A stretch of 64,000 nt of DNA from an uncultured bacterium (GTDB lineage Bacteria; Verrucomicrobiota; Kiritimatiellia; RFP12; UBA1067): the NCBI GenBank assembly GCA_902779865.1, contig CACZDG010000005.1:8207-72206 (forward strand), in the 5' to 3' direction. The notes below the pieces were generated by a model that searched no databases, was not told the origin of the DNA, and worked only from the letters and a program-made list of their open reading frames with translations. Every line of letters starts with the position of its first letter. Positions within the stretch are counted from its first letter, which is position 1. Made by a program: the position numbers and the translations under genes. Of the stretch, positions 1-64,000 are shown piece after piece.

Positions 1-1
1 T

Positions 2-1174
2 GCGGAGTTGAAGGCGAAGGCGGATGCCATGACCGCCCGCTGGAAGAACGAAAAGAACGCCCTTGAAGAGGTCAAGCGTGTCCGTGCCGACCTCGACGCT
101 GCGCGCCTGAAGTACGACGCCGCGCTTTCCGCTGGCGACAACGAGAAGGCAGCGCGCCTAAAGTACGGCGACATCCCCGCGCTCGAGAAGAAGCTTCGCG
201 AACACGAAGAGGCCATCCACGCGAAGGACGGCGGCGCTCTTCTGCGCGAGGAGGTGACGGCGGACGAAATCGCGGAAGTCGTGAGCCGCTGGAGCGGAGT
301 GCCCGTGACGAAACTGCTTGAAGGCGAGCGCGAGAAGTTGCTCAAGCTCGGCGACGTGCTGCACGAACGCGTCGTTGGACAGGACGAGGCCGTTGAGGCC
401 GTGGCGGACGCTGTGCTGCGTTCGCGTGCCGGGATCAAGAACCGGCAGCGTCCCGTGGGCGCGTTCCTCTTCCTCGGCCCGACGGGAGTCGGCAAGACGG
501 AACTTGCCAAGGCGCTTGCCGCAGAGCTGTTCGACGACGAGGCGAACATGGTGCGCATAGACATGAGCGAGTATATGGAAAAGCACACCGTCTCGCGCCT
601 TGTGGGTGCGCCACCTGGTTACGTGGGCTACGACGAGGGTGGACAACTCACGGAGGCCGTCCGCCGCAAGCCGTACTCGGTGGTGTTGCTTGATGAGATC
701 GAGAAGGCACATCCCGACGTGTTCAACATCCTCCTGCAGGTGCTGGACGACGGACGACTCACTGACTCCCACGGACGTACCGTGAGCTTCAAGAACGCCG
801 TGGTCATCATGACCTCGAACGCGCCTAAGGATTCCCTCAAGGCCATATTCCGTCCCGAATTCCTCAACCGGCTCGACGAGATACTGGAGTTCAAGTCGCT
901 TTCGGCGGACCAGATCAAGTCCATCGTCAAGTTGCAGCTCAAGGACTTCGAGCGGCGCCTTGGCGAGCAGGAGCTCGGCTTCGAGATCGACGATGCGGCG
1001 CTTGACCAGCTTGCGAAGGATGGCTACGACCCTGCCTACGGGGCGCGTCCGGTGAAACGCGCCATCCAGCGCGGAATCGAGACGCCCGTCGCACGTGCGA
1101 TCATCGCGGGGAAATACCCACCGAAGTCCACCGTCAAGGTAACGGCTTCTGGCGGCCAACTCGTGTTGTCCTAA
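2..1174 (+). CDS. clpB: ATP-dependent chaperone ClpB, C-terminal part (5' end lies outside the window)
   Basis: Second AAA+ module. Walker [14 protein letters not shown], Walker [12 protein letters not shown], sensor/arginine region [25 protein letters not shown], plus the preceding coiled-coil M-domain sequence. The reading frame is open to the window edge. Confidence 0.95.
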
Positions 1175-1202
1175 CGGCGAAAAAATAATCTCATTTTCAT
1201 GC

Positions 1203-1231
1203 TTGCATACTGAAAATCGGTTTGATATACT
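1203..1231 (+). promoter_or_regulatory. sigma70-type promoter TTGCAT-17 nt-TATACT
   Basis: TTGCAT at 1203-1208 and TATACT at 1226-1231 with exact 17-nt spacing, in the AT-rich gap after the clpB stop. Confidence 0.5.
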
Positions 1232-1239
1232 ATTCCGCC

Positions 1240-1338
1240 ATGGGACAACAATTGAGAACACGTGCCAAGAGAGCCCGTAGGAAAGCGCGCGCGAAACGCG
1301 CCCACGAAAGGCAGCTTGCGGCGAAGAAGGCCCAGTAA
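1240..1338 (+). CDS. hypothetical 32-aa Arg/Lys-rich micro-protein (possibly leaderless), or simply the tRNA-Cys leader
   Basis: ATG at 1240 lies 8-9 nt after the -10 box. ORF is MGQQLRTRAKRARRKARAKRAHERQLAAKKAQ with TAA at 1336-1338. No Shine-Dalgarno sequence is possible. No homolog recognised. Confidence 0.3.
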   Translation: MGQQLRTRAKRARRKARAKRAHERQLAAKKAQ

Positions 1339-1352
1339 AACGGGCGCTGACC

Positions 1353-1426
1353 GGTGGGATGGCCGAGCGGTTAGGTCGCGGACTGCAAATCCGCTTACAG
1401 CGGTTCAACTCCGCTTCCCACCTCCA
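1353..1426 (+). tRNA. tRNA-Cys (anticodon GCA)
   Basis: 74-nt cloverleaf folded by hand. Acceptor GGTGGGA/TCCCACC, anticodon stem GCGGA/TCCGC, loop CTGCAAA, T-arm AGCGG-TTCAACT-CCGCT, discriminator T, encoded CCA. Confidence 0.9.
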
Positions 1427-1439
1427 TTCAAACACGAAA

Positions 1440-1467
1440 CCTCCCCATAAGGGAGGCTTTTGTGTTT
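1440..1467 (+). terminator. Rho-independent terminator after tRNA-Cys
   Basis: Stem CCTCCC/GGGAGG with loop CATAA, followed by CTTTTGTGTTT. Confidence 0.6.
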
Positions 1468-1515
1468 ATGGGTATGGCGGAAAAACAGGACTAATCAGAA
1501 ACTTTTGAGGCGTAA

Positions 1516-4338
1516 ATGAAAAAGACGATTGTTTTTGTTGTTTTTACCTTGGTGATGGCATTGTACGGCATCTGCTGGGAAATGAACCCGCTTTCGTGGA
1601 CGTTTGACGCGGATTCACGGACGCTACAAACCGACGGCACTTCACCATTCGCGCTAGCGGATGCGCTGTGTGCCGAGGATGTCCATGTCGAAGCGGTGGT
1701 GCGTCCCGAGGGCGCGGGCACAAACGGGTGGGCGACGCTTGGCGTTGCGATCCACGATGACAACCGGAACTTCTGGCACGTCGCGCTCGTGAGATCTCCG
1801 CCGGAGGAGGGCCCAGAACACCACAATTTCGAACTGTGCGAAATGCGCGACGGCGTGTGGCTCTCGCAGGGCATCGACAAGCTGAAGTGCATTGAACGAA
1901 AGCACAAGGGTACGTGGAAATACGGGGAGGCGTATGACATGTCCCTCCGGCTCGATTGCACGGCGCATGTGATTTTCGGCGTGATCAAGAACTCCGGAGG
2001 GGAAACGTTGTTTTCGTGCGCATACGAGCTTCCAGCGGCGGCTCGGCGGGACGCCTCGCCCTACCGTCGCGACCAGGGGCGGGTAAAACCCAAGGCTGTA
2101 GTGCGAGGTCGGCCGGCGTTTCATTCCACAGGCTCGTTTCGCGGTGCGTTCATCGACCCGAAGTTCAGGTGTGATGTCCCTGTAGCCGAGAAGCGAGAGC
2201 CCATGCCTCCTTACGCGAGTGACAGCTTCCTCGCGGATGTCAAGGACAAGGCGACGGGATTTTTCCGCGTCGTGGAGAAGGACGGACGCTGGCGAGTGAT
2301 CGATCCGCTTGGAAGGGGAATGGTGCTACTCGGAATAGATCACGTGAAGTACCATGGGCACTACAGCCAGCGCACGAAGCGCAGCATCCACCACGAGGTG
2401 AACAAACGGAAGTTCCCGAACAAGGTTGACTGGGAGGAAGATACGCTCGCACGCCTCAAGAAGTGGGGCTTCAACCTTCTCGGCGCGGGATGTGATCCCG
2501 ACCTCAAACACCGCGGGCTCGTGCATACCGTGTTTCTCTCCATCGGTGACGGGCTCTGCTGGAACCCGGAGCGTCCCGACCTCTACATCTGCCCCAATGA
2601 ACACCGTCCCTGTTCTGCGTTCCCCAATGTGTTCCATCCGCAGTTCGCGGCGTGGGCCGACTGGAAGGCGCACGTCGGCTGCGCCCCGCACCGCGACGAC
2701 CCGTGGCTCTTCGGTTACTTCATCGACAACGAGCTCGCGTGGTGGGGACGCGGACGCCGCGACACCGGACTTTTCGACGCGGTTGCGAAGCTCCCTGACA
2801 CGCACAGCGCTAAGATCGCCCAGAAGAAGTTTCTCGCGGAGCGTGGCGTGAAGGGTAATCCCTCGGATGACGACAAGCTCGCGTTCCTGAAGCTCGCGGC
2901 GGACATCTACTTCCGCGTGTCGAGCGAGGCGATCCGCCGCCACGACCCGAACCACATCGTGATGGGCGCGCGCTTCGCCGGACTCGGCGGCGCGCATCCA
3001 GTCGTCTGGGAGATTTCCGGCAAGTACTGCGACCTCGTGACGTTCAACGTTTATCCGTGGGCGGACATCGACCGGGACGTCGTGTTAATGAGCCGTTCCG
3101 CGAATGCTGAGCGCGTGGCTGATGCGTTCACGCGCCAGTACGGCTACGTCAAAAAGCCGATGCTCGTTACGGAGTGGAGTTTCCCTGCGCTCGATTCGGG
3201 GCTTCCCTGCACGGGAGGCGCTGGACAGCGTTTCCGCACGCAGCGCGAACGCACTCATGCGACGGAACTCTTCGCGCGGACGATGCTGTCGCTTCCATTC
3301 CTAGTCGGATACGACTACTTCATGTGGGTGGACGAGCCGGCCGAGGGCATCAGCGACGCATTCCCGGAGGATTCCAACTACGGACTCATCAACCTTCAAG
3401 GCGAGGCGTATCCCGAGATCACCGGCATGTTCGCGCGTCTCCACAAGGAGGTTGCGTCCGGTGCGAAGATCGCGATGCCCGCCGAACGGCCTGCGCCGAA
3501 GAAGGGCGGCCTGACGGCAAACGAGTTTCTTGCACATTTCGGGGGGGCGGACGTTTCGTCCGCAAATCGCGTCGCGTTTCGCCGCGACGGCGATACCTAC
3601 GAACTCTCCAACGGCGCGGGGCTTGTCCTGCGCGGCAAGATCGGCGGCAGGTACATGTTCGACAGCGTCTCGCTCAACGGAATCGAACTCGGCAGCTATA
3701 CTGGGATGCTGAACGAGCGCATTGACGGAAAATTGAGGTGGCACGACGCGACGCGCGTGACTGCGGTGGAGTGGGATCCTTCCGCAAACGGCACGGGAAC
3801 GCTGTTCGTTACTGCGGATGGCGACTGCGCGAATGGTGGAAGGTTCTCGCTGAAGCACGCGATTACGCCGTATCCGCATGGTCCGTTTTTCCTCTGCGAG
3901 CTTGTGGAGGCGAAGAACATCGGCGGTTCTCCAATCGACGTCGAGGCATTCTACTTCAGGGAATACGCGCCGTACTTCGCGGACAAGCTCGCGATGAAGC
4001 TGAATCGCGTGCCGAATCTCTGGAAGGCTCCGATGCGCGACGCCTGGTTCAGAAAGTCGGACGGGGCGTACTACGGCGGCGTGTCGTTCGCGCCGCTCGC
4101 CACACTCTTCCAGTACCACATCATGGACGGCGGGCGCAGCCAGCACCCGGACGCGAGGTTCTCGCCGGAAGGAAAGCTCGTCCTTGGGCCCGGCGAATCG
4201 TATCGTCCCGATGGGAAGATGTGGATGCTTGCGATATGCGGACTGGACGGTGTTGACGGCTGGCGTAGAATTTCTTCCCCTCACGAGGCGTTCGATCCGC
4301 CTGCCGAGACATGGAGCACTTCGGCGCGTATTCGGTGA
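1516..4338 (+). CDS. secreted glycoside hydrolase, clan GH-A-like TIM barrel with a large C-terminal extension
   Basis: N-terminal signal peptide MKKTIVFVVFTLVMALYG. Candidate acid/base motif FIDNELAWWG and nucleophile motif LVTEWSFP are typical of (beta/alpha)8 retaining hydrolases. Family not assignable by eye. Confidence 0.6.
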   Translation: MKKTIVFVVFTLVMALYGICWEMNPLSWTFDADSRTLQTDGTSPFALADALCAEDVHVEAVVRPEGAGTNGWATLGVAIHDDNRNFWHVALVRSPPEEGPEHHNFELCEMRDGVWLSQGIDKLKCIERKHKGTWKYGEAYDMSLRLDCTAHVIFGVIKNSGGETLFSCAYELPAAARRDASPYRRDQGRVKPKAVVRGRPAFHSTGSFRGAFIDPKFRCDVPVAEKREPMPPYASDSFLADVKDKATGFFRVVEKDGRWRVIDPLGRGMVLLGIDHVKYHGHYSQRTKRSIHHEVNKRKFPNKVDWEEDTLARLKKWGFNLLGAGCDPDLKHRGLVHTVFLSIGDGLCWNPERPDLYICPNEHRPCSAFPNVFHPQFAAWADWKAHVGCAPHRDDPWLFGYFIDNELAWWGRGRRDTGLFDAVAKLPDTHSAKIAQKKFLAERGVKGNPSDDDKLAFLKLAADIYFRVSSEAIRRHDPNHIVMGARFAGLGGAHPVVWEISGKYCDLVTFNVYPWADIDRDVVLMSRSANAERVADAFTRQYGYVKKPMLVTEWSFPALDSGLPCTGGAGQRFRTQRERTHATELFARTMLSLPFLVGYDYFMWVDEPAEGISDAFPEDSNYGLINLQGEAYPEITGMFARLHKEVASGAKIAMPAERPAPKKGGLTANEFLAHFGGADVSSANRVAFRRDGDTYELSNGAGLVLRGKIGGRYMFDSVSLNGIELGSYTGMLNERIDGKLRWHDATRVTAVEWDPSANGTGTLFVTADGDCANGGRFSLKHAITPYPHGPFFLCELVEAKNIGGSPIDVEAFYFREYAPYFADKLAMKLNRVPNLWKAPMRDAWFRKSDGAYYGGVSFAPLATLFQYHIMDGGRSQHPDARFSPEGKLVLGPGESYRPDGKMWMLAICGLDGVDGWRRISSPHEAFDPPAETWSTSARIR

Positions 4339-4456
4339 TGTGGACGCTTGCGCAGGACGCGGCACGTCGCCTGGGCAGAAAAGGTTCGGCGGGCGCTCAT
4401 CGTTGCCGAATAGTCCGATCTCGTTCCGCCCTCGCGAAAGAAACAGTATTTTACCC

Positions 4457-4485
4457 TTGCGCAGACGGTGTGGATTTGGCATAAT
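4457..4485 (+). promoter_or_regulatory. extended -10 promoter TTGCGC-17 nt-(TGG)CATAAT
   Basis: TGGCATAAT at 4477-4485 and TTGCGC at 4457-4462. About 115 nt upstream of the aldolase ATG. Confidence 0.45.
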
Positions 4486-4604
4486 AGGCGCGTTGAACCT
4501 TTCAGGTGCGCAGGACTGTTTCTGCGAGTGTCGTCAAGCCGTGTGACTTGGCTCGCGAATGGCGCGAAGAGAGGTTTCGCAATTATCTTGAAAGGTTAAA
4601 TACT

Positions 4605-5477
4605 ATGGCAGACATGGACGGATTCAAGGAGGCTGCGGCTTACGGCCTCGACAAGCCTCAGAAGAGCGAGCAGTTCTTCCTCAAGGGCAACGAGAATCAG
4701 GGCTGGGGCGTGAAGAACCGCCTTGCGCGCATCTTCAACCCCAAGACCGGGCACACCGTGATGCTCGCGTGCGACCACGGTTTCATCATGGGGCCGACAA
4801 GCGGACTCGAGCGCGTTGACCTCACGATCAATCCGCTCATCGAATATGCCGACTGTCTCATGTGTACGCGCGGCATCCTCCGCAGCGTGATACCCCCGTC
4901 GATGTCCAAGCCCGTGTGCCTGCGCTCCGACGGCGGCACGACGATCCTCACCGACCTCAACCTCAACCGCGTGTACGACGTGGAGGACGTGATTCGCCTC
5001 AACGTGAGCGCGATGGCGGTGATGGTGGCGTGTGGCGACAAGGCGAGCGAGCAGATCACCACGCACAACCTCGTCCACACCGTCGATATGGGCGCGAAGT
5101 ACGGCATCCCCGTGCTGGGTGTCACGGCCGTGGGTAAGGACATGGCGCGCGACGCGCGCTACTTCCGTCTCGCGACGCGCGTGTGCGCGGAGAACGGCGC
5201 CTCGTTTGTGAAGACCTACTACACGGAAGAAGGCTTTGAGACGGTGGTTGCGCAGTGTCCCGTACCGATCGTGATCGCTGGCGGCAAGAAGCTCCCAGAG
5301 GACAAGGCCCTTGAACTCGCCTACCGGGCGATCCAGGCCGGAGCCGCAGGCGTTGACATGGGCCGCAACGTGTTCCAGAGCGAGAAACCCCTCGCGATGA
5401 TGAAGGCGATTTCCGCCGTCGTCCACCAGGGCATGAACGCGAAGGACGCATTCCAGCTCTACAACGACGAGAAATAG
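4605..5477 (+). CDS. class I aldolase of the DhnA/LsrF (DeoC-like) family
   Basis: Sequence is typical of the LsrF/FbaB-like family (GHTVMLACDHGFIMGP, FVKTYYTE with the Schiff-base Lys context, IAGGKK, GVDMGRNVFQ). Start moved to the ATG at 4605 (MADMDG); the upstream extension looks non-coding. Confidence 0.8.
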   Translation: MADMDGFKEAAAYGLDKPQKSEQFFLKGNENQGWGVKNRLARIFNPKTGHTVMLACDHGFIMGPTSGLERVDLTINPLIEYADCLMCTRGILRSVIPPSMSKPVCLRSDGGTTILTDLNLNRVYDVEDVIRLNVSAMAVMVACGDKASEQITTHNLVHTVDMGAKYGIPVLGVTAVGKDMARDARYFRLATRVCAENGASFVKTYYTEEGFETVVAQCPVPIVIAGGKKLPEDKALELAYRAIQAGAAGVDMGRNVFQSEKPLAMMKAISAVVHQGMNAKDAFQLYNDEK

Positions 5478-5501
5478 TCGGCGGTAATCCTCCGCTGCGA
5501 C

Positions 5502-6362
5502 ATGGCAATGGCAGACGATTACGAGTTGCTAGATTCTGGCGGCGGACGTAAGTTCGAGCGCTTCGGGCGCGTGACGCTGGTGCGTCCGTGCTCGCAGGCG
5601 ATGTGGCGTCCGGAAAACCCCTCCGCGTGGTCGCGCGCAACCGCGACGTTCGACCGCGAAGAGGGCAACCACTGGAGCGGACGCAACGCGCTGCCGCCTG
5701 AATGGACGATTGAGACCGCCGGCATACGCTTCAAGTTGTCCGGTACTGACTTTGGCCATCTCGGGATATTCCCGGAACAGCAGGCGCAGTGGAACTGGAT
5801 ACGGGAACGGTCCAGCGGTGCGAGGGTGCTGAACCTTTTCGCCTACTCCGGCGGTAGCACGCTTGCGGCGGCGCAGGGGGGCGCGGAGGTGTGCCATCTC
5901 GACGCATCGAAGGGAATGGTGCAGTGGGCGCGCGACAACGCCGCGCTGAACGGGCTGCAGGACCGTCCCATCCGTTGGATCGTGGACGACGTACATAAGT
6001 TCCTCCGTCGCGAGTTCCGTCGAGAACGCCGTTACGACGGCGTGATTCTCGACCCGCCAACGTTCGGGCGCGGCGCGAGCGGCGAAACGTACAAGATCGA
6101 ACGCGACCTTCAGGAGACGCTTGCGCTTGTGAAGGGCGTGCTCTCCGACAGACCGAGGTTCGTGCTTTTCTCTTCGCACACACCGGGACTTTCATGCATG
6201 GTTGCGGAGAACATAATCGCTCAGGAGTTTCCGTCCGCCCGCGTTGAATCTGGCGAGATGCTGCTGGATGGCAGGGGGCGTCCTTGTCCTTCAGGCATTT
6301 ACTGCCGTGCCGTGTTTGATACCAAGTTAGAGAAAGAAATGGTGAGAGGTGGCGTGCAATGA
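5502..6362 (+). CDS. class I SAM-dependent methyltransferase (RlmI/YwbD-like rRNA methyltransferase family)
   Basis: [16 protein letters not shown] (motif I), [16 protein letters not shown] (motif IV DPP). Confidence 0.75.
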
Positions 6363-7492
6363 GTATGGATGCCATTTTGCCGATGGAGGGAGACGAGGCC
6401 CTCTTTGAACCCGGTGAGGATTTCCACGGATATACCGTGGAGAAACCAATCGGGAAGGGAGGGCTTGGTTCCGTTTGGCTCATACGCCACCGCGTGCTTG
6501 ACACTCTGTTTGCGCTTAAGGTGCTGGATCCGGAAGTGGCGGAGCAGAAACCTGAATACGAAAAGCGGTTTCTGCGCGAGGCAAAGCTCGCCACGAGGAT
6601 GCGCCATCCGAACTTGGTCGCCGTACACGATGCGGGGTACGATTTCGGCAAGGGGATTTACTACCTTGTCATGGACTACGTCAAGGGCAATACGCTGCGC
6701 GAAATCATCGCGTTTGAGGGGGCTCGGCCGGAGAAAGACGCCGTACACGTTGTCCTTTGCGTAGCAGATGTCCTGGCGGCCGCACAGTGCTTTGGAATGG
6801 TCCACCGCGACCTCAAGCCCGAAAACATCATGATCACCGACGACGGCGTTGTAAAGTTGCTCGACCTGGGCATCGCCAAGATTTCCGACGGGTTCGATTC
6901 GCTGAAGACGACGGCTAAGACGGTTTTCGGGACTCCCGCATATATTTCACCGGAACAGGCTGAGGACTCAAGCGCGGTCGATACGCGCGCAGACATCTAC
7001 AGCCTCGGCATAATCCTTTTCGAAATGCTGACCGGGAGAAGCCCCTACAGCGGCAAGAAAACTGCCGAGATATTGAATCTGCTGCTCGATCAAAACCCTA
7101 TTCCAGATGTCCGTTCCGTAAACAGCAACGTCTCGCCGAAAGTCGCCGCAGTGCTGTCGCTGATGTGCGCCAAGCGGTTGGAGGATCGTTTTGCGACGCC
7201 GAAGGCTGTTATAGAGGCGTTTGCGCGGCTTGGGTTCTCACTTCCGACGCCTACTGGGACGGAATTCGCCGTAGAGGGTGGCGTCATATCCGAGGAAATG
7301 TCAATGGAAGACATCCTTGCCAGTTTGGTGGCTAAAAATGGTGGTTCGGACAGTGCAGGAGGGTGCCAGAAAACTGTCGTGGTGGATTTGGTTACAAGCA
7401 GGAGGCGTAGGAGGTTGCGCAACTGGATCCTTGCAATCGCCGTTATGGCTGGGTTGCTCGCACTTGCCTTGGCGATAGTTTGCCTTGTTTGA
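6359..7492 (+). CDS. Ser/Thr protein kinase with C-terminal transmembrane anchor
   Basis: [41 protein letters not shown]-terminal hydrophobic helix [25 protein letters not shown] overlap with the preceding gene. Confidence 0.9.
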
Positions 7493-7535
7493 TTCCATGT
7501 TGGGCGGGATTGTGGTATAATAACATCTTCTTCTC

Positions 7536-9170
7536 ATGCAGAAGTGGCGTCAGAAATTGCGCATCGGGGCGTTTGCCGCGACCGTCGCATGTATGCTTGC
7601 CGGCTTTGTCGGCATGTTCGCACGCCTTTGTTCCGTGTTCAACGACCCGTTGGAGGACATGTCGCACGGATGGCTGGTACCGGTGTTTTCGCTTTACGTG
7701 CTGTGGACCCAGCGAACGGCGTTGAAGGAGGAGGTGGGCAACCCTTCGTTTTGGGGTTTTGTCGCATGCCTTCCTTGTATCGGGTTGTCGTTGATCGGCG
7801 CACGCGGCCTCCAGGTGAGGTTTGAACAGATGGGTTTCATCGGCCTCTGCATGGCGCTGCCGTGGGCGTTCTTCGGACTTCGCGTCGCGAAACGGTGCGT
7901 GTTCCCCGCGTTGTTCCTGCTGTTCACGGTGCCGATGACGTCGTATCTGGACGCGGTGACGATTCACCTTCGTCTGCTTGCGAGCGGCACTGCTTTCGTG
8001 ATACTGAAGGGCTTTGGCGTGGATGTAGTCCAGACCGGCACTGCCATCGTCTCGCAAGGCGCTCATCCATTTTCCATAGACGTGGCGGAGCCGTGTTCCG
8101 GATTACGTTCAATCGTGGCGCTTACCGCACTCACGGCGGCGTATGCGTGGTACACTCAGCCAACGTGGAAACGAAGGGCGGCGTTGTTCGTGTGTTCGGT
8201 TCCGCTCGCAGTGCTAGGAAACGTCGTGCGCATCCTTTCCATCTGCATGGTCGCCGCGTGGGCGAATCCGGATTTCGCGCTCGGGTTCTATCACGATTAC
8301 TCCGGCTACATCGTGTTCATCGTGGCGATTGCCTGCATGGTGGCGTGTGGAGAGGTGATTTCGCGCTTGTGCGAACGCAAGAGGAGCGCCTATGCAAAGA
8401 CGTCAGAAGATCGGCAATCGGCTGCCGAAACCCCAAAGCCTAAGCCTGATGGCAGCCACTCTTCATTTTCCATTTTCCACTTTACGCTCGCCATCTGCCT
8501 CTGCGTGCTGTTCCTGTTCCAGACGCGGACGCCGCAGACGGTGATTGCAGATCCGCCGTCCGTGGCGTGGCCGGAGAAGCTGGAGGGTTATACGGGGGAT
8601 GGCGTATCGTACTGTCAGGATGAGAAGTGCGCACGAATGTTTTTCGTATCGCAGCTGGATGGCGTTACGAACTGTCCTGCGTGCGGGGCGGTTCTGGACA
8701 GGTGTTCCCTCGGCGAAAACACCGTTCTGCCGCGTGACACCAAGATCGTAAAGCGCGTGTACCGTTCAAGCTGGGGGACGCAGTTCCTCGTGTCCGCCGT
8801 CATCGGCGGGACGCGGAAAAGTTCCATTCACAGGCCGGAGCTGTGTTTGCCCGCGCAGGGTTTCCTGATGTCCGATCCCTCCGACTTTGAAGTGGATGGG
8901 CGTCCGTACCACGCCATACAGATCAACTCGCGGGCGAATCCGCCGGCGACGCTTGCATACACTTTCTTCAATCAGGCTGGTGTTCGTACGTCGTCGCACA
9001 TGCGGCGCATCTTCATGGACACGTGGGACCGTTCCGTGCTCTGCCGTATCGACCGTTGGGTGATGGTGACCGTACACGTCTCCGCGCCGTCTGGGTTCGC
9101 CGTTTCACGTCCGCACGACCGCCTGGAGCTTGAGCGGTTCCTGCGTTCATTGGAGGGGGTGCTGCCATGA
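7536..9170 (+). CDS. exosortase fused to an EpsI-family domain
   Basis: Exosortase signatures DMSHGWLVPVFSLYVLW, catalytic-Cys motif AEPCSGLRS and LGNVVRI, with multiple TM helices. The C-terminal ~200 aa resemble EpsI (GTRKSSIHRPELCLPAQGF). A C-x4-C...C-x2-C insert lies at nt 8613-8684. Confidence 0.8.
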   Translation: MQKWRQKLRIGAFAATVACMLAGFVGMFARLCSVFNDPLEDMSHGWLVPVFSLYVLWTQRTALKEEVGNPSFWGFVACLPCIGLSLIGARGLQVRFEQMGFIGLCMALPWAFFGLRVAKRCVFPALFLLFTVPMTSYLDAVTIHLRLLASGTAFVILKGFGVDVVQTGTAIVSQGAHPFSIDVAEPCSGLRSIVALTALTAAYAWYTQPTWKRRAALFVCSVPLAVLGNVVRILSICMVAAWANPDFALGFYHDYSGYIVFIVAIACMVACGEVISRLCERKRSAYAKTSEDRQSAAETPKPKPDGSHSSFSIFHFTLAICLCVLFLFQTRTPQTVIADPPSVAWPEKLEGYTGDGVSYCQDEKCARMFFVSQLDGVTNCPACGAVLDRCSLGENTVLPRDTKIVKRVYRSSWGTQFLVSAVIGGTRKSSIHRPELCLPAQGFLMSDPSDFEVDGRPYHAIQINSRANPPATLAYTFFNQAGVRTSSHMRRIFMDTWDRSVLCRIDRWVMVTVHVSAPSGFAVSRPHDRLELERFLRSLEGVLP

Positions 9171-11101
9171 TGCAGTTTCTCGCGAATCTGTGGGGTGTTC
9201 TAGGGAAGACGGCTCCGTACTGGGGACTGTTCCTCGGGGCGTTCGCTCTGGGCTACGTGCTGACGCCGCTTGTCCGTGAACTTTCCCGTGCCTGCGGCAT
9301 GGTCGATAAGCCAAACGCGCGCCGGATAAACAAGGTGCCCACTCCGCGCGGCGGAGGCGTTGCGGTGTTCCTTGCGGTGTCGGCGGTGGTCGCCGCGTAC
9401 ATGTGCATTGCGGACGCGCCGCTGCTCCAGAACCATCCCAACGCCATAGTGTGGCGCCTGATTGCGCTCTCCGGGGCGATAGTGGCGGTTGGGCTCGCGG
9501 ACGACAAGTTCTCCCTCCCGCCTGTCGTGAAACTTGCGGGGCAGGTGGCCGTGGCGTTGGGCGCGTTCTTCTGGTGCGGCGTAGGGTTCAGGGCCATGTC
9601 GTTCTTTGCCGACATCCCGGCCTGGCTCGACTGCATCATGACGGTGCTGTGGATTGTTGGCGCGATCAACGCATTCAACCTGATAGATGGCCTTGACGGC
9701 CTTGCCACCGGCCTTGCGCTCATAGCCGTCGTCGGCATGGGCGGTTCTCTGGCCTTTATCGGTTCGCCGCAGTCAATGCTGGTACACTGCGCCTTTGCCG
9801 GCGGGTGTCTTGCGTTTCTGCGCTACAACTTCAATCCCGCCAGCGTGTTCCTCGGGGACGCCGGATCCATGTTCATAGGGTTCTTCCTTTCGACCGTGCC
9901 GCTTCTCATGAAGAGCGGCGATTCGCTGTTCGTGTCAATCGGCGTGCCGCTGCTCGCGATGGGAGTGCCGATCTTCGATACGTCGCTTGCAATCATCCGG
10001 CGATCTATCCGCGCAGTCCTCTCGCGTGAACAGAACGGCAGCGATGAGGGCAACACGCACGTTATGCAGGCGGACACCGACCACCTTCACCACCGCATCC
10101 TCCGCCAGTTCGTCTCGCAGAAGAAAGCCGCTTTCGCGCTTTACGGACTCGCGGCGTTCTTGGTGGCGGTGGGGTTCGGCGCACTTGCGCTCCGCGACCG
10201 CGCGGCGGGTCTTTTCATCGTGGCGTTCGTCGTGGCCGTGGTGATAATCGTGCGCGACATGCGGCGCGTGGAGCTGTGGGACGCCGGGCGCCTCCTGAAC
10301 GCAGTGGCGCGCGACAAGAACACCGCAGTGCGGCGCAGGACGGCGCTGCTCGCCACGCCGTTCTACGTCACTATGGACGTTCTGCTGCTCATAGCCGCGT
10401 GGTTCTTCTCTATGCTCGTCCTCTCGCTGAAGATCACGCCGCACGCGCTTCACACCCGTATGCCGCTCGTGGTGGTGCCGGTGTTCTTCGCGCTCGTGTT
10501 CTTCCGTTCCTATTCCACAGTGTGGGCGCGCGCCCGGATATCCAACTACGTCCGCCTCGCCCTTGCGGTGGTGTTGGGCGTCCTCGTGTCCGACGCCGTG
10601 ACGATACTCATGCACTACCCCCACAGCCACATGATCGCCTTCACGTGCCTCTACTCGCAGAACGTGTTCATAGCGCTCGTTGCGGTGCGTTTCGCAAGGC
10701 CCGTCCTGCGCGACACCTTTTATCTGCTTGACTGCTCGCGGCAGCTTGCCGCCCCCGCAACTAGCCGTCTGCTCGTGTACGGCGCCGGCATCCGCTATGA
10801 CGCCTTCCGCCGCGAACTGGTGCGCAGCGCGTCCCGCAACAACCGCGTGATCGTGGGCATCATCGACGACGACCTCCTGCTGCGCGGACACTACATCGGC
10901 GGCATCAAGGTACACGGCACTCTTGCGCACGCAAAGAGCGTTGCGCGCGAACTGCAGGCGGACGCCGTGGTAATCGCATGCCAGCTCACGCCAACGCGCC
11001 TTAAGCTCGCGCTTAACGTGTTCAAGGCTGCGGGGCTCAAGATTTCAATGTGGAATTGCGAAGAAAAGGAAATGACAGGAAATGGCGAAGTTCAATCGTG
11101 A
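9167..11101 (+). CDS. polyprenyl-phosphate sugar-1-phosphate transferase (MraY/WecA GT4 family) with extra TM region and C-terminal Rossmann-like domain
   Basis: NAFNLIDGLDGLA and DAGSMFIGF motifs. The C-terminus (LLVYGAGIRYDAF...VIVGIIDDD...ADAVVIAC) resembles the nucleotide-binding module of exopolysaccharide priming transferases. ATGA overlap with the exosortase gene. Confidence 0.8.
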   Translation: MMQFLANLWGVLGKTAPYWGLFLGAFALGYVLTPLVRELSRACGMVDKPNARRINKVPTPRGGGVAVFLAVSAVVAAYMCIADAPLLQNHPNAIVWRLIALSGAIVAVGLADDKFSLPPVVKLAGQVAVALGAFFWCGVGFRAMSFFADIPAWLDCIMTVLWIVGAINAFNLIDGLDGLATGLALIAVVGMGGSLAFIGSPQSMLVHCAFAGGCLAFLRYNFNPASVFLGDAGSMFIGFFLSTVPLLMKSGDSLFVSIGVPLLAMGVPIFDTSLAIIRRSIRAVLSREQNGSDEGNTHVMQADTDHLHHRILRQFVSQKKAAFALYGLAAFLVAVGFGALALRDRAAGLFIVAFVVAVVIIVRDMRRVELWDAGRLLNAVARDKNTAVRRRTALLATPFYVTMDVLLLIAAWFFSMLVLSLKITPHALHTRMPLVVVPVFFALVFFRSYSTVWARARISNYVRLALAVVLGVLVSDAVTILMHYPHSHMIAFTCLYSQNVFIALVAVRFARPVLRDTFYLLDCSRQLAAPATSRLLVYGAGIRYDAFRRELVRSASRNNRVIVGIIDDDLLLRGHYIGGIKVHGTLAHAKSVARELQADAVVIACQLTPTRLKLALNVFKAAGLKISMWNCEEKEMTGNGEVQS

Positions 11102-12383
11102 AGAAGTGCTGAAGTTCCATCAGGGCGGGAAGGTGGCAGTGACGCTGCCGAAGCCCCTTAAGACGAAAGATGATCTCTGCCTTGCCTATACGCCCGGCGT
11201 TGCACACGCGGTGAAGGAAATCGCGCAGAACCCTGGAAGCGTCTTCGACTGCACCGCCAAGGCGAACCTCGTGGCCGTAGTTTCAGACGGCACGGCGATC
11301 CTCGGCCTCGGAGACCTCGGCGCTGCGGCGTCCATCCCCGTAATGGAGGGTAAGGCAGTGCTGTTCAAGTCGTTTGGCGACGTGGACGCCTGGCCCGTCC
11401 CGCTCGCGCACTGCCGCAAGGACGGACTTGACACGGGCAAGACCGACCCGGAGCGCGTGATCGCCGCCGTCATGGCCATCGCCCCGCAGTACGGCGGCGT
11501 GAATCTCGAGGATATCGCCGCCCCCGCTTGCTTTGAGATCGAGGACCGCCTTGACGCCGCGCTCGATATCCCGGTGTTCCACGACGACCAGTGGGGCACC
11601 GCCGTGATCGCTCTCTCCGGTGTGATGAACTACGCCACCCTCGCGGGTAAGGAACTGGGCGACCTCAAGGTTGTGATGAACGGCGCGGGCGCTGCCGGCA
11701 TCCGCATCTGCGAGATGTGCAAGGCCGCCGGCGTGAAGGACGTCACGATGTGCGATTCAAAGGGCGTGATATCCACCTCACGCACCGACCTCAATCCGTT
11801 CAAGGCCCGCCACGCAGTCGATACCTCCGCCAAGACGCTCCAGGAGGCGATACGCGGCGCGGACGTCTTCATTGGCGTCTCCGCCGCGAACGTGCTGACG
11901 GGCGCGGACGTGCAGGCTATGGGCGAGTTCCCCGCAATCTTTGCGATGGCGAATCCCGACCCCGAGATCGATCCCGCCGTGGCCGCCGAGGCGCTGAAGG
12001 GACGTAAGTTCGTGATGGTCACGGGCCGCAGCGACTACCCGAATCAGATCAACAACGTGCTCGGCTTCCCATACCTTTTCCGCGGCGCGCTCGATGTTCG
12101 CGCGCGCACGATCAACAAGGAGATGAAAGTCGCCGCCGCACACGCTCTCGCCGCGCTCGCGCGCAAGCCCGTCCCCGACGAGGTCAAGGCGCTCTATCCG
12201 AACGAGACGCTTGAGTTCGGCACGGGCTACATAATCCCGAAGCCGTTCGACCGCCGCCTCTTCGTGGAGGTCAGCTACGCCGTTGCGGAGGCGGCCGTGA
12301 AAACCGGCGTCGCAGGGAAGTCTGTTGACCTCGCTGCGTACCGCGCCGACCTCGAACGCCGCAACGAACAAAGGACTGCATAA
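11082..12383 (+). CDS. NAD(P)-dependent malic enzyme (short form without PTA-like domain)
   Basis: [40 protein letters not shown], dinucleotide fold [20 protein letters not shown]. Confidence 0.9.
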
Positions 12384-14455
12384 TGGACGGAACCTCACTA
12401 GCCAACGTACGCAACATCGGCATCGTGGCCCACATCGACGCGGGCAAGACCACCACGACCGAGCGCATCCTCTTCTACACCGGCAAGATCCACAAGCCCG
12501 GCGAGGTACATGAGGGCGATACCACAACCGACTTCATGGTGCAGGAGAAGGAACGTGGCATCACCATCCAGTCCGCCGCCATCACCTGCGAGTGGAAGGG
12601 GCGCACCGTCAACATCATCGACACGCCCGGACACGTGGACTTCACGATGGAGGTGGAGCGCTCCCTGCGCGTCCTCGACGGCGCTGTGTGCGTGTTCTGT
12701 GCAGTCGGTGGCGTGCAGCCGCAGAGCGAGACCGTGTGGCGGCAGGCGGACCGTTACCGCGTTCCCCGCGTCGCGTTCGTTAACAAGATGGACCGCATGG
12801 GCGCGGACTTCACCCGCGTCGTGGAGGAGATGCGCGATAAGCTGAAGGCGAACGCATGCCCCGTGGAACTGCCCATCGGCAAGGAGGACGGCTTCCAAGG
12901 CGTCATCGACCTTCTTGAAATGAAGGGCATCATCTACGACGAGGCGAGCGAGGGCAAGAACTTCACGGTGGGCGATGTTCCCGCCGCGCTGAAAGACGAA
13001 GCGGAGCTTGCGCGCGCGGAGCTGTGCGAGAAGATCGCAGACATCGACGAAGGCGTGATGGAGGCGTACCTCGAAAACGGCGACCTCACCGCGGAAGAAC
13101 TGCGCGGCGCAATCCGCCGCCAGGTGGTGGCCGGCGCGTTCGTGCCAGTCCTCTGCGGCACAGCGTTCAAGGACAAGGGGATTCAGCCGCTTCTCGACGC
13201 GGTGGTCGATTACCTCCCCGCGCCAACCGACCGTCCACCCGTCACGGCCACCGACCTCAAAAGCGGCACAGCCGTCACGCGCAAACACGACCCGCAGGAG
13301 CTTTTGACAGCGCTCGTCTTCAAGATCGCGTCCGACACCTACGGACGTCTCTTCTTCGTGCGCGTTTACGGCGGCGTCCTAAAGAAGGGCGCGAACGTTT
13401 ACAATCCTCGCACGAAGAAGCGTGAGCGCGTGATGAAGATAGTGCGCCTCTTCGCGGACGACCGCACGGAGGTGGACGAGCTTCGCGCTGGCGACATCGG
13501 CGCTATAGTGGGCCTCAAGGACGCTACCACCGGCGATACTCTCTGCGCCGAGATGAAGCCCTGTTACCTTGAACGCATCACCGCGCCGCAGCCCGTGATG
13601 TTCCTCGCCATCGAACCAAAGAGCGGGGCGGACAAGGACAAGCTCGTGGAATCGATGGCGGAACTTGCCGCGGAGGACCCCACCTGTCAGGTGCGCCAGG
13701 ACGAGGAGACGGGGCAGACCATTCTCTCCGGCATGGGTGAACTGCACCTTGAAATCCTCGTGGACCGCCTCAAGCGCGAGTTCAAGTGCGCGGCGAACGT
13801 AGGCAAGCCGATGGTGAGCTACGTCGAAACCGTCACCGCGCCCGCAATTAAGTCCTTCACGTTCGACCGCGAACTCGGCGGCAAGCGCCACGCGGTCACG
13901 ATGGCAATCGAGGTGCGTCCGCTCGAACGCGGCAAAGGCCGCGTGGTGGAAGTCGGCCGCGACGTCAAGAATGCCCTGCCGGATCCGAAACTTGCCGAAT
14001 GCATAGAACAGGCCCTCATGGACGGCGTGATGACGGGCGTGCTGGCGCGTTATCCGATGACGGACCTTTCCGCAACCGCCGTGCGCGTTGAGCTGGTTGA
14101 TCCAGACGTCTCCGACGAAATCGCGCTGCGCGGTGCGGCGGTGATGGGATTCCGCGAAGCGGCAGAGGCAGCATCGCCGGAGTTCCTCGAGCCGATCATG
14201 AAACTTGAAATCACCACGCCGCCAGAAAGCGTGGGCGAAGTGCTGGGCGACCTCAACGCACGACGCGGTACGGTCCTCGACATGGAGCAGCGCGGCGACA
14301 TGCAGATCGTGCACGCCCGCGTCCCGATGGCGCAGATGTTCGGATACGCGACGGCCGTGCGTTCGCTCACGAAAGGGCGCGCGTCCTACTCGATGGAGCC
14401 GGACACGTTCGACATCGCTCCTCGCGCCGTGCGAGAAGAGTTACTTTCCCGCTGA
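12383..14455 (+). CDS. fusA: translation elongation factor G (paralog located outside a str operon context)
   Basis: G-domain [25 protein letters not shown], and full five-domain length (690 aa). The start overlaps the malic enzyme stop (TAATG). Confidence 0.9.
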
Positions 14456-15454
14456 CGCTCCGCGCTTCTTGCCAGTGGCTTTTTCTGTGGGCGGTGGCAT
14501 GTAGTGCCATCCGCGCAGGAACTTACCGCCTTTTAGTTCACCGTTGACGATGGAGTAGGCGGTCTTCGACTTGCGGAACGTCGAGTTGCAGTTGCCGTCG
14601 AACGTGAAGAGTTTGTCGCCGTTGCGTGATACGACGGCGATGAAGTGTCCGTCCAGACGGAGTACGTCGCCGCCGCGTATTTCCGATGCCTTGTCGAAAG
14701 GCTCGCCCTCGTTGAAGTTGCCCTTGTTGAAGTTGTACGCCGCGAAGTCGGTTACGAACGCTGCGCAGCCGCCGTTCCCGACTTTGGCGAGCAGAGGCTT
14801 TGAGCCGTTGTCCCAGTGGACGCCCGGCTGGTAGGCATCCTCCGCCAGCATCGTCTGCACGCGCTCCTCGTAGAGTTCGGGTTTGGCTTCACCGTGAATC
14901 TTGGCGTAGGCGAGCGCGTATGCGACGCATTTGTCGCCAATGTCGCGAACGCGCAGCATCTCGGTAAGCACGATTTGGAACTTCTCGCGCTTGTAGGTGA
15001 ACTCGCCCAACTTGACCGCGGACGGGTTGTGGGAACGTCCGAAGAGGTATGGGCGCTTGCCGCCGTTACGGTGGTAAAGGAGACACAGACCTTCGAACTC
15101 GAGGTCTTCGGCCTTCGTGGTCTTTGGCAGGTCGAGCACATCCTCCGTCTTGAACCAGCACTCAATGCTCTTGAACTTGTCCTTGGCGTCCGCGAACGCG
15201 AGAAGCGCGCGTTTGCCGTCGTCTGACAGTTCCAGAAGGGCGAATTCCGTGTTTGCCACGTCGAACGAGCGTTTTCTGTCGTAGGTGTTTGACGTTGCGG
15301 AGATGAGTGGGTATATGCGCCGCGTGCTGGCGCGGGCGGGCATCGCGTAGAACGTCGCTGGCAGATAGTCGCGGATTTTTGCCACGATTTCGGGCTGCAA
15401 CGGAGCGGCCATCGCCGTGATCGCCATTGCGAAGAACAGAAGAACTATTTTCAT
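14441..15454 (-). CDS. secreted protein with C-terminal CHAP/NlpC-P60-like cysteine hydrolase domain (tentative)
   Basis: Signal peptide [18 protein letters not shown]. The C-terminal [12 protein letters not shown] (candidate Cys), DGHFIAVV (candidate His) and FDGNCNS spacing resemble CHAP amidases. Confidence 0.4.
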
Positions 15455-15564
15455 GCGCGTAGTTTACCATAAACCATACCTATCCCGCAATACCAATTGG
15501 GACAACCGGGCGAGATTCATTGTGACAATCGTGAGAGACTTGCCCCGCCGAGCCGTTACTTTGT

Positions 15565-15668
15565 CCGCAATATTACGCTTCGGGCCGACCGTGATATTAC
15601 GATTCGGAACACACCATTTTGCGCCACCGCGTCCCCCCGTTCCGCGCCGTAATATTACGTTGCGGACA
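15565..15668. promoter_or_regulatory. three ATATTACG-containing sites, including a perfect 12-bp palindrome CGTAATATTACG
   Basis: CCGCAATATTACGCTTCGG (15565-15583), GTGATATTACGATTCGG (15591-15607) and CGTAATATTACGTTGCGG (15649-15666). The outer sites form an imperfect inverted pair. Confidence 0.35.
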
Positions 15669-15840
15669 GGATAGAAAAGCATTGCGGAGCGCTAGGGGGA
15701 TGGGTCGGCTTAAATACAATTTGCATACAAATCACATACATTTCTTTTACAATTCCTTCACAAACATTTGACAGTTTAGGGGCCACGGTGATTTCATATA
15801 GGTGAGAACTGAGTAATCGCCACTGTGGATTCTGCCCTGC

Positions 15841-15870
15841 TTGACAAATCGGCGTTTTTCGAGATACTAT
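15841..15870 (+). promoter_or_regulatory. sigma70-type promoter TTGACA-16/18 nt-GATACTAT with no ORF behind it
   Basis: Perfect -35 TTGACA at 15841-15846. GATACT/TACTAT at 15863-15870. Confidence 0.45.
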
Positions 15871-16206
15871 TCTAGCCTCGCCATAAGGCGGGCAAAGAGC
15901 GAAAGCGGCAGTGGGGGTATAGGTCGCTTCTGGCGGAGACGTTCTGCGACATCGAGCGGTCGGCGGGGACGTGCTACCGTGCGGCCGCGTGAAGGACCCG
16001 CGCGGCAGAAACTGGACGTTCCACATAGGCACACTCCTGGCGCTGTTCACGATGGGCGTCGCGGGCGCTGGCGGGACGGGACTGTGGGCAAGGCATCCTT
16101 TCTCGGCCCCCCAGGATGACAGGGCAAGGGCTTTTCAGCGAAACGTCAGGCTGAAAAGGAAAGAAACAGTCTGCCAAATGAAAACACCATGACGTCATAT
16201 GATGTC

Positions 16207-16235
16207 GTGCAATCTGCCTACTTTTTTGGTATAAT
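16207..16235 (+). promoter_or_regulatory. extended -10 promoter (TGGTATAAT) of the sigma-led operon
   Basis: TGGTATAAT at 16227-16235, about 135 nt upstream of the GTG start at 16371. Confidence 0.5.
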
Positions 16236-16370
16236 CTTTGCCATGCCACATTCGAGGAACATGCAGACGAATAGATGCTACCACCTATTTAGCCGGGTGG
16301 TAAGCCGTATTTTCTCTCTTCACAAATGGGGGCAGAAGGATGAATCGCTTAAGGAAGGAATGAGGGCGAA

Positions 16371-17021
16371 GTGAACAACGTCGAAAACCTCTCGGAGCAC
16401 GAGATATACGAGCTGATGAAGCTTCAGGACGACCTTGCCTGGCGCATCGTGTGGGAGAAGGCCGTCCTCGCCGAGGCGAAGTCCCTGCGTAGCGCGCGTT
16501 TGGCGCGCGAGTGGGGGGTCACGCCCGAGGAGCTGATGAGCATCCTCTACGAAGACATGATCGGAAAGGGCAAGCTAGAGCTGTTCCGCGACGACGGCGG
16601 CAGTCTTTGGGGATGGCTGCGGCAATACGTGCGCGGATACATCAGGCGGGCCAATCCAGCTCCGCACGGGGAGATTTCGCTGGAAGGCGCGGACGAGCAG
16701 GGATTCGGCGACGAAGACGGTGGCACGAGCTACATGGATAAAATTTCGAAAATGCTGTCAGAAGCGCAGGGCAGGGATGCCAATCCATCTGAAGACCCTG
16801 CGATGCGACGGCGGGAGGAGTGGTCCCTTGTGCAAGACTGCTTCGGTGACCTCTGGAAGGAGAATCCCCTCCGGGCCTACGTCCACCTGCTTAAACTTCG
16901 CTTGAACCTGTCTTCAACGGAAATAAAAGACATGCTCGGCATCAGCTCGGAGGCGAACGTGGACCAGTTGTTCTCCCGGGCGTTGAAGGACATGAGAAAG
17001 TTGAAGGATGAACATGAATAA
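16371..17021 (+). CDS. sigma-70 family (ECF-like) RNA polymerase sigma factor
   Basis: GTG start preceded by AAGGAAGGA. Region-2-like LWGWLRQYVRGYIRR. C-terminal region-4 HTH LSSTEIKDMLGISSEANVDQLFSRALKDMRK. Confidence 0.6.
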   Translation: MNNVENLSEHEIYELMKLQDDLAWRIVWEKAVLAEAKSLRSARLAREWGVTPEELMSILYEDMIGKGKLELFRDDGGSLWGWLRQYVRGYIRRANPAPHGEISLEGADEQGFGDEDGGTSYMDKISKMLSEAQGRDANPSEDPAMRRREEWSLVQDCFGDLWKENPLRAYVHLLKLRLNLSSTEIKDMLGISSEANVDQLFSRALKDMRKLKDEHE

Positions 17022-17532
17022 CGCGATTGAAGAAGAGAAAGTCGTCATGACAGCTGATGAGGCGGTGTTCATCGACCGCTTCGTCGCGGAACGCTGCCGT
17101 CCGCACGCCGTAGTGATGGCTGAGCGTCTGCGGAAGTTTGCGGCCGAGAGGCAGATGGCTATGTTTGCGGCGGAGGACGACTCCGCGTTTGCGCTGGCAG
17201 CAGGCCCTGCTGCGAAGTCCCCGGCGGATGTGAAATCGCCGGACGAGCCGGTCACGTTCGTTTTCGCATCGGAGGGCGATGCGGACGCGCCGGAAGCATG
17301 GCGTGCGGAACTTGCTGTTCCGCCCGGTGCGACGGCGGATACGCAATTGGCGTTGAAAGTGAGCGGAAAGGACGTAGCCGGGACCTTCAAGCTCTCTGGC
17401 GTGGCGTTGCCGCTTCTTGACGGCGCGGCGGAGATTCCGTTCGGGGTGTTCCTGACCGGCATCAAGGATACCGACGTTTCGCTCAGCCGTCCGGGCGTCG
17501 GCGCGGTGAAGGGTAGGCTGCTGTTCTTCTGA
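17008..17532 (+). CDS. hypothetical protein (soluble, Ala-rich; possible sigma partner)
   Basis: ORF overlaps the sigma stop and ends 1 nt before the next start. No recognisable motif and no TM helix. Confidence 0.5.
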   Translation: MNMNNAIEEEKVVMTADEAVFIDRFVAERCRPHAVVMAERLRKFAAERQMAMFAAEDDSAFALAAGPAAKSPADVKSPDEPVTFVFASEGDADAPEAWRAELAVPPGATADTQLALKVSGKDVAGTFKLSGVALPLLDGAAEIPFGVFLTGIKDTDVSLSRPGVGAVKGRLLFF

Positions 17533-17533
17533 C

Positions 17534-19138
17534 ATGGCGGCGACACCCTACATCTTCCCTTCGCAGCAGGCGGAGTTCCTCCGTGCGATGAGGGACGGAC
17601 GCTACCGCGCCCCCGAAAGGACGCGCAGCGTGCCGTCCGCTACGACGCTCGTCTCGAAGATGCCGCCCGTTTACGAGCAGGCGCTGCGCGGAACGTGCGT
17701 GGCGAACGCAGTTACGGCGATGCTTGAATACTACGAGGACTGCAAGATGCGCCTCAGCGTGCAGTACCTCTTCGCGGCCACGAAGCAGGTGGAACGCGCC
17801 GGGATTGAGCGTAACCTCTCGCGCCTGCGCCTGAACGAACCGCTCGACCAGGAGTTCGAGAACGCGCTTCACAAGAAACTTCTTCAGCTTAGGATGATGG
17901 CCGAGGCAAACGGCGGCATCAATTCTCCGGTGATGCGTCCATACGTCACGCAGTTCGAGGAGACGGTGCGGACGCGCTATGAGTCGATGGAGGGAAGCCT
18001 GCTCCGGTCATGTTTCAACGTGCTGGAGTACCGCGGCACTTGCCGCTACGCGCTTTGGCCGTACGCGGGCGTCTCCGCCGCGCCGCTGTTCGGGCCAAGC
18101 GACCGCGTCGCATTCCCGCCAGGATCCGATGACGACGCGAAGAAGCATCGCATCCTCTCCGGGCTCTATCTGCTGCCTGCGCCGAACAACGTGGACGAGA
18201 TACGCGGAATCCTGGCCGGGGCGAACGGGCGGCGTCCTATGCCGGTCTGCGTAACGGTGAGTTTCTTTGCGGGGTGCGACGGCGAGACGTTTGCGTTCCC
18301 GCGCACGGAGGAGACGGAGTCGGGGCTTGCGGCGAAGGACGAATGGCTTGGTGTGCATGGAATGCTCATAGTTGGGTATGCCGACAACTCGTCCTATCCC
18401 GGCGGTGGTTACTTTATCGTTCGCAACAGCCTTGGCGAGGCGTGGGGCAACCGCGGCTATGGGAAACTGCCGTACGCTTACGTGGCATGTTTCGCGCTTG
18501 AGGCTGGGACGATCCTGCAGGATCTCGTTGACTACACAGGCGATGGCTATGGTGGGTTTCGCGCCGGCGCGTCGTATGGCCCGTCGCGCCGGCGGAGGTG
18601 GTTTGTCTTTTTGAATCTTTTCGTGGGCTTGGCGCTTGTTGCGGGTACGTGGGTGGCCGTGAAACTGCTTACGAAGGCGGAGCCGGCTGGGATGCCGCGT
18701 CCGCCTTTCGCGGAGGTGACGGTATATGGGCGCGACGATACGGTAAACGTGACGCTGCCGCCGCCGTGGAGCGAAGTGAAGGGCATGGCCATCGATGGCG
18801 GGCGTGTGTTCCGCCTACCCGCAAAGACCCGCGAGGAGGTCGATGCAATCCGTCGGAAACTCGACGATGAGCCGACTTTGCGTGAGAAGCGCGGCAAACC
18901 GCTTACATACGACCTAGTGACGTTCTACGATCTTGAGTCGGACGACATCGAAGACGTGAAGAGAACGATAGGCCTTTTCGTGGCCGACCGTTTCCTCGTG
19001 CGGATTGAGGGCGAAAGCAATGGAGTATTGCGCGTTTCGACCGTCTCGCCGCGTGGCCTTCGCCGCCGTCTTGAGTGCACGTACGATGTTAAGCCCGCCG
19101 CTGGTGGGTGCCTAGTCCTTACAAGAAAGGTCCGATGA
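17534..19138 (+). CDS. papain-fold (C1-like) cysteine peptidase domain, single TM helix, ~150-aa C-terminal domain
   Basis: Gln-x5-Cys EQALRGTCVANAV, His VHGMLIVGYAD, Asn/Trp FIVRNSLGEAWGNRGYG. No signal peptide. TM helix WFVFLNLFVGLALVAGTWVAVKLL after the peptidase domain. Confidence 0.75.
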   Translation: MAATPYIFPSQQAEFLRAMRDGRYRAPERTRSVPSATTLVSKMPPVYEQALRGTCVANAVTAMLEYYEDCKMRLSVQYLFAATKQVERAGIERNLSRLRLNEPLDQEFENALHKKLLQLRMMAEANGGINSPVMRPYVTQFEETVRTRYESMEGSLLRSCFNVLEYRGTCRYALWPYAGVSAAPLFGPSDRVAFPPGSDDDAKKHRILSGLYLLPAPNNVDEIRGILAGANGRRPMPVCVTVSFFAGCDGETFAFPRTEETESGLAAKDEWLGVHGMLIVGYADNSSYPGGGYFIVRNSLGEAWGNRGYGKLPYAYVACFALEAGTILQDLVDYTGDGYGGFRAGASYGPSRRRRWFVFLNLFVGLALVAGTWVAVKLLTKAEPAGMPRPPFAEVTVYGRDDTVNVTLPPPWSEVKGMAIDGGRVFRLPAKTREEVDAIRRKLDDEPTLREKRGKPLTYDLVTFYDLESDDIEDVKRTIGLFVADRFLVRIEGESNGVLRVSTVSPRGLRRRLECTYDVKPAAGGCLVLTRKVR

Positions 19139-20538
19139 CGTACAATAATGCCATATCGGGGATTGCCATAGTCCTTTGCACTGCGTTCTGTGGATGCCGC
19201 ACTTCCTACAATGAAGAGGTTGCGGCTCGTAACGACGTCATGTTCGGTTCCGGCAACTTTGCCATGCAGCGCGCTACCAAGATGGCGGGCAGCACCGTGA
19301 ACAGGAAACTAGGCGCATTTGAACTCGCACGACTCAAGATGTTGCGCGGGGATTTCCGCGGAAGTTCGTCCGTTTTCGCGCCACAGCTGGAGGAGATGTT
19401 CGACGAGACGAACGAGGGTCCAATACTCAAAAAGGGCCAGATTGCGGGCAACATTCTAGCGGGAACGGTGGGAGACGACAGGGCCATACCTTACGAACTC
19501 CCGGCGTTTGAACTGATCTTCGGCCTTCAGTACCAGGCTGTTAACTCGCTGATCCTCGGCGACCATGGCAATGCCCGAGCCTATCTGCGCCGTGCGACTG
19601 CGGTGCAGGAGCAGCTGAAGGAGGAGAAAACCGACCCTTACGCGGACGGCGGGGAAAACGTGAGCGCGGAAAACGCGCAGAATGCAAGCACGGCATCAAG
19701 CGAAATTACGGCGAAGCTCTCGCCGGTGGCTGATCTTGTGCGCTCATCATACGAAAACGCCTTTGCCTGGTATTTGATGGGGCTCTTCTTCACGAATGAA
19801 AACGACCCCAGCAATGCGGATATCGCCTATCGCGAAGCAGGGCGCATCAATCCGGCAATAACGCAGTTCACCCGCCCGGCCCCAGGTGCGGGTCAGGACG
19901 TAATCGTCGTTTACGAGGATGATCTCGTTGACCAGCAGGCTCCGGTGAAAATACCGCTTCCGTTCGGCGGCACTTTGTGGTCTGTCGATTTCCCGATCTA
20001 CAACGAGCCTGCCCACATCCCCTCCACGATAACGGTGGAGCGCGGCGGGACGATGGTGGCCACATGCGTTCCGGTCGTCAACGTACAGGCGCTGGCGTAT
20101 CGCCATTTGCGGGACCGCATACCAGGTGTTACCACCCGTAACGTAACCCGCGCCGCAGTGAAGATCGCGGCCCAGCAGGTCGCGAACCACGTGAACACCA
20201 GTAACGGATACGCCGATCTTGCGATTATGCTTGGAGTGTTTGCGTTCAATGCCACAAGCACCGTGATAAGCGAGGCGGATACGCGCGGATGGCAGACGCT
20301 GCCGGAACATGTCCAGATTGCGAGGATACGTCTGCCGCCAGATGCGCAAAGCATTGTCCTCCGCAACGCCCGCACCGGACTCGCCTGCGAGGTCGCGTTG
20401 CCGCCCGGAGGCGCCGGGCCGCGTTTCGTCTGGTTTACAGACGCACGCGGATTCGCCACCGTAAGCGTCTTTCCGCTGCTGGGCGGATTCCAGCCGACGT
20501 GGACGCGGGTGCAGTCGCTGATCGGCGGGCGTCCTTGA
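19135..20538 (+). CDS. lipoprotein, COG3014-like (tentative)
   Basis: ATGA overlap with the previous gene. Lipobox TAFCGC. TPR-like central part (AFAWYLMGLFF..ADIAYREAG). Confidence 0.55.
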   Translation: MTYNNAISGIAIVLCTAFCGCRTSYNEEVAARNDVMFGSGNFAMQRATKMAGSTVNRKLGAFELARLKMLRGDFRGSSSVFAPQLEEMFDETNEGPILKKGQIAGNILAGTVGDDRAIPYELPAFELIFGLQYQAVNSLILGDHGNARAYLRRATAVQEQLKEEKTDPYADGGENVSAENAQNASTASSEITAKLSPVADLVRSSYENAFAWYLMGLFFTNENDPSNADIAYREAGRINPAITQFTRPAPGAGQDVIVVYEDDLVDQQAPVKIPLPFGGTLWSVDFPIYNEPAHIPSTITVERGGTMVATCVPVVNVQALAYRHLRDRIPGVTTRNVTRAAVKIAAQQVANHVNTSNGYADLAIMLGVFAFNATSTVISEADTRGWQTLPEHVQIARIRLPPDAQSIVLRNARTGLACEVALPPGGAGPRFVWFTDARGFATVSVFPLLGGFQPTWTRVQSLIGGRP

Positions 20539-20579
20539 GCTTCATCCATAAAAGGAACTGAAAAAGAGAAAGGAAACAA

Positions 20580-21227
20580 ATGAAGAAAACACTGATAGGT
20601 ATGTTGCTTGTAGCAACGTCATCTGCTGTCGCCGCCGTAGCAACGGTGCGGCAGATCGAGCCGGGAGTACGCCCCGTGTACAACTCCGGGACGGGCGTGA
20701 TGCCCGCAGGAGCGCAGGAGGCCATGCCGAAGGCGAGGCAACAGCTGGCCAAGGACAACATGGTGGGCATTGGTTTTTCGCCCTTTATGTTTTCCGTGGT
20801 CACTCCAATACAGATACCCGCGCCGGAATACGACGTGGGCGGACTTCGCATAAACCTCTTTTACGGGACGTGCGTCAACTTCGACGGACTTGACGTCGGA
20901 CTGGTCGGCGTTTCGCGCAACCATGCCAACGGTTTGCTTGCGAACCTGCTCGTGAACTATGCGCAGGGCGACGGACTTGGCGTCAACGTCGGTTGCGTCA
21001 ACTACTTCAGCGGCGACTTCAAGGGGCTCCAGGTCGGCCTTGCGAACTGGATCAACTACGGCGACATGTTCCAGATCGGCCTCTACAACGGCGGTTACGA
21101 CGTACAGGGGCTTCAGATCGGCGTGATCAATACGGCGAACAAGCTGCAGGGACTGCAGATCGGCGTCGTAAACATCATCTCGAATTCGGACGTGTCGTTC
21201 TTCCCGATCATCAACGGATATTTCTGA
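20580..21227 (+). CDS. secreted GxQxGxxN repeat protein (LA_2272-like repeats, tentative name)
   Basis: Signal peptide. Degenerate repeats GLDVGLVGV, GLGVNVGCVN, GLQVGLANW, MFQIGLYN, GLQIGVINT, GLQIGVVNI. C-terminal FFPIINGYF. Paralog at 62428-63162. Confidence 0.7.
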   Translation: MKKTLIGMLLVATSSAVAAVATVRQIEPGVRPVYNSGTGVMPAGAQEAMPKARQQLAKDNMVGIGFSPFMFSVVTPIQIPAPEYDVGGLRINLFYGTCVNFDGLDVGLVGVSRNHANGLLANLLVNYAQGDGLGVNVGCVNYFSGDFKGLQVGLANWINYGDMFQIGLYNGGYDVQGLQIGVINTANKLQGLQIGVVNIISNSDVSFFPIINGYF

Positions 21228-21266
21228 GGCCGCCATGGCTGAGAATCAAAACTCAAAGGAAGGAAA

Positions 21267-22814
21267 ATGGAAATGAATGCGAAACAGATAATGTCCATCG
21301 GCGCTGCAATGCTGTGCGCCGCAGTCTTGGCTCAGACGCCCGGCGTCCAGACTGTGTCAGAGGTGGAGTCGCGCCAGACTTCCGCCGATCTCAAGGCGTT
21401 CAAGGCGCGTGTGGCCGCGGCCAACCCCGGGCTTGACGTGGTGAAGGTCGAGGAGGACGTCGTGCGTCGCGCCGTACTGGCACCGCCCCCGCCCCCGCCG
21501 CCCCGCAAGGCTCCGGTCATGGCGATCTTCGTGAAGAACCAGACGAAGACGCCCGGCATGGACGACCAGATCGACGGCATCCGCGACCGTCTGGCCGCCG
21601 AGGTCTCCGGCCTTGACTTCATAATCATGGACTCCAACGAAATCGGCGCAGCGTTCAACCGCTACAAAATCACCACGGCGGAGGAAAGGGCCGGTCTCAT
21701 TGCCGGACTCTTCACCGGCGGAAGCGTCACGCGCGTCGCGCAGATGCTCGGCACGGACTACATCCTCACTGCGTCCGTAATCGGCGCATCGCAGATGAGC
21801 CGCGTCGCCGGCGACCGTCCCGTTACGATATACACTCTCCGCATGGCCACAAAGGTGCTTGACGCGACGACCGGAGGCAGCGTGTACGGTAGAAACTGGA
21901 CGAACAAGCGTCCCACTCCGCAGAACGGCGATGACGCCATGGGGCACTACGACGACCTCATCGACATGTGGGTGCAGGAAACCGCCGCCGATCTCGCCGC
22001 AGCCCGTCCGCGCTGGCGCGAGCCCACTGCATACGCAGGTACGCTCGTTCCGTTCACCGTCACCACGACGTTGGACGACATCTTCAAGCCGCTGGAGACG
22101 ACGGTTGACGCTTCCAAGCCGGTTAAGGATGAGCTTCGCGTCGTTGCCGGCGGTATCACGGTGGAACTCGACGGCGCGGCCGTCGGTTCGTCCGGCGGAA
22201 CCTTCCAGGCGCGTCCCGGTCTCCACCAGTTGCGCGTGTCCCGCCAGTGGATGGTACCTTGGACCGGTACGGTCAATATCCAGTCTGGCGCCGTGTTCAA
22301 TGTCGCGCTGGAGCTTTCCGACGAGGGGTTCCGTCATTACAGGAACAAGGAAGTGCTCCGTGCTGAACTCGCGCTGGCGTATGCCGAGGCAGCGTTCCGC
22401 CGCGGTTGCCGCATCAACTTTGACTCCTCGTCGTGGCAGAACGTGACGTGGGCGCCCGGCGCGTCCGCAACGTCGGTCTCGTCCTCCACCTCCACAATGG
22501 TTCAGCCGGTAGTCGAGCAGCCCGTAATCGTACAGCCTCCGGCAACGCAACCCGTGCAGTCTCCTGACATGCCGGCTGTTCAGCCCGTGCAGTCTCCATC
22601 CGTGCAGCCGATGCAGGCCCCGGTACAGCCAGTGCAGCAGCCCATCCAGCCCGCAGCCGTGCAGCCCATGCAGCCCACAGCCGTGCAGCCCATGCAGCCT
22701 GTGACTACGCCGATTGTGCAGCCCGCTGCCCCAGCGCCGATTGTGCAGCCCGCTGCCCCAGCGCCGGTTGTGCAGCCTGCCGCTCCAGTGCAGGGTGGGG
22801 CTGTTGCGTATTGA
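21267..22814 (+). CDS. secreted CsgG/LpoB-fold-like protein with PEGA-like domain and Pro/Gln/Val-rich tail
   Basis: Signal peptide. MAIFVKNQTKTPGMDDQ...LGTDYILTASVIG resembles CsgG-family lipoprotein cores. GITVELDGAAVG...HQLRVS resembles a PEGA domain. Low-complexity C-terminus. Confidence 0.55.
   Translation: MEMNAKQIMSIGAAMLCAAVLAQTPGVQTVSEVESRQTSADLKAFKARVAAANPGLDVVKVEEDVVRRAVLAPPPPPPPRKAPVMAIFVKNQTKTPGMDDQIDGIRDRLAAEVSGLDFIIMDSNEIGAAFNRYKITTAEERAGLIAGLFTGGSVTRVAQMLGTDYILTASVIGASQMSRVAGDRPVTIYTLRMATKVLDATTGGSVYGRNWTNKRPTPQNGDDAMGHYDDLIDMWVQETAADLAAARPRWREPTAYAGTLVPFTVTTTLDDIFKPLETTVDASKPVKDELRVVAGGITVELDGAAVGSSGGTFQARPGLHQLRVSRQWMVPWTGTVNIQSGAVFNVALELSDEGFRHYRNKEVLRAELALAYAEAAFRRGCRINFDSSSWQNVTWAPGASATSVSSSTSTMVQPVVEQPVIVQPPATQPVQSPDMPAVQPVQSPSVQPMQAPVQPVQQPIQPAAVQPMQPTAVQPMQPVTTPIVQPAAPAPIVQPAAPAPVVQPAAPVQGGAVAY
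22498..22790 (+). repeat. coding tandem repeats (VQPxQ-type), including 3 x 27 bp at 22710-22790
   Basis: CCGATTGTGCAGCCCGCTGCCCCAGCG occurs twice perfectly, then once diverged. Upstream are GTGCAGCC(C/G)ATGCAGCC units. Confidence 0.85.
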
Positions 22815-22848
22815 TGAACGAACTTAACCAAAAAGAAAAGGAATAAAA

Positions 22849-23262
22849 ATGAAAACAATGTCTTTCGTGCTCTGTGCGCTTGCCTGCGCGCTTTTCACGG
22901 GTTGCCACACGACTGCTGGAACTTCCGTTGTCTTGAACCATGACACCGGCGGTTCTTTGATATGTGAGGGCAACACGCGCCTCCATAACGCAATGGCGGT
23001 CACAGCCGTCACTTACGACAAGGTGCCGAACGGCTTGAACCGCGTCAACATCCAGCTGTCCTCTCTCGTACAGCGCGATCAGTTCCTTCAGTACCGCATC
23101 GCATGGTACAATTCCGAGGGCATGGAGATTGATGCCGATACGCGCTCGTACCGTCCGCTCACACTGCATGGACTTGATGCCGTGACCGTGACGGGCGTTG
23201 CCAACAGCCCCGCCGCAGTCACCTCGCGTCTGCGCGTCCGTGAAGTGAGGTCGCTTCGCTGA
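22849..23262 (+). CDS. YcfL-like (DUF1425) lipoprotein
   Basis: Lipobox LFTGC. Size and RVNIQLSSLVQRDQFLQYRIAWYNSEGMEI pattern typical of YcfL. Sits directly upstream of an LpoB-like gene, as in enterobacterial ycfL-lpoB. Confidence 0.6.
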   Translation: MKTMSFVLCALACALFTGCHTTAGTSVVLNHDTGGSLICEGNTRLHNAMAVTAVTYDKVPNGLNRVNIQLSSLVQRDQFLQYRIAWYNSEGMEIDADTRSYRPLTLHGLDAVTVTGVANSPAAVTSRLRVREVRSLR

Positions 23263-23306
23263 AAAAGAACGGTTAACCATTCATATTCAAAACAAGGAGA
23301 TTACAG

Positions 23307-23906
23307 ATGAAAGCAAGTTTTAACTTTTTCGCAGGCCTGACGCTGCTTGCGGCGTTTACTGGTTGCGTTAGCGGTCATGGTCCCGTTGTCGTTGGAAATC
23401 CGGACGATACCCGCCCATTGACGACGAGGATTGAGCCGCAGGACATCCGCAACACGGTGGAGAAGATGACAGAATCCCTGCTGGCCGATCCTGGTGTGTT
23501 GGAAGCCACCAAGGGCGAGAAGCCGATTCTCGACATCGAGGTGATGAAGAACAGGTCCCAGATGATCATTGACATGAAAAACATCACGGACTCCATTCGC
23601 ATGAGGCTGATTCGTTCACGTCAGTTCCGCTTCGTTGACCGTTCCTCGTCAGGCGTTGACATCACCATCATGGACGAACAGGCCCAGCTCGGTCTTACGG
23701 ATCCGCGTAAAGCGGTTCGTCCCGGGCAGCAGACTGCTGCGCAAATGTACTTGACGGGCGAACTGACCGACATGTCGCAGAGCGACGGAAGGACGTTGCA
23801 CCGCTACTACAAGTTCTCGATGATCCTCAAGGATCTGAGGACTGGCGAAATCGTCTGGGCAGACGAGAAGGAAGTCAGCAAGGTTACCGTCCGTCCCATT
23901 TTTTAA
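23307..23906 (+). CDS. LpoB-like (COG3417) lipoprotein, penicillin-binding-protein activator family
   Basis: Lipobox AFTGC. PILDIEVMKNRSQMIIDMKNITDSIRMRLIRSRQFRFVDR and YLTGELTDM are typical of the family. Confidence 0.65.
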   Translation: MKASFNFFAGLTLLAAFTGCVSGHGPVVVGNPDDTRPLTTRIEPQDIRNTVEKMTESLLADPGVLEATKGEKPILDIEVMKNRSQMIIDMKNITDSIRMRLIRSRQFRFVDRSSSGVDITIMDEQAQLGLTDPRKAVRPGQQTAAQMYLTGELTDMSQSDGRTLHRYYKFSMILKDLRTGEIVWADEKEVSKVTVRPIF

Positions 23907-23939
23907 GTAGGACGTTCGCAAGTTATTTTGGTGACCAAG

Positions 23940-25811
23940 TTATTTTGGTGACAGCGTCACCTTGAAAAACCTGTTGGTCGTCGTGGTGAGGTCTTCCTTC
24001 GTCACGACGATCCAGTTATTAGTGGGCGAAAGATTGCGGCATCCCCAGATTTTGTAGTTCCGCGACGTGCCGAGGTCGGGCGTCCATGAGAGCGATGGTG
24101 TGCCGTTCGTGACGGCGATGGAGAGCGTAAAGTCGTCATTTGGATTCGATGGGTCAAGCCCCGCGAGCCAGTTCGCCCAAAGCGTGCGCCCGTTCGCGCC
24201 AATGATATTCGCGAACGCGCCGAACGTCTCGCCGTGCTGCGCGTAGGCAAGCGCATTCGTGGCGGCGAGGGCCGCGAGCGCATCCGTGCCGTCCGCAGTT
24301 TCGCCCGGTGCGTCGTCCGCCTTCGCCGGCACTGTCGTGCGCGTGTAGGCTTTGAGGCAGAATGCGGCGGGCGCATCGCACTCGTTGTCGCTGTAGTAGG
24401 CAAGATCAAGTTCCGTCAGGTCGTACCAGAGCGTTTCGCCATCCGCAACGCGGCCTAGATAGGTACATCCGGCGGGATGGTCGGCTTCCGCATAATCGTC
24501 ATAATGGCAGTCGGCCAAATGTGAAAAGCTGTTGCCCGTTTGCTCATACACGACGGTGAAATGCGTCCTGTCCGCAAGCGGCACGGCGGTCGAGAGCGGA
24601 ATCGTGGAAAAACCCGCATGTGGCAGGGTACCTGTTTGCGTACAGGCAACGATACCGTTTTCAATGGGGGATTCGGCGTTCCTCGTCACGTTGGTGTAGA
24701 TTGTGATCCGATAGGGGTTTCCGTCAATGGAGGACCACACGCCGACAGCTGCCAGCGTTTCGTTCCATGCTGAAGTGAACACGGCTGCCTGGAGGTTGTA
24801 CGAGCCGAACGCTTCCCCGAAATCAAATATCGGTCCGAGCTTGTCGTAGCCATAAACGGCGCTGTAGTTCTCGTCGGATGTCGCCGGCAGGTACACCGCG
24901 CCGTCGTACGTGCCAAAGTTCTTGTCATAATATGAAACATGCCAGTAGCCGCTGTCGCCGCTTGAAGTCCCCCAGCTGTTCTTGATGAGCCAAGCGCCGT
25001 TGGCGGAAGGGCGGCGGGTTGCCTTGAAGTTGTTTGTGGAATAGTTGTCGTCCCAGCCGACGACCGTGATTGCGTGGTCGCAACCTAGGGCCAGATTGCA
25101 GTAATAGGCACTCCCGTTCATGTACGGAGAAGTGGAAGAAGCATAGATACAGGTACTGACGGCACCATACTTCATGATGGCGGACTTCAAGGCGTTGCGC
25201 GTCTCCTCCGTCCCGTCAAGCGCAGGAACCGATACCACGTTCTGTATGTGCAGCGCCGGATCGAGCGGAACGCTGGGCCTGATGACCTCCCATTCATGCT
25301 TTGCCGAGGTCACGTTGTAAGAGTCGTTGGCGTTTATGAAGTAAACATCGTTCGTCTCCATTACCGCACCGCTCCATCTCAACAGGTGCGCGGAGGCCAT
25401 GTCGTTGTTGCCTCCCAGATTCCAGTCACCTTCGAAGCCGCTGAGCAGCGTCATGTTCTTCTCTGAAAGATCCCATACGCCACGACCAGTCCTAAGCAGC
25501 TGCGTCTCGATGACGGCGTTGGCGGCGAACGTCCAGCAAGTCCCCAGAGGGTTCTGGTCCTTCACCGGCGTCACCCATCCCTTGTCGCGGGAGTCCCATG
25601 ATGAAGGAAGGGGAGTTGCCTTCAATCGCTTGGTGGAGGCCTTCACGCCATCTGCGCGCCTTATATTTATCCTGTGTGGCGGTGGACGGAATCCGGTCTG
25701 GCGAACATCGTCACCTGCGGCGGCCATTGACATGACCGCCGCGCAGACAGTCGCCGTGAGGCGGAGAACTGTGCCTCTTGCAGATCTCCGATATGGATTC
25801 GTCTTTTTCAT
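23940..25811 (-). CDS. secreted C1-family (papain-like) cysteine peptidase with C-terminal extension
   Basis: Signal peptide. DQNPLGTCWTFAANAV (Cys), DHAITVVGWDD (His), WLIKNSWGTSSGDSGYW (Asn/Trp). Confidence 0.85.
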   Translation of the reverse strand: MKKTNPYRRSARGTVLRLTATVCAAVMSMAAAGDDVRQTGFRPPPHRINIRRADGVKASTKRLKATPLPSSWDSRDKGWVTPVKDQNPLGTCWTFAANAVIETQLLRTGRGVWDLSEKNMTLLSGFEGDWNLGGNNDMASAHLLRWSGAVMETNDVYFINANDSYNVTSAKHEWEVIRPSVPLDPALHIQNVVSVPALDGTEETRNALKSAIMKYGAVSTCIYASSTSPYMNGSAYYCNLALGCDHAITVVGWDDNYSTNNFKATRRPSANGAWLIKNSWGTSSGDSGYWHVSYYDKNFGTYDGAVYLPATSDENYSAVYGYDKLGPIFDFGEAFGSYNLQAAVFTSAWNETLAAVGVWSSIDGNPYRITIYTNVTRNAESPIENGIVACTQTGTLPHAGFSTIPLSTAVPLADRTHFTVVYEQTGNSFSHLADCHYDDYAEADHPAGCTYLGRVADGETLWYDLTELDLAYYSDNECDAPAAFCLKAYTRTTVPAKADDAPGETADGTDALAALAATNALAYAQHGETFGAFANIIGANGRTLWANWLAGLDPSNPNDDFTLSIAVTNGTPSLSWTPDLGTSRNYKIWGCRNLSPTNNWIVVTKEDLTTTTNRFFKVTLSPK

Positions 25812-25882
25812 GTGCGGAATTAGTATAGCATATTCCGCTCAGCCTGTGCCGACATTCGGCTATTTTGCGGTACGGGTGACAA

Positions 25883-25933
25883 GACAGAGTGAATGCAATC
25901 CCTCCGCGAAGCGGGGGTTGCATTCACTCTGTC
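25883..25933. other. 51-nt hairpin with 16-bp perfect arms
   Basis: GACAGAGTGAATGCAA (25883-25898) and TTGCATTCACTCTGTC (25918-25933). The inner segment CCCTCCGC-GAA-GCGGGGG also pairs. T6 at 25944-25949. Confidence 0.8.
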
Positions 25934-25980
25934 ACCCCTCCCGTTTTTTCCGATAAGTTGTGTACGCATGCGCAGATTTA

Positions 25981-25989
25981 TGGTATAAT
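25981..25989 (+). promoter_or_regulatory. extended -10 element TGGTATAAT upstream of the 2081-aa gene
   Basis: Exact TGGTATAAT 28 nt before the ATG at 26017. Confidence 0.45.
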
Positions 25990-26016
25990 TGTCGCACAGC
26001 TTGAAAGGATTAGGTT

Positions 26017-29000
26017 ATGTCTAAAGTAGTCAAGAGCTTCTTTGCGGCTTCAATCGCGGCTTGCGTTGCAGCGGCGTCTTCGCCGTTGTTTGCCGATACT
26101 TGGTTCGACGCGGGGATCCCGTCGTACACGTCGTGGCCCGACGACGACAGCGCATACGAGGTGCCGGGTGTGGGCGTGTGGACGAATACGGCCAGCGCGG
26201 AGCTTGGCAGTTCTGCGGGGCAGACGTGGCTGTCCGTTTTCGCCGAAGAGGTCACTCCGCTTCTGTTTACGCCGCTGCAGACGCGGTCGGTCGTGACTGA
26301 CGAGCCGACTATGGTGTTCAACGTGAAGTTCACCGAGGGCACGTCCCCGCTCATTGCGGACCAGACGATCAAGGGTTCCGTGACGGTCGTCGAGAAGGGC
26401 GAGGGCTCCGTTTACATGGGCCTCATGAAGGATCCGGACGGTGCGACCAATATTTGGCGCGAGCTGTCCGGCGCGACGCCCGACCTCGCCAACTCGGTTG
26501 AGCTGAGGGTGTCCCTGCGCAACTACAACGGCGAGCGGCAGGTGAGGTACGCGGTCGGCAACACGGTTCTTACCTCGTCGTACGGCGAATGGGCGCCCAC
26601 GGCCTACACCGGCTCATCCGACGACGTGACGTCCGCCGGCATGGTGGGCAACGGCGACCTCTTCAACCTCGCGGCGGAGACCATCGTCGTCCGTGTCAAG
26701 TCCCCGCTCACGATTCCCGACATCGACGGGATGGGCGTCGTCTCGGTCAAGGTGGACGGCGTGGAGGTGTCGCCGGAAGGGGACGGCACGTACCTCGTTC
26801 CCGCAGGCGCCTACGTGGCCGTCACGTTCGCGCCGGACGAGGGCAAGTACCTCGACTTCCGCACGATGGTGTTCCAGATGGGCGACAGCGCGATGACGCT
26901 GCCCGTGGCGGGCAGGCCGTCTGTCGTCCCGCCCTCCAGCTTCCTCTTCATCAACGAGGTCATGGCCTCGAACGGCGAGACGGCCGCGACGGAGAACGGC
27001 GGCGCGGAGCTCGACTGGGTGGAGTTGCGCAACGACAACGACGACGACATCGACGTGACGGGCTGGTACATGTACGACAACGCCACGAAGCCGACGAAGT
27101 GGGTGCAGATCGAGGGCTCGTGCGTCGTGCCCGCGCACGGCTTCAAGATCGTCTGGTGCGACAAGAGCTACACCAACTGGGCGGCGGGCGAAGCCCACGC
27201 CAAGTTCGGCGTCGGCAAGAGCGACAGCACGGTCGTTCTCGCCTACTCCAACAGCGTCGACGCGATCGTCGCGACGATGGTGCTCCCGCCGCAGATGAAG
27301 GACGTTTCGTACGGACTCGGCAACCGCGAGAAGACGGTCCTCGGCAAGCTCGATGCCGCGCAGTGGCGCGTCGGCAACGGCGAATGGCAGGCGGCGTCCG
27401 GCCCGGTCGGCATGCCGGGTGCGGCCACGGGCGGCTTCACGGTGACGTCCTACCAGCTGAACAAGGACGCCTGCGCGAACATCCCCGCCGTCGAGGGCGC
27501 GCTCGCGAGCGGAAGGTACAGCCCGAAGAAGACGCTCACCGGCGTGCAGACGGTCGCCTACAAGAACGCGTCCGCCACGATTTCGTCCGAGTTCAGCTCG
27601 AGCTACAGGTCCGTTTCCGAGGTCGGCATGGCCGACAACGGCACCTACTACGCGATTCTCGTCGAGGGCGTCGTCAACATCCCGCGCGCCGGCAGCTGGA
27701 CGTTCAGCGTCGGCTCGGACGACGGTTTCTCGCTCGAGGCGTGGAACGAAAAGTACCACTTCCAGTCCGAGTACACGGGCGCGCGCGGCTACGGACAGAC
27801 CCCGGCCATCTTCCGCGTCCAGGAGCCGGGCGCGTACAACGTGAGGCTCCTCTACTTCCAGGCGACGGGCGGCGCGGCGCTCGACTTCTGCGTGAAGGAG
27901 GGCGAGTTCGAGGACTACGAGAACTTTACGCTGGACGGATTCAGTCTCGTCGGCACGGCCGCGAGCGGCGTCGCCCACGTCGGCGCGTGGGCGGGACACG
28001 TCTCGACCGACGTCTCCGCCGCCATGCTCAACGTCACAAACGCGCTTGACTGGAAGGCGACGTTCGCGCTCGACGCGGCGCCGGCGTCGGACGACGCCTT
28101 CAGGCTGAAGGTGCGCTACGCCGACGGCTTCACGGCGAAGGTCAACGGCACGGTCGTCACGAACGTCCTGGTCGAAGAGGCGCGCGTGCTTGCGGACGCG
28201 CTGACGCCCGTCGTGATCCCCATTCCGTCGGAACTTCTCACTGTGGGCGACAACCTTCTTGAGATCACCGCCGTCAACGACGCCGTGAACGATCCGGACT
28301 TCCTGCTCTCGGCGGAGGTCTCGGTCACGAAGTCCGCCGAGGAGCTCGTGTTCTTCCGCGAGCCCACGCCGGGCGCGAAGAACACGACGGCCGGCTACGG
28401 CCCCGCGTCCCCGAAGGTGCAGTTCAGCGTGCCGCACGGCTACAAGACGGCGGCGTTCGACCTGACGCTCTCCTGCGCGGACGATCCCACGGCGACGATC
28501 TACTACACGCTCGACGGCACGTCGCCCACCACGTCCTCCACGCCCTACACGGGGCCGATCCACATCACCGGCACCACGTGCATCCGCGCGGCGGTTCCGC
28601 AGGAGGGGAGCGTGATCCAGCAGGACGCCGCGGCGACGTACCTCTTCCTCGACGACATCCTCCAGCAGACGAGCGGTGTCGTCCCGGCGGGCTTCCCCTC
28701 GACCACGATCAACAGCCAGGTCATGCGCTACGGCATGAACCAGAGCATTGTGAACGGCGCAGACCGCGACAGGCTCTTGCGCGGCTTCACGAACTCCGTT
28801 TCCACGATCTCGCTCGTCATCGATCCGCACAATCTCTTCGATCCCGTCGAGGGCATCTACGTGAACGCCAAGGCGTGCGACGGACGCGAATGGGAGCGCA
28901 CCACGATGGTGGAGCAGATCGACCCGACGAACGACGCCAACGGCTTCTCCACGGCGGGCGGCATCCGCATCCGCGGCGCGTTCAGCCGCAACCCGCAGTA

Positions 29001-32000
29001 CCCGAAGCACTCGCTCCGTCTCTTCTTCCGCAACGACTACGGCGACGGGCCGCTCGAGTTCCCGCTCTTCGGCGACGAGGGCGCGGGCAAGTTCAAGAAG
29101 GTCGACCTGCGCACGTCGCAGAACTACGCCTGGGCAAACGGGACGGGCAGCACCTACAAGAAGGACACCTTCATCCACGAGGTGTTCGCGCGGGACACGC
29201 AGCGCGACATGGGCGAGCTCTACACGCGGAGCCGCTACTACAACCTGTTCATCAACGGACACTACTGGGGCCTCTACCAGACGCAGGAGCGCGGCGACGA
29301 GGACTTCGCAGAAACGTACAACGGCGGCGACGCCGACCTCTACGATGTCATCAAGACCTCGCAGCCCGGCTATGTGACCGGCGCCTCCGAGGGCACGATC
29401 GACGCCTGGGAGGCGCTCTGGAACATGGCGGTGAACGAAGGCTTCTCCGGCGCCTACTCCAACAACTACCGCAAGGCGATGGGACAGAACCCGGACGGCT
29501 CGCGCAATCCCGAGTACCCGGTGTACCTCAACCCGACCAACCTGATGGACTACGTCATCAACTTCCACTACATGGTTGACTACGACTCGCCCGCCGCCGC
29601 GAGCATGGCGAACAACCTCTACGCCGTGCGCGACCGCGACGACGACGACGACGGTCTCAAGTCGCAGGGCTTCTACTTCCTGCGCCACGACGCGGAGCAC
29701 ACCATGGGCCGGCACGCAAATTCCGAGGCAAAAGACGACCCGACTCTGTACGGCACCGAGCAGAGCCACGCCAACTTCAAGAAGCTCAACGCGTTCAACC
29801 CTGGAGAGCTCCATTACAAGCTTTGCGCCAACCCGGAATACAAGATGGCGTTCGCGGACAGGTTCTACAAGCACTGCCTCGCGCAGGGCGGCGCGCTCAC
29901 CGTCCCCGAGGCGACCAGGCGCTTCCAGAGCCGCATGGCGGAGATCGACGACGTGATCGTGTGCGAGTCCGCACGCTGGGCGACGGACGGGCAGACGCGC
30001 CAGACGTGGCTGAGCGCCTGCGGCGACTGCTTCACCTTCATCACGAACCGCATGCCGTACATGCTCTCGCAGTACCGCAACCGCGGTTGGTACCCGTCCA
30101 TTGACGCGGGTGTCGTGCTCAACGGCACAGGCGCGACGGTCGTTGACGGCATGGTTGTCGCATCGACCGACAAGATCTACCTCTCCGGCGCCGGCACCGT
30201 TTACTATACGCTCGACGGCAGCGATCCGCGCATCGAGGGCGGTGCGGTCGCCGATGGCGCAGTCCAGTATTCCGGTGCCTCACCCGCACCAATCGACGTC
30301 CCGGTCATCGCGAAGGGCGATGTCTGGAAGTATTCCGACGCAGGTGCGAAGCCGGCCGAGAACTGGACCGCTCCCGACTACGACGATTCGTCGTGGAGCT
30401 CCGGCGCCAGCCGCCTTGGCTTCGCGAGCTCGGGCACGTTCGGCACGGCGCTGAACCGCTATGTCGGCGGCGGCTCGTCCGGAACGCAGGTGACGACCTA
30501 CTACTTCCGCAAGACGTTCACGATGCCCGCCGGCGCAGAGTTGATGACCGAGTTGAAGGCGGCGCTTGACTGCGACGACGGCTACGTCGCCTACATCAAC
30601 GGAGTCGAGGTCAAGCGCGACCAGGTCGCCTCGACGGAATACAGCGCGTTCTCCACGGCGACGAACATGGGCGAGAAGAACGACACGTTCACGTTCCCCG
30701 CCGGCACGCTCGTCGAGGGCGAAAACGTCATCGCCGTCGAGGTGCACCAGTGCAACGCGAGTTCGACCGACGCCTGGTGGAACCTCGCGCTTTCGTACGC
30801 GCAGGCCGTGGAAGTGGAGGGCGGAATCGCCGTGCCTCCCACGGGGCTCACGCTCACGATGCGCGTCCTCTCGCCGTCCGGCGAATGGAGCGCGCTTTCG
30901 ACGGTCAATGTCAGGGGCGAGCTGCCGCAGGCGTCTGTCGCGGACGGCCTGCGTCTCGCCGAGGCGCTCACGTCGGCTGAGGGCGACGATACGCTCGACT
31001 ACCTGGTCGTCACGAACGTGGCTGCGGGCGAGATCCATCTCGACGGCGTGAAGATCGTCGCGTGGAACGCGAAGAAGAAGAGCGAGGCGGATCCGTCGCT
31101 CACCTACTTCTTCCCCGCCGGCACGAGCCTTGGTTCCGGCGAGTCGCTGCGGATCGATGCCGCCTCGTTCCCTACGGGTGGCAAGCTCACGAACAGCCAG
31201 GTGGGCCTGCGCATCTACGCTGCGGGCGGGGCGCTCGTGCAGGACGTCTATCTTGATGCTGACTGGTGGAGCGGCGCGTGCGACGGAACGGGCGAATACT
31301 TCGTGGCGAAGACGTTCGGCGCGGAGGCGAAGACGGTTTCGGACTGGAAGCCGTCCGTGAGCTGGGTCGAGAAGAACCTGCGCTTCTTCGAGTTCGACGG
31401 TGTTCCGGCTGATGGCAACGGCGGTGACACGGGCGAGTATTTCGTGTTGACGAACCTCTCCGACTCGGTCACGCTGGACCTCACAGGCGTCGTGGTCAAC
31501 ATCTGCAAGTCGGGCGATCTCGAGACCTCCGCGAAGTGCATTGTCACGGTTCCCGAGATGACCCTCGCGCCGGGCGCAACCGTCCGCTTCGACCAGGCCA
31601 CGTACTGGAACGGCTCGAAGCAGAAGATCACCAATGGCGCGTTGGTCATGAAGATCTACGACGCCGAAGGCGCGACGGTCCAGGTCTCCACGCCCGACCA
31701 GAACAATGCGGCATTCGCCAATTACAAAGCGAAGGCTTCCTCGACGAATGGCGGACCCGTCCTGCGCGCAACCTCGTTCACACGCGAGACGACGACTGCG
31801 GACTGGGTGGAATACACGCCTGCGCCGGCCGACTGGCCGGACGATCCGGACACGGAGATCACGTCGACGACGACGGCGGCGGACCTCGCCATCACCACCG
31901 GCGCGTTCACGAACGCGACGCCGGAAGTCCTGCGGAAGCTCTCCAAGTGGGCGAAGGCGAACGGCGTGCCGTATGGCGGCGAAGCGGTCAACGGCGTCGT

Positions 32001-32262
32001 GTTCGCGGAGTCTGGCTACACGCTCTTCGAGGAGGCCTACCTCCTGAACTGCGCGCCGACGGCCGAGGCGGTGGCGGCGAAGAAGGCGCTGTTCCGCTTC
32101 AACGAGATCATTCCGGGCACCGTCCCGTCGATCGACGCAACGCTCTACAACGGAAGGGTGAGGATACTCGGCTCCCAGACGCTCGAAGGTGGCGGGACAT
32201 GGTCCGATGCCTCCGAAGATCTGGCGACGGCGCACTTCTTCAAGGCCGTGCTGACATTCTGA
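26017..32262 (+). CDS. giant secreted multidomain protein: lamin-tail (LTD) domains, PA14, Fn3-associated/chitobiase-like, CotH kinase-like domain
   Basis: Signal peptide. LTD FINEVMASNGE..LDWVELRNDNDDDIDVTGWYMYD. PA14 GSWTFSVGSDDGFSLEAWN. ATIYYTLDGTSPT. CotH core RYYNLFINGHYWGLYQTQERGDEDF, NLYAVRDRDDDDDG, FFLRHDAEHTMG. Confidence 0.8.
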   Translation: MSKVVKSFFAASIAACVAAASSPLFADTWFDAGIPSYTSWPDDDSAYEVPGVGVWTNTASAELGSSAGQTWLSVFAEEVTPLLFTPLQTRSVVTDEPTMVFNVKFTEGTSPLIADQTIKGSVTVVEKGEGSVYMGLMKDPDGATNIWRELSGATPDLANSVELRVSLRNYNGERQVRYAVGNTVLTSSYGEWAPTAYTGSSDDVTSAGMVGNGDLFNLAAETIVVRVKSPLTIPDIDGMGVVSVKVDGVEVSPEGDGTYLVPAGAYVAVTFAPDEGKYLDFRTMVFQMGDSAMTLPVAGRPSVVPPSSFLFINEVMASNGETAATENGGAELDWVELRNDNDDDIDVTGWYMYDNATKPTKWVQIEGSCVVPAHGFKIVWCDKSYTNWAAGEAHAKFGVGKSDSTVVLAYSNSVDAIVATMVLPPQMKDVSYGLGNREKTVLGKLDAAQWRVGNGEWQAASGPVGMPGAATGGFTVTSYQLNKDACANIPAVEGALASGRYSPKKTLTGVQTVAYKNASATISSEFSSSYRSVSEVGMADNGTYYAILVEGVVNIPRAGSWTFSVGSDDGFSLEAWNEKYHFQSEYTGARGYGQTPAIFRVQEPGAYNVRLLYFQATGGAALDFCVKEGEFEDYENFTLDGFSLVGTAASGVAHVGAWAGHVSTDVSAAMLNVTNALDWKATFALDAAPASDDAFRLKVRYADGFTAKVNGTVVTNVLVEEARVLADALTPVVIPIPSELLTVGDNLLEITAVNDAVNDPDFLLSAEVSVTKSAEELVFFREPTPGAKNTTAGYGPASPKVQFSVPHGYKTAAFDLTLSCADDPTATIYYTLDGTSPTTSSTPYTGPIHITGTTCIRAAVPQEGSVIQQDAAATYLFLDDILQQTSGVVPAGFPSTTINSQVMRYGMNQSIVNGADRDRLLRGFTNSVSTISLVIDPHNLFDPVEGIYVNAKACDGREWERTTMVEQIDPTNDANGFSTAGGIRIRGAFSRNPQYPKHSLRLFFRNDYGDGPLEFPLFGDEGAGKFKKVDLRTSQNYAWANGTGSTYKKDTFIHEVFARDTQRDMGELYTRSRYYNLFINGHYWGLYQTQERGDEDFAETYNGGDADLYDVIKTSQPGYVTGASEGTIDAWEALWNMAVNEGFSGAYSNNYRKAMGQNPDGSRNPEYPVYLNPTNLMDYVINFHYMVDYDSPAAASMANNLYAVRDRDDDDDGLKSQGFYFLRHDAEHTMGRHANSEAKDDPTLYGTEQSHANFKKLNAFNPGELHYKLCANPEYKMAFADRFYKHCLAQGGALTVPEATRRFQSRMAEIDDVIVCESARWATDGQTRQTWLSACGDCFTFITNRMPYMLSQYRNRGWYPSIDAGVVLNGTGATVVDGMVVASTDKIYLSGAGTVYYTLDGSDPRIEGGAVADGAVQYSGASPAPIDVPVIAKGDVWKYSDAGAKPAENWTAPDYDDSSWSSGASRLGFASSGTFGTALNRYVGGGSSGTQVTTYYFRKTFTMPAGAELMTELKAALDCDDGYVAYINGVEVKRDQVASTEYSAFSTATNMGEKNDTFTFPAGTLVEGENVIAVEVHQCNASSTDAWWNLALSYAQAVEVEGGIAVPPTGLTLTMRVLSPSGEWSALSTVNVRGELPQASVADGLRLAEALTSAEGDDTLDYLVVTNVAAGEIHLDGVKIVAWNAKKKSEADPSLTYFFPAGTSLGSGESLRIDAASFPTGGKLTNSQVGLRIYAAGGALVQDVYLDADWWSGACDGTGEYFVAKTFGAEAKTVSDWKPSVSWVEKNLRFFEFDGVPADGNGGDTGEYFVLTNLSDSVTLDLTGVVVNICKSGDLETSAKCIVTVPEMTLAPGATVRFDQATYWNGSKQKITNGALVMKIYDAEGATVQVSTPDQNNAAFANYKAKASSTNGGPVLRATSFTRETTTADWVEYTPAPADWPDDPDTEITSTTTAADLAITTGAFTNATPEVLRKLSKWAKANGVPYGGEAVNGVVFAESGYTLFEEAYLLNCAPTAEAVAAKKALFRFNEIIPGTVPSIDATLYNGRVRILGSQTLEGGGTWSDASEDLATAHFFKAVLTF

Positions 32263-32290
32263 CGGTGTCTTTATCAACAGGAGAAATAAG

Positions 32291-34630
32291 ATGAACATAA
32301 ATAAACTAATGACGCTCGCTGTAATAGGCGTAGCGGTGGCCTCGTTATCGTCGTATGCCGCGCCGGACCCTGAAACGGTATTCCGCAACCCGCCGCAAAG
32401 CGCTAAGACGGGCGTGTGGTGGCACTGGATGGGGTGCAACGTCTCGAAAGAAGGAATCGTCAAGGACCTCGACTGGTTCAAGGAGACCGGCATCGGCGCG
32501 GCGACGATCTTCGGCATGGCGGACGTCTGCTCGCCGTGGGCGACGAAGATCAAGAACAGCCCCAACGAGGGCCTGATTGCGTTCACTCCCGACTGGTGGA
32601 AGCTCGTGCGCTTCGCGTGCGAGGAGGCGGAGAAGCGCGGCATCGAGATCGGCGTACACAACTGTCCCGGCTACACCTCGACGGGCGGCCCGTGGATTCC
32701 CCCTCGTCTTTCGATGCGCGAGCTCGTGTTCAACGTCACGAACGCCGAGGCGCAGATATCGCTCACCGCGCACGCCGCATTCCCCGTGCAGGTGGGCGAA
32801 GGCGGGCCGTTCAAGAAGCCGGACATCCCAAGCCGCCGGACGGACCTTCAGGAGATCGCGGTCGTGGAGGGCGTGCGCGTGCAGCACATCCCGATGGGCT
32901 CCTTCACGCAGCCCAACCAGTGGGAGACGTTTGGTGTCGAGTGCGACAAGATGAACCCGGAGGCCGTCGCGTTCCACATGGACAAGGTGATCGGCGACAT
33001 GAAGAAGTACGTCGGCGACCAGATCGGACGCGGACTCAAGTTCGTCCTGCTCGACAGCTACGAGGCCGGATGGCCGTCATGGACCCCGAACATGCGCGCG
33101 GAGTTCAAGGCGCGGCGCGGGTACGATCCGCTGCCGTACCTGCCGATTCTCGGCGGGTTCAAGGTGTCCGTCGCGAAGGACAAGGCGGCGGAAAAGAAGT
33201 TCCGCGACGACTACAAGCTCACCATCAGGGAGCTCTACCGCGACGTGTTCTTCAAGATCATCCACGAAAAGCTTTCAGCAGTCGGACTCGAGATGGCCTG
33301 CGAGCCGTACGGCGGGCCGATCGACACGCGCATGTGCGCGGGTTACGTGGACCGGCTGATGACCGAGTTCTGGTACAGGCCGAACCTCAACCGCAAGCTC
33401 CCCAAACGCCTCGAATGGAACCAGTGGACCGGTCCCGCCGGGAAGCGCCACAACGTCGTCGAGGCGGAGGCGTTCACGGGCAGCCCCGGCGCCTGCAACT
33501 GGATCGAGACGCCGTATCTCCTGAAGGCGGCGGGCGACACGCAGTTCTACCGCGGCATCAACCGCATGACGCTGCATACGTGTCCGCTCCAACCGTGGCC
33601 GGACGAATTCCTGCCCGGCAAGGTGATGGGACGCTGGGGCACGCACTTCGGCCGCACGCAGACGTGGGCGAAGAGCGGCAAGGGCTTCTACACGTACCTC
33701 AACCGCTGCCAGGCGCTTCTCCAGTGGGGCGAGCCGAGCAAGATCCGCATCATCGGACACGACATCACGCCCAAGGGCACGCCGCTCACCGCCCACGCCC
33801 GCGAGGCGGACGGCACGGTCGTTTTCTTCGTGATGAACCATTCGGACCATCCCGCGTCCATGAACATGGGCCTTCCGAACATCGGCAAGGCGCCGGAGTG
33901 GTTCGATCCCGTCACGGGTACGGTTGCGCCGCTCGCTCTCGTCAACGGCAAGGCGCCCATCCAGCTCCCGCCCTGCGGCACGGGTTTCCTCGTGCTGCGT
34001 AAGCCGGCCGGCTCGCTTACGGCCAACGCGGACAGCGACTACTACCAGAAGCTCGACAAGCCGTTCACGGGTGGCGACGCGCAACCCGTCGCGGGACCAT
34101 GGCGCGTGACCTTCGGCGGAAAAACAATCGATATGCCTACGCTTTCCGACTGGACTGCCAACGCCGATCCCGACGTCAAGTATTTCAGCGGCACTGCAAA
34201 GTACTGCACGCGCCTTGTTGTCGCTCGTCTGCCGTCGAATGTCGGGTCAATCCTTACTCTCGGCAACTGCAACAACCAGGTGGCGAAGGTGATCCTCAAC
34301 GGCAAGGCGTACGCGCCGGTATGGTGCGCGCCCTACGAGGTGCGTTTCGCGCCGGGCGACCTGAAGGAAGGGGAGAACACGCTCGAGGTCGAGTTCACCA
34401 ACGTGTGGGCGAACCGGCTCATCGGCGACGAGCAGGAGCCGCCGGACTGCAAATTCGTGAAGGCGGTCTATCCTGGCGGATGGTATCTTGAATCCTTCCC
34501 CGACTGGTTCAAAAAGGGAATCGCGGCGCGTCCGTCGAAGGGCCGCAAGTGCTTCACGGACTGGAACTACTTCACGAAGGACTCCAAGCTCGCGCCGTCT
34601 GGCCTCATCGGTCCTGTCACGTTGCGATGA
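32291..34630 (+). CDS. secreted glycoside hydrolase, GH106-like (alpha-L-rhamnosidase-related jelly-roll family)
   Basis: Signal peptide. N-terminal FRNPPQSAKTGVWWHWMGCNVSKEGIVKDLDWFKETGIG and C-terminal LEVEFTNVWANRLIGDE are hallmark patterns of this family, from memory. Confidence 0.65.
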   Translation: MNINKLMTLAVIGVAVASLSSYAAPDPETVFRNPPQSAKTGVWWHWMGCNVSKEGIVKDLDWFKETGIGAATIFGMADVCSPWATKIKNSPNEGLIAFTPDWWKLVRFACEEAEKRGIEIGVHNCPGYTSTGGPWIPPRLSMRELVFNVTNAEAQISLTAHAAFPVQVGEGGPFKKPDIPSRRTDLQEIAVVEGVRVQHIPMGSFTQPNQWETFGVECDKMNPEAVAFHMDKVIGDMKKYVGDQIGRGLKFVLLDSYEAGWPSWTPNMRAEFKARRGYDPLPYLPILGGFKVSVAKDKAAEKKFRDDYKLTIRELYRDVFFKIIHEKLSAVGLEMACEPYGGPIDTRMCAGYVDRLMTEFWYRPNLNRKLPKRLEWNQWTGPAGKRHNVVEAEAFTGSPGACNWIETPYLLKAAGDTQFYRGINRMTLHTCPLQPWPDEFLPGKVMGRWGTHFGRTQTWAKSGKGFYTYLNRCQALLQWGEPSKIRIIGHDITPKGTPLTAHAREADGTVVFFVMNHSDHPASMNMGLPNIGKAPEWFDPVTGTVAPLALVNGKAPIQLPPCGTGFLVLRKPAGSLTANADSDYYQKLDKPFTGGDAQPVAGPWRVTFGGKTIDMPTLSDWTANADPDVKYFSGTAKYCTRLVVARLPSNVGSILTLGNCNNQVAKVILNGKAYAPVWCAPYEVRFAPGDLKEGENTLEVEFTNVWANRLIGDEQEPPDCKFVKAVYPGGWYLESFPDWFKKGIAARPSKGRKCFTDWNYFTKDSKLAPSGLIGPVTLR

Positions 34631-36825
34631 TGAAAATATCTTATTGCCTTGCGGTGTCCGTTTGCGGGGTGGTAATGTCCGCCAGCGCCGCGACGTTCCA
34701 TGTCAATCCCGTGGCCGCGCCGGGCGGCGATGGTTCGTCCTCGAAGCCGTTCGCCACGCTAGAGACGGCGCGCGACAGCGTGCGCGCGGCGCGTAAGGCG
34801 GGAAAAGTCGCCTCTGGCGAAGCGGTGGAGATCGTGCTCGCGCCGGGCGACTACGTGCCGATGGAAGGTTTCGCGCTCAAACCATGTGACGGCGGTGCGT
34901 ACGAATCGGCGCTGGTCGTCTGGAAGGCGGCCAAGGCCGGCACGGCGCGCATCGTGGGTGGCGTGCGTGTGCCGATGCGTGCGTTCAGTCCCGTTACGGA
35001 CGAGTCCGTTCTTGCGCGTCTCCCCGAAGAGGCACGCGGTAAGGTGCTGCAGGCCGATATCTCCGCGATCCTTCCCGGCAAGGTGCCGTCCATGGCCGCC
35101 GCGTTCGGTGGCACGCCCACCGCGCCGCTGCTGTTCCTGAACCACCGCTTCGGTACGCTCGCGCGCTGGCCGAACTCGGACTACACCTCGTTCTCGAAGT
35201 GCGTGGACCACGGTGCCCGGATCAAGATGACTTCCGGCGGCGGCAGCGTGAACAAGCCCGGTGCCTTTATCTACTCCAATCCGCGCGCGAAGCGGTGGAA
35301 CTTCGCAGAGGGCGTGTGGATGAACGGGTACTGGACGCACGACTGGAGCAACCACTCCGTGAAGGCCGCGTCCTACGGCGCGGAGAACGGCACGAGCGAC
35401 GTGATCCGCCTTGCCGACTCAATCCCGTACGGCGTGCTGGGTGGCACCTGGGGACGCAAGGACCGCAGGTTCTACGTGTTCAACCTGCTTGATGAACTGG
35501 ATACGCCTGGCGAATGGTACCTCGACCGCGCGCGCAAGACGCTTTACATCTGTCCGCCAGAGGGCGGGTTGAAGGATTCGGACGAAGTGTTCGTGGCGGT
35601 GTCCGGTGCACCGCTCGTTTCGGCGAAAGACATCGCGCACGTCCGCTTCGAGGGAATAACCTTTGAATACGCCTACGGGGATGGGCTCTCGATTGCCGGT
35701 ACGGATGTTCAAGTCGTCGGCTGCCGCGTGGCGTGCTGTGGCGGGTCGGGCGTATTGCTGCACGGTGACCGCAACGTGATGCGCGGCTGCGAGGTGGTAC
35801 AGGTCGGGCGCGTGGGCGTGTCGGCGAACGGCGGCGACCGCAAGACGCTCCGCCGCGCGGACTCCGTCTTTGAGGATAACCACATGCATGACTTCGGCGT
35901 GTTCCAACGCACCTACGCACCGGGTTTCGGCGTCAATGGCTGCGGCATCACGTTGCGCGCGAACGTGGTGCACGACGCACCGCACTCCGCCGTCCTCTAC
36001 GGTGGCAACGAGCACCTCTTCGAGTACAACAACGTCTATCGCGTGCTGCTGGAGACGGGCGACGCGGGCGCGTACTACACGGGACGCGACTGGACCACGC
36101 AGGGCAACGTGCTGCGTTTCAACTACACGCACGACCTCGGCGCGGGAGGAGAGATTGCCAACACGATGGGCTTCTACTTCGACGACTGCGACTGCGGCGA
36201 CGAGGTGTACGGCAACGTGTTCCACAACGTGTCGCGCGGCATCATGGTCGGCGGCGGACGTGAGCACCCGATTCGCAACAACGTCTTCTCGCGCTGCCTG
36301 ATCGGGATGTCTATCGACTGCCGCGGAATGACGTGGAAGCACTGGAACAGCGCCGAGCATGGTGGCCCGTCGTGGTTGCTGGAGGACAAGGCGAAGGCGT
36401 TCGACTACACGAACGGCGTATGGGCGATGCGCTATCCGCGCCTTGCGAACATCATGAACGACCATCCGCGCGAGCCGCTGTACAATCCCGTGGAGAACAA
36501 CGTCTTCATCGACTGCCAGAAGGAGATTCTCGTCCTTGACCGCATCGCGCCGCTTGCGCGGATGGCGCCGATTGCGGGCAACGTGGTCGTCAACACGCAA
36601 GGTACGAACGGCGTGAAGTGCGCATCTATCGATGCGCGAATCGCGTCCGGCTTCACGGTACTCAACGGTACGACCAACGCACCGTGCGCATTTGGCTTCG
36701 CGGATGCGGCGAACGGCGACTTCCGCCTCCTCCCCGACGCGGCGATCTTGAAGGCCTGCCCCGCTTTCCGTCCCCTGCCCATTGCTCGTATCCCGAACTG
36801 GGACAATGGGAACCATTCCCGTTAA
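34627..36825 (+). CDS. secreted right-handed parallel beta-helix repeat protein (polysaccharide lyase/hydrolase fold)
   Basis: Start at the ATG overlapping the previous stop (ATGA). Signal peptide MMKISYCLAVSVCGVVMSASA. Repeated G-x-x-V/I-x-N/D beta-helix rungs (GITFEYAYGDG, GCRVACCGGSG, GITLRANVVHD, NNVFSRC). Confidence 0.7.
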   Translation: MMKISYCLAVSVCGVVMSASAATFHVNPVAAPGGDGSSSKPFATLETARDSVRAARKAGKVASGEAVEIVLAPGDYVPMEGFALKPCDGGAYESALVVWKAAKAGTARIVGGVRVPMRAFSPVTDESVLARLPEEARGKVLQADISAILPGKVPSMAAAFGGTPTAPLLFLNHRFGTLARWPNSDYTSFSKCVDHGARIKMTSGGGSVNKPGAFIYSNPRAKRWNFAEGVWMNGYWTHDWSNHSVKAASYGAENGTSDVIRLADSIPYGVLGGTWGRKDRRFYVFNLLDELDTPGEWYLDRARKTLYICPPEGGLKDSDEVFVAVSGAPLVSAKDIAHVRFEGITFEYAYGDGLSIAGTDVQVVGCRVACCGGSGVLLHGDRNVMRGCEVVQVGRVGVSANGGDRKTLRRADSVFEDNHMHDFGVFQRTYAPGFGVNGCGITLRANVVHDAPHSAVLYGGNEHLFEYNNVYRVLLETGDAGAYYTGRDWTTQGNVLRFNYTHDLGAGGEIANTMGFYFDDCDCGDEVYGNVFHNVSRGIMVGGGREHPIRNNVFSRCLIGMSIDCRGMTWKHWNSAEHGGPSWLLEDKAKAFDYTNGVWAMRYPRLANIMNDHPREPLYNPVENNVFIDCQKEILVLDRIAPLARMAPIAGNVVVNTQGTNGVKCASIDARIASGFTVLNGTTNAPCAFGFADAANGDFRLLPDAAILKACPAFRPLPIARIPNWDNGNHSR

Positions 36826-36886
36826 ATCCACAGGGACAGAAAAACTACCACACGTTTCCAACGTCGTATGCAACGGAAGCACGAAA

Positions 36887-37822
36887 ATGCAACAGCAAGA
36901 GACCATACATGCCGTCATGGCGCCACTGGATGACGAATTCATAAGGTCACGCATTTATACAATTCGCGGCATACAAGTTATGTTGGATCGCGATTTGGCG
37001 ATTCTGTACGGCGTTGACGCGAAACGAATCAACGAGCAAGTAAAGCGCAATGCGGAGCGCTTCCCTGAAGACTTCATGTTTCGTCTTGCAAAGGACGAGT
37101 GTTTAAGGTCGCAAATTGCGACCTTAAACATGGAGCGCGGGAAGCATCTGAAATATATGCCGCATGCCTTTACGGAAAGCGGCGTTGCCATGCTGAGCGG
37201 AGTGTTGCGTTCTACTGTTGCCATTGACGTCAATGTGAGGATAATGCGTGCATTTGTTTCCATGCGAAGAGCATTGTCCTCGATAGCGCCTGTCTTGGCA
37301 AGAGTGGCAGAGACCGAGAGACTGCAACTCGAGGAAAAGGCAGCCCGACTTGCGGACCAGGCGAAGAACGAGGAGCGTTTTGACACGATCTTCAAGGCGA
37401 TGGACGGGGGCGATTTCCCGCCGCAGAAGGTGTTTTTCGACGGCAAGCATTACGACGCATATTCATTTGCGAGGAAGCTGGTCCGCAAGGCGAAGAAGAA
37501 CATCGTCCTCGTGGACAACTATTGCGACGATGTCACGCTCGACATCCTTTCGCAAAAATGCGGCGGTGCGGATGTGCTGATTGCCACCACGCACAAATCT
37601 GCCACCAAGTTCATATCGCCGACCGCCGTCGCCAAGTTCAACAAGCAGAATCCGACGCTCACGATCAAGACCGTTGGTTCATTCCACGATAGATTTCTCA
37701 TTCTCGACGGCACCGAACTCTACCACTTCGGCGCGTCCATGAAAGACCTGGGACGTCAATATTGCGCCATCACCAAGATGGACGCCATGTTCATCCCGTC
37801 GATCATGCAGCGAATCCCGTAG
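36887..37822 (+). CDS. ORF6N (KilA-N-related) DNA-binding domain protein with conserved uncharacterised C-terminal domain
   Basis: IYTIRGIQVMLDRDLAILYGVDAKRINEQVKRNAERFPEDFMFRL, HAFTESGVAMLSGVL. C-terminal VLVDNYCDD...FHDRFLILDGTELYHFGASMKDLG. First gene of the AT-richer island. Confidence 0.8.
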   Translation: MQQQETIHAVMAPLDDEFIRSRIYTIRGIQVMLDRDLAILYGVDAKRINEQVKRNAERFPEDFMFRLAKDECLRSQIATLNMERGKHLKYMPHAFTESGVAMLSGVLRSTVAIDVNVRIMRAFVSMRRALSSIAPVLARVAETERLQLEEKAARLADQAKNEERFDTIFKAMDGGDFPPQKVFFDGKHYDAYSFARKLVRKAKKNIVLVDNYCDDVTLDILSQKCGGADVLIATTHKSATKFISPTAVAKFNKQNPTLTIKTVGSFHDRFLILDGTELYHFGASMKDLGRQYCAITKMDAMFIPSIMQRIP

Positions 37823-37896
37823 CCACCGATTTATGCTATACTATCCCCGTTCCTCAAACCAAAGGAAGAATGATGATGTATTCGCTTGATGAGCAT

Positions 37897-37970
37897 AAAA
37901 AAAGCCCGGCGAACCGGGCCGCAGTCTCAAAACGACTTCGGCATATAGCCTTGTTGTGATAAGATGCGTG
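37897..37970 (-). ncRNA. predicted tracrRNA of the type II-C system
   Basis: The minus strand reads GCAUCUUAUCACAAC (anti-repeat, 13/15 complementary to repeat nt 1-15). This is followed by AAGGCUAUAUGCC (nexus-like), AGUC-GUUUUGA-GACU hairpin, and GCCCGG-UUCG-CCGGGC plus U7 terminator. It has its own consensus promoter. The 5' end is inferred, not mapped. Confidence 0.8.
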
Positions 37971-37973
37971 CAC

Positions 37974-38002
37974 ATAGTACCTCATTTGCTGCACCAAGTC
38001 AA
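37974..38002 (-). promoter_or_regulatory. tracrRNA promoter TTGACT-17 nt-TACTAT (minus strand)
   Basis: Reverse complement of 37997-38002 is TTGACT and of 37974-37979 is TACTAT, with exact 17-nt spacer. Divergent from and overlapping the cas9 5' region. Confidence 0.65.
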
Positions 38003-38019
38003 GAAGGAAAGGACAAAAA

Positions 38020-41000
38020 ATGAAAAAAACATTAGGTCTCGATTTAGGGTCGAATTCGCTTGGATGGGCGATTCTAGATGACATTACGGGGGACATCTTG
38101 GACAAGGGGGTGATCGTGTTCCCAGAGGGCGTTGACCTTGACGCGAAATCTTCGGCAGATACCCCGGCAGCCATTCGCCGTGCAGCGAGGATGGCGCGTC
38201 GCATGAAGTTCAGAAGGAAACTTCGCAAGTGGCATCTTCTCAATATCCTCATTGATGTCGGGATGTGTCCACTGACGCACGCCGAACTGGACGAGTGGAA
38301 AAAGACTGGCCGGTATCCGCTTGGCAACAAGGCTTTTCTTGAATGGCTCAAGGCCACTGACACCTCTAACCCATACTGTGACCGCGCAGCAGCGGCATCG
38401 GGGAAAGTGCCGCCCCTGACATTGGGAAGGGCGCTTTACCACATCGCCCAGAGGCGCGGGTTCAAGAGTTCGCGAAAAGACGAGGCCGATCTTGCGGACG
38501 AAACAGCAGGGCAGGAGAAGCAACTCGACAAGGAACTGGGTGCGGTCAAGACGGACATCGAGACCTTGACGAAAGAGATTGAGGCGGCGGGATGCAAAAC
38601 ACTTGGGCAGTATTTCTTCAAACTGCTCCAGAACGAAAAGGGAAAACTCGACAAGACGCGCATCCGCTGCAGATACACCGGACGGATCGAACACTACGAA
38701 AAGGAATTTGCCGTCATAATGGATGTTCAGGGGTACTCTTCCGGCGACGAATTGCGGACGAAATTATACAAAGCCATATTCAGCCAGCGCCCTTTACGAT
38801 CTCAAGCTCATTTGGTTGGGCCGTGTCCGCTTGAACCGCGTAATCCCCGCGTCCAGATTGGTCATCCAGCGTTTGAAGAGTTCCGCATGTTGGCATTTGT
38901 CAACAATCTATCCCTCGAGGACGCAGACGGGAACTGCCGAGACGAACAGGGCAATATTCTATACCCGCTTTCTGCAAAAGACTGCGAAGTCATTTGCTCG
39001 GCGTTCATGAAGGCTGCACCATCCATCAAGTTTGGTGATATCATCAAGTTGTTCAAGAAAGACCCGCGCTTCAAGTCACAGGGGCTCAGGTTCCATTACT
39101 ATCGTGCGGATGATTCAGTGGCGACATGCCAGACGCGCCACAAGATCAGGTCCGCGTTCGGAAGTGTACCCTACGATGAGCAGAAGGTGTTTGACGCTCT
39201 TACGTTCTTCGACGACAACGACAAGCTCAGCTCTTGGTTTCGAAAGCATTTCCCGGCTCTTGATGATGCGGCGGTTAAGAAGCTCGTCTCCATACACCCC
39301 AAGGAAGGTAATGCCAGTTACTCTCTGAAAGCCATCAACAAGATGCTTCCATTCCTGCGAAAGGGGTTTGAACTCTCGCAGGCTCGCTTTCTGGCGAAAC
39401 TTCCTGATGTCATTCCGGATTTCGCCGCAAACGAGCAGGCTATCTTGCAAGGCTTGGAGGAAAAGCGTTGGGCATTTCGCGAAGAACGCCGCCGATATGG
39501 AGAGATGGACTCCGCAGAACGCCGCAAAGCCCAAGCTCCGCAGCTCTTCGATTTTTATCAGAGATACCTCCTCGACAATTGGAATGTGACGGACGAGAAG
39601 TGGAAGCGGCTCTATCTTCATGGCGAAGGTACTTATGTAAAAGAGACCGAGTATAAATGCAATGGAACGAAAGTCCAGTTGGCACGCCCTCGTCTTCCTC
39701 CTGTGAAACTTGGAATGATCCGTAACCCGCTTGTGCAACGCGCGATGACCACGCTTCGCCGACTCGTTAACTACCTCGGCGACCACGGCAAGCTCGAAGA
39801 AACGGATACAATTCGGATTGAACTTGCCCGCACCGTCAACGACTTCGCCACCCGCAAGGCGTGGCAGGAATGGCAGAAGTCGCATCAGCGTATGCGCGCC
39901 GAGGCAGCTGCGGAGATCGCCAAGTTGGGTATCTCCGTCACGGAGGACGCCGTCGACCGCTATGTCCTCTGGAAGGAGCAGGACGGTATCTGCCTCTACA
40001 CCCATAGGACGATTAACGTGGCCGATCTATTTGCCGGAAACAAGTTCGACATCGAGCACACGATTCCTCGTTCGCTTTCCGGTGATGATTCGCTTGCCAA
40101 CAAGACCATCTGTGAGGCTGCCTACAATCGCCAGACGAAACAGGGGCGCATACCGCGCGAATGTCCAAACTGGGAAGAGATCGATACGATGCTCCGCCCG
40201 TGGCGTGAGAAGGTGGAACAGCTAGAGAAGACCTACCGCAGCCAAACGCGAAGCGCACGAGTGAAGACGGATCCGTCCCAGCGGAGTCAGGCACGAGTGA
40301 AGTCACTCACTACGAAGTTTGAGTTGGCATACTGGCGCGACAAGCTCCGGCGTTTCGAGATAACCTCTGACAAACTGCAGTCGCCGGAATCTGGGTTGGG
40401 CGGGTTCAAGAAGCGCCAGCTCGTGGATACGGGCATCATGTGTTCGCATGCCGTCGAGCTGCTCCGCAGCGTCTATCCCGCTACGTTCTCGGTCAATGGC
40501 GCTGCAACAGCATTTGCCCGCAAGGCATGGGGCATACAGGGTGACGAGGCGAAGGACCGCACGGAACATACGCACCATGCAAAGGACGCCATGGTCATTG
40601 CGGCGCTTACCCCAGCACGCTTCACGGCCATTTGTACGGCGCTGAAGGATGACGGTGCGGAGCGGCGCCGTGAATGTGACGTTTGCCCGCCGCCATACGA
40701 AGGTTTTGCGGACAAAGTGCGCCATGCGTGTGAAGAGATACTTGTAAAGCATGTCATGCGGCAGACAACGCTTCGTCAGAGTTCCAAACGTAACGTGTTG
40801 GCGAAGGCGCATCCCCCCAAGGGAAATCCCGAGGGGCCTCTCGTCAAGGCCGTACTCTCACGCGGCGACACGGTGCGCGGCGCGTTGCACAAGGAAACAT
40901 TCTACGGGTGCATACAGACGCCAGGCCAAAAGGACAGGCAGTTCGTTGTCAGAAAGCCTCTTTTGGGGCCGGTCAAGGACGCGCAGGCCATCGTCAGCAA

Positions 41001-41703
41001 GATCATTGACCCCGCCATACGTGATATTGTAGATCGGCGGCTAAAGGAAATGGTGGCGAGTGGTGTGAAGAATGTTTCAGCAGGTGACATTCGGATGCCG
41101 TCGGGAGTGCCAATCAACAAGGTTAGGATTGCCGCCAAGACGACTAATCCCTCCACATTGCGCGATCATGTGATGCCATCCGTTCAAGCCTACAAAACGC
41201 CCTATTACGTGACATCCGCCGAAGGGAGCAATTTCCGGTTGGGGCTTTTCAGTGAAGCAGGACGAATGTTCGCTATTCCCGACAATTCACTTGATTGGGC
41301 ACAGAACCACAAACGTTCGGACTACCGCCCGTTGGACCTACGTCCAGGATTTATTGGATATGTTAAGCCAGGAACTATGGCATTGGCTTATCATGAAGGT
41401 CATTTGGAAGAACTGGAAGCAATGTCGAGCGCTGATCTGCGTAAGCGTCTTTATAAGGTTGTGAAATTTGAAAGCAGTGGACGCATTACTTTACGATTCC
41501 ATTGTGAGGCTCGTACCAGTACGGTACTTGAGGGGGAACTCGCCGCCGCTGGATTCAACAAGAAAGGAGAATCAAGGATAAATTATGACGTTCCGAATCG
41601 TCTGCTCTTGTTAAGTCCAGGTACATACACCAAGCAGGTGCTTTTCGAGGGTATCCACTTCCGCATGATGTTGGACGGCTCCATCCAGTTCATCAAGAAG
41701 TGA
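38020..41703 (+). CDS. cas9: Cas9 endonuclease, type II-C architecture (1227 aa)
   Basis: RuvC-I GLDLGSNSLGWAIL. Arg-rich bridge helix AAIRRAARMARRMKFRRKLRK. HNH DIEHTIPRSLSGDDSLANKTICEAAYNRQTK. RuvC-III HHAKDAMVIAAL. Followed by cas1-cas2 only. Confidence 0.95.
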   Translation: MKKTLGLDLGSNSLGWAILDDITGDILDKGVIVFPEGVDLDAKSSADTPAAIRRAARMARRMKFRRKLRKWHLLNILIDVGMCPLTHAELDEWKKTGRYPLGNKAFLEWLKATDTSNPYCDRAAAASGKVPPLTLGRALYHIAQRRGFKSSRKDEADLADETAGQEKQLDKELGAVKTDIETLTKEIEAAGCKTLGQYFFKLLQNEKGKLDKTRIRCRYTGRIEHYEKEFAVIMDVQGYSSGDELRTKLYKAIFSQRPLRSQAHLVGPCPLEPRNPRVQIGHPAFEEFRMLAFVNNLSLEDADGNCRDEQGNILYPLSAKDCEVICSAFMKAAPSIKFGDIIKLFKKDPRFKSQGLRFHYYRADDSVATCQTRHKIRSAFGSVPYDEQKVFDALTFFDDNDKLSSWFRKHFPALDDAAVKKLVSIHPKEGNASYSLKAINKMLPFLRKGFELSQARFLAKLPDVIPDFAANEQAILQGLEEKRWAFREERRRYGEMDSAERRKAQAPQLFDFYQRYLLDNWNVTDEKWKRLYLHGEGTYVKETEYKCNGTKVQLARPRLPPVKLGMIRNPLVQRAMTTLRRLVNYLGDHGKLEETDTIRIELARTVNDFATRKAWQEWQKSHQRMRAEAAAEIAKLGISVTEDAVDRYVLWKEQDGICLYTHRTINVADLFAGNKFDIEHTIPRSLSGDDSLANKTICEAAYNRQTKQGRIPRECPNWEEIDTMLRPWREKVEQLEKTYRSQTRSARVKTDPSQRSQARVKSLTTKFELAYWRDKLRRFEITSDKLQSPESGLGGFKKRQLVDTGIMCSHAVELLRSVYPATFSVNGAATAFARKAWGIQGDEAKDRTEHTHHAKDAMVIAALTPARFTAICTALKDDGAERRRECDVCPPPYEGFADKVRHACEEILVKHVMRQTTLRQSSKRNVLAKAHPPKGNPEGPLVKAVLSRGDTVRGALHKETFYGCIQTPGQKDRQFVVRKPLLGPVKDAQAIVSKIIDPAIRDIVDRRLKEMVASGVKNVSAGDIRMPSGVPINKVRIAAKTTNPSTLRDHVMPSVQAYKTPYYVTSAEGSNFRLGLFSEAGRMFAIPDNSLDWAQNHKRSDYRPLDLRPGFIGYVKPGTMALAYHEGHLEELEAMSSADLRKRLYKVVKFESSGRITLRFHCEARTSTVLEGELAAAGFNKKGESRINYDVPNRLLLLSPGTYTKQVLFEGIHFRMMLDGSIQFIKK

Positions 41704-41709
41704 CATTTG

Positions 41710-42609
41710 ATGATTGCCCGAACACTTTCATTCGGTTCTCCCGGGAAACTCTCCATTGCTCATAGACAGCTTGTCTATGATGGCGATGGAGGGATTCACC
41801 GAACCTTCCCCGTGGAGGATATCGGCTTTGTCATAATTGAAACTGGACAGATGGTTGTCACGACATCGTGCCTGCAGGCATTGGCAGACCAGAACGTAGC
41901 CGTAGTCATTTGCGACGACAAGCATGTGCCGTCCGCCCAGCTGTTGCCGTTTGCCGCTCATTCTACGGCACAGGAAACAGTAGAGGCTCAACTCGCCGCT
42001 ACGCCTGCGGTACAAGGTAGGTTGTGGCGACAGATTGTCCGGGCCAAACTCCTTAACCAGTCAGAGTTGCTTGTTCGGTTAGGTCGCCCAAATGCGCTTC
42101 GACTAAAGACATTGGCGGACGAAGTGAAGAATGGCGATCCGTCAAACTGTGAAGCGCAGGGGGCACGTATCTATTTCCAGACAATCAGGACGGATGCAGA
42201 TTTTCTGCGTGACCAGGAAGGCGACGGATTGAATGCCGCACTCAATTACGGTTACGCCGTTTTGCGTGCGGCGGTCGCACGGGCGTTGGTCGGATCAGGA
42301 CTCGTCTGTTTCAGGGGTGTACATCATCATAACCGTTACAATCCCTTCTGTTTGGCGGATGATGTGATGGAGCCGTATCGACCTTTCGTCGATCAATACG
42401 TGTTTGGAGATACCGATGGCGTGTTTGAAAACATTGACGACGGCCTGACCCGCCCCATGAAAGCCAGGCTTCTTCAGATGCTGACATGCGACGTCCGGAT
42501 TGGGTCGGTGAAACGTCCGTTGATGTTGGGCGTGACATCTACTACAGCATCCATCGCCAAGTATTATCTCGGCAAGACGAAGGAACTCGCCTTGCCCTCA
42601 TTCGTATGA
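41710..42609 (+). CDS. cas1: CRISPR-associated endonuclease Cas1 (type II)
   Basis: NAALNYGYAVLRAAVARAL, GVHHHNRYNPFCLADDVMEPYRPFVD. ATG at 41710 (a TTG at 41707 is also possible). Confidence 0.95.
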   Translation: MIARTLSFGSPGKLSIAHRQLVYDGDGGIHRTFPVEDIGFVIIETGQMVVTTSCLQALADQNVAVVICDDKHVPSAQLLPFAAHSTAQETVEAQLAATPAVQGRLWRQIVRAKLLNQSELLVRLGRPNALRLKTLADEVKNGDPSNCEAQGARIYFQTIRTDADFLRDQEGDGLNAALNYGYAVLRAAVARALVGSGLVCFRGVHHHNRYNPFCLADDVMEPYRPFVDQYVFGDTDGVFENIDDGLTRPMKARLLQMLTCDVRIGSVKRPLMLGVTSTTASIAKYYLGKTKELALPSFV

Positions 42610-42953
42610 CGCTTTGTTCGCAAACAGCACTGAACGGATACGCCATCATGTGGCTCTACGTCATGTTTGACCTGCCAACGGAGACGAAGCGACAACGACA
42701 TGACGCGACTAAGTTCCGGAAGGATTTACTTGAGGACGGCTTTTCGATGCACCAGTACTCGGTTTACATTCGGCACTGCGCGTCGTTGGAGTCCGCAAGT
42801 GTCCACATAGGGCGAATCAAGCGTTTTATTCCAGAAGAGGGTTTCGTGTCAATTCTCAAAGTGACCGACAAGCAATTCGGCGACACGATTAACTTACTCG
42901 GCCGGAAGCGCAAGCCCCGCCCTCCGGTGCCGGTTCAGCTTGAATTCTTCTGA
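42606..42953 (+). CDS. cas2: CRISPR-associated endoribonuclease Cas2
   Basis: ATGA overlap with cas1. YAIMWLYVMFDLPTETKRQRHDATKFRKDLLEDGFSMHQYSVYIRHC is typical of type II Cas2. Confidence 0.9.
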   Translation: MTLCSQTALNGYAIMWLYVMFDLPTETKRQRHDATKFRKDLLEDGFSMHQYSVYIRHCASLESASVHIGRIKRFIPEEGFVSILKVTDKQFGDTINLLGRKRKPRPPVPVQLEFF

Positions 42954-42999
42954 AAAAAAAGGCGCAGTACCGAAAACGGCACTGCGCATCCTCTTTTTT
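42953..42999. terminator. bidirectional Rho-independent terminator between cas2 and the array
   Basis: Stem GCGCAGTACCG/CGGCACTGCGC with loop AAAA. T6 follows on the plus strand after 6 nt. On the minus strand the stem is followed directly by C plus T8 (plus-strand A8 at 42953-42960). Confidence 0.7.
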
Positions 43000-43054
43000 C
43001 TCGCAACATAACCTTGGACTATGTGCTGTCAATAAAGGCCGAAAGTGGTCCAAT

Positions 43055-46000
43055 ATTGAAAGCGATAGCCAAAGAGCATCAAATCACAACAACTGATAAG
43101 CCATTGCGCAAGGCTGATAGATTGAAAGCGATAGCCAAAGAGCATCAAATCACAACGTTATCCTCGCCGTTTTGGGCATTGTGGTATTGAAAGCGATAGC
43201 CAAAGAGCATCAAATCACAACGGCACCCGGAACATCAGATAGGGGGAACGCATTGAAAGCGATAGCCAAAGAGCATCAAATCACAACACGGAAGGTAAAA
43301 GGGAAGTTGAAGAGGAAATTGAAAGCGATAGCCAAAGAGCATCAAATCACAACATACGCGCACGCGCGTAGCGGACCTTCGCCATTGAAAGCGATAGCCA
43401 AAGAGCATCAAATCACAACCGGACGAGATCATTGGTCTTTCGGAAGTTTATTGAAAGCGATAGCCAAAGAGCATCAAATCACAACTGTTTGGAAGGGAGC
43501 CTTTAGCATTAAGCTATTGAAAGCGATAGCCAAAGAGCATCAAATCACAACAGTCAAATCTACAGTCTGTTGAGACAAATATTGAAAGCGATAGCCAAAG
43601 AGCATCAAATCACAACACCAATAAACCTTCTCCTGTTTCCTCTCCATTGAAAGCGATAGCCAAAGAGCATCAAATCACAACACAAATTCACCTTCTCCTG
43701 TTTCCTCTCCCATTGAAAGCGATAGCCAAAGAGCATCAAATCACAACCCTGCGGCAAACATGCTCGATGCTGCTTACATTGAAAGCGATAGCCAAAGAGC
43801 ATCAAATCACAACCCCACTGGTACACAGCGCCGCGAGGGTCTAATTGAAAGCGATAGCCAAAGAGCATCAAATCACAACAACGTTGTCACGCATGCCACG
43901 ACATCTATATTGAAAGCGATAGCCAAAGAGCATCAAATCACAACCTCGGATCGCAAACGAAAGATTTATGGTTTATTGAAAGCGATAGCCAAAGAGCATC
44001 AAATCACAACCCTGTAGGCCCTGTGTCACCCGTCGGCCCATTGAAAGCGATAGCCAAAGAGCATCAAATCACAACAGTTGAACCGCGCATCGCGCTTTTC
44101 CGTCATTGAAAGCGATAGCCAAAGAGCATCAAATCACAACTAGCATGGTAGCATAGATAGTGAATTGCGCATTGAAAGCGATAGCCAAAGAGCATCAAAT
44201 CACAACATGCTTTGTTTGTTTCTAATATTGTCACGCATTGAAAGCGATAGCCAAAGAGCATCAAATCACAACTCGAACGCCTTATAGGTTGGGCGGGCAT
44301 TGATTGAAAGCGATAGCCAAAGAGCATCAAATCACAACCGCATGGTCGCAAAGGTAGTGTATTGCGCATTGAAAGCGATAGCCAAAGAGCATCAAATCAC
44401 ACTGCCGCTCGATTGAAAGCGATAGCCAAAGAGCATCAAATCACAACTCGGGGCTTGCGGGGAAGAAGTCCCTGCGGATTGAAAGCGATAGCCAAAGAGC
44501 ATCAAATCACAACCTATTCTGTCGCCGTCCCGCTTGCAAGCCTATTGAAAGCGATAGCCAAAGAGCATCAAATCACAACCGCATGGTCGCAAAGGTAGTG
44601 TATTGCGCATTGAAAGCGATAGCCAAAGAGCATCAAATCACATCAAATCACAACAAATACTATGAGGATTACAACTCCGCTGAATTGAAAGCGATAGCCA
44701 AAGAGCATCAAATCACAACATCCAGACCCTTTTGGACAATATTGGTTCATTGAAAGCGATAGCCAAAGAGCATCAAATCACAACTATGGGCGCGATACGT
44801 TCGCGGTCTCCTCTATTGAAAGCGATAGCCAAAGAGCATCAAATCACAACCGTGTCCTTGGAACGTCTTTTGATTTGTTCATTGAAAGCGATAGCCAAAG
44901 AGCATCAAATCACAACCTCCGATCGCAAACAAAAGATTTATGGTTTATTGAAAGCGATAGCCAAAGAGCATCAAATCACAACAGCCACTGCACGAAAGCA
45001 TCACGAGGGCAATTGAAAGCGATAGCCAAAGAGCATCAAATCACAACCGGCGCGGCGACCATGTGTTTGCAACGCGCATTGAAAGCGATAGCCAAAGAGC
45101 ATCAAATCACAACTCCTCCGGCTTGATGCGGTTCACCGCGCGATTGAAAGCGATAGCCAAAGAGCATCAAATCACAACGTGGTAGATAGTGTGTAGTATT
45201 GCAGTCGCATTGAAAGCGATAGCCAAAGAGCATCAAATCACAACAATGCCTCTGTCGGTCAGTTTAAGCAGTCCATTGAAAGCGATAGCCAAAGAGCATC
45301 AAATCACAACGTGGATGTCGTGGCGGTGGTGGCGGTGGCTATTGAAAGCGATAGCCAAAGAGCATCAAATCACAACATGGACGTGCCATTGGTCAACGGA
45401 TTTACTATTGAAAGCGATAGCCAAAGAGCATCAAATCACAACTGTGGCTTGCCCTTCTCTCTATATCTTCCTATTGAAAGCGATAGCCAAAGAGCATCAA
45501 ATCACAACTCGAGCAAGATTTGTTCGCGCTTGAGGACATTGAAAGCGATAGCCAAAGAGCATCAAATCACAACCTCATCGTCGCGTGGCGGCTGTTTAAG
45601 CGCATTGAAAGCGATAGCCAAAGAGCATCAAATCACAACCTTCTCGTAATCTTCGCCAGTCGCGCTTTATTGAAAGCGATAGCCAAAGAGCATCAAATCA
45701 CAACCCAGTTGAAAAGCGGGGCAAGGTTCGGAAAATTGAAAGCGATAGCCAAAGAGCATCAAATCACAACTATGTCTCCCGTGATACTGTCTTGCATTGG
45801 CATTGAAAGCGATAGCCAAAGAGCATCAAATCACAACCGCTCATGTATAAGGCGGTTTTCGATTCGCATTGAAAGCGATAGCCAAAGAGCATCAAATCAC
45901 AACGCGGTGACACAGAGGGCGGCGGTGATGATATTGAAAGCGATAGCCAAAGAGCATCAAATCACAACCGCACATACGCGAACGCGTATCAACCTCGCAT

Positions 46001-46165
46001 TGAAAGCGATAGCCAAAGAGCATCAAATCACAACGCGGTTGCGCCGCGCATTTCTTCGCCCTTATTGAAAGCGATAGCCAAAGAGCATCAAATCACAACA
46101 TATGCGGACATATAACCAAGGGACGCCACATTGAAAGCGATAGCCAAAGAGCATCAAATCACAAT
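43055..46165 (-). CRISPR. CRISPR array: 48 repeats of 36 bp, 47 spacers (mostly 29-30 bp); functional strand minus
   Basis: Plus-strand unit is ATTGAAAGCGATAGCCAAAGAGCATCAAATCACAAC. Its reverse complement GTTGTGATTTGATGCTCTTTGGCTATCGCTTTCAAT has the GTTGT...CAAT form of type II-C repeats and pairs with the predicted tracrRNA. The last repeat (46130-46165) carries one substitution. There are two aberrant repeats (44368, 44609). Confidence 0.97.
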
Positions 46166-46274
46166 GCAGAGTGGACATACGGATAGGATTCCGAAAGTCT
46201 TCTCTAACACAGAATTGTGCTCTGGCTAAATGGTCTTGAGTTTAGATTGTCAAAGATCTGCAGAAAACAATCCC

Positions 46275-46283
46275 ATTATACCA
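46275..46283 (-). promoter_or_regulatory. extended -10 element TGGTATAAT (minus strand) pointing into the array
   Basis: Plus strand ATTATACCA at 46275-46283, about 110 nt from the first transcribed repeat. A TTGACA (reverse complement of 46248-46253) lies further downstream but has only a weak -10. Confidence 0.5.
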
Positions 46284-46495
46284 TAAATGCTGGTGAAAAG
46301 ATAGGGGGTGTTACGTCGTTGGGTGTTTGCGGCGGCGCGGTTCTCGAGTATGCCCTGCCACCTCAGGCGCATAGTGACGCTGGAGTGGTGAGCGGTCAGT
46401 GTCGCCGCCTAGAAGGGTGCTTTCCATGCGGCGGCGGCTCGTTGAGACGACTCGCCCCACCGGTGGGTGTTCACAGTCGTACACCACGGAGGGTT

Positions 46496-46656
46496 TATAC
46501 CCCAGTATGAGGGGCTCGTACACCCCAGTATGAGAGCCTCTTACACCCCAGTATAAGATGCTCGTACACCCCAGTATAAGTGCCTCTTACACCCCAGTAT
46601 AAGGGGCTCGTACACTCCAGTGTAACAGGGCTTTGCACCCCAGTCCGCGTAAGCAG
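46496..46656 (+). repeat. seven direct repeats with 23-bp period (iteron-like), core TACACCCCAGTATAAG
   Basis: Core starts at 46519, 46542, 46565, 46588, 46611 and 46634, plus a degenerate copy at about 46496. Variable 7-nt linkers. Confidence 0.9.
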
Positions 46657-46662
46657 CGTACC

Positions 46663-47490
46663 TCAGGTAGATTCAAGGACGGCATTGAGGCGTGACGTGA
46701 CGTAGCGTGGCATGTGGTTGATGCCGTCAAGCTCGCCTTGGCGCTGCTCGCTTTCGAGGGTAATGATGACTTCCATCGAACGCCCCGGGTGCTTATCATC
46801 AATCTTGTTAATTACGCTGGAAAAGATGCGGACGTTGTCGAGGTACTTCGGGTCGTCTGGTGTAAGATTACAGAGGCGAAGCGCCCTGCGTAAGGGAGAT
46901 GCTTCAATGTCCTTCTGCGTTGTTTGCACGGCGCGTTTTGCAGTATAGCCGCTGCCCAGATTATTGGCAAGATTATCTAAATCCGATGCGGTGTCGGGCG
47001 TCTTTACCGCATCGTCTTTATTATTGTTTATATTATTATTGTCTTTGGTGCCCAGCTGCTGGGCACTGGTGTGATCAGCTGCTGGGCACTGGTGTGCCTT
47101 GCTGCTGGGCACTGGTGTGATCAGCTGCTGGTCACTCGGTGTACCTTGCTGCTGGTCACTCGGTTGGCTCTTTCCTGCCTTTTTCACGGCAGTTTCCGGT
47201 GGCAATGTAAAAGTGTAGGCGTTTGAGAGTGTTTTGCCGTTTTTCCCTTTCTTGTTCGCGAGGCCTCCGCTTACCCATGTGAGTAATCCGTTTCTCCTTA
47301 ATCTGTTCAACGCATCCCCCACCGCCCCTTTGCTTAGGTGCGTCATTTGCATTAGCGTTTCCCGTTTGGGATAACAGAGGTTTTTATCATCGCGCAACTT
47401 GAAGGCCAGAGCCACAAGTACGGCCTGGTCGCTGGGCTTGGTGAGTTTTTTTCCGAGCCTGTACACCCGTTGTAACATTTTGATGCTCAT
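46663..47490 (-). CDS. winged-helix DNA-binding protein, candidate replication initiator (lambda O-like organisation)
   Basis: N-terminal wHTH-like DQAVLVALAFKLRDDKNLCYPKRETLMQMTHLSKGAVGDALNRLRRNGLL. Low-complexity linker encoded by 23-bp DNA repeats. Iterons immediately 3'. Confidence 0.55.
   Translation of the reverse strand: MSIKMLQRVYRLGKKLTKPSDQAVLVALAFKLRDDKNLCYPKRETLMQMTHLSKGAVGDALNRLRRNGLLTWVSGGLANKKGKNGKTLSNAYTFTLPPETAVKKAGKSQPSDQQQGTPSDQQLITPVPSSKAHQCPAADHTSAQQLGTKDNNNINNNKDDAVKTPDTASDLDNLANNLGSGYTAKRAVQTTQKDIEASPLRRALRLCNLTPDDPKYLDNVRIFSSVINKIDDKHPGRSMEVIITLESEQRQGELDGINHMPRYVTSRLNAVLEST
47053..47167. repeat. five direct repeats with 23-bp period inside the wHTH gene, core GCTGCTGG(G/T)CACT(C)GGTGT
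   Basis: Core starts at 47055, 47078, 47101, 47124 and 47148. The period is not a multiple of 3, so successive copies are read in different frames. Confidence 0.9.
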
Positions 47491-47496
47491 GGTGGA

Positions 47497-48117
47497 TTAG
47501 GCCTTTCTCTTGCGGCGTGGTTTGGTTGCCTTGAACTTCGGGAGGCTTGCGATGGTGGCATCCAGCCAGAGAAGGTCGTAGGCGGCCTTTTCGAGCTTCA
47601 CCAGGCGCAGGGCCTTCTCGGGCAAGGACGAACCATAGGCATCTGGTGTCCCAATCTCCTTTGCGAGGCGCCAGGCCATGAGATAGGGGCGCACGGCTGC
47701 GGAGCCGATTGACTTGGCGAAGGTTGCCGCAGCGTAAAGGTATTCTTCATAGTATTCGATGAAGGCTGTGCGATCATGTTCCTCTTCGGCGTCCATGGTC
47801 AATACAAGTTTACTGGCACCATCCTGCCATTTGTCGATCTTCGCAACGTCGATGTCTATGTTGATGTCGTAGCCGTCAACGATTAGGAGCGTGCTGGTGG
47901 AGAAGACACGTGCGATTTCGTCGTGGTCGTACGCGCCGAAGGCGCGGGGTAGTTCGCCACGTTTGATGGCGGCGATGCGTTTTTTTGCCTTTCTCGTGAG
48001 GACGTCGCAAGAATCGGACAGTTCCCTGCCTGTTTCTTCGGTGAAATTCCTGCGCGCAACGTCCTCGTTGTATTCGTTGGCTGCTTCGATTTCCTCTTCA
48101 AGTTGTTCTATTGTCAT
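47497..48117 (-). CDS. hypothetical acidic protein (mobile-element associated)
   Basis: ATG at 48117 is preceded by AAGGAGG (reverse complement of 48122-48128). Ends 7 nt before the wHTH gene start. No motif recognised. Confidence 0.6.
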   Translation of the reverse strand: MTIEQLEEEIEAANEYNEDVARRNFTEETGRELSDSCDVLTRKAKKRIAAIKRGELPRAFGAYDHDEIARVFSTSTLLIVDGYDINIDIDVAKIDKWQDGASKLVLTMDAEEEHDRTAFIEYYEEYLYAAATFAKSIGSAAVRPYLMAWRLAKEIGTPDAYGSSLPEKALRLVKLEKAAYDLLWLDATIASLPKFKATKPRRKRKA

Positions 48118-48265
48118 GATGGCCTCCTTTTTGTTTGCTGGAAAGTGTAGGAGTAAATTATACCACAAATCTGCCGTGGTGTGTTCCAGTACGCCGCCAA
48201 GATGGTGGATTTTGCAGTTGGCTTGGCGAATTGAATTAGGATGATGTGCGGACGGGGCGAAAATA

Positions 48266-48274
48266 TGTTATACT
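48266..48274 (+). promoter_or_regulatory. extended -10 element TGTTATACT upstream of lepA
   Basis: TGTTATACT at 48266-48274, 16 nt before the ATG at 48290. Confidence 0.4.
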
Positions 48275-48289
48275 GTGTGCCTACCCGTT

Positions 48290-50107
48290 ATGGAACAGAC
48301 ATTAGACAACATTCGCAATTTTTGCATCATCGCGCACGTGGACCACGGCAAGACCACGCTGTCGGACCGCATCCTCGAGCTTACGCACGCCATCAGCGCG
48401 CGCGAGCTGAAGGAGCAGACCCTCGACGCCATGGACCTCGAGCGCGAGCGCGGCATCACGATCAAGAGCCACCCGGTCTCGATGGAGTACCACGCGCAGG
48501 ATGGTAAGACCTACCTCTTCAATCTCCTCGACACTCCCGGCCACGTGGACTTCGCCTACGAGGTGAGCCGTTCGATGGGTGCGTGCGAGGGTGCGCTCCT
48601 CGTGGTGGACGCCGCGCAGGGCGTGGAGGCCCAGACCGTCGCGAACACCTACTTCGCACAGGACGCGCAGCTTGAGATCGTACCCGTCCTCAACAAGGTG
48701 GACCTCCCCGGCGCCGACGTGAAGGAGGTGAGCCGCGAGATCGAGGACATCCTCGCGATCCCGATGGACGACCCGCTCCTCGTGAGCGCGAAGACGGGCG
48801 TGGGGTGTCCCGACGTCCTTGAGGCGATCGTGAAGCGCATTCCGCCGCCGAAGACGCGCGGCGCGGACGCGCCCCTGCGCGCGCTTGTGTTCGACAGCGT
48901 GTTCGACGAGTTCCGCGGCGTGATCACATACGTGCGCGTGGTGGATGGCAGCGTGAAGGCCGGCCAGGGCGTCACGTTCATGGGCTCGCACGTCTCGACC
49001 ACGATCCACGAGGTGGGCATCTTCTCGCCCGGCAAGAAACCTGTCGATTGCCTTTCCGCCGGGCAGGTCGGCTACCTCGTGGGCACGGTGAAGGACCCGA
49101 GCGAGATCAAGATCGGCGATACCGTGACCACCTCGAAGTTCGGCGCGGACGAACCGCTTCCCGGTTTTCACGACATCCACCCCACGGTGTTCTGCGGCAT
49201 CTACCCGATGTCCACGGACGAGTTCCCGAAGGTGGCGCAGGGGCTTGAGAAGCTCCACCTCAACGACAGCGCGTTCACCTTCCACCACGAAAGCTCCATC
49301 GCCCTCGGCTTCGGTTTCCGGTGTGGGTTCCTCGGCCTCCTCCACATGGAGATCGTGCAGGAACGGTTGCGGCGCGAGTTCAATCTCGACATCATCTCCA
49401 CAACGCCCGGCGTAGTTTACAAGCTCAAGATGAAGGGCGGTGAGGAACGCGACCTCGACAATCCGCTCCAAATGCCGGACCCCTCCACGCTTGAATCCAT
49501 TTCCGAGCCAGTCCTCAAGGCCCGTATCATCACGCCCAGCGAATCGATCGGCGACGTGATGCGCATCGTGATGGACAGACGTGGCACGGTGGAGGGTACG
49601 GAGTCGATGGACGCGAAGCGAGTGATGCTCCACTGTCGTCTGCCGCTGAACGAAATCCTCATTGACTTCCACGACACGCTCAAGAGCGTCTCGCACGGCT
49701 ACGCCTCGATGGACTACGAGCCGGACGGCTACCAGGAGAGCGACATCGTGCGCATGGACGTGCTCTTGAACGGTGAAACCGTGGACGCCTTTGCGACGAT
49801 GGTGCATCGTTCCAAGGCGCGTGCGCGCGGCATTCAGATTTGCAAGGCGCTGGCCGATACCATCCCGCCCCACCAGTTCAAGATTCCCGTGCAGGCGGCG
49901 ATCGGACGCGAAATCATCGCGCGCGAGGACATCCGTCCGTTCCGCAAGGACGTGCTTGCGAAGCTGTACGGCGGCGACGTGACGCGCAAGATGAAAGTGC
50001 TCGAGAAGCAGAAGCGCGGCAAGGCGCGCATGAAGGAATTTGGTCATGTCAACGTGCCGCAGTCGGCGTTCATCGCCGTCTTGAAGGGCACCGTCAAGGA
50101 AACATGA
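48290..50107 (+). CDS. lepA: translation elongation factor 4 (LepA)
   Basis: [31 protein letters not shown], and the characteristic C-terminal domain ending QKRGKARMKEFGHVNVPQSAF. Confidence 0.95.
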   Translation: MEQTLDNIRNFCIIAHVDHGKTTLSDRILELTHAISARELKEQTLDAMDLERERGITIKSHPVSMEYHAQDGKTYLFNLLDTPGHVDFAYEVSRSMGACEGALLVVDAAQGVEAQTVANTYFAQDAQLEIVPVLNKVDLPGADVKEVSREIEDILAIPMDDPLLVSAKTGVGCPDVLEAIVKRIPPPKTRGADAPLRALVFDSVFDEFRGVITYVRVVDGSVKAGQGVTFMGSHVSTTIHEVGIFSPGKKPVDCLSAGQVGYLVGTVKDPSEIKIGDTVTTSKFGADEPLPGFHDIHPTVFCGIYPMSTDEFPKVAQGLEKLHLNDSAFTFHHESSIALGFGFRCGFLGLLHMEIVQERLRREFNLDIISTTPGVVYKLKMKGGEERDLDNPLQMPDPSTLESISEPVLKARIITPSESIGDVMRIVMDRRGTVEGTESMDAKRVMLHCRLPLNEILIDFHDTLKSVSHGYASMDYEPDGYQESDIVRMDVLLNGETVDAFATMVHRSKARARGIQICKALADTIPPHQFKIPVQAAIGREIIAREDIRPFRKDVLAKLYGGDVTRKMKVLEKQKRGKARMKEFGHVNVPQSAFIAVLKGTVKET

Positions 50108-50120
50108 AGGAGGAATAAAT

Positions 50121-51488
50121 ATGTCACCTACTTTGGAAAAGGTCGCGGCGACGCCGCAGGACTACCCGTTCGACGTGGATATGCTCGGCGAATGCCGCAT
50201 CGCGTCGCCCGTGCGGAGGCACGAGTTCGTGCCCGACGGCGCACGCGTCTTGATGAGCGCGGATGTGCCGCTCCTTGACTGGCTGCGGGAGAAGCTTGGT
50301 CGCGAGCCGTCGTTCGAGCGCGCTGGCCCGAAGGCGAAGATATTCCACGACCCCAGCTGGACGCGCGCTGGCATCCTCACGGCGGGCGGACTCTGCCCCG
50401 GCCTCAACAACGTGATCAAGGGCATCGTGGAGATTCTCTCCTTCGACTACGGCATCCAGACCATCTACGGCATCCGCTTCGGCTACGCCGGCCTCAACCC
50501 CGCCTGCGGCTACACGCCAATGCTGCTCGACCCCGACGCGGTCGATACAATCCACGAGCACGGCGGCACGATCCTCGGCAGCTCGCGCGGACGCCAGCCG
50601 ACTGAAATCATCGTCGATACTCTTGTGCGGATGAACATCAACGTGCTCTTCTGCATCGGCGGCGACGGTTCGCTCCGCTGCGCGCGCGACGTGGCGGAGG
50701 AGTGTCTGCGGCGGAAGCTCTCCATCTCCGTGATCGGCGTGCCGAAGACGATTGACAACGACCTTCAGTTCGTGGGGCCGAGTTTCGGTTTCGAGACGGC
50801 CGTTGCCGAGGCCACGCATGTTATCCGCGACGCGCACGTTGAGGCGAAGGGTACGTTCAACGGCATCGGTCTCGTGAAGCTCATGGGCCGCGACTCCGGC
50901 TTCATCGCCGCCTACGCCGCCGTGGCGAACCCGGTGGTGAACTTCTGTCTCATCCCCGAGACGGACTTCGACCTCGACGGTCCGCAGGGTCTTCTCGCCG
51001 CGCTCGAGCGCCGTTTCCGCAGCGGTAAGACGCACGCTGTGATCGTAGTTGCGGAGGGCGCCGGACAGAAGTTCTTCCAGCATGCGGAGGAAACGCGCGA
51101 CGCGAGCGGCAACGTGCTCAAGAAGGATATCGGCGACTACCTCAAGCGCCGCATCTCCGCCTACTTTAAGGATAGGGGCATGGAGGCGAGCGTGAAGTAC
51201 TTCGACCCGAGCTACATGATCCGCAGCGTGCCAGCGCGTGGTACGGACGCGATTCGCTGTTATCTGCTCGCTCGCGCGGCGGTGCATGCGGCGATGGCCG
51301 GGCGCACGAACTGCGTGGTCGGCTCCAACGGCGACCTCTACACGCTCGTGCCGATCAAGCTTGCCACGATTGAACGGCAGCAGGTGTCCCTCAGCGGCGA
51401 CCTCTGGCGCAGCGTGACGGATGCGACGGGACAGGAGTTCTACTTCTCGTCGGAAGTGCCGGCCGTGAAGAACGTCATGGCGCCGTAA
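50121..51488 (+). CDS. pfkA: 6-phosphofructokinase (long PfkA-family form; GGDGS suggests ATP-dependent)
   Basis: GILTAGGLCPGLNNVI, CIGGDGSL, PKTIDNDL, MGRDSG. Confidence 0.85.
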   Translation: MSPTLEKVAATPQDYPFDVDMLGECRIASPVRRHEFVPDGARVLMSADVPLLDWLREKLGREPSFERAGPKAKIFHDPSWTRAGILTAGGLCPGLNNVIKGIVEILSFDYGIQTIYGIRFGYAGLNPACGYTPMLLDPDAVDTIHEHGGTILGSSRGRQPTEIIVDTLVRMNINVLFCIGGDGSLRCARDVAEECLRRKLSISVIGVPKTIDNDLQFVGPSFGFETAVAEATHVIRDAHVEAKGTFNGIGLVKLMGRDSGFIAAYAAVANPVVNFCLIPETDFDLDGPQGLLAALERRFRSGKTHAVIVVAEGAGQKFFQHAEETRDASGNVLKKDIGDYLKRRISAYFKDRGMEASVKYFDPSYMIRSVPARGTDAIRCYLLARAAVHAAMAGRTNCVVGSNGDLYTLVPIKLATIERQQVSLSGDLWRSVTDATGQEFYFSSEVPAVKNVMAP

Positions 51489-51534
51489 CGTCTGCAACGT
51501 AAAAGAAGCCTACGAACAAAGGAGCGGAATAACC

Positions 51535-52422
51535 ATGAAAAGAATCTTCCTTTTTCTAGTGACGAACTTTGCCATCATGATCGCGATGATGGTCGTGTTC
51601 CACGTCGTGTGCGCGTTTATGGGCGTCGATCCCAACGCGGCGTTCAGGGGCAGTGGCCTGGACATGACCTCGCTCGCGATATTCTCGCTCATCTTCGGCA
51701 TGGGTGGGTCCGTCATTTCGCTGTTGATGTCCAAGACGATCGCGAAGGCGAGCGTGGGCGCGAGGGTGATCGACGGCACGGAAGGGGACGAGGAGCGGTG
51801 GCTTGTCGAGACCGTGCGTTCGCTCGCCGAGCGCGCGAACGTGAAGATGCCGGAGGTCGCGATCTACGAGGGCGAGGCCAATGCCTTCGCAACTGGGGCT
51901 TTCAAAAACTCCGCGCTTGTGGCGGTATCGACGAAGATCATGGAACAGATGTCGCGCGAGGAACTGCGCGCGGTGCTGGGGCACGAAATGAGCCACGTGG
52001 CGAACGGCGACATGGTCACTACGACACTCATACAGGGCGTGTTGAACGCCTGCGTGATATTCTTCTCGCGTCTCGTTGCGGCGGTGGTTTCCAGCGGAAA
52101 GGACCGCCGGGGACGTTCGGCAGGAATGTACTACCTTGTTTACTACTTGATGCAGATCACTCTCGGCATCGCCGCATCGCTCGTCGTTTACTGGCATTCC
52201 CGCAAGCGTGAATATGCGGCGGACGCCGGAAGCGCGAACCTGCTTGGATCGCCGTCCCCGATGATCGCCGCGCTCCGCCGGCTTGGGAATCTGCAATCGG
52301 GAGTCCTTCCAGATTCGCTCAAGGTGTTTGGAATCTCCGGCAAGCACGCCTCGCTCTTCTCCACGCATCCGTCGCTTGAAGACCGCATCGAGGCGCTTGA
52401 GCGTCTTCAGCGCGGCATTTAA
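51535..52422 (+). CDS. htpX: zinc metalloprotease HtpX
   Basis: Four TM segments, HEMSHVANGD (HExxH), C-terminal FSTHPSLEDRIEAL. Confidence 0.9.
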   Translation: MKRIFLFLVTNFAIMIAMMVVFHVVCAFMGVDPNAAFRGSGLDMTSLAIFSLIFGMGGSVISLLMSKTIAKASVGARVIDGTEGDEERWLVETVRSLAERANVKMPEVAIYEGEANAFATGAFKNSALVAVSTKIMEQMSREELRAVLGHEMSHVANGDMVTTTLIQGVLNACVIFFSRLVAAVVSSGKDRRGRSAGMYYLVYYLMQITLGIAASLVVYWHSRKREYAADAGSANLLGSPSPMIAALRRLGNLQSGVLPDSLKVFGISGKHASLFSTHPSLEDRIEALERLQRGI

Positions 52423-52426
52423 CGGC

Positions 52427-53419
52427 ATGGCCGAGCTGACCGACAAAATCGGTGCATACCGCATTGTCCGTCCCCTTGGCAAAGGCGGAATGGGCGCGGT
52501 GTATGAGGTGGTACACGAGAAGCTTGGCGTCCACTACGCGCTCAAGACGTTCACTCTTGATCACGGCTACGTCGATCTGCTGAAGGAGCGTTTCCTCGCG
52601 GAGGGGCGCGTATTGGCGCGCCTTAGGCATCCGAACCTCGTGCGCGTGTTCGACCTTGACGTGGAAGAGACCACGCACACGCCGTACTTCGTGATGGACC
52701 TCGTGCTGTACAAGGACGGCGACGCATACACCCTCGCCGACCTTGAGCCGGGCGGCGCAGACGAAGAGCACCTCGCCCGCTGGTTCACGCAGCTGTGCTC
52801 CGCGCTCGACTACATCCACGAGGCCGGCATTGTACACCGCGACATAAAGCCCGGAAACATCCTTCTCAATTCCAACGGCGGCGTCGTGTTGGGCGATTTC
52901 GGGGTGTCGCGTTTCTACGGCGGGGAGCTGCGCCGTGAACTCGCAATCGACCACACTGTCGTCTCGCAGGGGGCGACAACTGGTAATCTGGTAATGGGCA
53001 CTTCTGGATACATAGCGCCGGAAGTGAAGCGCGGTGAAGACGCGACGCCAGCCGCCGACGCTTATTCGCTGGGTGTCGTGTTCTTCCGGCTACTGACGGG
53101 CGTGTGGTATGAGAACCGTCCGAATGTATGGACGCTTCTCGATCCATTCGAACCGGCTTGGCGTGAGATATTGCGGCGTCTGCTCGCCGAAGATCCGCGC
53201 GAGCGCCCGATACCGCTTGCGCCGATGGCGCAGATGCTGGACGGCGCTTCGCATAAGACGCAATCGGGTCGGAGGATTTCAATTCGTATAATCGGAATCA
53301 TTCTCGCCGCCGCCGCGCTCTTGCTTGCCGCCGTATTCACGGTCCTGCATTTCCGCAGCGACACGGACACGATACGCACCGACGACCTTTATTCGATACC
53401 GTCCTGCATCCCGGAGTAA
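52427..53419 (+). CDS. Ser/Thr protein kinase with C-terminal TM anchor
   Basis: GKGGMGAVY, ALKTF, HRDIKPGNILL, DFGVSR, GTSGYIAPE. TM helix IIGIILAAAALLLAAVFTVL. Start moved to the ATG at 52427. Confidence 0.9.
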   Translation: MAELTDKIGAYRIVRPLGKGGMGAVYEVVHEKLGVHYALKTFTLDHGYVDLLKERFLAEGRVLARLRHPNLVRVFDLDVEETTHTPYFVMDLVLYKDGDAYTLADLEPGGADEEHLARWFTQLCSALDYIHEAGIVHRDIKPGNILLNSNGGVVLGDFGVSRFYGGELRRELAIDHTVVSQGATTGNLVMGTSGYIAPEVKRGEDATPAADAYSLGVVFFRLLTGVWYENRPNVWTLLDPFEPAWREILRRLLAEDPRERPIPLAPMAQMLDGASHKTQSGRRISIRIIGIILAAAALLLAAVFTVLHFRSDTDTIRTDDLYSIPSCIPE

Positions 53420-54027
53420 TGACAATGGCGGATTTCCCAGACACTCCCGCCTCGCTGCTTGCGAGAATCGCCGCCCAGACCACAGGACAGTCGGACGAAA
53501 CGGCGTGGGTTCGTCTTTTCGAGCTGTACGCGCCAGCAATACGCAAATTCGCCGAAGGGCTTGGCGCGCGGGACGAGTCTGAAGACGTGGCACAGGAGGT
53601 ATTCGCAAAGCTGGTGAACGTGTTACGCGGCGGCGTTTACCGCGCCGACGCCGGAAGGTTCCGCTGTTACCTCGCGACGATGATTCGCCGTGAACTCGTC
53701 AGCCGCTGGCGCAAGGCGCAGGTGCGTGGCGGAGCGGACAATATACCGATATCCGATCTTGACGTGGAGCCTTCCGTGGAGCCAGAGGTGGCGGCGATCA
53801 TTGACGCCAAGTGGCGCCTCGCCCGCCATGAGGCGGCGGTGGAACACGCGCTCACCAAAACCGCACTTACCGCGCAAACGCGCGAGATCTACCGCGCATA
53901 CGTTCTTGAGGAACGCCCCATCGGCGAAGTCGCCGCCCGCTTCGGCGTGACGAAGAACTACATCGGCCTTATAAAACTGCGCGTCGGGCGCATGATCGCC
54001 GCACTTGAGGCGGAGTACGAGGAATGA
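53419..54027 (+). CDS. ECF-type sigma-70 family sigma factor, kinase-associated
   Basis: WVRLFELYAPAIRKFA, EDVAQEVFAKL, FRCYLATMIRRELVSRWRK, region 4 IGEVAARFGVTKNYIGLIKLRVGRMI. The start shares 1 nt with the kinase stop (TAATG). Confidence 0.8.
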   Translation: MTMADFPDTPASLLARIAAQTTGQSDETAWVRLFELYAPAIRKFAEGLGARDESEDVAQEVFAKLVNVLRGGVYRADAGRFRCYLATMIRRELVSRWRKAQVRGGADNIPISDLDVEPSVEPEVAAIIDAKWRLARHEAAVEHALTKTALTAQTREIYRAYVLEERPIGEVAARFGVTKNYIGLIKLRVGRMIAALEAEYEE

Positions 54028-54126
54028 GGTAACGCCTGCGGAGAGATTGCTCGTGAAATGAGAAAAACTTCGGGCGGGTGTAATAACGCCTGCCGGTTCG
54101 CGTATAACAGTAACGGCGGCTGGCTG

Positions 54127-54149
54127 TCCGAAGGAAAACACGGGCGGAA
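54127..54149 (+). repeat. 23-nt dispersed motif TCCGAAGGAAAACACGGGCGGAA, copy 1
   Basis: Identical 23-mer at 56284-56306. This copy ends 3 nt before the -35 of the promoter at 54153. Confidence 0.9.
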
Positions 54150-54152
54150 TGG

Positions 54153-54181
54153 TTGATTCCCGCAGGGAAATCTGCTATAAT
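54153..54181 (+). promoter_or_regulatory. promoter TTGATT-17 nt-(TGC)TATAAT
   Basis: TTGATT at 54153-54158 and TGCTATAAT at 54173-54181. About 210 nt before the ATG at 54401. Confidence 0.55.
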
Positions 54182-54400
54182 GCAATCCGTGGTCATCCCG
54201 CAGGAAGACTGGCAATTCAACTTGAAGGGAATGTCCGACGCCAAGACGAACCGTCTTGGAGCGCCCGTCTTGGGCGTTCTGGCAGTTCGCGCTTCTGCGT
54301 CGCGTTTCCTTTCGGGCAATGCCAGTCGCCTCTGCGGAATGCGGCGCGAAGCGCTTTTTTGCTCTGTGCCCCACAACTGAAAAGAAAGGAAACGAATAGA

Positions 54401-55951
54401 ATGAAGAACACTTGGAAGATTGCGGTATCAGTCTCGCTTGCCGCCACCGCGCTCGCCGCGACAGCAATGCCAACGAAAAAGCAGCTCTTAGAGGCACAGC
54501 GCATTGTGAATGAACTCACTGCCGATGACATCCGTGCGCTCAACGCCAAGCAGAAAACTGCAGGCGAAGTGGCCGCCGCGCATCTGGATCATGTTGACAA
54601 AGCCGAGACGGAGGCCGGAAAGTACCTTCTTTTACAAGGCGCATTCCGACTATACGTGCGCGGGGAAGACTACGATGCAGCAGCAGACGTGCTTCGGCGC
54701 ATGAAAGCAGATGTCTCTGACGTTCCCCCAGAAGTGATGGTGGCACTTATTGACGGCGAGATGCGGAAAGTTGCGCATTCCAAAGCCCCGAAGGTACTCG
54801 CGATCTATAATGAGGCGAAATATACGATTAAATATAGCAAGCGTCTTACCGCGGCTGAGGCCGAGGCGGAGAAACGCGGTACTTCCAAGTCATTTAAGCA
54901 GCTTGCCGAGTGCCATGTCCATCTCGGAAACTGGAAGAGGGCGTTGGAAACATTTGCAAGAGCACGCGTGACCGCCGCCAAGTGGGAACTTGACCAGACA
55001 TCCGTTTCGGATTGCGATGCACTCAAGGCGGCAGAATACTGGTATAACTACGAGGCGGAAGACGCTGAGCCGTTCCGCGCCCATGCGGCAGAACTATACC
55101 GTAGAGCACTGGAATGTGGACTCATCACATCTAGCCTCCACCGTGAGGTCATCGAGAAGCGCATCAGAGATATGGGCTTTACCATTGCCAATGGCTGGGC
55201 TATACCAGAGGGTTTCTCGCCTCCGCTGGAGAAATCCCTCAAACTTGCAGACGGAGTGGAAATGACGTTCTGCGCCTGTAAACCAGGATCGTTTACACTG
55301 GCACGTAAACTTGGATGGGTCAAGCACAGAATGCTTCTCAAAGTCAATATCACGCGCTCGTTCTGGGCGGCGAAGTTTTTTCTTTCCGCTAGACAATACG
55401 CCGCATTCAATACTAATGACAATGTTGACATTGCAGTAAAAAAATTGGAACAGACATTTCCCGGCGACCAGATTGTAATGTTTCCCAGGCAGAAGGAAGC
55501 ACTGGAGTTCATATCTTGGCTAAACAAGAAGTATGGGTCAATCCTTCCGGCTGGATACGTGTTTCGGTTACCAACTGAAGCTGAAGCGAGATATGTATCC
55601 AGTAGGAATGGTGGTCAATGCCATTTCCGAGATTTGAAGAAGAAAAATTTAAATCCAAAAGATTTTAGCGGATTGAAAGTAATGGACATGACATCTAGCA
55701 CGCCAGGGCAATGGGGAGTAGTGAAAATTTCATATTTTGACATCCCCTTTTTTACTGCTGACCATGTCAATTCCAAAAGCGACTTGACAGGAACCAAAGA
55801 GGAAACAGATCCAATCAGACTTGGCAGGAGTCCATTGTGTTTAAAAGCATACAACATTGTTACCGCACATTCCCCTAATGATAGGGGATATGTTAGAATC
55901 GTGATTGCTCCCGACCTCATTGCCGAGAAGACGGTACAGGAAAAGAAGTAG
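54401..55951 (+). CDS. secreted protein with helical-repeat N-terminus and C-terminal FGE/SUMF1-like domain (degenerate)
   Basis: ATG at 54401 after AAAGAAAGGAAA. Signal peptide MKNTWKIAVSVSLAATALAATA. FRLPTEAEARYV matches the RLPTEAEWEY signature of FGE-sulfatase domains. Confidence 0.55.
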   Translation: MKNTWKIAVSVSLAATALAATAMPTKKQLLEAQRIVNELTADDIRALNAKQKTAGEVAAAHLDHVDKAETEAGKYLLLQGAFRLYVRGEDYDAAADVLRRMKADVSDVPPEVMVALIDGEMRKVAHSKAPKVLAIYNEAKYTIKYSKRLTAAEAEAEKRGTSKSFKQLAECHVHLGNWKRALETFARARVTAAKWELDQTSVSDCDALKAAEYWYNYEAEDAEPFRAHAAELYRRALECGLITSSLHREVIEKRIRDMGFTIANGWAIPEGFSPPLEKSLKLADGVEMTFCACKPGSFTLARKLGWVKHRMLLKVNITRSFWAAKFFLSARQYAAFNTNDNVDIAVKKLEQTFPGDQIVMFPRQKEALEFISWLNKKYGSILPAGYVFRLPTEAEARYVSSRNGGQCHFRDLKKKNLNPKDFSGLKVMDMTSSTPGQWGVVKISYFDIPFFTADHVNSKSDLTGTKEETDPIRLGRSPLCLKAYNIVTAHSPNDRGYVRIVIAPDLIAEKTVQEKK

Positions 55952-56039
55952 TGCGCCACATGTGACAGCAAGCGTACGACAATAAGCTGCGCCGCGTCCT
56001 TCCCCAAGCGTTTCAGGGAACTTCTGACAGAGGGGCCAA

Positions 56040-56166
56040 TTGCAAAACCATGCGAATTCGGCAGAGCGCGCTGCATCAGCCCGTCCTACCTGCCTCGTCC
56101 ATCGGATGGAGAGCCATGTCTCTATCGGATAGAAAGTCGCATTTCTATTGGATAGAGGTTTTGCAA
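56040..56166. other. 10-bp inverted repeat (TTGCAAAACC / GGTTTTGCAA) enclosing three 13-bp near-palindromes phased at 23 bp
   Basis: TCCATCGGATGGA (56098), TCTATCGGATAGA (56121) and TCTATTGGATAGA (56144). Flanking arms at 56040-56049 and 56157-56166. Confidence 0.85.
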
Positions 56167-56211
56167 CTGCCTCTAGTGTTTAATTTATTTTTGAGCATTG
56201 ACTAATCGTAC

Positions 56212-56240
56212 ATTATCCCCGACATTCCCCCTGTCTGCAA
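56212..56240 (-). promoter_or_regulatory. minus-strand promoter TTGCAG-17 nt-GATAAT firing towards the palindrome cluster
   Basis: Reverse complement of 56235-56240 is TTGCAG and of 56212-56217 is GATAAT. No minus-strand gene lies downstream. Confidence 0.4.
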
Positions 56241-56283
56241 AGGTAAACGCTTTGGACGCTTGCGTTCACTCTTGCAAACGACA

Positions 56284-56306
56284 TCCGAAGGAAAACACGG
56301 GCGGAA
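56284..56306 (+). repeat. 23-nt dispersed motif TCCGAAGGAAAACACGGGCGGAA, copy 2
   Basis: Identical to 54127-54149. Confidence 0.9.
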
Positions 56307-56415
56307 CTGGAGTTTACCCATTTTTTGAATGTAAAATGAGACTTCACCCAATGTTTACTGGGGTGATGTGATTTTAGGAAGTGTATTTTGCGCGGCAGAA
56401 GGCGTGGCGGTGAAA

Positions 56416-56445
56416 TTGACATTGGCGCGGATGAAATGATATAAT
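56416..56445 (+). promoter_or_regulatory. promoter TTGACA-18 nt-(TGA)TATAAT giving a leaderless mRNA
   Basis: TTGACA at 56416-56421 and TGATATAAT at 56437-56445. The ATG at 56453 begins 8 nt after the -10 box and no SD is present. Confidence 0.6.
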
Positions 56446-56452
56446 ACGCGCC

Positions 56453-58063
56453 ATGCGAAGGACAAGGCCCATAAAGATCCCCACGACGGGAGTATCCGAC
56501 TTCGAGACGTTGATACGCGACGAGGAGGCGAAGTACGTCGATAAGACCGCGCTTCTCTACGAGCTTGCGCGTCGCAAGGCGGATGCGCAGCTCTTCATCT
56601 CGCGTCCGCGCCGGTTCGGCAAGTCGCTCATGCTCTCCACGCTCAAGGCGATGTTCGAGGGGCGGCGCAAGTTGTTCAAGGGGCTTGCACTCGACAAACT
56701 GCCGTGGGAGGGGTGGAAGACGCCGACGCCCGTGTACAGCTTCACGATGGGCGATGTGTCCGGCGAAACATACGACGACGTCAAGGAGCAGCTGGAAAAA
56801 CTTGTGCGCAGACTCTGCGCGGAGGCCGAGGTCCCGTTCTGCGAGCAGGGTTACGTTCCCGGACAGTTTGACGATTTCATCAAGGCCGCAGCGGCGAAAT
56901 CGCCGACGAAGAAGATCGTGGTTCTCATCGACGAATACGACGAGCCCGTCGCCGGCTTCCTCGACGACCTCAAGACCTTGAAGCGCGTCCGTAAGCTTCT
57001 CCACGATTTCTACGAGAAGCTCAAATTCAATTCTGGATCCATCCGCTTCCTGCTGATGACGGGTGTCACGAAGCTGACGAAGCTTTCGGTGTTCTCCGGG
57101 CTGAACCACCTTACGGACATCTCGTCTTTTGAGCAGTATGCCACGCTTCTCGGTTATACGCCGGAGGAGTTGGACGGCCCCCTGCGCGAGAACGTAGAGG
57201 AACTCGGCAGGAAGAACGGCATGGACTTCGTGGCGGCGAAGGCCGAGCTTCTCGCCTGGTACGACGGCTACCGCTTCGCTCCTCGGTCTGCGGCAAGAGT
57301 CTGCAATCCCGTATCGCTCGGCAGTGCGCTGAAGAACGGCGAGCTGAAGGGCTATTGGGAGGCTACGGGCCAGACGTCGCTCATCATCAACCGTATTGAG
57401 AAGGCCGGCAAGATGCCGGAAGACCTTGAAAGCGTTCCCGCCGACGCGATGACGCTTGACGTGTGCGACGCGGAGACGCTGCCGATGGAGTCGTTGTTGT
57501 ACCAGGGCGGCTACCTCACGATCAAGGAGGTCAAGCGCGGCAAGGAGAAGGGCGATCCGGACTCGTACGTCCTTGCGCCTCCGAACCGCGAGGTGCGCCT
57601 TGCGCTGAAGCGAGGCTATCTCTCGCAGGTGATGGGACTGAGGGAGAGAACGTTCAACACGCTCGTTGATGCGGCGAAGCGGCAGATTGCATCTGGCGAC
57701 TGGAGGGGCTACCTCTGCGAGTCGCTCTTCAGGCTATATGCCTCGATTCCGCCGGACTGGCGGATCAAGGACGAGGCGGAGGCGAAGCGCTATTTCCAGC
57801 TTTTCGCGGCGATGACCGGGGCGAACCCGCAGCCGGAGGTTGCGTCCATGTTCGGCTACGCCGACGCGGTGATCGAGACGCCGACCGACGTTTACGTGTT
57901 TGAGTTCAAGTACCGCAAGAGCGCGAAGGCGGCGATACGTCAGATACGGGAGCGCGACTATGCGGCGAAGTGGGCTGGCGGAAAACGTCCCGTCACGCTC
58001 ATAGGCATAAACTTCAACCCGAAGAAGCGCAACATCGACATGCCGATCGTCGAACCGCTTTGA
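56453..58063 (+). CDS. AAA-ATPase-like domain protein with C-terminal PD-(D/E)XK nuclease domain (PF09820/PF08011-type architecture)
   Basis: IPTGVSDFETLIRDEEAKYVDKTALLYEL, ISRPRRFGKSLMLSTL, VVLIDEYDEP. C-terminal GYADAVIETPTDVYVFEFKY. Confidence 0.85.
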   Translation: MRRTRPIKIPTTGVSDFETLIRDEEAKYVDKTALLYELARRKADAQLFISRPRRFGKSLMLSTLKAMFEGRRKLFKGLALDKLPWEGWKTPTPVYSFTMGDVSGETYDDVKEQLEKLVRRLCAEAEVPFCEQGYVPGQFDDFIKAAAAKSPTKKIVVLIDEYDEPVAGFLDDLKTLKRVRKLLHDFYEKLKFNSGSIRFLLMTGVTKLTKLSVFSGLNHLTDISSFEQYATLLGYTPEELDGPLRENVEELGRKNGMDFVAAKAELLAWYDGYRFAPRSAARVCNPVSLGSALKNGELKGYWEATGQTSLIINRIEKAGKMPEDLESVPADAMTLDVCDAETLPMESLLYQGGYLTIKEVKRGKEKGDPDSYVLAPPNREVRLALKRGYLSQVMGLRERTFNTLVDAAKRQIASGDWRGYLCESLFRLYASIPPDWRIKDEAEAKRYFQLFAAMTGANPQPEVASMFGYADAVIETPTDVYVFEFKYRKSAKAAIRQIRERDYAAKWAGGKRPVTLIGINFNPKKRNIDMPIVEPL

Positions 58064-58178
58064 GGAAATCCCAAAAGTTTCAATCCGCATGATGCGATTC
58101 AATCCAAAGCATTGCATAAGGTGCGCGGATATGGTATCATAATGCCGTTGTTCAGTACACAAAAGAGAGGAATGAAAA

Positions 58179-59102
58179 ATGTCTGATTGCTGCATATTCG
58201 CCGGCCAGGGTGCGCAGGTGCCCGGCATGGGCAAGGATTTCGCCGAGGCCGACGCCGAGGCGATGGCTCTTTTCGACAAGGCGAACGCCGTCCTTGGCTT
58301 CGACTTGAAGAAAATCTGCTTCGAGGGTCCTGCGGAGGAACTCACGAAGTCGAACGTGTGCCAGCCAGCCATATTCGTTACGAGTTACGCGGCATATCTT
58401 GCGCTGCAGAAGAAGCGTCCTACGTCGTTCGCCTGCGCGGCGGGTCTTTCACTCGGCGAATGGAGCGCGTTGTGCGCGGCGGGAGTGCTGGACTTCGACT
58501 CCACTCTCAAGGTGCTTGAGGCGCGCGGGCGTTTCATGCAGGAGGCGTGCGCGGCGGTTCCGTCGGGAATGATCGCCATCGTGGGCGCGTCCGCCGAACA
58601 GCTCAAGCAGCTTTGCGAAAGGACCGGATGCACGGTCGCGAACATCAACTCTGCGGCGCAGCAGGTGCTGTCTGGTTCTAAGGATGCCGTTGCTCAGGCG
58701 GCGGAGGTTGCTAAGGAACTTGGCATCAAGCGCGCGATTCCGCTTGCGACCGCAGGTGCGTTCCACTCGCCGTTCATGGCCCCTGCGAGGGAGAAGCTTG
58801 CGCCGGTGCTCGATACCGTCGCGTGGAGCGCCCCGAAATTCCCCGTCCTTTCCAACGTCACGGGCAAGCCCCATTCGTCCGATCCCGGCGCGATCCGCGA
58901 GCTCATGCTTGAGCAGGTCACGCAGACCACGAACTGGGCGGCGGACGTTGAGAGCGCGAAGGCGCTTGGATGCACGCGTTTTGTCGAGTTCGGTCCGGGC
59001 AAGGTGTTGTCGGGCCTTATCAAGAAAATCGACGCCGTGCTCACGGTCACGAACGTCTCCGACCTCGCGACGCTTGACGCGACGGTGTCCGCGCTCGGCT
59101 GA
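58179..59102 (+). CDS. fabD: malonyl-CoA:ACP transacylase
   Basis: FAGQGAQVPGMG, active-site GLSLGEWSAL, GAFHSPFM. Confidence 0.92.
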   Translation: MSDCCIFAGQGAQVPGMGKDFAEADAEAMALFDKANAVLGFDLKKICFEGPAEELTKSNVCQPAIFVTSYAAYLALQKKRPTSFACAAGLSLGEWSALCAAGVLDFDSTLKVLEARGRFMQEACAAVPSGMIAIVGASAEQLKQLCERTGCTVANINSAAQQVLSGSKDAVAQAAEVAKELGIKRAIPLATAGAFHSPFMAPAREKLAPVLDTVAWSAPKFPVLSNVTGKPHSSDPGAIRELMLEQVTQTTNWAADVESAKALGCTRFVEFGPGKVLSGLIKKIDAVLTVTNVSDLATLDATVSALG

Positions 59103-59108
59103 CGCGCC

Positions 59109-59819
59109 ATGGAAGAGACGAAGTGGTATGTGCGGAACACCGCAGGGAAGGTGTTCGGCCCAATTGACCTGGAGACGCTTAAGGGCTGGGTGAGGGAAGG
59201 TCGCGTGGAGCCGCTTGCGGGCGTCTCGAGCGATCTTTCCAACTGGGTGGTCGCGCCGCAGATGCCCGAACTTGAGATGAACTGGGTCGTCGAAAACAAC
59301 GCTGGACAGTTCTACGGACCTACGCACCGCGTTGTGCTTGACGACCTCATGAAGACTGGAGTGCTTTCACCGTCCGCCCGCTTTTTCCTCGACGACCGTG
59401 GCGCCGCCGAGGAGCGGGTCCACGCGCTTGAATCAGCACTGGTAGAACGCGAAAAGCAGAAGGCCGACTGCGACGCTGAAATCGCCAGGCGCGATGCAGA
59501 GATAGCTGCGCGCGATGAAGAAATAGCCAAGCGCGACGCAGAGATAACCAAGCGCGATGAACAGATAGCAAGTCGCGACGCTGAGATAGCCGTGCTCAAA
59601 GATCAGCTGGCGAAGGTCAACGAGGTACATGAGCGCGAGTGGAAGACGGAGGTGGTCGTGCCGGAGGTCGTCGTCAACGAGCCTCCGCCGCCCGTGGCGC
59701 GTCAGGCGTTCGTTCCGTCGTCACAGACCGCGCTCGCGGAGCTGGAACGGCGCGCGCAGCAGGAGCTTGTGCGCATGGGGCCATCTGGTGTCAAGAGGCT
59801 CTTTAGGCTGAAGAAGTAG
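59109..59819 (+). CDS. GYF_2 (DUF4339)-domain protein with heptad coiled coil
   Basis: WYVRNTAGKVFGPIDLETLKGWVREGRV and a second GYF-like unit NWVVENNAGQFYGPTH, followed by six RDAEIA-type heptads. Confidence 0.7.
   Translation: MEETKWYVRNTAGKVFGPIDLETLKGWVREGRVEPLAGVSSDLSNWVVAPQMPELEMNWVVENNAGQFYGPTHRVVLDDLMKTGVLSPSARFFLDDRGAAEERVHALESALVEREKQKADCDAEIARRDAEIAARDEEIAKRDAEITKRDEQIASRDAEIAVLKDQLAKVNEVHEREWKTEVVVPEVVVNEPPPPVARQAFVPSSQTALAELERRAQQELVRMGPSGVKRLFRLKK
59472..59597 (+). repeat. 6 x 21-bp coding tandem repeat (DAEIARR heptads)
   Basis: GACGCTGAAATCGCCAGGCGC-type units encoding DAEIARR, DAEIAAR, DEEIAKR, DAEITKR, DEQIASR, DAEIAVL. Confidence 0.9.
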
Positions 59820-59839
59820 GAAGCGAGGTTGATGCGCCT

Positions 59840-61207
59840 ATGGGAAATCGGTGGTATCTGCGAACGCAGGACGAGACGTTCGGGCCGGAGAGCCGTGAAC
59901 GAATGCTCGAATGGGCGCGCATGGGACGCATCCAGCCGGGGCAGGAAGTCTCGTCGGACGGAGAGACGTGGACGCCCGCCACGGAGGTGCCGTTTCTCGA
60001 CATGCGCTGGTCGATCGACATTGGCGACGGCAATCCGCGTGGTCCGTTCAACAAAGTCGCCGCGCAGGCGCTGATCGCGAGCGGACGCCTTCCGCCGGGA
60101 TCGCGCGTCGTGGAGGTGCGTCCTCCGTTCGTGGAACCAGCGCCGTCCGTGCCGCCGCGCGCGGAGTCGGCTCCGGCCGCTTCCAATGCGACTCCGACGC
60201 CGCCTGACGAGACGCCGGCTCTCCGTCGCGAGATCGAGCGCCTGAAGGAATCGCTCAAGGAAGCAGAGGCGCGAGCGCGCGCCGCGAAGCGCGAGGCCAA
60301 GGAAGCGGCGGACGCTGCCCGTTCCGCAGAGGAGAGGATGTCCGCCGTGATGGCCCGCAGCGAGGTTGCGGAGTCCGAGAAGGCGCAGGCGCTGAAGGAA
60401 CTGGGCGAACTCGCCGCCGCGAAAACCGCTCGCGAGAAAGAGCTCAAGGCGAAGCGCGTCGAGGCGGAGCAGGCGCTGGCGGAGTCGAAAGCAGCGACCG
60501 AACAGGCCCTTGCCGCGTCGAAGGCAAGCGCGACCAAGTACGAGGGGCGCATCCAGGAACTCTCGGACGAACTCAAGCGTCTGCCGCCCACCGCACGTCT
60601 CGCGGCCGACGCACAGGCAGCGGTTTACGCGTTGATGAAGGATGAGGCGGACGACATCGCCGCCGGCATCGAGGAAGAGACGCGTGAGCTTGACGAACTC
60701 CGCCGCATCCACCAGTCCCGCCGCGAACGGTTGATGTGTCGCCGTCAGGAGATTCTCAGACGCATCGGCACGGACGCGGAGGACATGACGCGACGCGCGC
60801 TTCTATCGCACCCGGAGGATCCGCGCACGGAGCAGATGCGCCAGGAGCTTGAGGCACTGCGCATATTGCAGGAAAAGGCCGCGCTTGAAAGCGACCGCAA
60901 GGTGCGTGACCTTTCCGCCAAGTTGCGCGAGCGCGATGCGGAGCTCAACCGTATGCGCCAGCAAGCCGCAGACATGACGGGGCTCTACCGTCAGCTGCAG
61001 GAGGCGCGCGAGCGTCTCATGCGCCGCGAGAAGGAACTGATGGAGGAACGGCAGAAGTCCGAGGCCGAACGGCAACGGCACGCCGCCGACCAGCAGACGT
61101 TGCTGGCGCGACTTTCCGCGCTTGAGATGGGGTTGCCTGGCGCGACGAACCAGTCGCGCGAGGCTCGCAGTGTGCGACTTGCCCCGTGGATGGGACTGAA
61201 GAAGTAG
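59840..61207 (+). CDS. GYF_2 (DUF4339)-domain protein with long coiled coil
   Basis: WYLRTQDETFGPESRERMLEWARMGRI, second unit RWSIDIGDGNPRGPFN, then a ~300-aa Glu/Ala/Arg/Lys-rich helical region. Confidence 0.7.
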   Translation: MGNRWYLRTQDETFGPESRERMLEWARMGRIQPGQEVSSDGETWTPATEVPFLDMRWSIDIGDGNPRGPFNKVAAQALIASGRLPPGSRVVEVRPPFVEPAPSVPPRAESAPAASNATPTPPDETPALRREIERLKESLKEAEARARAAKREAKEAADAARSAEERMSAVMARSEVAESEKAQALKELGELAAAKTAREKELKAKRVEAEQALAESKAATEQALAASKASATKYEGRIQELSDELKRLPPTARLAADAQAAVYALMKDEADDIAAGIEEETRELDELRRIHQSRRERLMCRRQEILRRIGTDAEDMTRRALLSHPEDPRTEQMRQELEALRILQEKAALESDRKVRDLSAKLRERDAELNRMRQQAADMTGLYRQLQEARERLMRREKELMEERQKSEAERQRHAADQQTLLARLSALEMGLPGATNQSREARSVRLAPWMGLKK

Positions 61208-61240
61208 TGGTTAGTTAAGAGATAGCGGTTGGAGATAATA

Positions 61241-61660
61241 GTGAATAGCGAGTACGAGTTGGCGGGGATTGAGGTGATTGCGCGCGGTGTGTGCGTGCGC
61301 GACGGGAAGATTCTTCTTTGCAAGGCCAAGGGCGGTGCGACTACGTACCTTCCTGGCGGACACGTCGAGTTCGGCGAGACCGGACGCGAGGCGCTTGTGC
61401 GCGAGGTGAAGGAGGAACTTGGCGTCGATGCGGGAACGGGTGCGTTTCTCGGCGTGGTGGAGAATTCATTTCAACAACACGGGAAGCCACATGCAGAGGT
61501 GAATCTTGTCTATGAGCTTACGCTTCCCGCAGATGTCGAAGCGCGGTCGCAGGAAGACTGGATTGAGTTTGAGTGGCGCGACGTCGCCGACCTCGGCGAT
61601 TTGCTCCCTGCGGAATTCCGCAGGCTCTCGGAAGACCCGTCATCCAGATTCACGCCATGA
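61241..61660 (+). CDS. NUDIX hydrolase
   Basis: Nudix box GGHVEFGETGREALVREVKEELG. GTG at 61241 after GGAG (a TTG at 61229 is also possible). Confidence 0.85.
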   Translation: MNSEYELAGIEVIARGVCVRDGKILLCKAKGGATTYLPGGHVEFGETGREALVREVKEELGVDAGTGAFLGVVENSFQQHGKPHAEVNLVYELTLPADVEARSQEDWIEFEWRDVADLGDLLPAEFRRLSEDPSSRFTP

Positions 61661-62343
61661 CTGCGCGTAGCCTTTCGCTGGTGGTCCCCGTATTCAACGG
61701 GCAGGACCTCGCGTGTGCCGCAGTGCGAGCGCTGCCGTCGCTGGAGCAGACGGCGGCGTCATGTGGATTCGAACTTGTCGAGGCGATTTTCGTTGACGAC
61801 GGCTCGGCGCCGCCGTTGGAGCTGTCCGGCTCAAAGTGCCGTGTGATTCGCATGGAGGCAAACTGCGGCAAGGGAGCGGCGGTGCGTTGTGGCGCACTTG
61901 CGGCGAAGGGCGAATGGGTGTTGATGAGCGACGTTGACATGAGCGCGCCGTTCACGGAGTTCGCGCAGCTCGCACGGCGTACGGACGTGTGGATGGTGTG
62001 CGGATCGCGTCACGGCAGGAAGGGCATGCCGTTTCGCCGCCGTATTCTCTCCGGGTTATTCCATATTTTCGTCTGGTGCGTCGGCGTACGCGGCGTACAC
62101 GATACGCAATGCGGGTTCAAGCTTTTTCGCATGGACGTTATGCGTGCGGTGTTCGAGCGACAGCGCATTGAACGGTTCTCGTTCGACGTCGAGTTGATAC
62201 GTCGCGTTTTGCGTGCGGGTGGTACGGTCGCCGAGGTGTCAATCGCGTGGTACGGCGGCAGGCGCAGTTCACTTAGAATCTTCCGGGATGCTCCCAAGAT
62301 GCTTTGGGACCTCTTGCGCCTTGTTTTCGCCATTCGCAAATAA
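61657..62343 (+). CDS. family 2 glycosyltransferase (dolichyl/polyprenyl-phosphate glycosyltransferase-like)
   Basis: LSLVVPVFNG, VDDGS, GKGAAV, MSDVDMS (DxD), QCGFKLF. ATGA overlap with the NUDIX gene. Confidence 0.8.
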   Translation: MTARSLSLVVPVFNGQDLACAAVRALPSLEQTAASCGFELVEAIFVDDGSAPPLELSGSKCRVIRMEANCGKGAAVRCGALAAKGEWVLMSDVDMSAPFTEFAQLARRTDVWMVCGSRHGRKGMPFRRRILSGLFHIFVWCVGVRGVHDTQCGFKLFRMDVMRAVFERQRIERFSFDVELIRRVLRAGGTVAEVSIAWYGGRRSSLRIFRDAPKMLWDLLRLVFAIRK

Positions 62344-62427
62344 TTTACATTCAGGATTGACTATTCGCCAAGAATAAGGTATCATAAGAGGCGTCTTAAC
62401 GATTTCAGAAAATCAAAAGGAGTAAAA

Positions 62428-63162
62428 ATGAAGCGTATAGTGAAATGCGGTCTGTTTGCCGGTGCCCTTGCAGCGTTTGCTGCACAGCCTGTGCTGGCGC
62501 AGGAAAAAGAGTATGTCGGTGCGCCTGACCCGAAGAGTTATGGCTACACCGTGTTGATGCTTGGCCTTGCCACGCCGGTGTCCCTTCCTTGGGACTTCGA
62601 CTGGGATGTGTTCGGCCTCAATGTCAACCTCGCGTATAGCGACTGCAATAAGATGTACGGCGTTGAGCTTGCAGGTGTTGGCAGCACGGCGCGTCTTGAC
62701 ATGATTGGCGTCCAGGCGGCTCTTGGCTGCGCCTTCGCGAACCGCGATGCAATCGGCTTGCAGGTCGCTCTCGCCACGGTGTGCAACCGCACGGGTTATG
62801 GCCTTGCGGTGGATGCTTTTGGCATGAACCGCGAGTTCGTGGGCCTTCGTGCCGACGTGCTTGCCTCGATGACTGATTCCTCCGTTTACGGTGTTTCCGT
62901 TGCGGGTCTCGGCAGCGCAGTGCGTGAGGAGATGTGGGGTTGGCAGGTAGCTCTCGGCGGCAACTTCGCCCGTCGCGTGCATGGCCTTCAGACGGTTGGT
63001 ATCTGCAACATGACGGATGAGCTCCGTGGTGCGCAGATCGGCATCGTCAACTACGCGGCCACCTGCTCGGCTGGTTTCCAGATTGGTCTCGTGAACCTCA
63101 TCATGGACAACCAGGTTCCGTTCCTTCCGATCTTCAACTGCTACTTCCCGATCGGCGATTGA
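62428..63162 (+). CDS. secreted GxQxGxxN repeat protein, paralog of 20580-21227
   Basis: Signal peptide. GVELAGVG, GVQAALGC, GLQVALAT, GAQIGIVN, GFQIGLVN. C-terminal FLPIFNCYF. Confidence 0.7.
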   Translation: MKRIVKCGLFAGALAAFAAQPVLAQEKEYVGAPDPKSYGYTVLMLGLATPVSLPWDFDWDVFGLNVNLAYSDCNKMYGVELAGVGSTARLDMIGVQAALGCAFANRDAIGLQVALATVCNRTGYGLAVDAFGMNREFVGLRADVLASMTDSSVYGVSVAGLGSAVREEMWGWQVALGGNFARRVHGLQTVGICNMTDELRGAQIGIVNYAATCSAGFQIGLVNLIMDNQVPFLPIFNCYFPIGD

Positions 63163-63189
63163 CCTGTGTGGCTTCTTGGTCGCAGCGAT

Positions 63190-63266
63190 GCGACTGTAGC
63201 TCAACTGGATAGAGCGTTGGCCTCCGAAGCCGAAGGTTGCTGGTTCGATCCCAGTCAGTCGCACCA
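63190..63266 (+). tRNA. tRNA-Arg (anticodon CCG)
   Basis: 77-nt cloverleaf. Acceptor GCGACTG/CAGTCGC, D-arm GCTC-AACTGGATA-GAGC, anticodon stem TTGGC/GCCGA with loop CTCCGAA, T-arm GCTGG-TTCGATC-CCAGT, A73, encoded CCA. Confidence 0.9.
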
Positions 63267-63276
63267 ATAGCGCGAA

Positions 63277-63306
63277 ACCCCGTCCCGTAAGTGGCGGGGT
63301 TTTTGT
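63277..63306 (+). terminator. Rho-independent terminator after tRNA-Arg
   Basis: ACCCCG...CGGGGT stem followed by TTTTGTT. Confidence 0.6.
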
Positions 63307-63307
63307 T

Positions 63308-63859
63308 ATGCGAGTGGTATTGAGCATATTCGCGGGAGTGGCCGCGCTTGCGTTGCCGTGGGTGGTGCGCCTGTGGAGGACGCGGCGGTGGGGCTTGCCC
63401 GTGCGGATCAAGGTTGATCCCGATGCGCCGTCAGCCGACGCAATTGCCGGTTATTTCGCCGCCGTCGCACGTCGGCTCGACGAGCGGCCAGAGCGCATGA
63501 GCGTCGTCATCGATGGATGCACGGCAGAGAGTCGCTCCATCTCGCTTGACTTCATGCCCGATGGTTCGATGTGCGTGACGGTTGAAGGTGACGAGCCGAA
63601 GAAGTTCGGCCTTCGCAGACGTTGGATACCCGACCACCCCGTGCCTCTCATGCTGCGCTCGTGTCGGCTTTGGATCGAGCCGGTTGACTCCAACCGCTTC
63701 CGCGTGATGGACGCGCTGCCGTTTCGGGTGCCGCCGACCATATACGCGATGTGTTCGCTGCTGGCTGCTATAGGCGTCGCTTGCGTGCTGCCGGAATGCA
63801 TCGCGAGCGCCGTCGGGCTTGCTGTAGGGTGCCTTTCGGCGCAGACGGTGCGGACGTAG
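63308..63859 (+). CDS. hypothetical membrane protein
   Basis: N-terminal and C-terminal hydrophobic helices (VVLSIFAGVAALALPWVV; MCSLLAAIGVACVL). GC-rich codon pattern consistent with coding. No motif recognised. Confidence 0.45.
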   Translation: MRVVLSIFAGVAALALPWVVRLWRTRRWGLPVRIKVDPDAPSADAIAGYFAAVARRLDERPERMSVVIDGCTAESRSISLDFMPDGSMCVTVEGDEPKKFGLRRRWIPDHPVPLMLRSCRLWIEPVDSNRFRVMDALPFRVPPTIYAMCSLLAAIGVACVLPECIASAVGLAVGCLSAQTVRT

Positions 63860-63959
63860 CCGTTCGCATGAAATGCAAACGCCACGCAAAAAGATAGTGC
63901 TTTTATGAGCAGTTTGTGAGATAATGTATGCGTCCCCCGAGAAAGGAGGGCATTTGATA

Positions 63960-64000
63960 TGACCAGTGCCAACACAATGAGAGACCACCGTTCGCTTTTC
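63960..64000 (+). CDS. 5' end of an unidentified gene (runs off the window)
   Basis: ATG at 63960 is preceded by AAAGGAGGG at a suitable distance, with a GATAAT -10-like box upstream. Only 13 codons are visible. Confidence 0.3.

Follow-up and report, generated by a model that had tools for sequence, protein, structure and literature searches.

A compact putative tracrRNA gene divergent from cas9 in a Kiritimatiellae type II-C CRISPR-Cas locus

Organization of the CRISPR-Cas locus

The stretch of DNA analyzed here (the window, 64 kb in length) contains a CRISPR-Cas locus with the gene order tracrRNA (predicted), cas9, cas1, cas2, and CRISPR array, bordered on one side by an ORF6N gene and on the other by genes for proteins without Pfam domains. 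The cas genes, the array, and the elements next to it are the following:

38020 to 41703, plus strand: cas9, encoding 1227 aa (Pfam HNH_4, RuvC_III, and Cas9_a; NCBIfam cas_Csn1, 424 bits).
41707 to 42609, plus strand: cas1 of the type II NMENI subtype (Pfam Cas_Cas1; TIGR03639 cas1_NMENI, 259 bits).
42606 to 42953, plus strand: cas2, encoding 115 aa (Pfam CRISPR_Cas2; TIGR01573).
42962 to 42987, no strand assigned: GC-rich hairpin between runs of A and T, lying between cas2 and the array (terminator scan: minus strand, 11 pairs plus T8).
43030 to 43054, no strand assigned: CAATAAAGG-(small hairpin)-CCAAT motif directly next to the cas2-proximal repeat and conserved in place in all related arrays examined.
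43055 to 46165, minus strand in crRNA sense: CRISPR array of ~48 repeats of 36 nt with spacers of 29 to 30 nt.
46275 to 46283, minus strand: extended −10 promoter TGgTATAAT, a candidate for pre-crRNA transcription, ~100 nt upstream of the first repeat.

The RuvC and HNH catalytic motifs of Cas9 (D8, IELAR, DIEH..N, and HHAKDA) are all intact. The start codon of cas2 overlaps the stop codon of cas1 (ATGA), and homologues of 115 to 116 aa have the same overlap. Domain and family searches found neither csn2 nor cas4 in the locus, which is therefore type II-C by gene content. The hairpin at 42962 to 42987 could serve as a two-way terminator separating cas2 from the array.

In crRNA sense, the CRISPR repeat is GTTGTGATTTGATGCTCTTTGGCTATCGCTTTCAAT (minus strand), the orientation in which it agrees with type II-C repeats. 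This orientation was assigned from complementarity to the anti-repeat described below and from homologous sgRNAs; in addition, the cas2-proximal flank is conserved, and the distal repeats are mutated or truncated and accompanied by a promoter. Transcription of the array from the plus strand was considered and rejected, as a plus-strand anti-repeat would come without scaffold or terminator and the homologous validated sgRNAs fix the orientation. The first repeat of the window array carries a G1-to-A mutation, which would cause mispairing with the tracrRNA, and truncated repeat remnants are found upstream of the arrays of other loci. Most related arrays likewise have TGnTATAAT at their cas-distal end; the copy at 46275 to 46283 was not flagged by a promoter scan that looks for two hexamers. 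At the other end, the CAATAAAGG-hairpin-CCAAT motif probably represents the leader on the acquisition side. According to Feussner et al. 2025 (PMC12080349), new spacers of type II-C systems are added at the last repeat, and mutations disable the extra repeat; the cas2-proximal motif, the truncated remnants of other loci, and the mutated first repeat of the window fit this arrangement.

One spacer (43420 to 43449) matches a viral contig in IMG/VR at 30 of 30 positions, so this spacer derives from a virus. The 3' flank of this protospacer is CCACACAG. It was the one perfect protospacer in all scans of IMG/VR and, because there is only one such site, the spacer searches gave neither a PAM nor an independent check of orientation. 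Local BLAST of 476 spacers against all collected loci returned chance matches only, and comparison of the array with GenBank phages returned one 25/26 match, which was not significant (E = 0.9).

A predicted tracrRNA gene upstream of cas9

The minus strand read from 38002 to 37897 is TTGACT-(17 nt)-TACTAT-GTGCAC-GCATCTTATCACAAC-AAGGCTATATGCCG-A-AGTCGTTTTGAGACT-GC-GGCCCGGTTCGCCGGGC-TTTTTTT, which is divided as follows:

37997 to 38002, minus strand: −35 box TTGACT of the predicted tracrRNA promoter (promoter scan; TTGAC[GTA] is equally placed in most related loci).
37974 to 37979, minus strand: −10 box TACTAT, 17 nt from the −35 box (promoter scan).
37897 to 37969, minus strand: predicted primary tracrRNA of ~68 to 73 nt, with a likely start at A37969 or G37967 and its 3' end in the U7 tract.
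37953 to 37967, minus strand: anti-repeat GCAUCUUAUCACAAC (DNA GCATCTTATCACAAC), pairing with repeat nt 1 to 15 as 8 bp, a U.U/U.U loop, and 5 bp.
37939 to 37952, minus strand: AA linker and nexus hairpin AAGGC-UAUAU-GCCG, with a GGC/GCC stem invariant in all loci and the same sequence as the nexus of the Ghe sgRNA.
37923 to 37937, minus strand: hairpin 2, AGUC-GUUUUGA-GACU (97.5% of cells paired across loci; one compensatory change, C:G to A:U, in locus L008).
37897 to 37920, minus strand: Rho-independent terminator GGCCCGG-UUCG-CCGGGC plus U7 (terminator scan; all 7 pairs changed on both sides across loci).

The anti-repeat DNA is the reverse complement of repeat nt 1 to 15 save for TT in place of AA, so that 13/15 bases match. 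It is the sole match to repeat nt 1 to 15 outside the array at ≤2 mismatches in the 64-kb window, against a chance expectation of 0.06. The end of the anti-repeat and the cas9 ATG are 53 nt apart on opposite strands. The U-tract of the terminator is present on the minus strand only. When repeat nt 1 to 15 were joined to the tracrRNA through GAAA (GUUGUGAUUUGAUGC-GAAA-GCAUCUUAUCACAAC..), the predicted fold had an energy of −41.6 kcal/mol and consisted, in order, of 8 bp, a 2x2 U.U loop, 5 bp, the GGC/GCC nexus, the AGUC/GACU hairpin, and the terminator. The free tracrRNA also folds more stably than shuffled sequences (z = −4.45), and its lowest-energy fold ties up part of the anti-repeat. A covariance model of the element (described below) finds exactly one copy in the 64-kb window, at 37896 to 37973 (98.9 bits; E = 4e-21).

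A scan of positions 36500 to 47000 against Rfam (E ≤ 10) gave three spurious matches and none to a tracrRNA family. The Rfam tracrRNA family, which we take to be RF02348, is of the Streptococcus type: it represents the same functional class (an anti-repeat and a Cas9-binding scaffold), but sequence and structure are too different, and the lack of a match is expected because the scaffold in the window is nonstreptococcal. An RNAduplex scan of the whole window for other anti-repeats was nondiscriminating, as GC-rich coding DNA scored −32 to −34 kcal/mol throughout. The tracrRNA core had no match among IMG/VR viral contigs, which were searched for phage-borne tracrRNA or sgRNA mimics. Full-text literature searches found no paper with the exact tracrRNA or repeat sequence, and homologues were found only in a supplementary table. 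From the features above and the comparisons below, the element is very probably the tracrRNA gene of a type II-C cas9-cas1-cas2-array locus in a Kiritimatiellae-type genome.

Conservation across related loci

Thousands of relatives of the window Cas9 are encoded in gut, rumen, and fecal metagenomes, and those that are named come from Kiritimatiellae MAGs. We compared 35 related loci, some taken from collections of genomes and metagenomes and others from contigs that encode more distant homologues; one further sequence, L036, is a viral contig and not a cas9 locus. The element occurs once in every one of the 27 loci that include DNA upstream of cas9. It is always divergent, lying 50 to 120 nt upstream of cas9 on the opposite strand. 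The Cas9 proteins of these 27 loci are 37 to 91% identical to that of the window or to each other, and the genes on the far side of the element are unrelated from locus to locus (among them sulfate transporter, transketolase, HisG, and a tRNA region).

The covariance model, built from 20 copies of the element, gives exactly one strong match per locus, with E values of 1e-9 to 1e-22. In the model-guided alignment, 97.9% of pair cells are standard and 8 pairs have changed on both sides, and none of 500 shuffles reached the observed values of pairing and covariation. Covariation within the RNA comes mostly from the terminator; the nexus pairs never vary, and hairpin 2 contributes one compensatory change. 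Covariation of the terminator type is what any terminator would show.

The promoter is conserved in position as well. The commonest conserved −35/−10 pair across loci is TTGACG-17-TATCAT, and in the 27 loci the −10 hexamer ends 13 to 15 nt (range, about 11 to 18 nt) before the CACAAC motif, leaving about 6 nt between the hexamer and the first paired base. With the usual spacing from a −10 box, transcription would start at, or 1 to 2 nt before, the anti-repeat, so that the promoter geometry points to A37969 or G37967 as the start site and to an RNA of 68 to 73 nt. Only 18 nt separate the −35 box from the cas9 start codon, and a longer 5' form of the tracrRNA would need to start inside cas9.

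These results bear out every structural claim of the original prediction, made from the letters of the window alone. A minus-strand tracrRNA divergent from cas9 had been proposed, and its position and orientation are the same in 27 of 27 loci, with covariation both between repeat and anti-repeat and in the hairpins. The TTGACT-17-TACTAT promoter assigned to it lies where it had been placed. The two further hairpins and the U7 tract expected after the nexus are found in agreement by the predicted fold, the covariance analysis, and the terminator scan, and the comparison likewise supports the predicted length of ~70 to 75 nt.

Extent of the repeat:anti-repeat duplex

Nucleotides 1 to 15 of the repeat are nearly invariant across loci, whereas nt 16 to 36 diverge freely (TCTTTGGCTATCGCTTTCAAT, TCTATTGAAATGAGAAACAGT, and TAATATTCAATGTGATACAAT are examples of the diverged portion). 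Where the conserved part does change, the anti-repeat changes with it. In L013, the repeat ATTGTGAATTGAC is matched by GTCTTTTCACAAT in the tracrRNA; in L035, ..GATGTT is matched by AACATC; and in the clade formed by L029 to L034, GTTGTGAAAAGAC is matched by GTCTTTTCACAAC. Pairing was counted by joining repeat nt 1 to 18 to the 18 nt that end each anti-repeat, for 20 loci and three published orthologues (23 pairs). Positions 1 to 8 and 11 to 13 are paired in essentially all 23, and compensatory changes on both sides occur at repeat positions 1, 7, 8, 13, 14, and 15. The proposed pairing of a 15-nt anti-repeat with repeat nt 1 to 15 is thus upheld by compensatory changes at six positions in addition to its being the only match outside the array. 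The central U.U/U.U mismatch, also part of the original prediction, is present in the window and at positions 9 and 10 of 19 of the 23 pairs, but it is not obligatory in the wider family: the remaining four have A:U, and the sister clade (L029 to L034) carries AA:UU pairs where the window has the loop.

Positions 16 to 18 are unpaired in 12 to 13 of the 23 repeat/tracrRNA pairs. Comparison of repeat nt 16 to 27 with the sequence upstream of the anti-repeat in 16 loci gave 43% pairing, G:U counted, a value that we judge, without a shuffle control, to be close to chance. With so little pairing past nt 15, the duplex would end near position 15. The upper stem is 5 bp in the window and 3 to 6 bp in the relatives examined.

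Relationship to characterized guide RNAs

Homologous guides are listed, for three orthologues characterized biochemically with sgRNAs, in Supplementary Data 2 of Gasiunas et al. 2020 (Nat Commun 11:5512; PMC7606464). These orthologues are Ghe Cas9 (1525 aa, clade IX, PAM NARWAC), Rsp Cas9 from Rikenellaceae sp. (1213 aa, clade VIII, PAM NVNDCCY), and Cme3 Cas9 (1124 aa, clade IX, PAM NATCCTN) (PMC7606464). Their repeats begin GUUGUGGUUUGAUGUA.. or GUUGUGGAUUGAUUAG.., with the pattern GUUGUG[GA][UA]UUGA in common with the window, and their tracrRNAs read ..CAUCUUAUCACAAU-AAGGCUAUAUGCCGAAG.. (pattern in common, ..CUU[AU][UC]CACAA[UC]-AAGGC-N3-5-GCCG). The sgRNA forms of the window, L008, L013, Ghe, Rsp, and Cme3 have the same predicted fold, in which a 2x2 U.U loop separates a lower stem of 8 bp from the upper stem and is followed, past a 2-nt linker, by a nexus of 3 to 4 bp, a second hairpin, a terminator, and a U-tract. 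The likeness of the AAGGC...GCC element to the nexus of known tracrRNAs, suggested from the window sequence, is in fact identity in one case, as the Ghe nexus AAGGCUAUAUGCCGAAG is the same as that of the window, and its stem is invariant.

The guides differ in the upper stem, which is 7 to 11 bp in Ghe, Rsp, and Cme3 and 5 bp in the window. Furthermore, the tracrRNAs published for these orthologues were predicted from genomic sequence and include additional nucleotides at the 5' side; no promoter or 5' end was defined for them. The hosts also differ, as the window belongs to Kiritimatiellae (PVC group), whereas the published guides come from Rikenellaceae and from compost and hot-spring metagenomes. 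RspCas9 resembles the window Cas9 in size (1213 versus 1227 aa) and shares 39% identity with its N-terminal 387 aa; over the N-terminal 400 aa, the only part available for comparison, identities are 39% for Rsp, 37% for Cme3 and Ghe, and 27% for Nme2. By protein sequence, even the three orthologues with homologous guides are thus distant relatives. Similarity to the nearest solved structures, which are of the Nme type, lies mainly in the HNH region (E of about 1e-30). Judged by sequence and predicted fold, the window guide is a shortened member of the Ghe/Rsp/Cme3 guide class, and the design is already catalogued and experimentally working. Its description as a minimal guide in the original prediction therefore holds for the short duplex (8 + 5 bp) but not for the design, which is not new. 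What is distinctive here is apparently a natural crRNA:tracrRNA duplex of only ~13 bp, with a tracrRNA 5' end set by transcription initiation.

The type II-C systems of Neisseria meningitidis and Campylobacter jejuni were compared on the basis of established knowledge, Dugar et al. as summarized in PMC12080349, and the Nme2 row of Supplementary Data 2 of Gasiunas et al. They share with the window the cas9-cas1-cas2-array order and an NMENI-type Cas1; a repeat of 36 nt with GUUGU at its start and ..CAAU at its end; an array that in the window is predicted to be read towards the cas genes and to have its acquisition side at the last repeat; a mutated first (“extra”) repeat; and an AAGGC..GCCG-type nexus after the anti-repeat. 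In contrast, RNase III cleaves their anti-repeats, which pair with at least ~24 nt of the repeat, compared with ~13 bp in the window, and their crRNAs start at promoters inside each repeat, whereas the window has a strong predicted promoter outside its array. In N. meningitidis, interference does not require RNase III. A term search of a paper on the type II-C system of Flavobacterium psychrophilum returned nothing on guide-RNA processing.

Promoter-like sequences at the ends of repeats vary among the relatives of the window. Good TGnTACAAT/TATAAT boxes are present at the repeat 3' end in L008, L024, and L029 to L034, and the repeats of several relatives end in TGATACAAT or TGATATAAT. The window repeat ends in ..GCTTTCAAT, with a poor −10 (TTCAAT) that has no TG and no A at hexamer position 2. 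The repeat-end boxes of L008 and L029 to L034 suggest that crRNA biogenesis may differ between subclades.

Workman and colleagues reportedly found in 2021 that tracr-L of Streptococcus pyogenes autoregulates the cas9 promoter. There, as in the window, the tracrRNA gene is divergent from cas9 and near its promoter. Unlike S. pyogenes, the locus described here has no room for a long form, and overlap between promoters (seen in L009) is the only feature of this kind; the window locus has no sign of a guide-like 5' extension targeting the cas9 promoter.

Alternative explanations

The element could be a tracrRNA that matures in the canonical way, with a start further upstream or noncanonical pairing lengthening the duplex and with RNase III co-processing as in Streptococcus, Neisseria, and Campylobacter. 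Such co-processing holds for all type II systems that have been studied by experiment (PMC3737331), the Rsp, Ghe, and Cme3 relatives have upper stems of 7 to 11 bp, and pairing in L031 and L032 could reach about 16 to 19 nt with G:U counted. Nevertheless, we consider it unlikely here, because a 5' extension would not fit beside the conserved −35 and −10 boxes, with the cas9 ATG 18 nt past the −35 box, and because repeat nt 16 to 36 drift without matching change upstream of the anti-repeat, where pairing past nt 15 is 43% (16 loci, G:U allowed) and, by judgement, close to chance.

The two readings in which the element is no guide RNA at all fare worse. It might act mainly in cis on cas9 expression, as an overlapping divergent promoter or as an antisense to the leader, with the repeat-like 15-mer a relic. 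On the plus strand of L009, TTGTGA-18-TGaTATAAT overlaps the tracrRNA −10 and has its −35 inside the anti-repeat, and TGATATAAT appears likewise in the plus-strand reading of L002, L003, L008, and L017 to L020. In the window, the promoter scan showed no clear promoter for cas9 on the plus strand from the tracrRNA gene to the ATG, so cas9 transcription may cross the tracrRNA gene in antisense. A purely cis role is very improbable, however, as it leaves unexplained the compensatory changes between the anti-repeat and a repeat ~5 kb away, the nexus and hairpins conserved on the minus strand past the anti-repeat, and the homology to sgRNA scaffolds that work in vitro. A role in cis and a role as tracrRNA are compatible with each other. 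Least probable of all is a chance or decayed feature, that is, the terminator of the upstream ORF6N gene next to an orphan degenerate repeat without function. Although the ORF6N stop codon is followed after 75 nt by the terminator and the anti-repeat is short, with 13/15 matches, the terminator has its U-tract on the minus strand only, the element sits beside cas9 in 27 loci whose upstream genes are unrelated, chance would give 0.06 matches to the 15-mer in the window, and the covariance-model E values are 1e-9 to 1e-22. This last reading is effectively refuted by conservation and covariation.

Proposed guide RNA pathway and its implications

With the element read as a tracrRNA gene, a sigma-70-type promoter back to back with cas9 would drive a structured minus-strand RNA that ends at the intrinsic terminator. 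The first 15 nt of this predicted tracrRNA are complementary to nt 1 to 15 of the CRISPR repeats in crRNA sense, and the AA linker, 3-bp nexus, second hairpin, and terminator hairpin would form the scaffold bound by Cas9, as in the related validated guides. Cas9 reads the lower stem, internal loop, and nexus of its guide; the upper stem has its main role in RNase III processing, and engineered guides tolerate a shorter one. If transcription starts at the anti-repeat or 1 to 2 nt before it, the primary transcript of ~70 nt would already be the mature form, and the natural duplex would be only ~13 bp.

The array would be transcribed on the minus strand, from the cas-distal TGnTATAAT, into a long pre-crRNA, and tracrRNA and Cas9 would capture each repeat through its first 15 nt (~13 bp). 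The ends of the crRNAs would then probably arise from trimming of unprotected RNA rather than from canonical RNase III co-processing, as typical RNase III substrates are longer duplexes than this one. On these grounds of duplex length, RNase III-independent crRNA maturation is plausible.

More tentatively, and with the balance of our expectation somewhat against it, the lineage as a whole (Kiritimatiellae and related members of the PVC group) may rely on a minimal dual guide, in which the tracrRNA is made by initiation, pairing is limited to ~13 bp, trimming is free of RNase III, and the −10 regions of the tracrRNA and cas9 overlap in many members, with the cas9 −35 in anti-repeat DNA. If this is true, the overlapping promoters would couple the output of both components.

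The locus would provide a natural case in which only the lower stem, the internal loop, and a 3- to 5-bp upper stem of the repeat:anti-repeat duplex are kept. Engineering results show the upper stem to be dispensable, in agreement with the natural short duplex. The question that it raises is how a long pre-crRNA matures if the duplex lacks the length needed by RNase III. In some type II loci, early surveys found anti-repeats to be weak or missing (PMC3737331), and short anti-repeats of this kind may be the reason. The predicted tracrRNA would supply the guide-RNA component for a large uncharacterized clade of Cas9 proteins of ~1200 aa in gut and rumen bacteria and, as an sgRNA with a scaffold of about 90 nt, would make these nucleases testable.

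Array flanks and genomic neighbourhood

Features of the window around the CRISPR locus
26017-37822, upstream of the CRISPR locus: genes for a 2081-aa protein with LTD, CotH and chitobiase-C domains, a GH106 alpha-L-rhamnosidase, a beta-helix protein and an ORF6N-domain protein
43005-43032, minus strand: promoter-like site TTGACA-16-TATGTT, in the gap separating the array from the predicted terminator at 42962-42987
43030-43054: conserved motif of CAATAAAGG, a short, variable hairpin and CCAAT, directly abutting the cas2-proximal repeat
46283-46275, minus strand: predicted extended -10 promoter TGgTATAAT, ~100 nt upstream of the first repeat
~46258-46245, minus strand: conserved motif (A/T)TCTTTGA(C/A)A, downstream of that promoter
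46495-46644: tandem array 1, consensus ACCCCAGTATAAGAGGCTCGTAC, ~6 copies, intergenic
47048-47160: tandem array 2, consensus GTGACCAGCTGCTGGGCACTGGT, ~5 copies, inside a 275-aa open reading frame

The CAATAAAGG-hairpin-CCAAT motif occupies the same position in related loci L001 to L025 and was present in every related array examined; in this type II-C family it probably serves as the leader on the acquisition side or as an anchoring sequence. The nearby TTGACA-16-TATGTT site may be a chance occurrence, given that a promoter scan of the surrounding region found 4 sites versus 4.6 expected, and a transcript initiated there would be tiny. Just past the CRISPR promoter at the opposite end lie the two separate tandem arrays, both with a 23-nt period; the 275-aa product encoded across the second has no Pfam domain. 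The genes on the other side of the locus look like a glycan degradation context rather than a defence island.

Spacers and array irregularities

One spacer (43420-43449) is identical over 30/30 bases to the 68-kb IMG/VR viral contig IMGVR_UViG_3300032030_000073 (L036:6445-6474), where the 3' flank in the crRNA sense is CCACACAG. This was the only protospacer found in the spacer searches, and no PAM was derived because a single protospacer was available. Two adjacent spacers (43617-43646 and 43682-43711) have a common 20-nt core, ccttctcctgtttcctctcc, as if taken up from variants of one target; a match of one of them to the faecal microvirus “bajarodino virus 8” (25/26, E = 0.9) was non-significant. 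Several irregularities, resembling scars of recombination or slippage, fall within 44339-44660: the spacer cgcatggtcgcaaaggtagtgtattgcgc is present twice (~44340 and ~44581), one unit (44389-44420) has a mutated repeat end and a spacer of only 8 nt, and one repeat (44631-44654) carries an internal 10-nt duplication, catcaaatca.

Transcription of cas9, tracrRNA and crRNA

Candidate cas9 promoter in a related locus
L009:4939-4987, plus strand: TTGTGA-18-TGaTATAAT, overlapping the tracrRNA promoter

This candidate has its -10 box directly next to that of the tracrRNA gene and its -35 box within anti-repeat DNA. The same overlap is seen in L002, L003, L008 and L017 to L020; in the window, where the corresponding stretch is 37953-38002, no clear plus-strand promoter was found from the tracrRNA gene to the cas9 ATG. 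This arrangement may entail competition for RNA polymerase between the tracrRNA and cas9 genes, or cas9 transcription that crosses the tracrRNA gene in antisense.

Type II-C arrays are described as promoter-in-repeat systems, compared with which the strong predicted promoter outside the array is unusual. Both this extended -10 promoter and the (A/T)TCTTTGA(C/A)A motif, which in the window fall within 46166-46290, occur at the cas-distal end in most related arrays, often accompanied by a 5'-truncated repeat remnant. Followed in the direction of transcription, the array opens with a repeat that carries a G1-to-A change (46151-46165, reading ATTGTGATTTGATGC); this would give an A.C mismatch with the tracrRNA, in agreement with the “mutated extra repeat” strategy reported in type II-C systems (PMC12080349).

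Repeats of L029 to L034, L008 and L024 end at the 3' side in TGATACAAT, TGATATAAT or TGGTACAGT, all good extended -10 boxes resembling the in-repeat promoters of Neisseria. The repeat-end boxes of the window subclade (the window, L014, L015, L021 and L025) are degraded (..CTTTCAAT or ..CTTTCAGT). How crRNAs are transcribed may have changed within the family.
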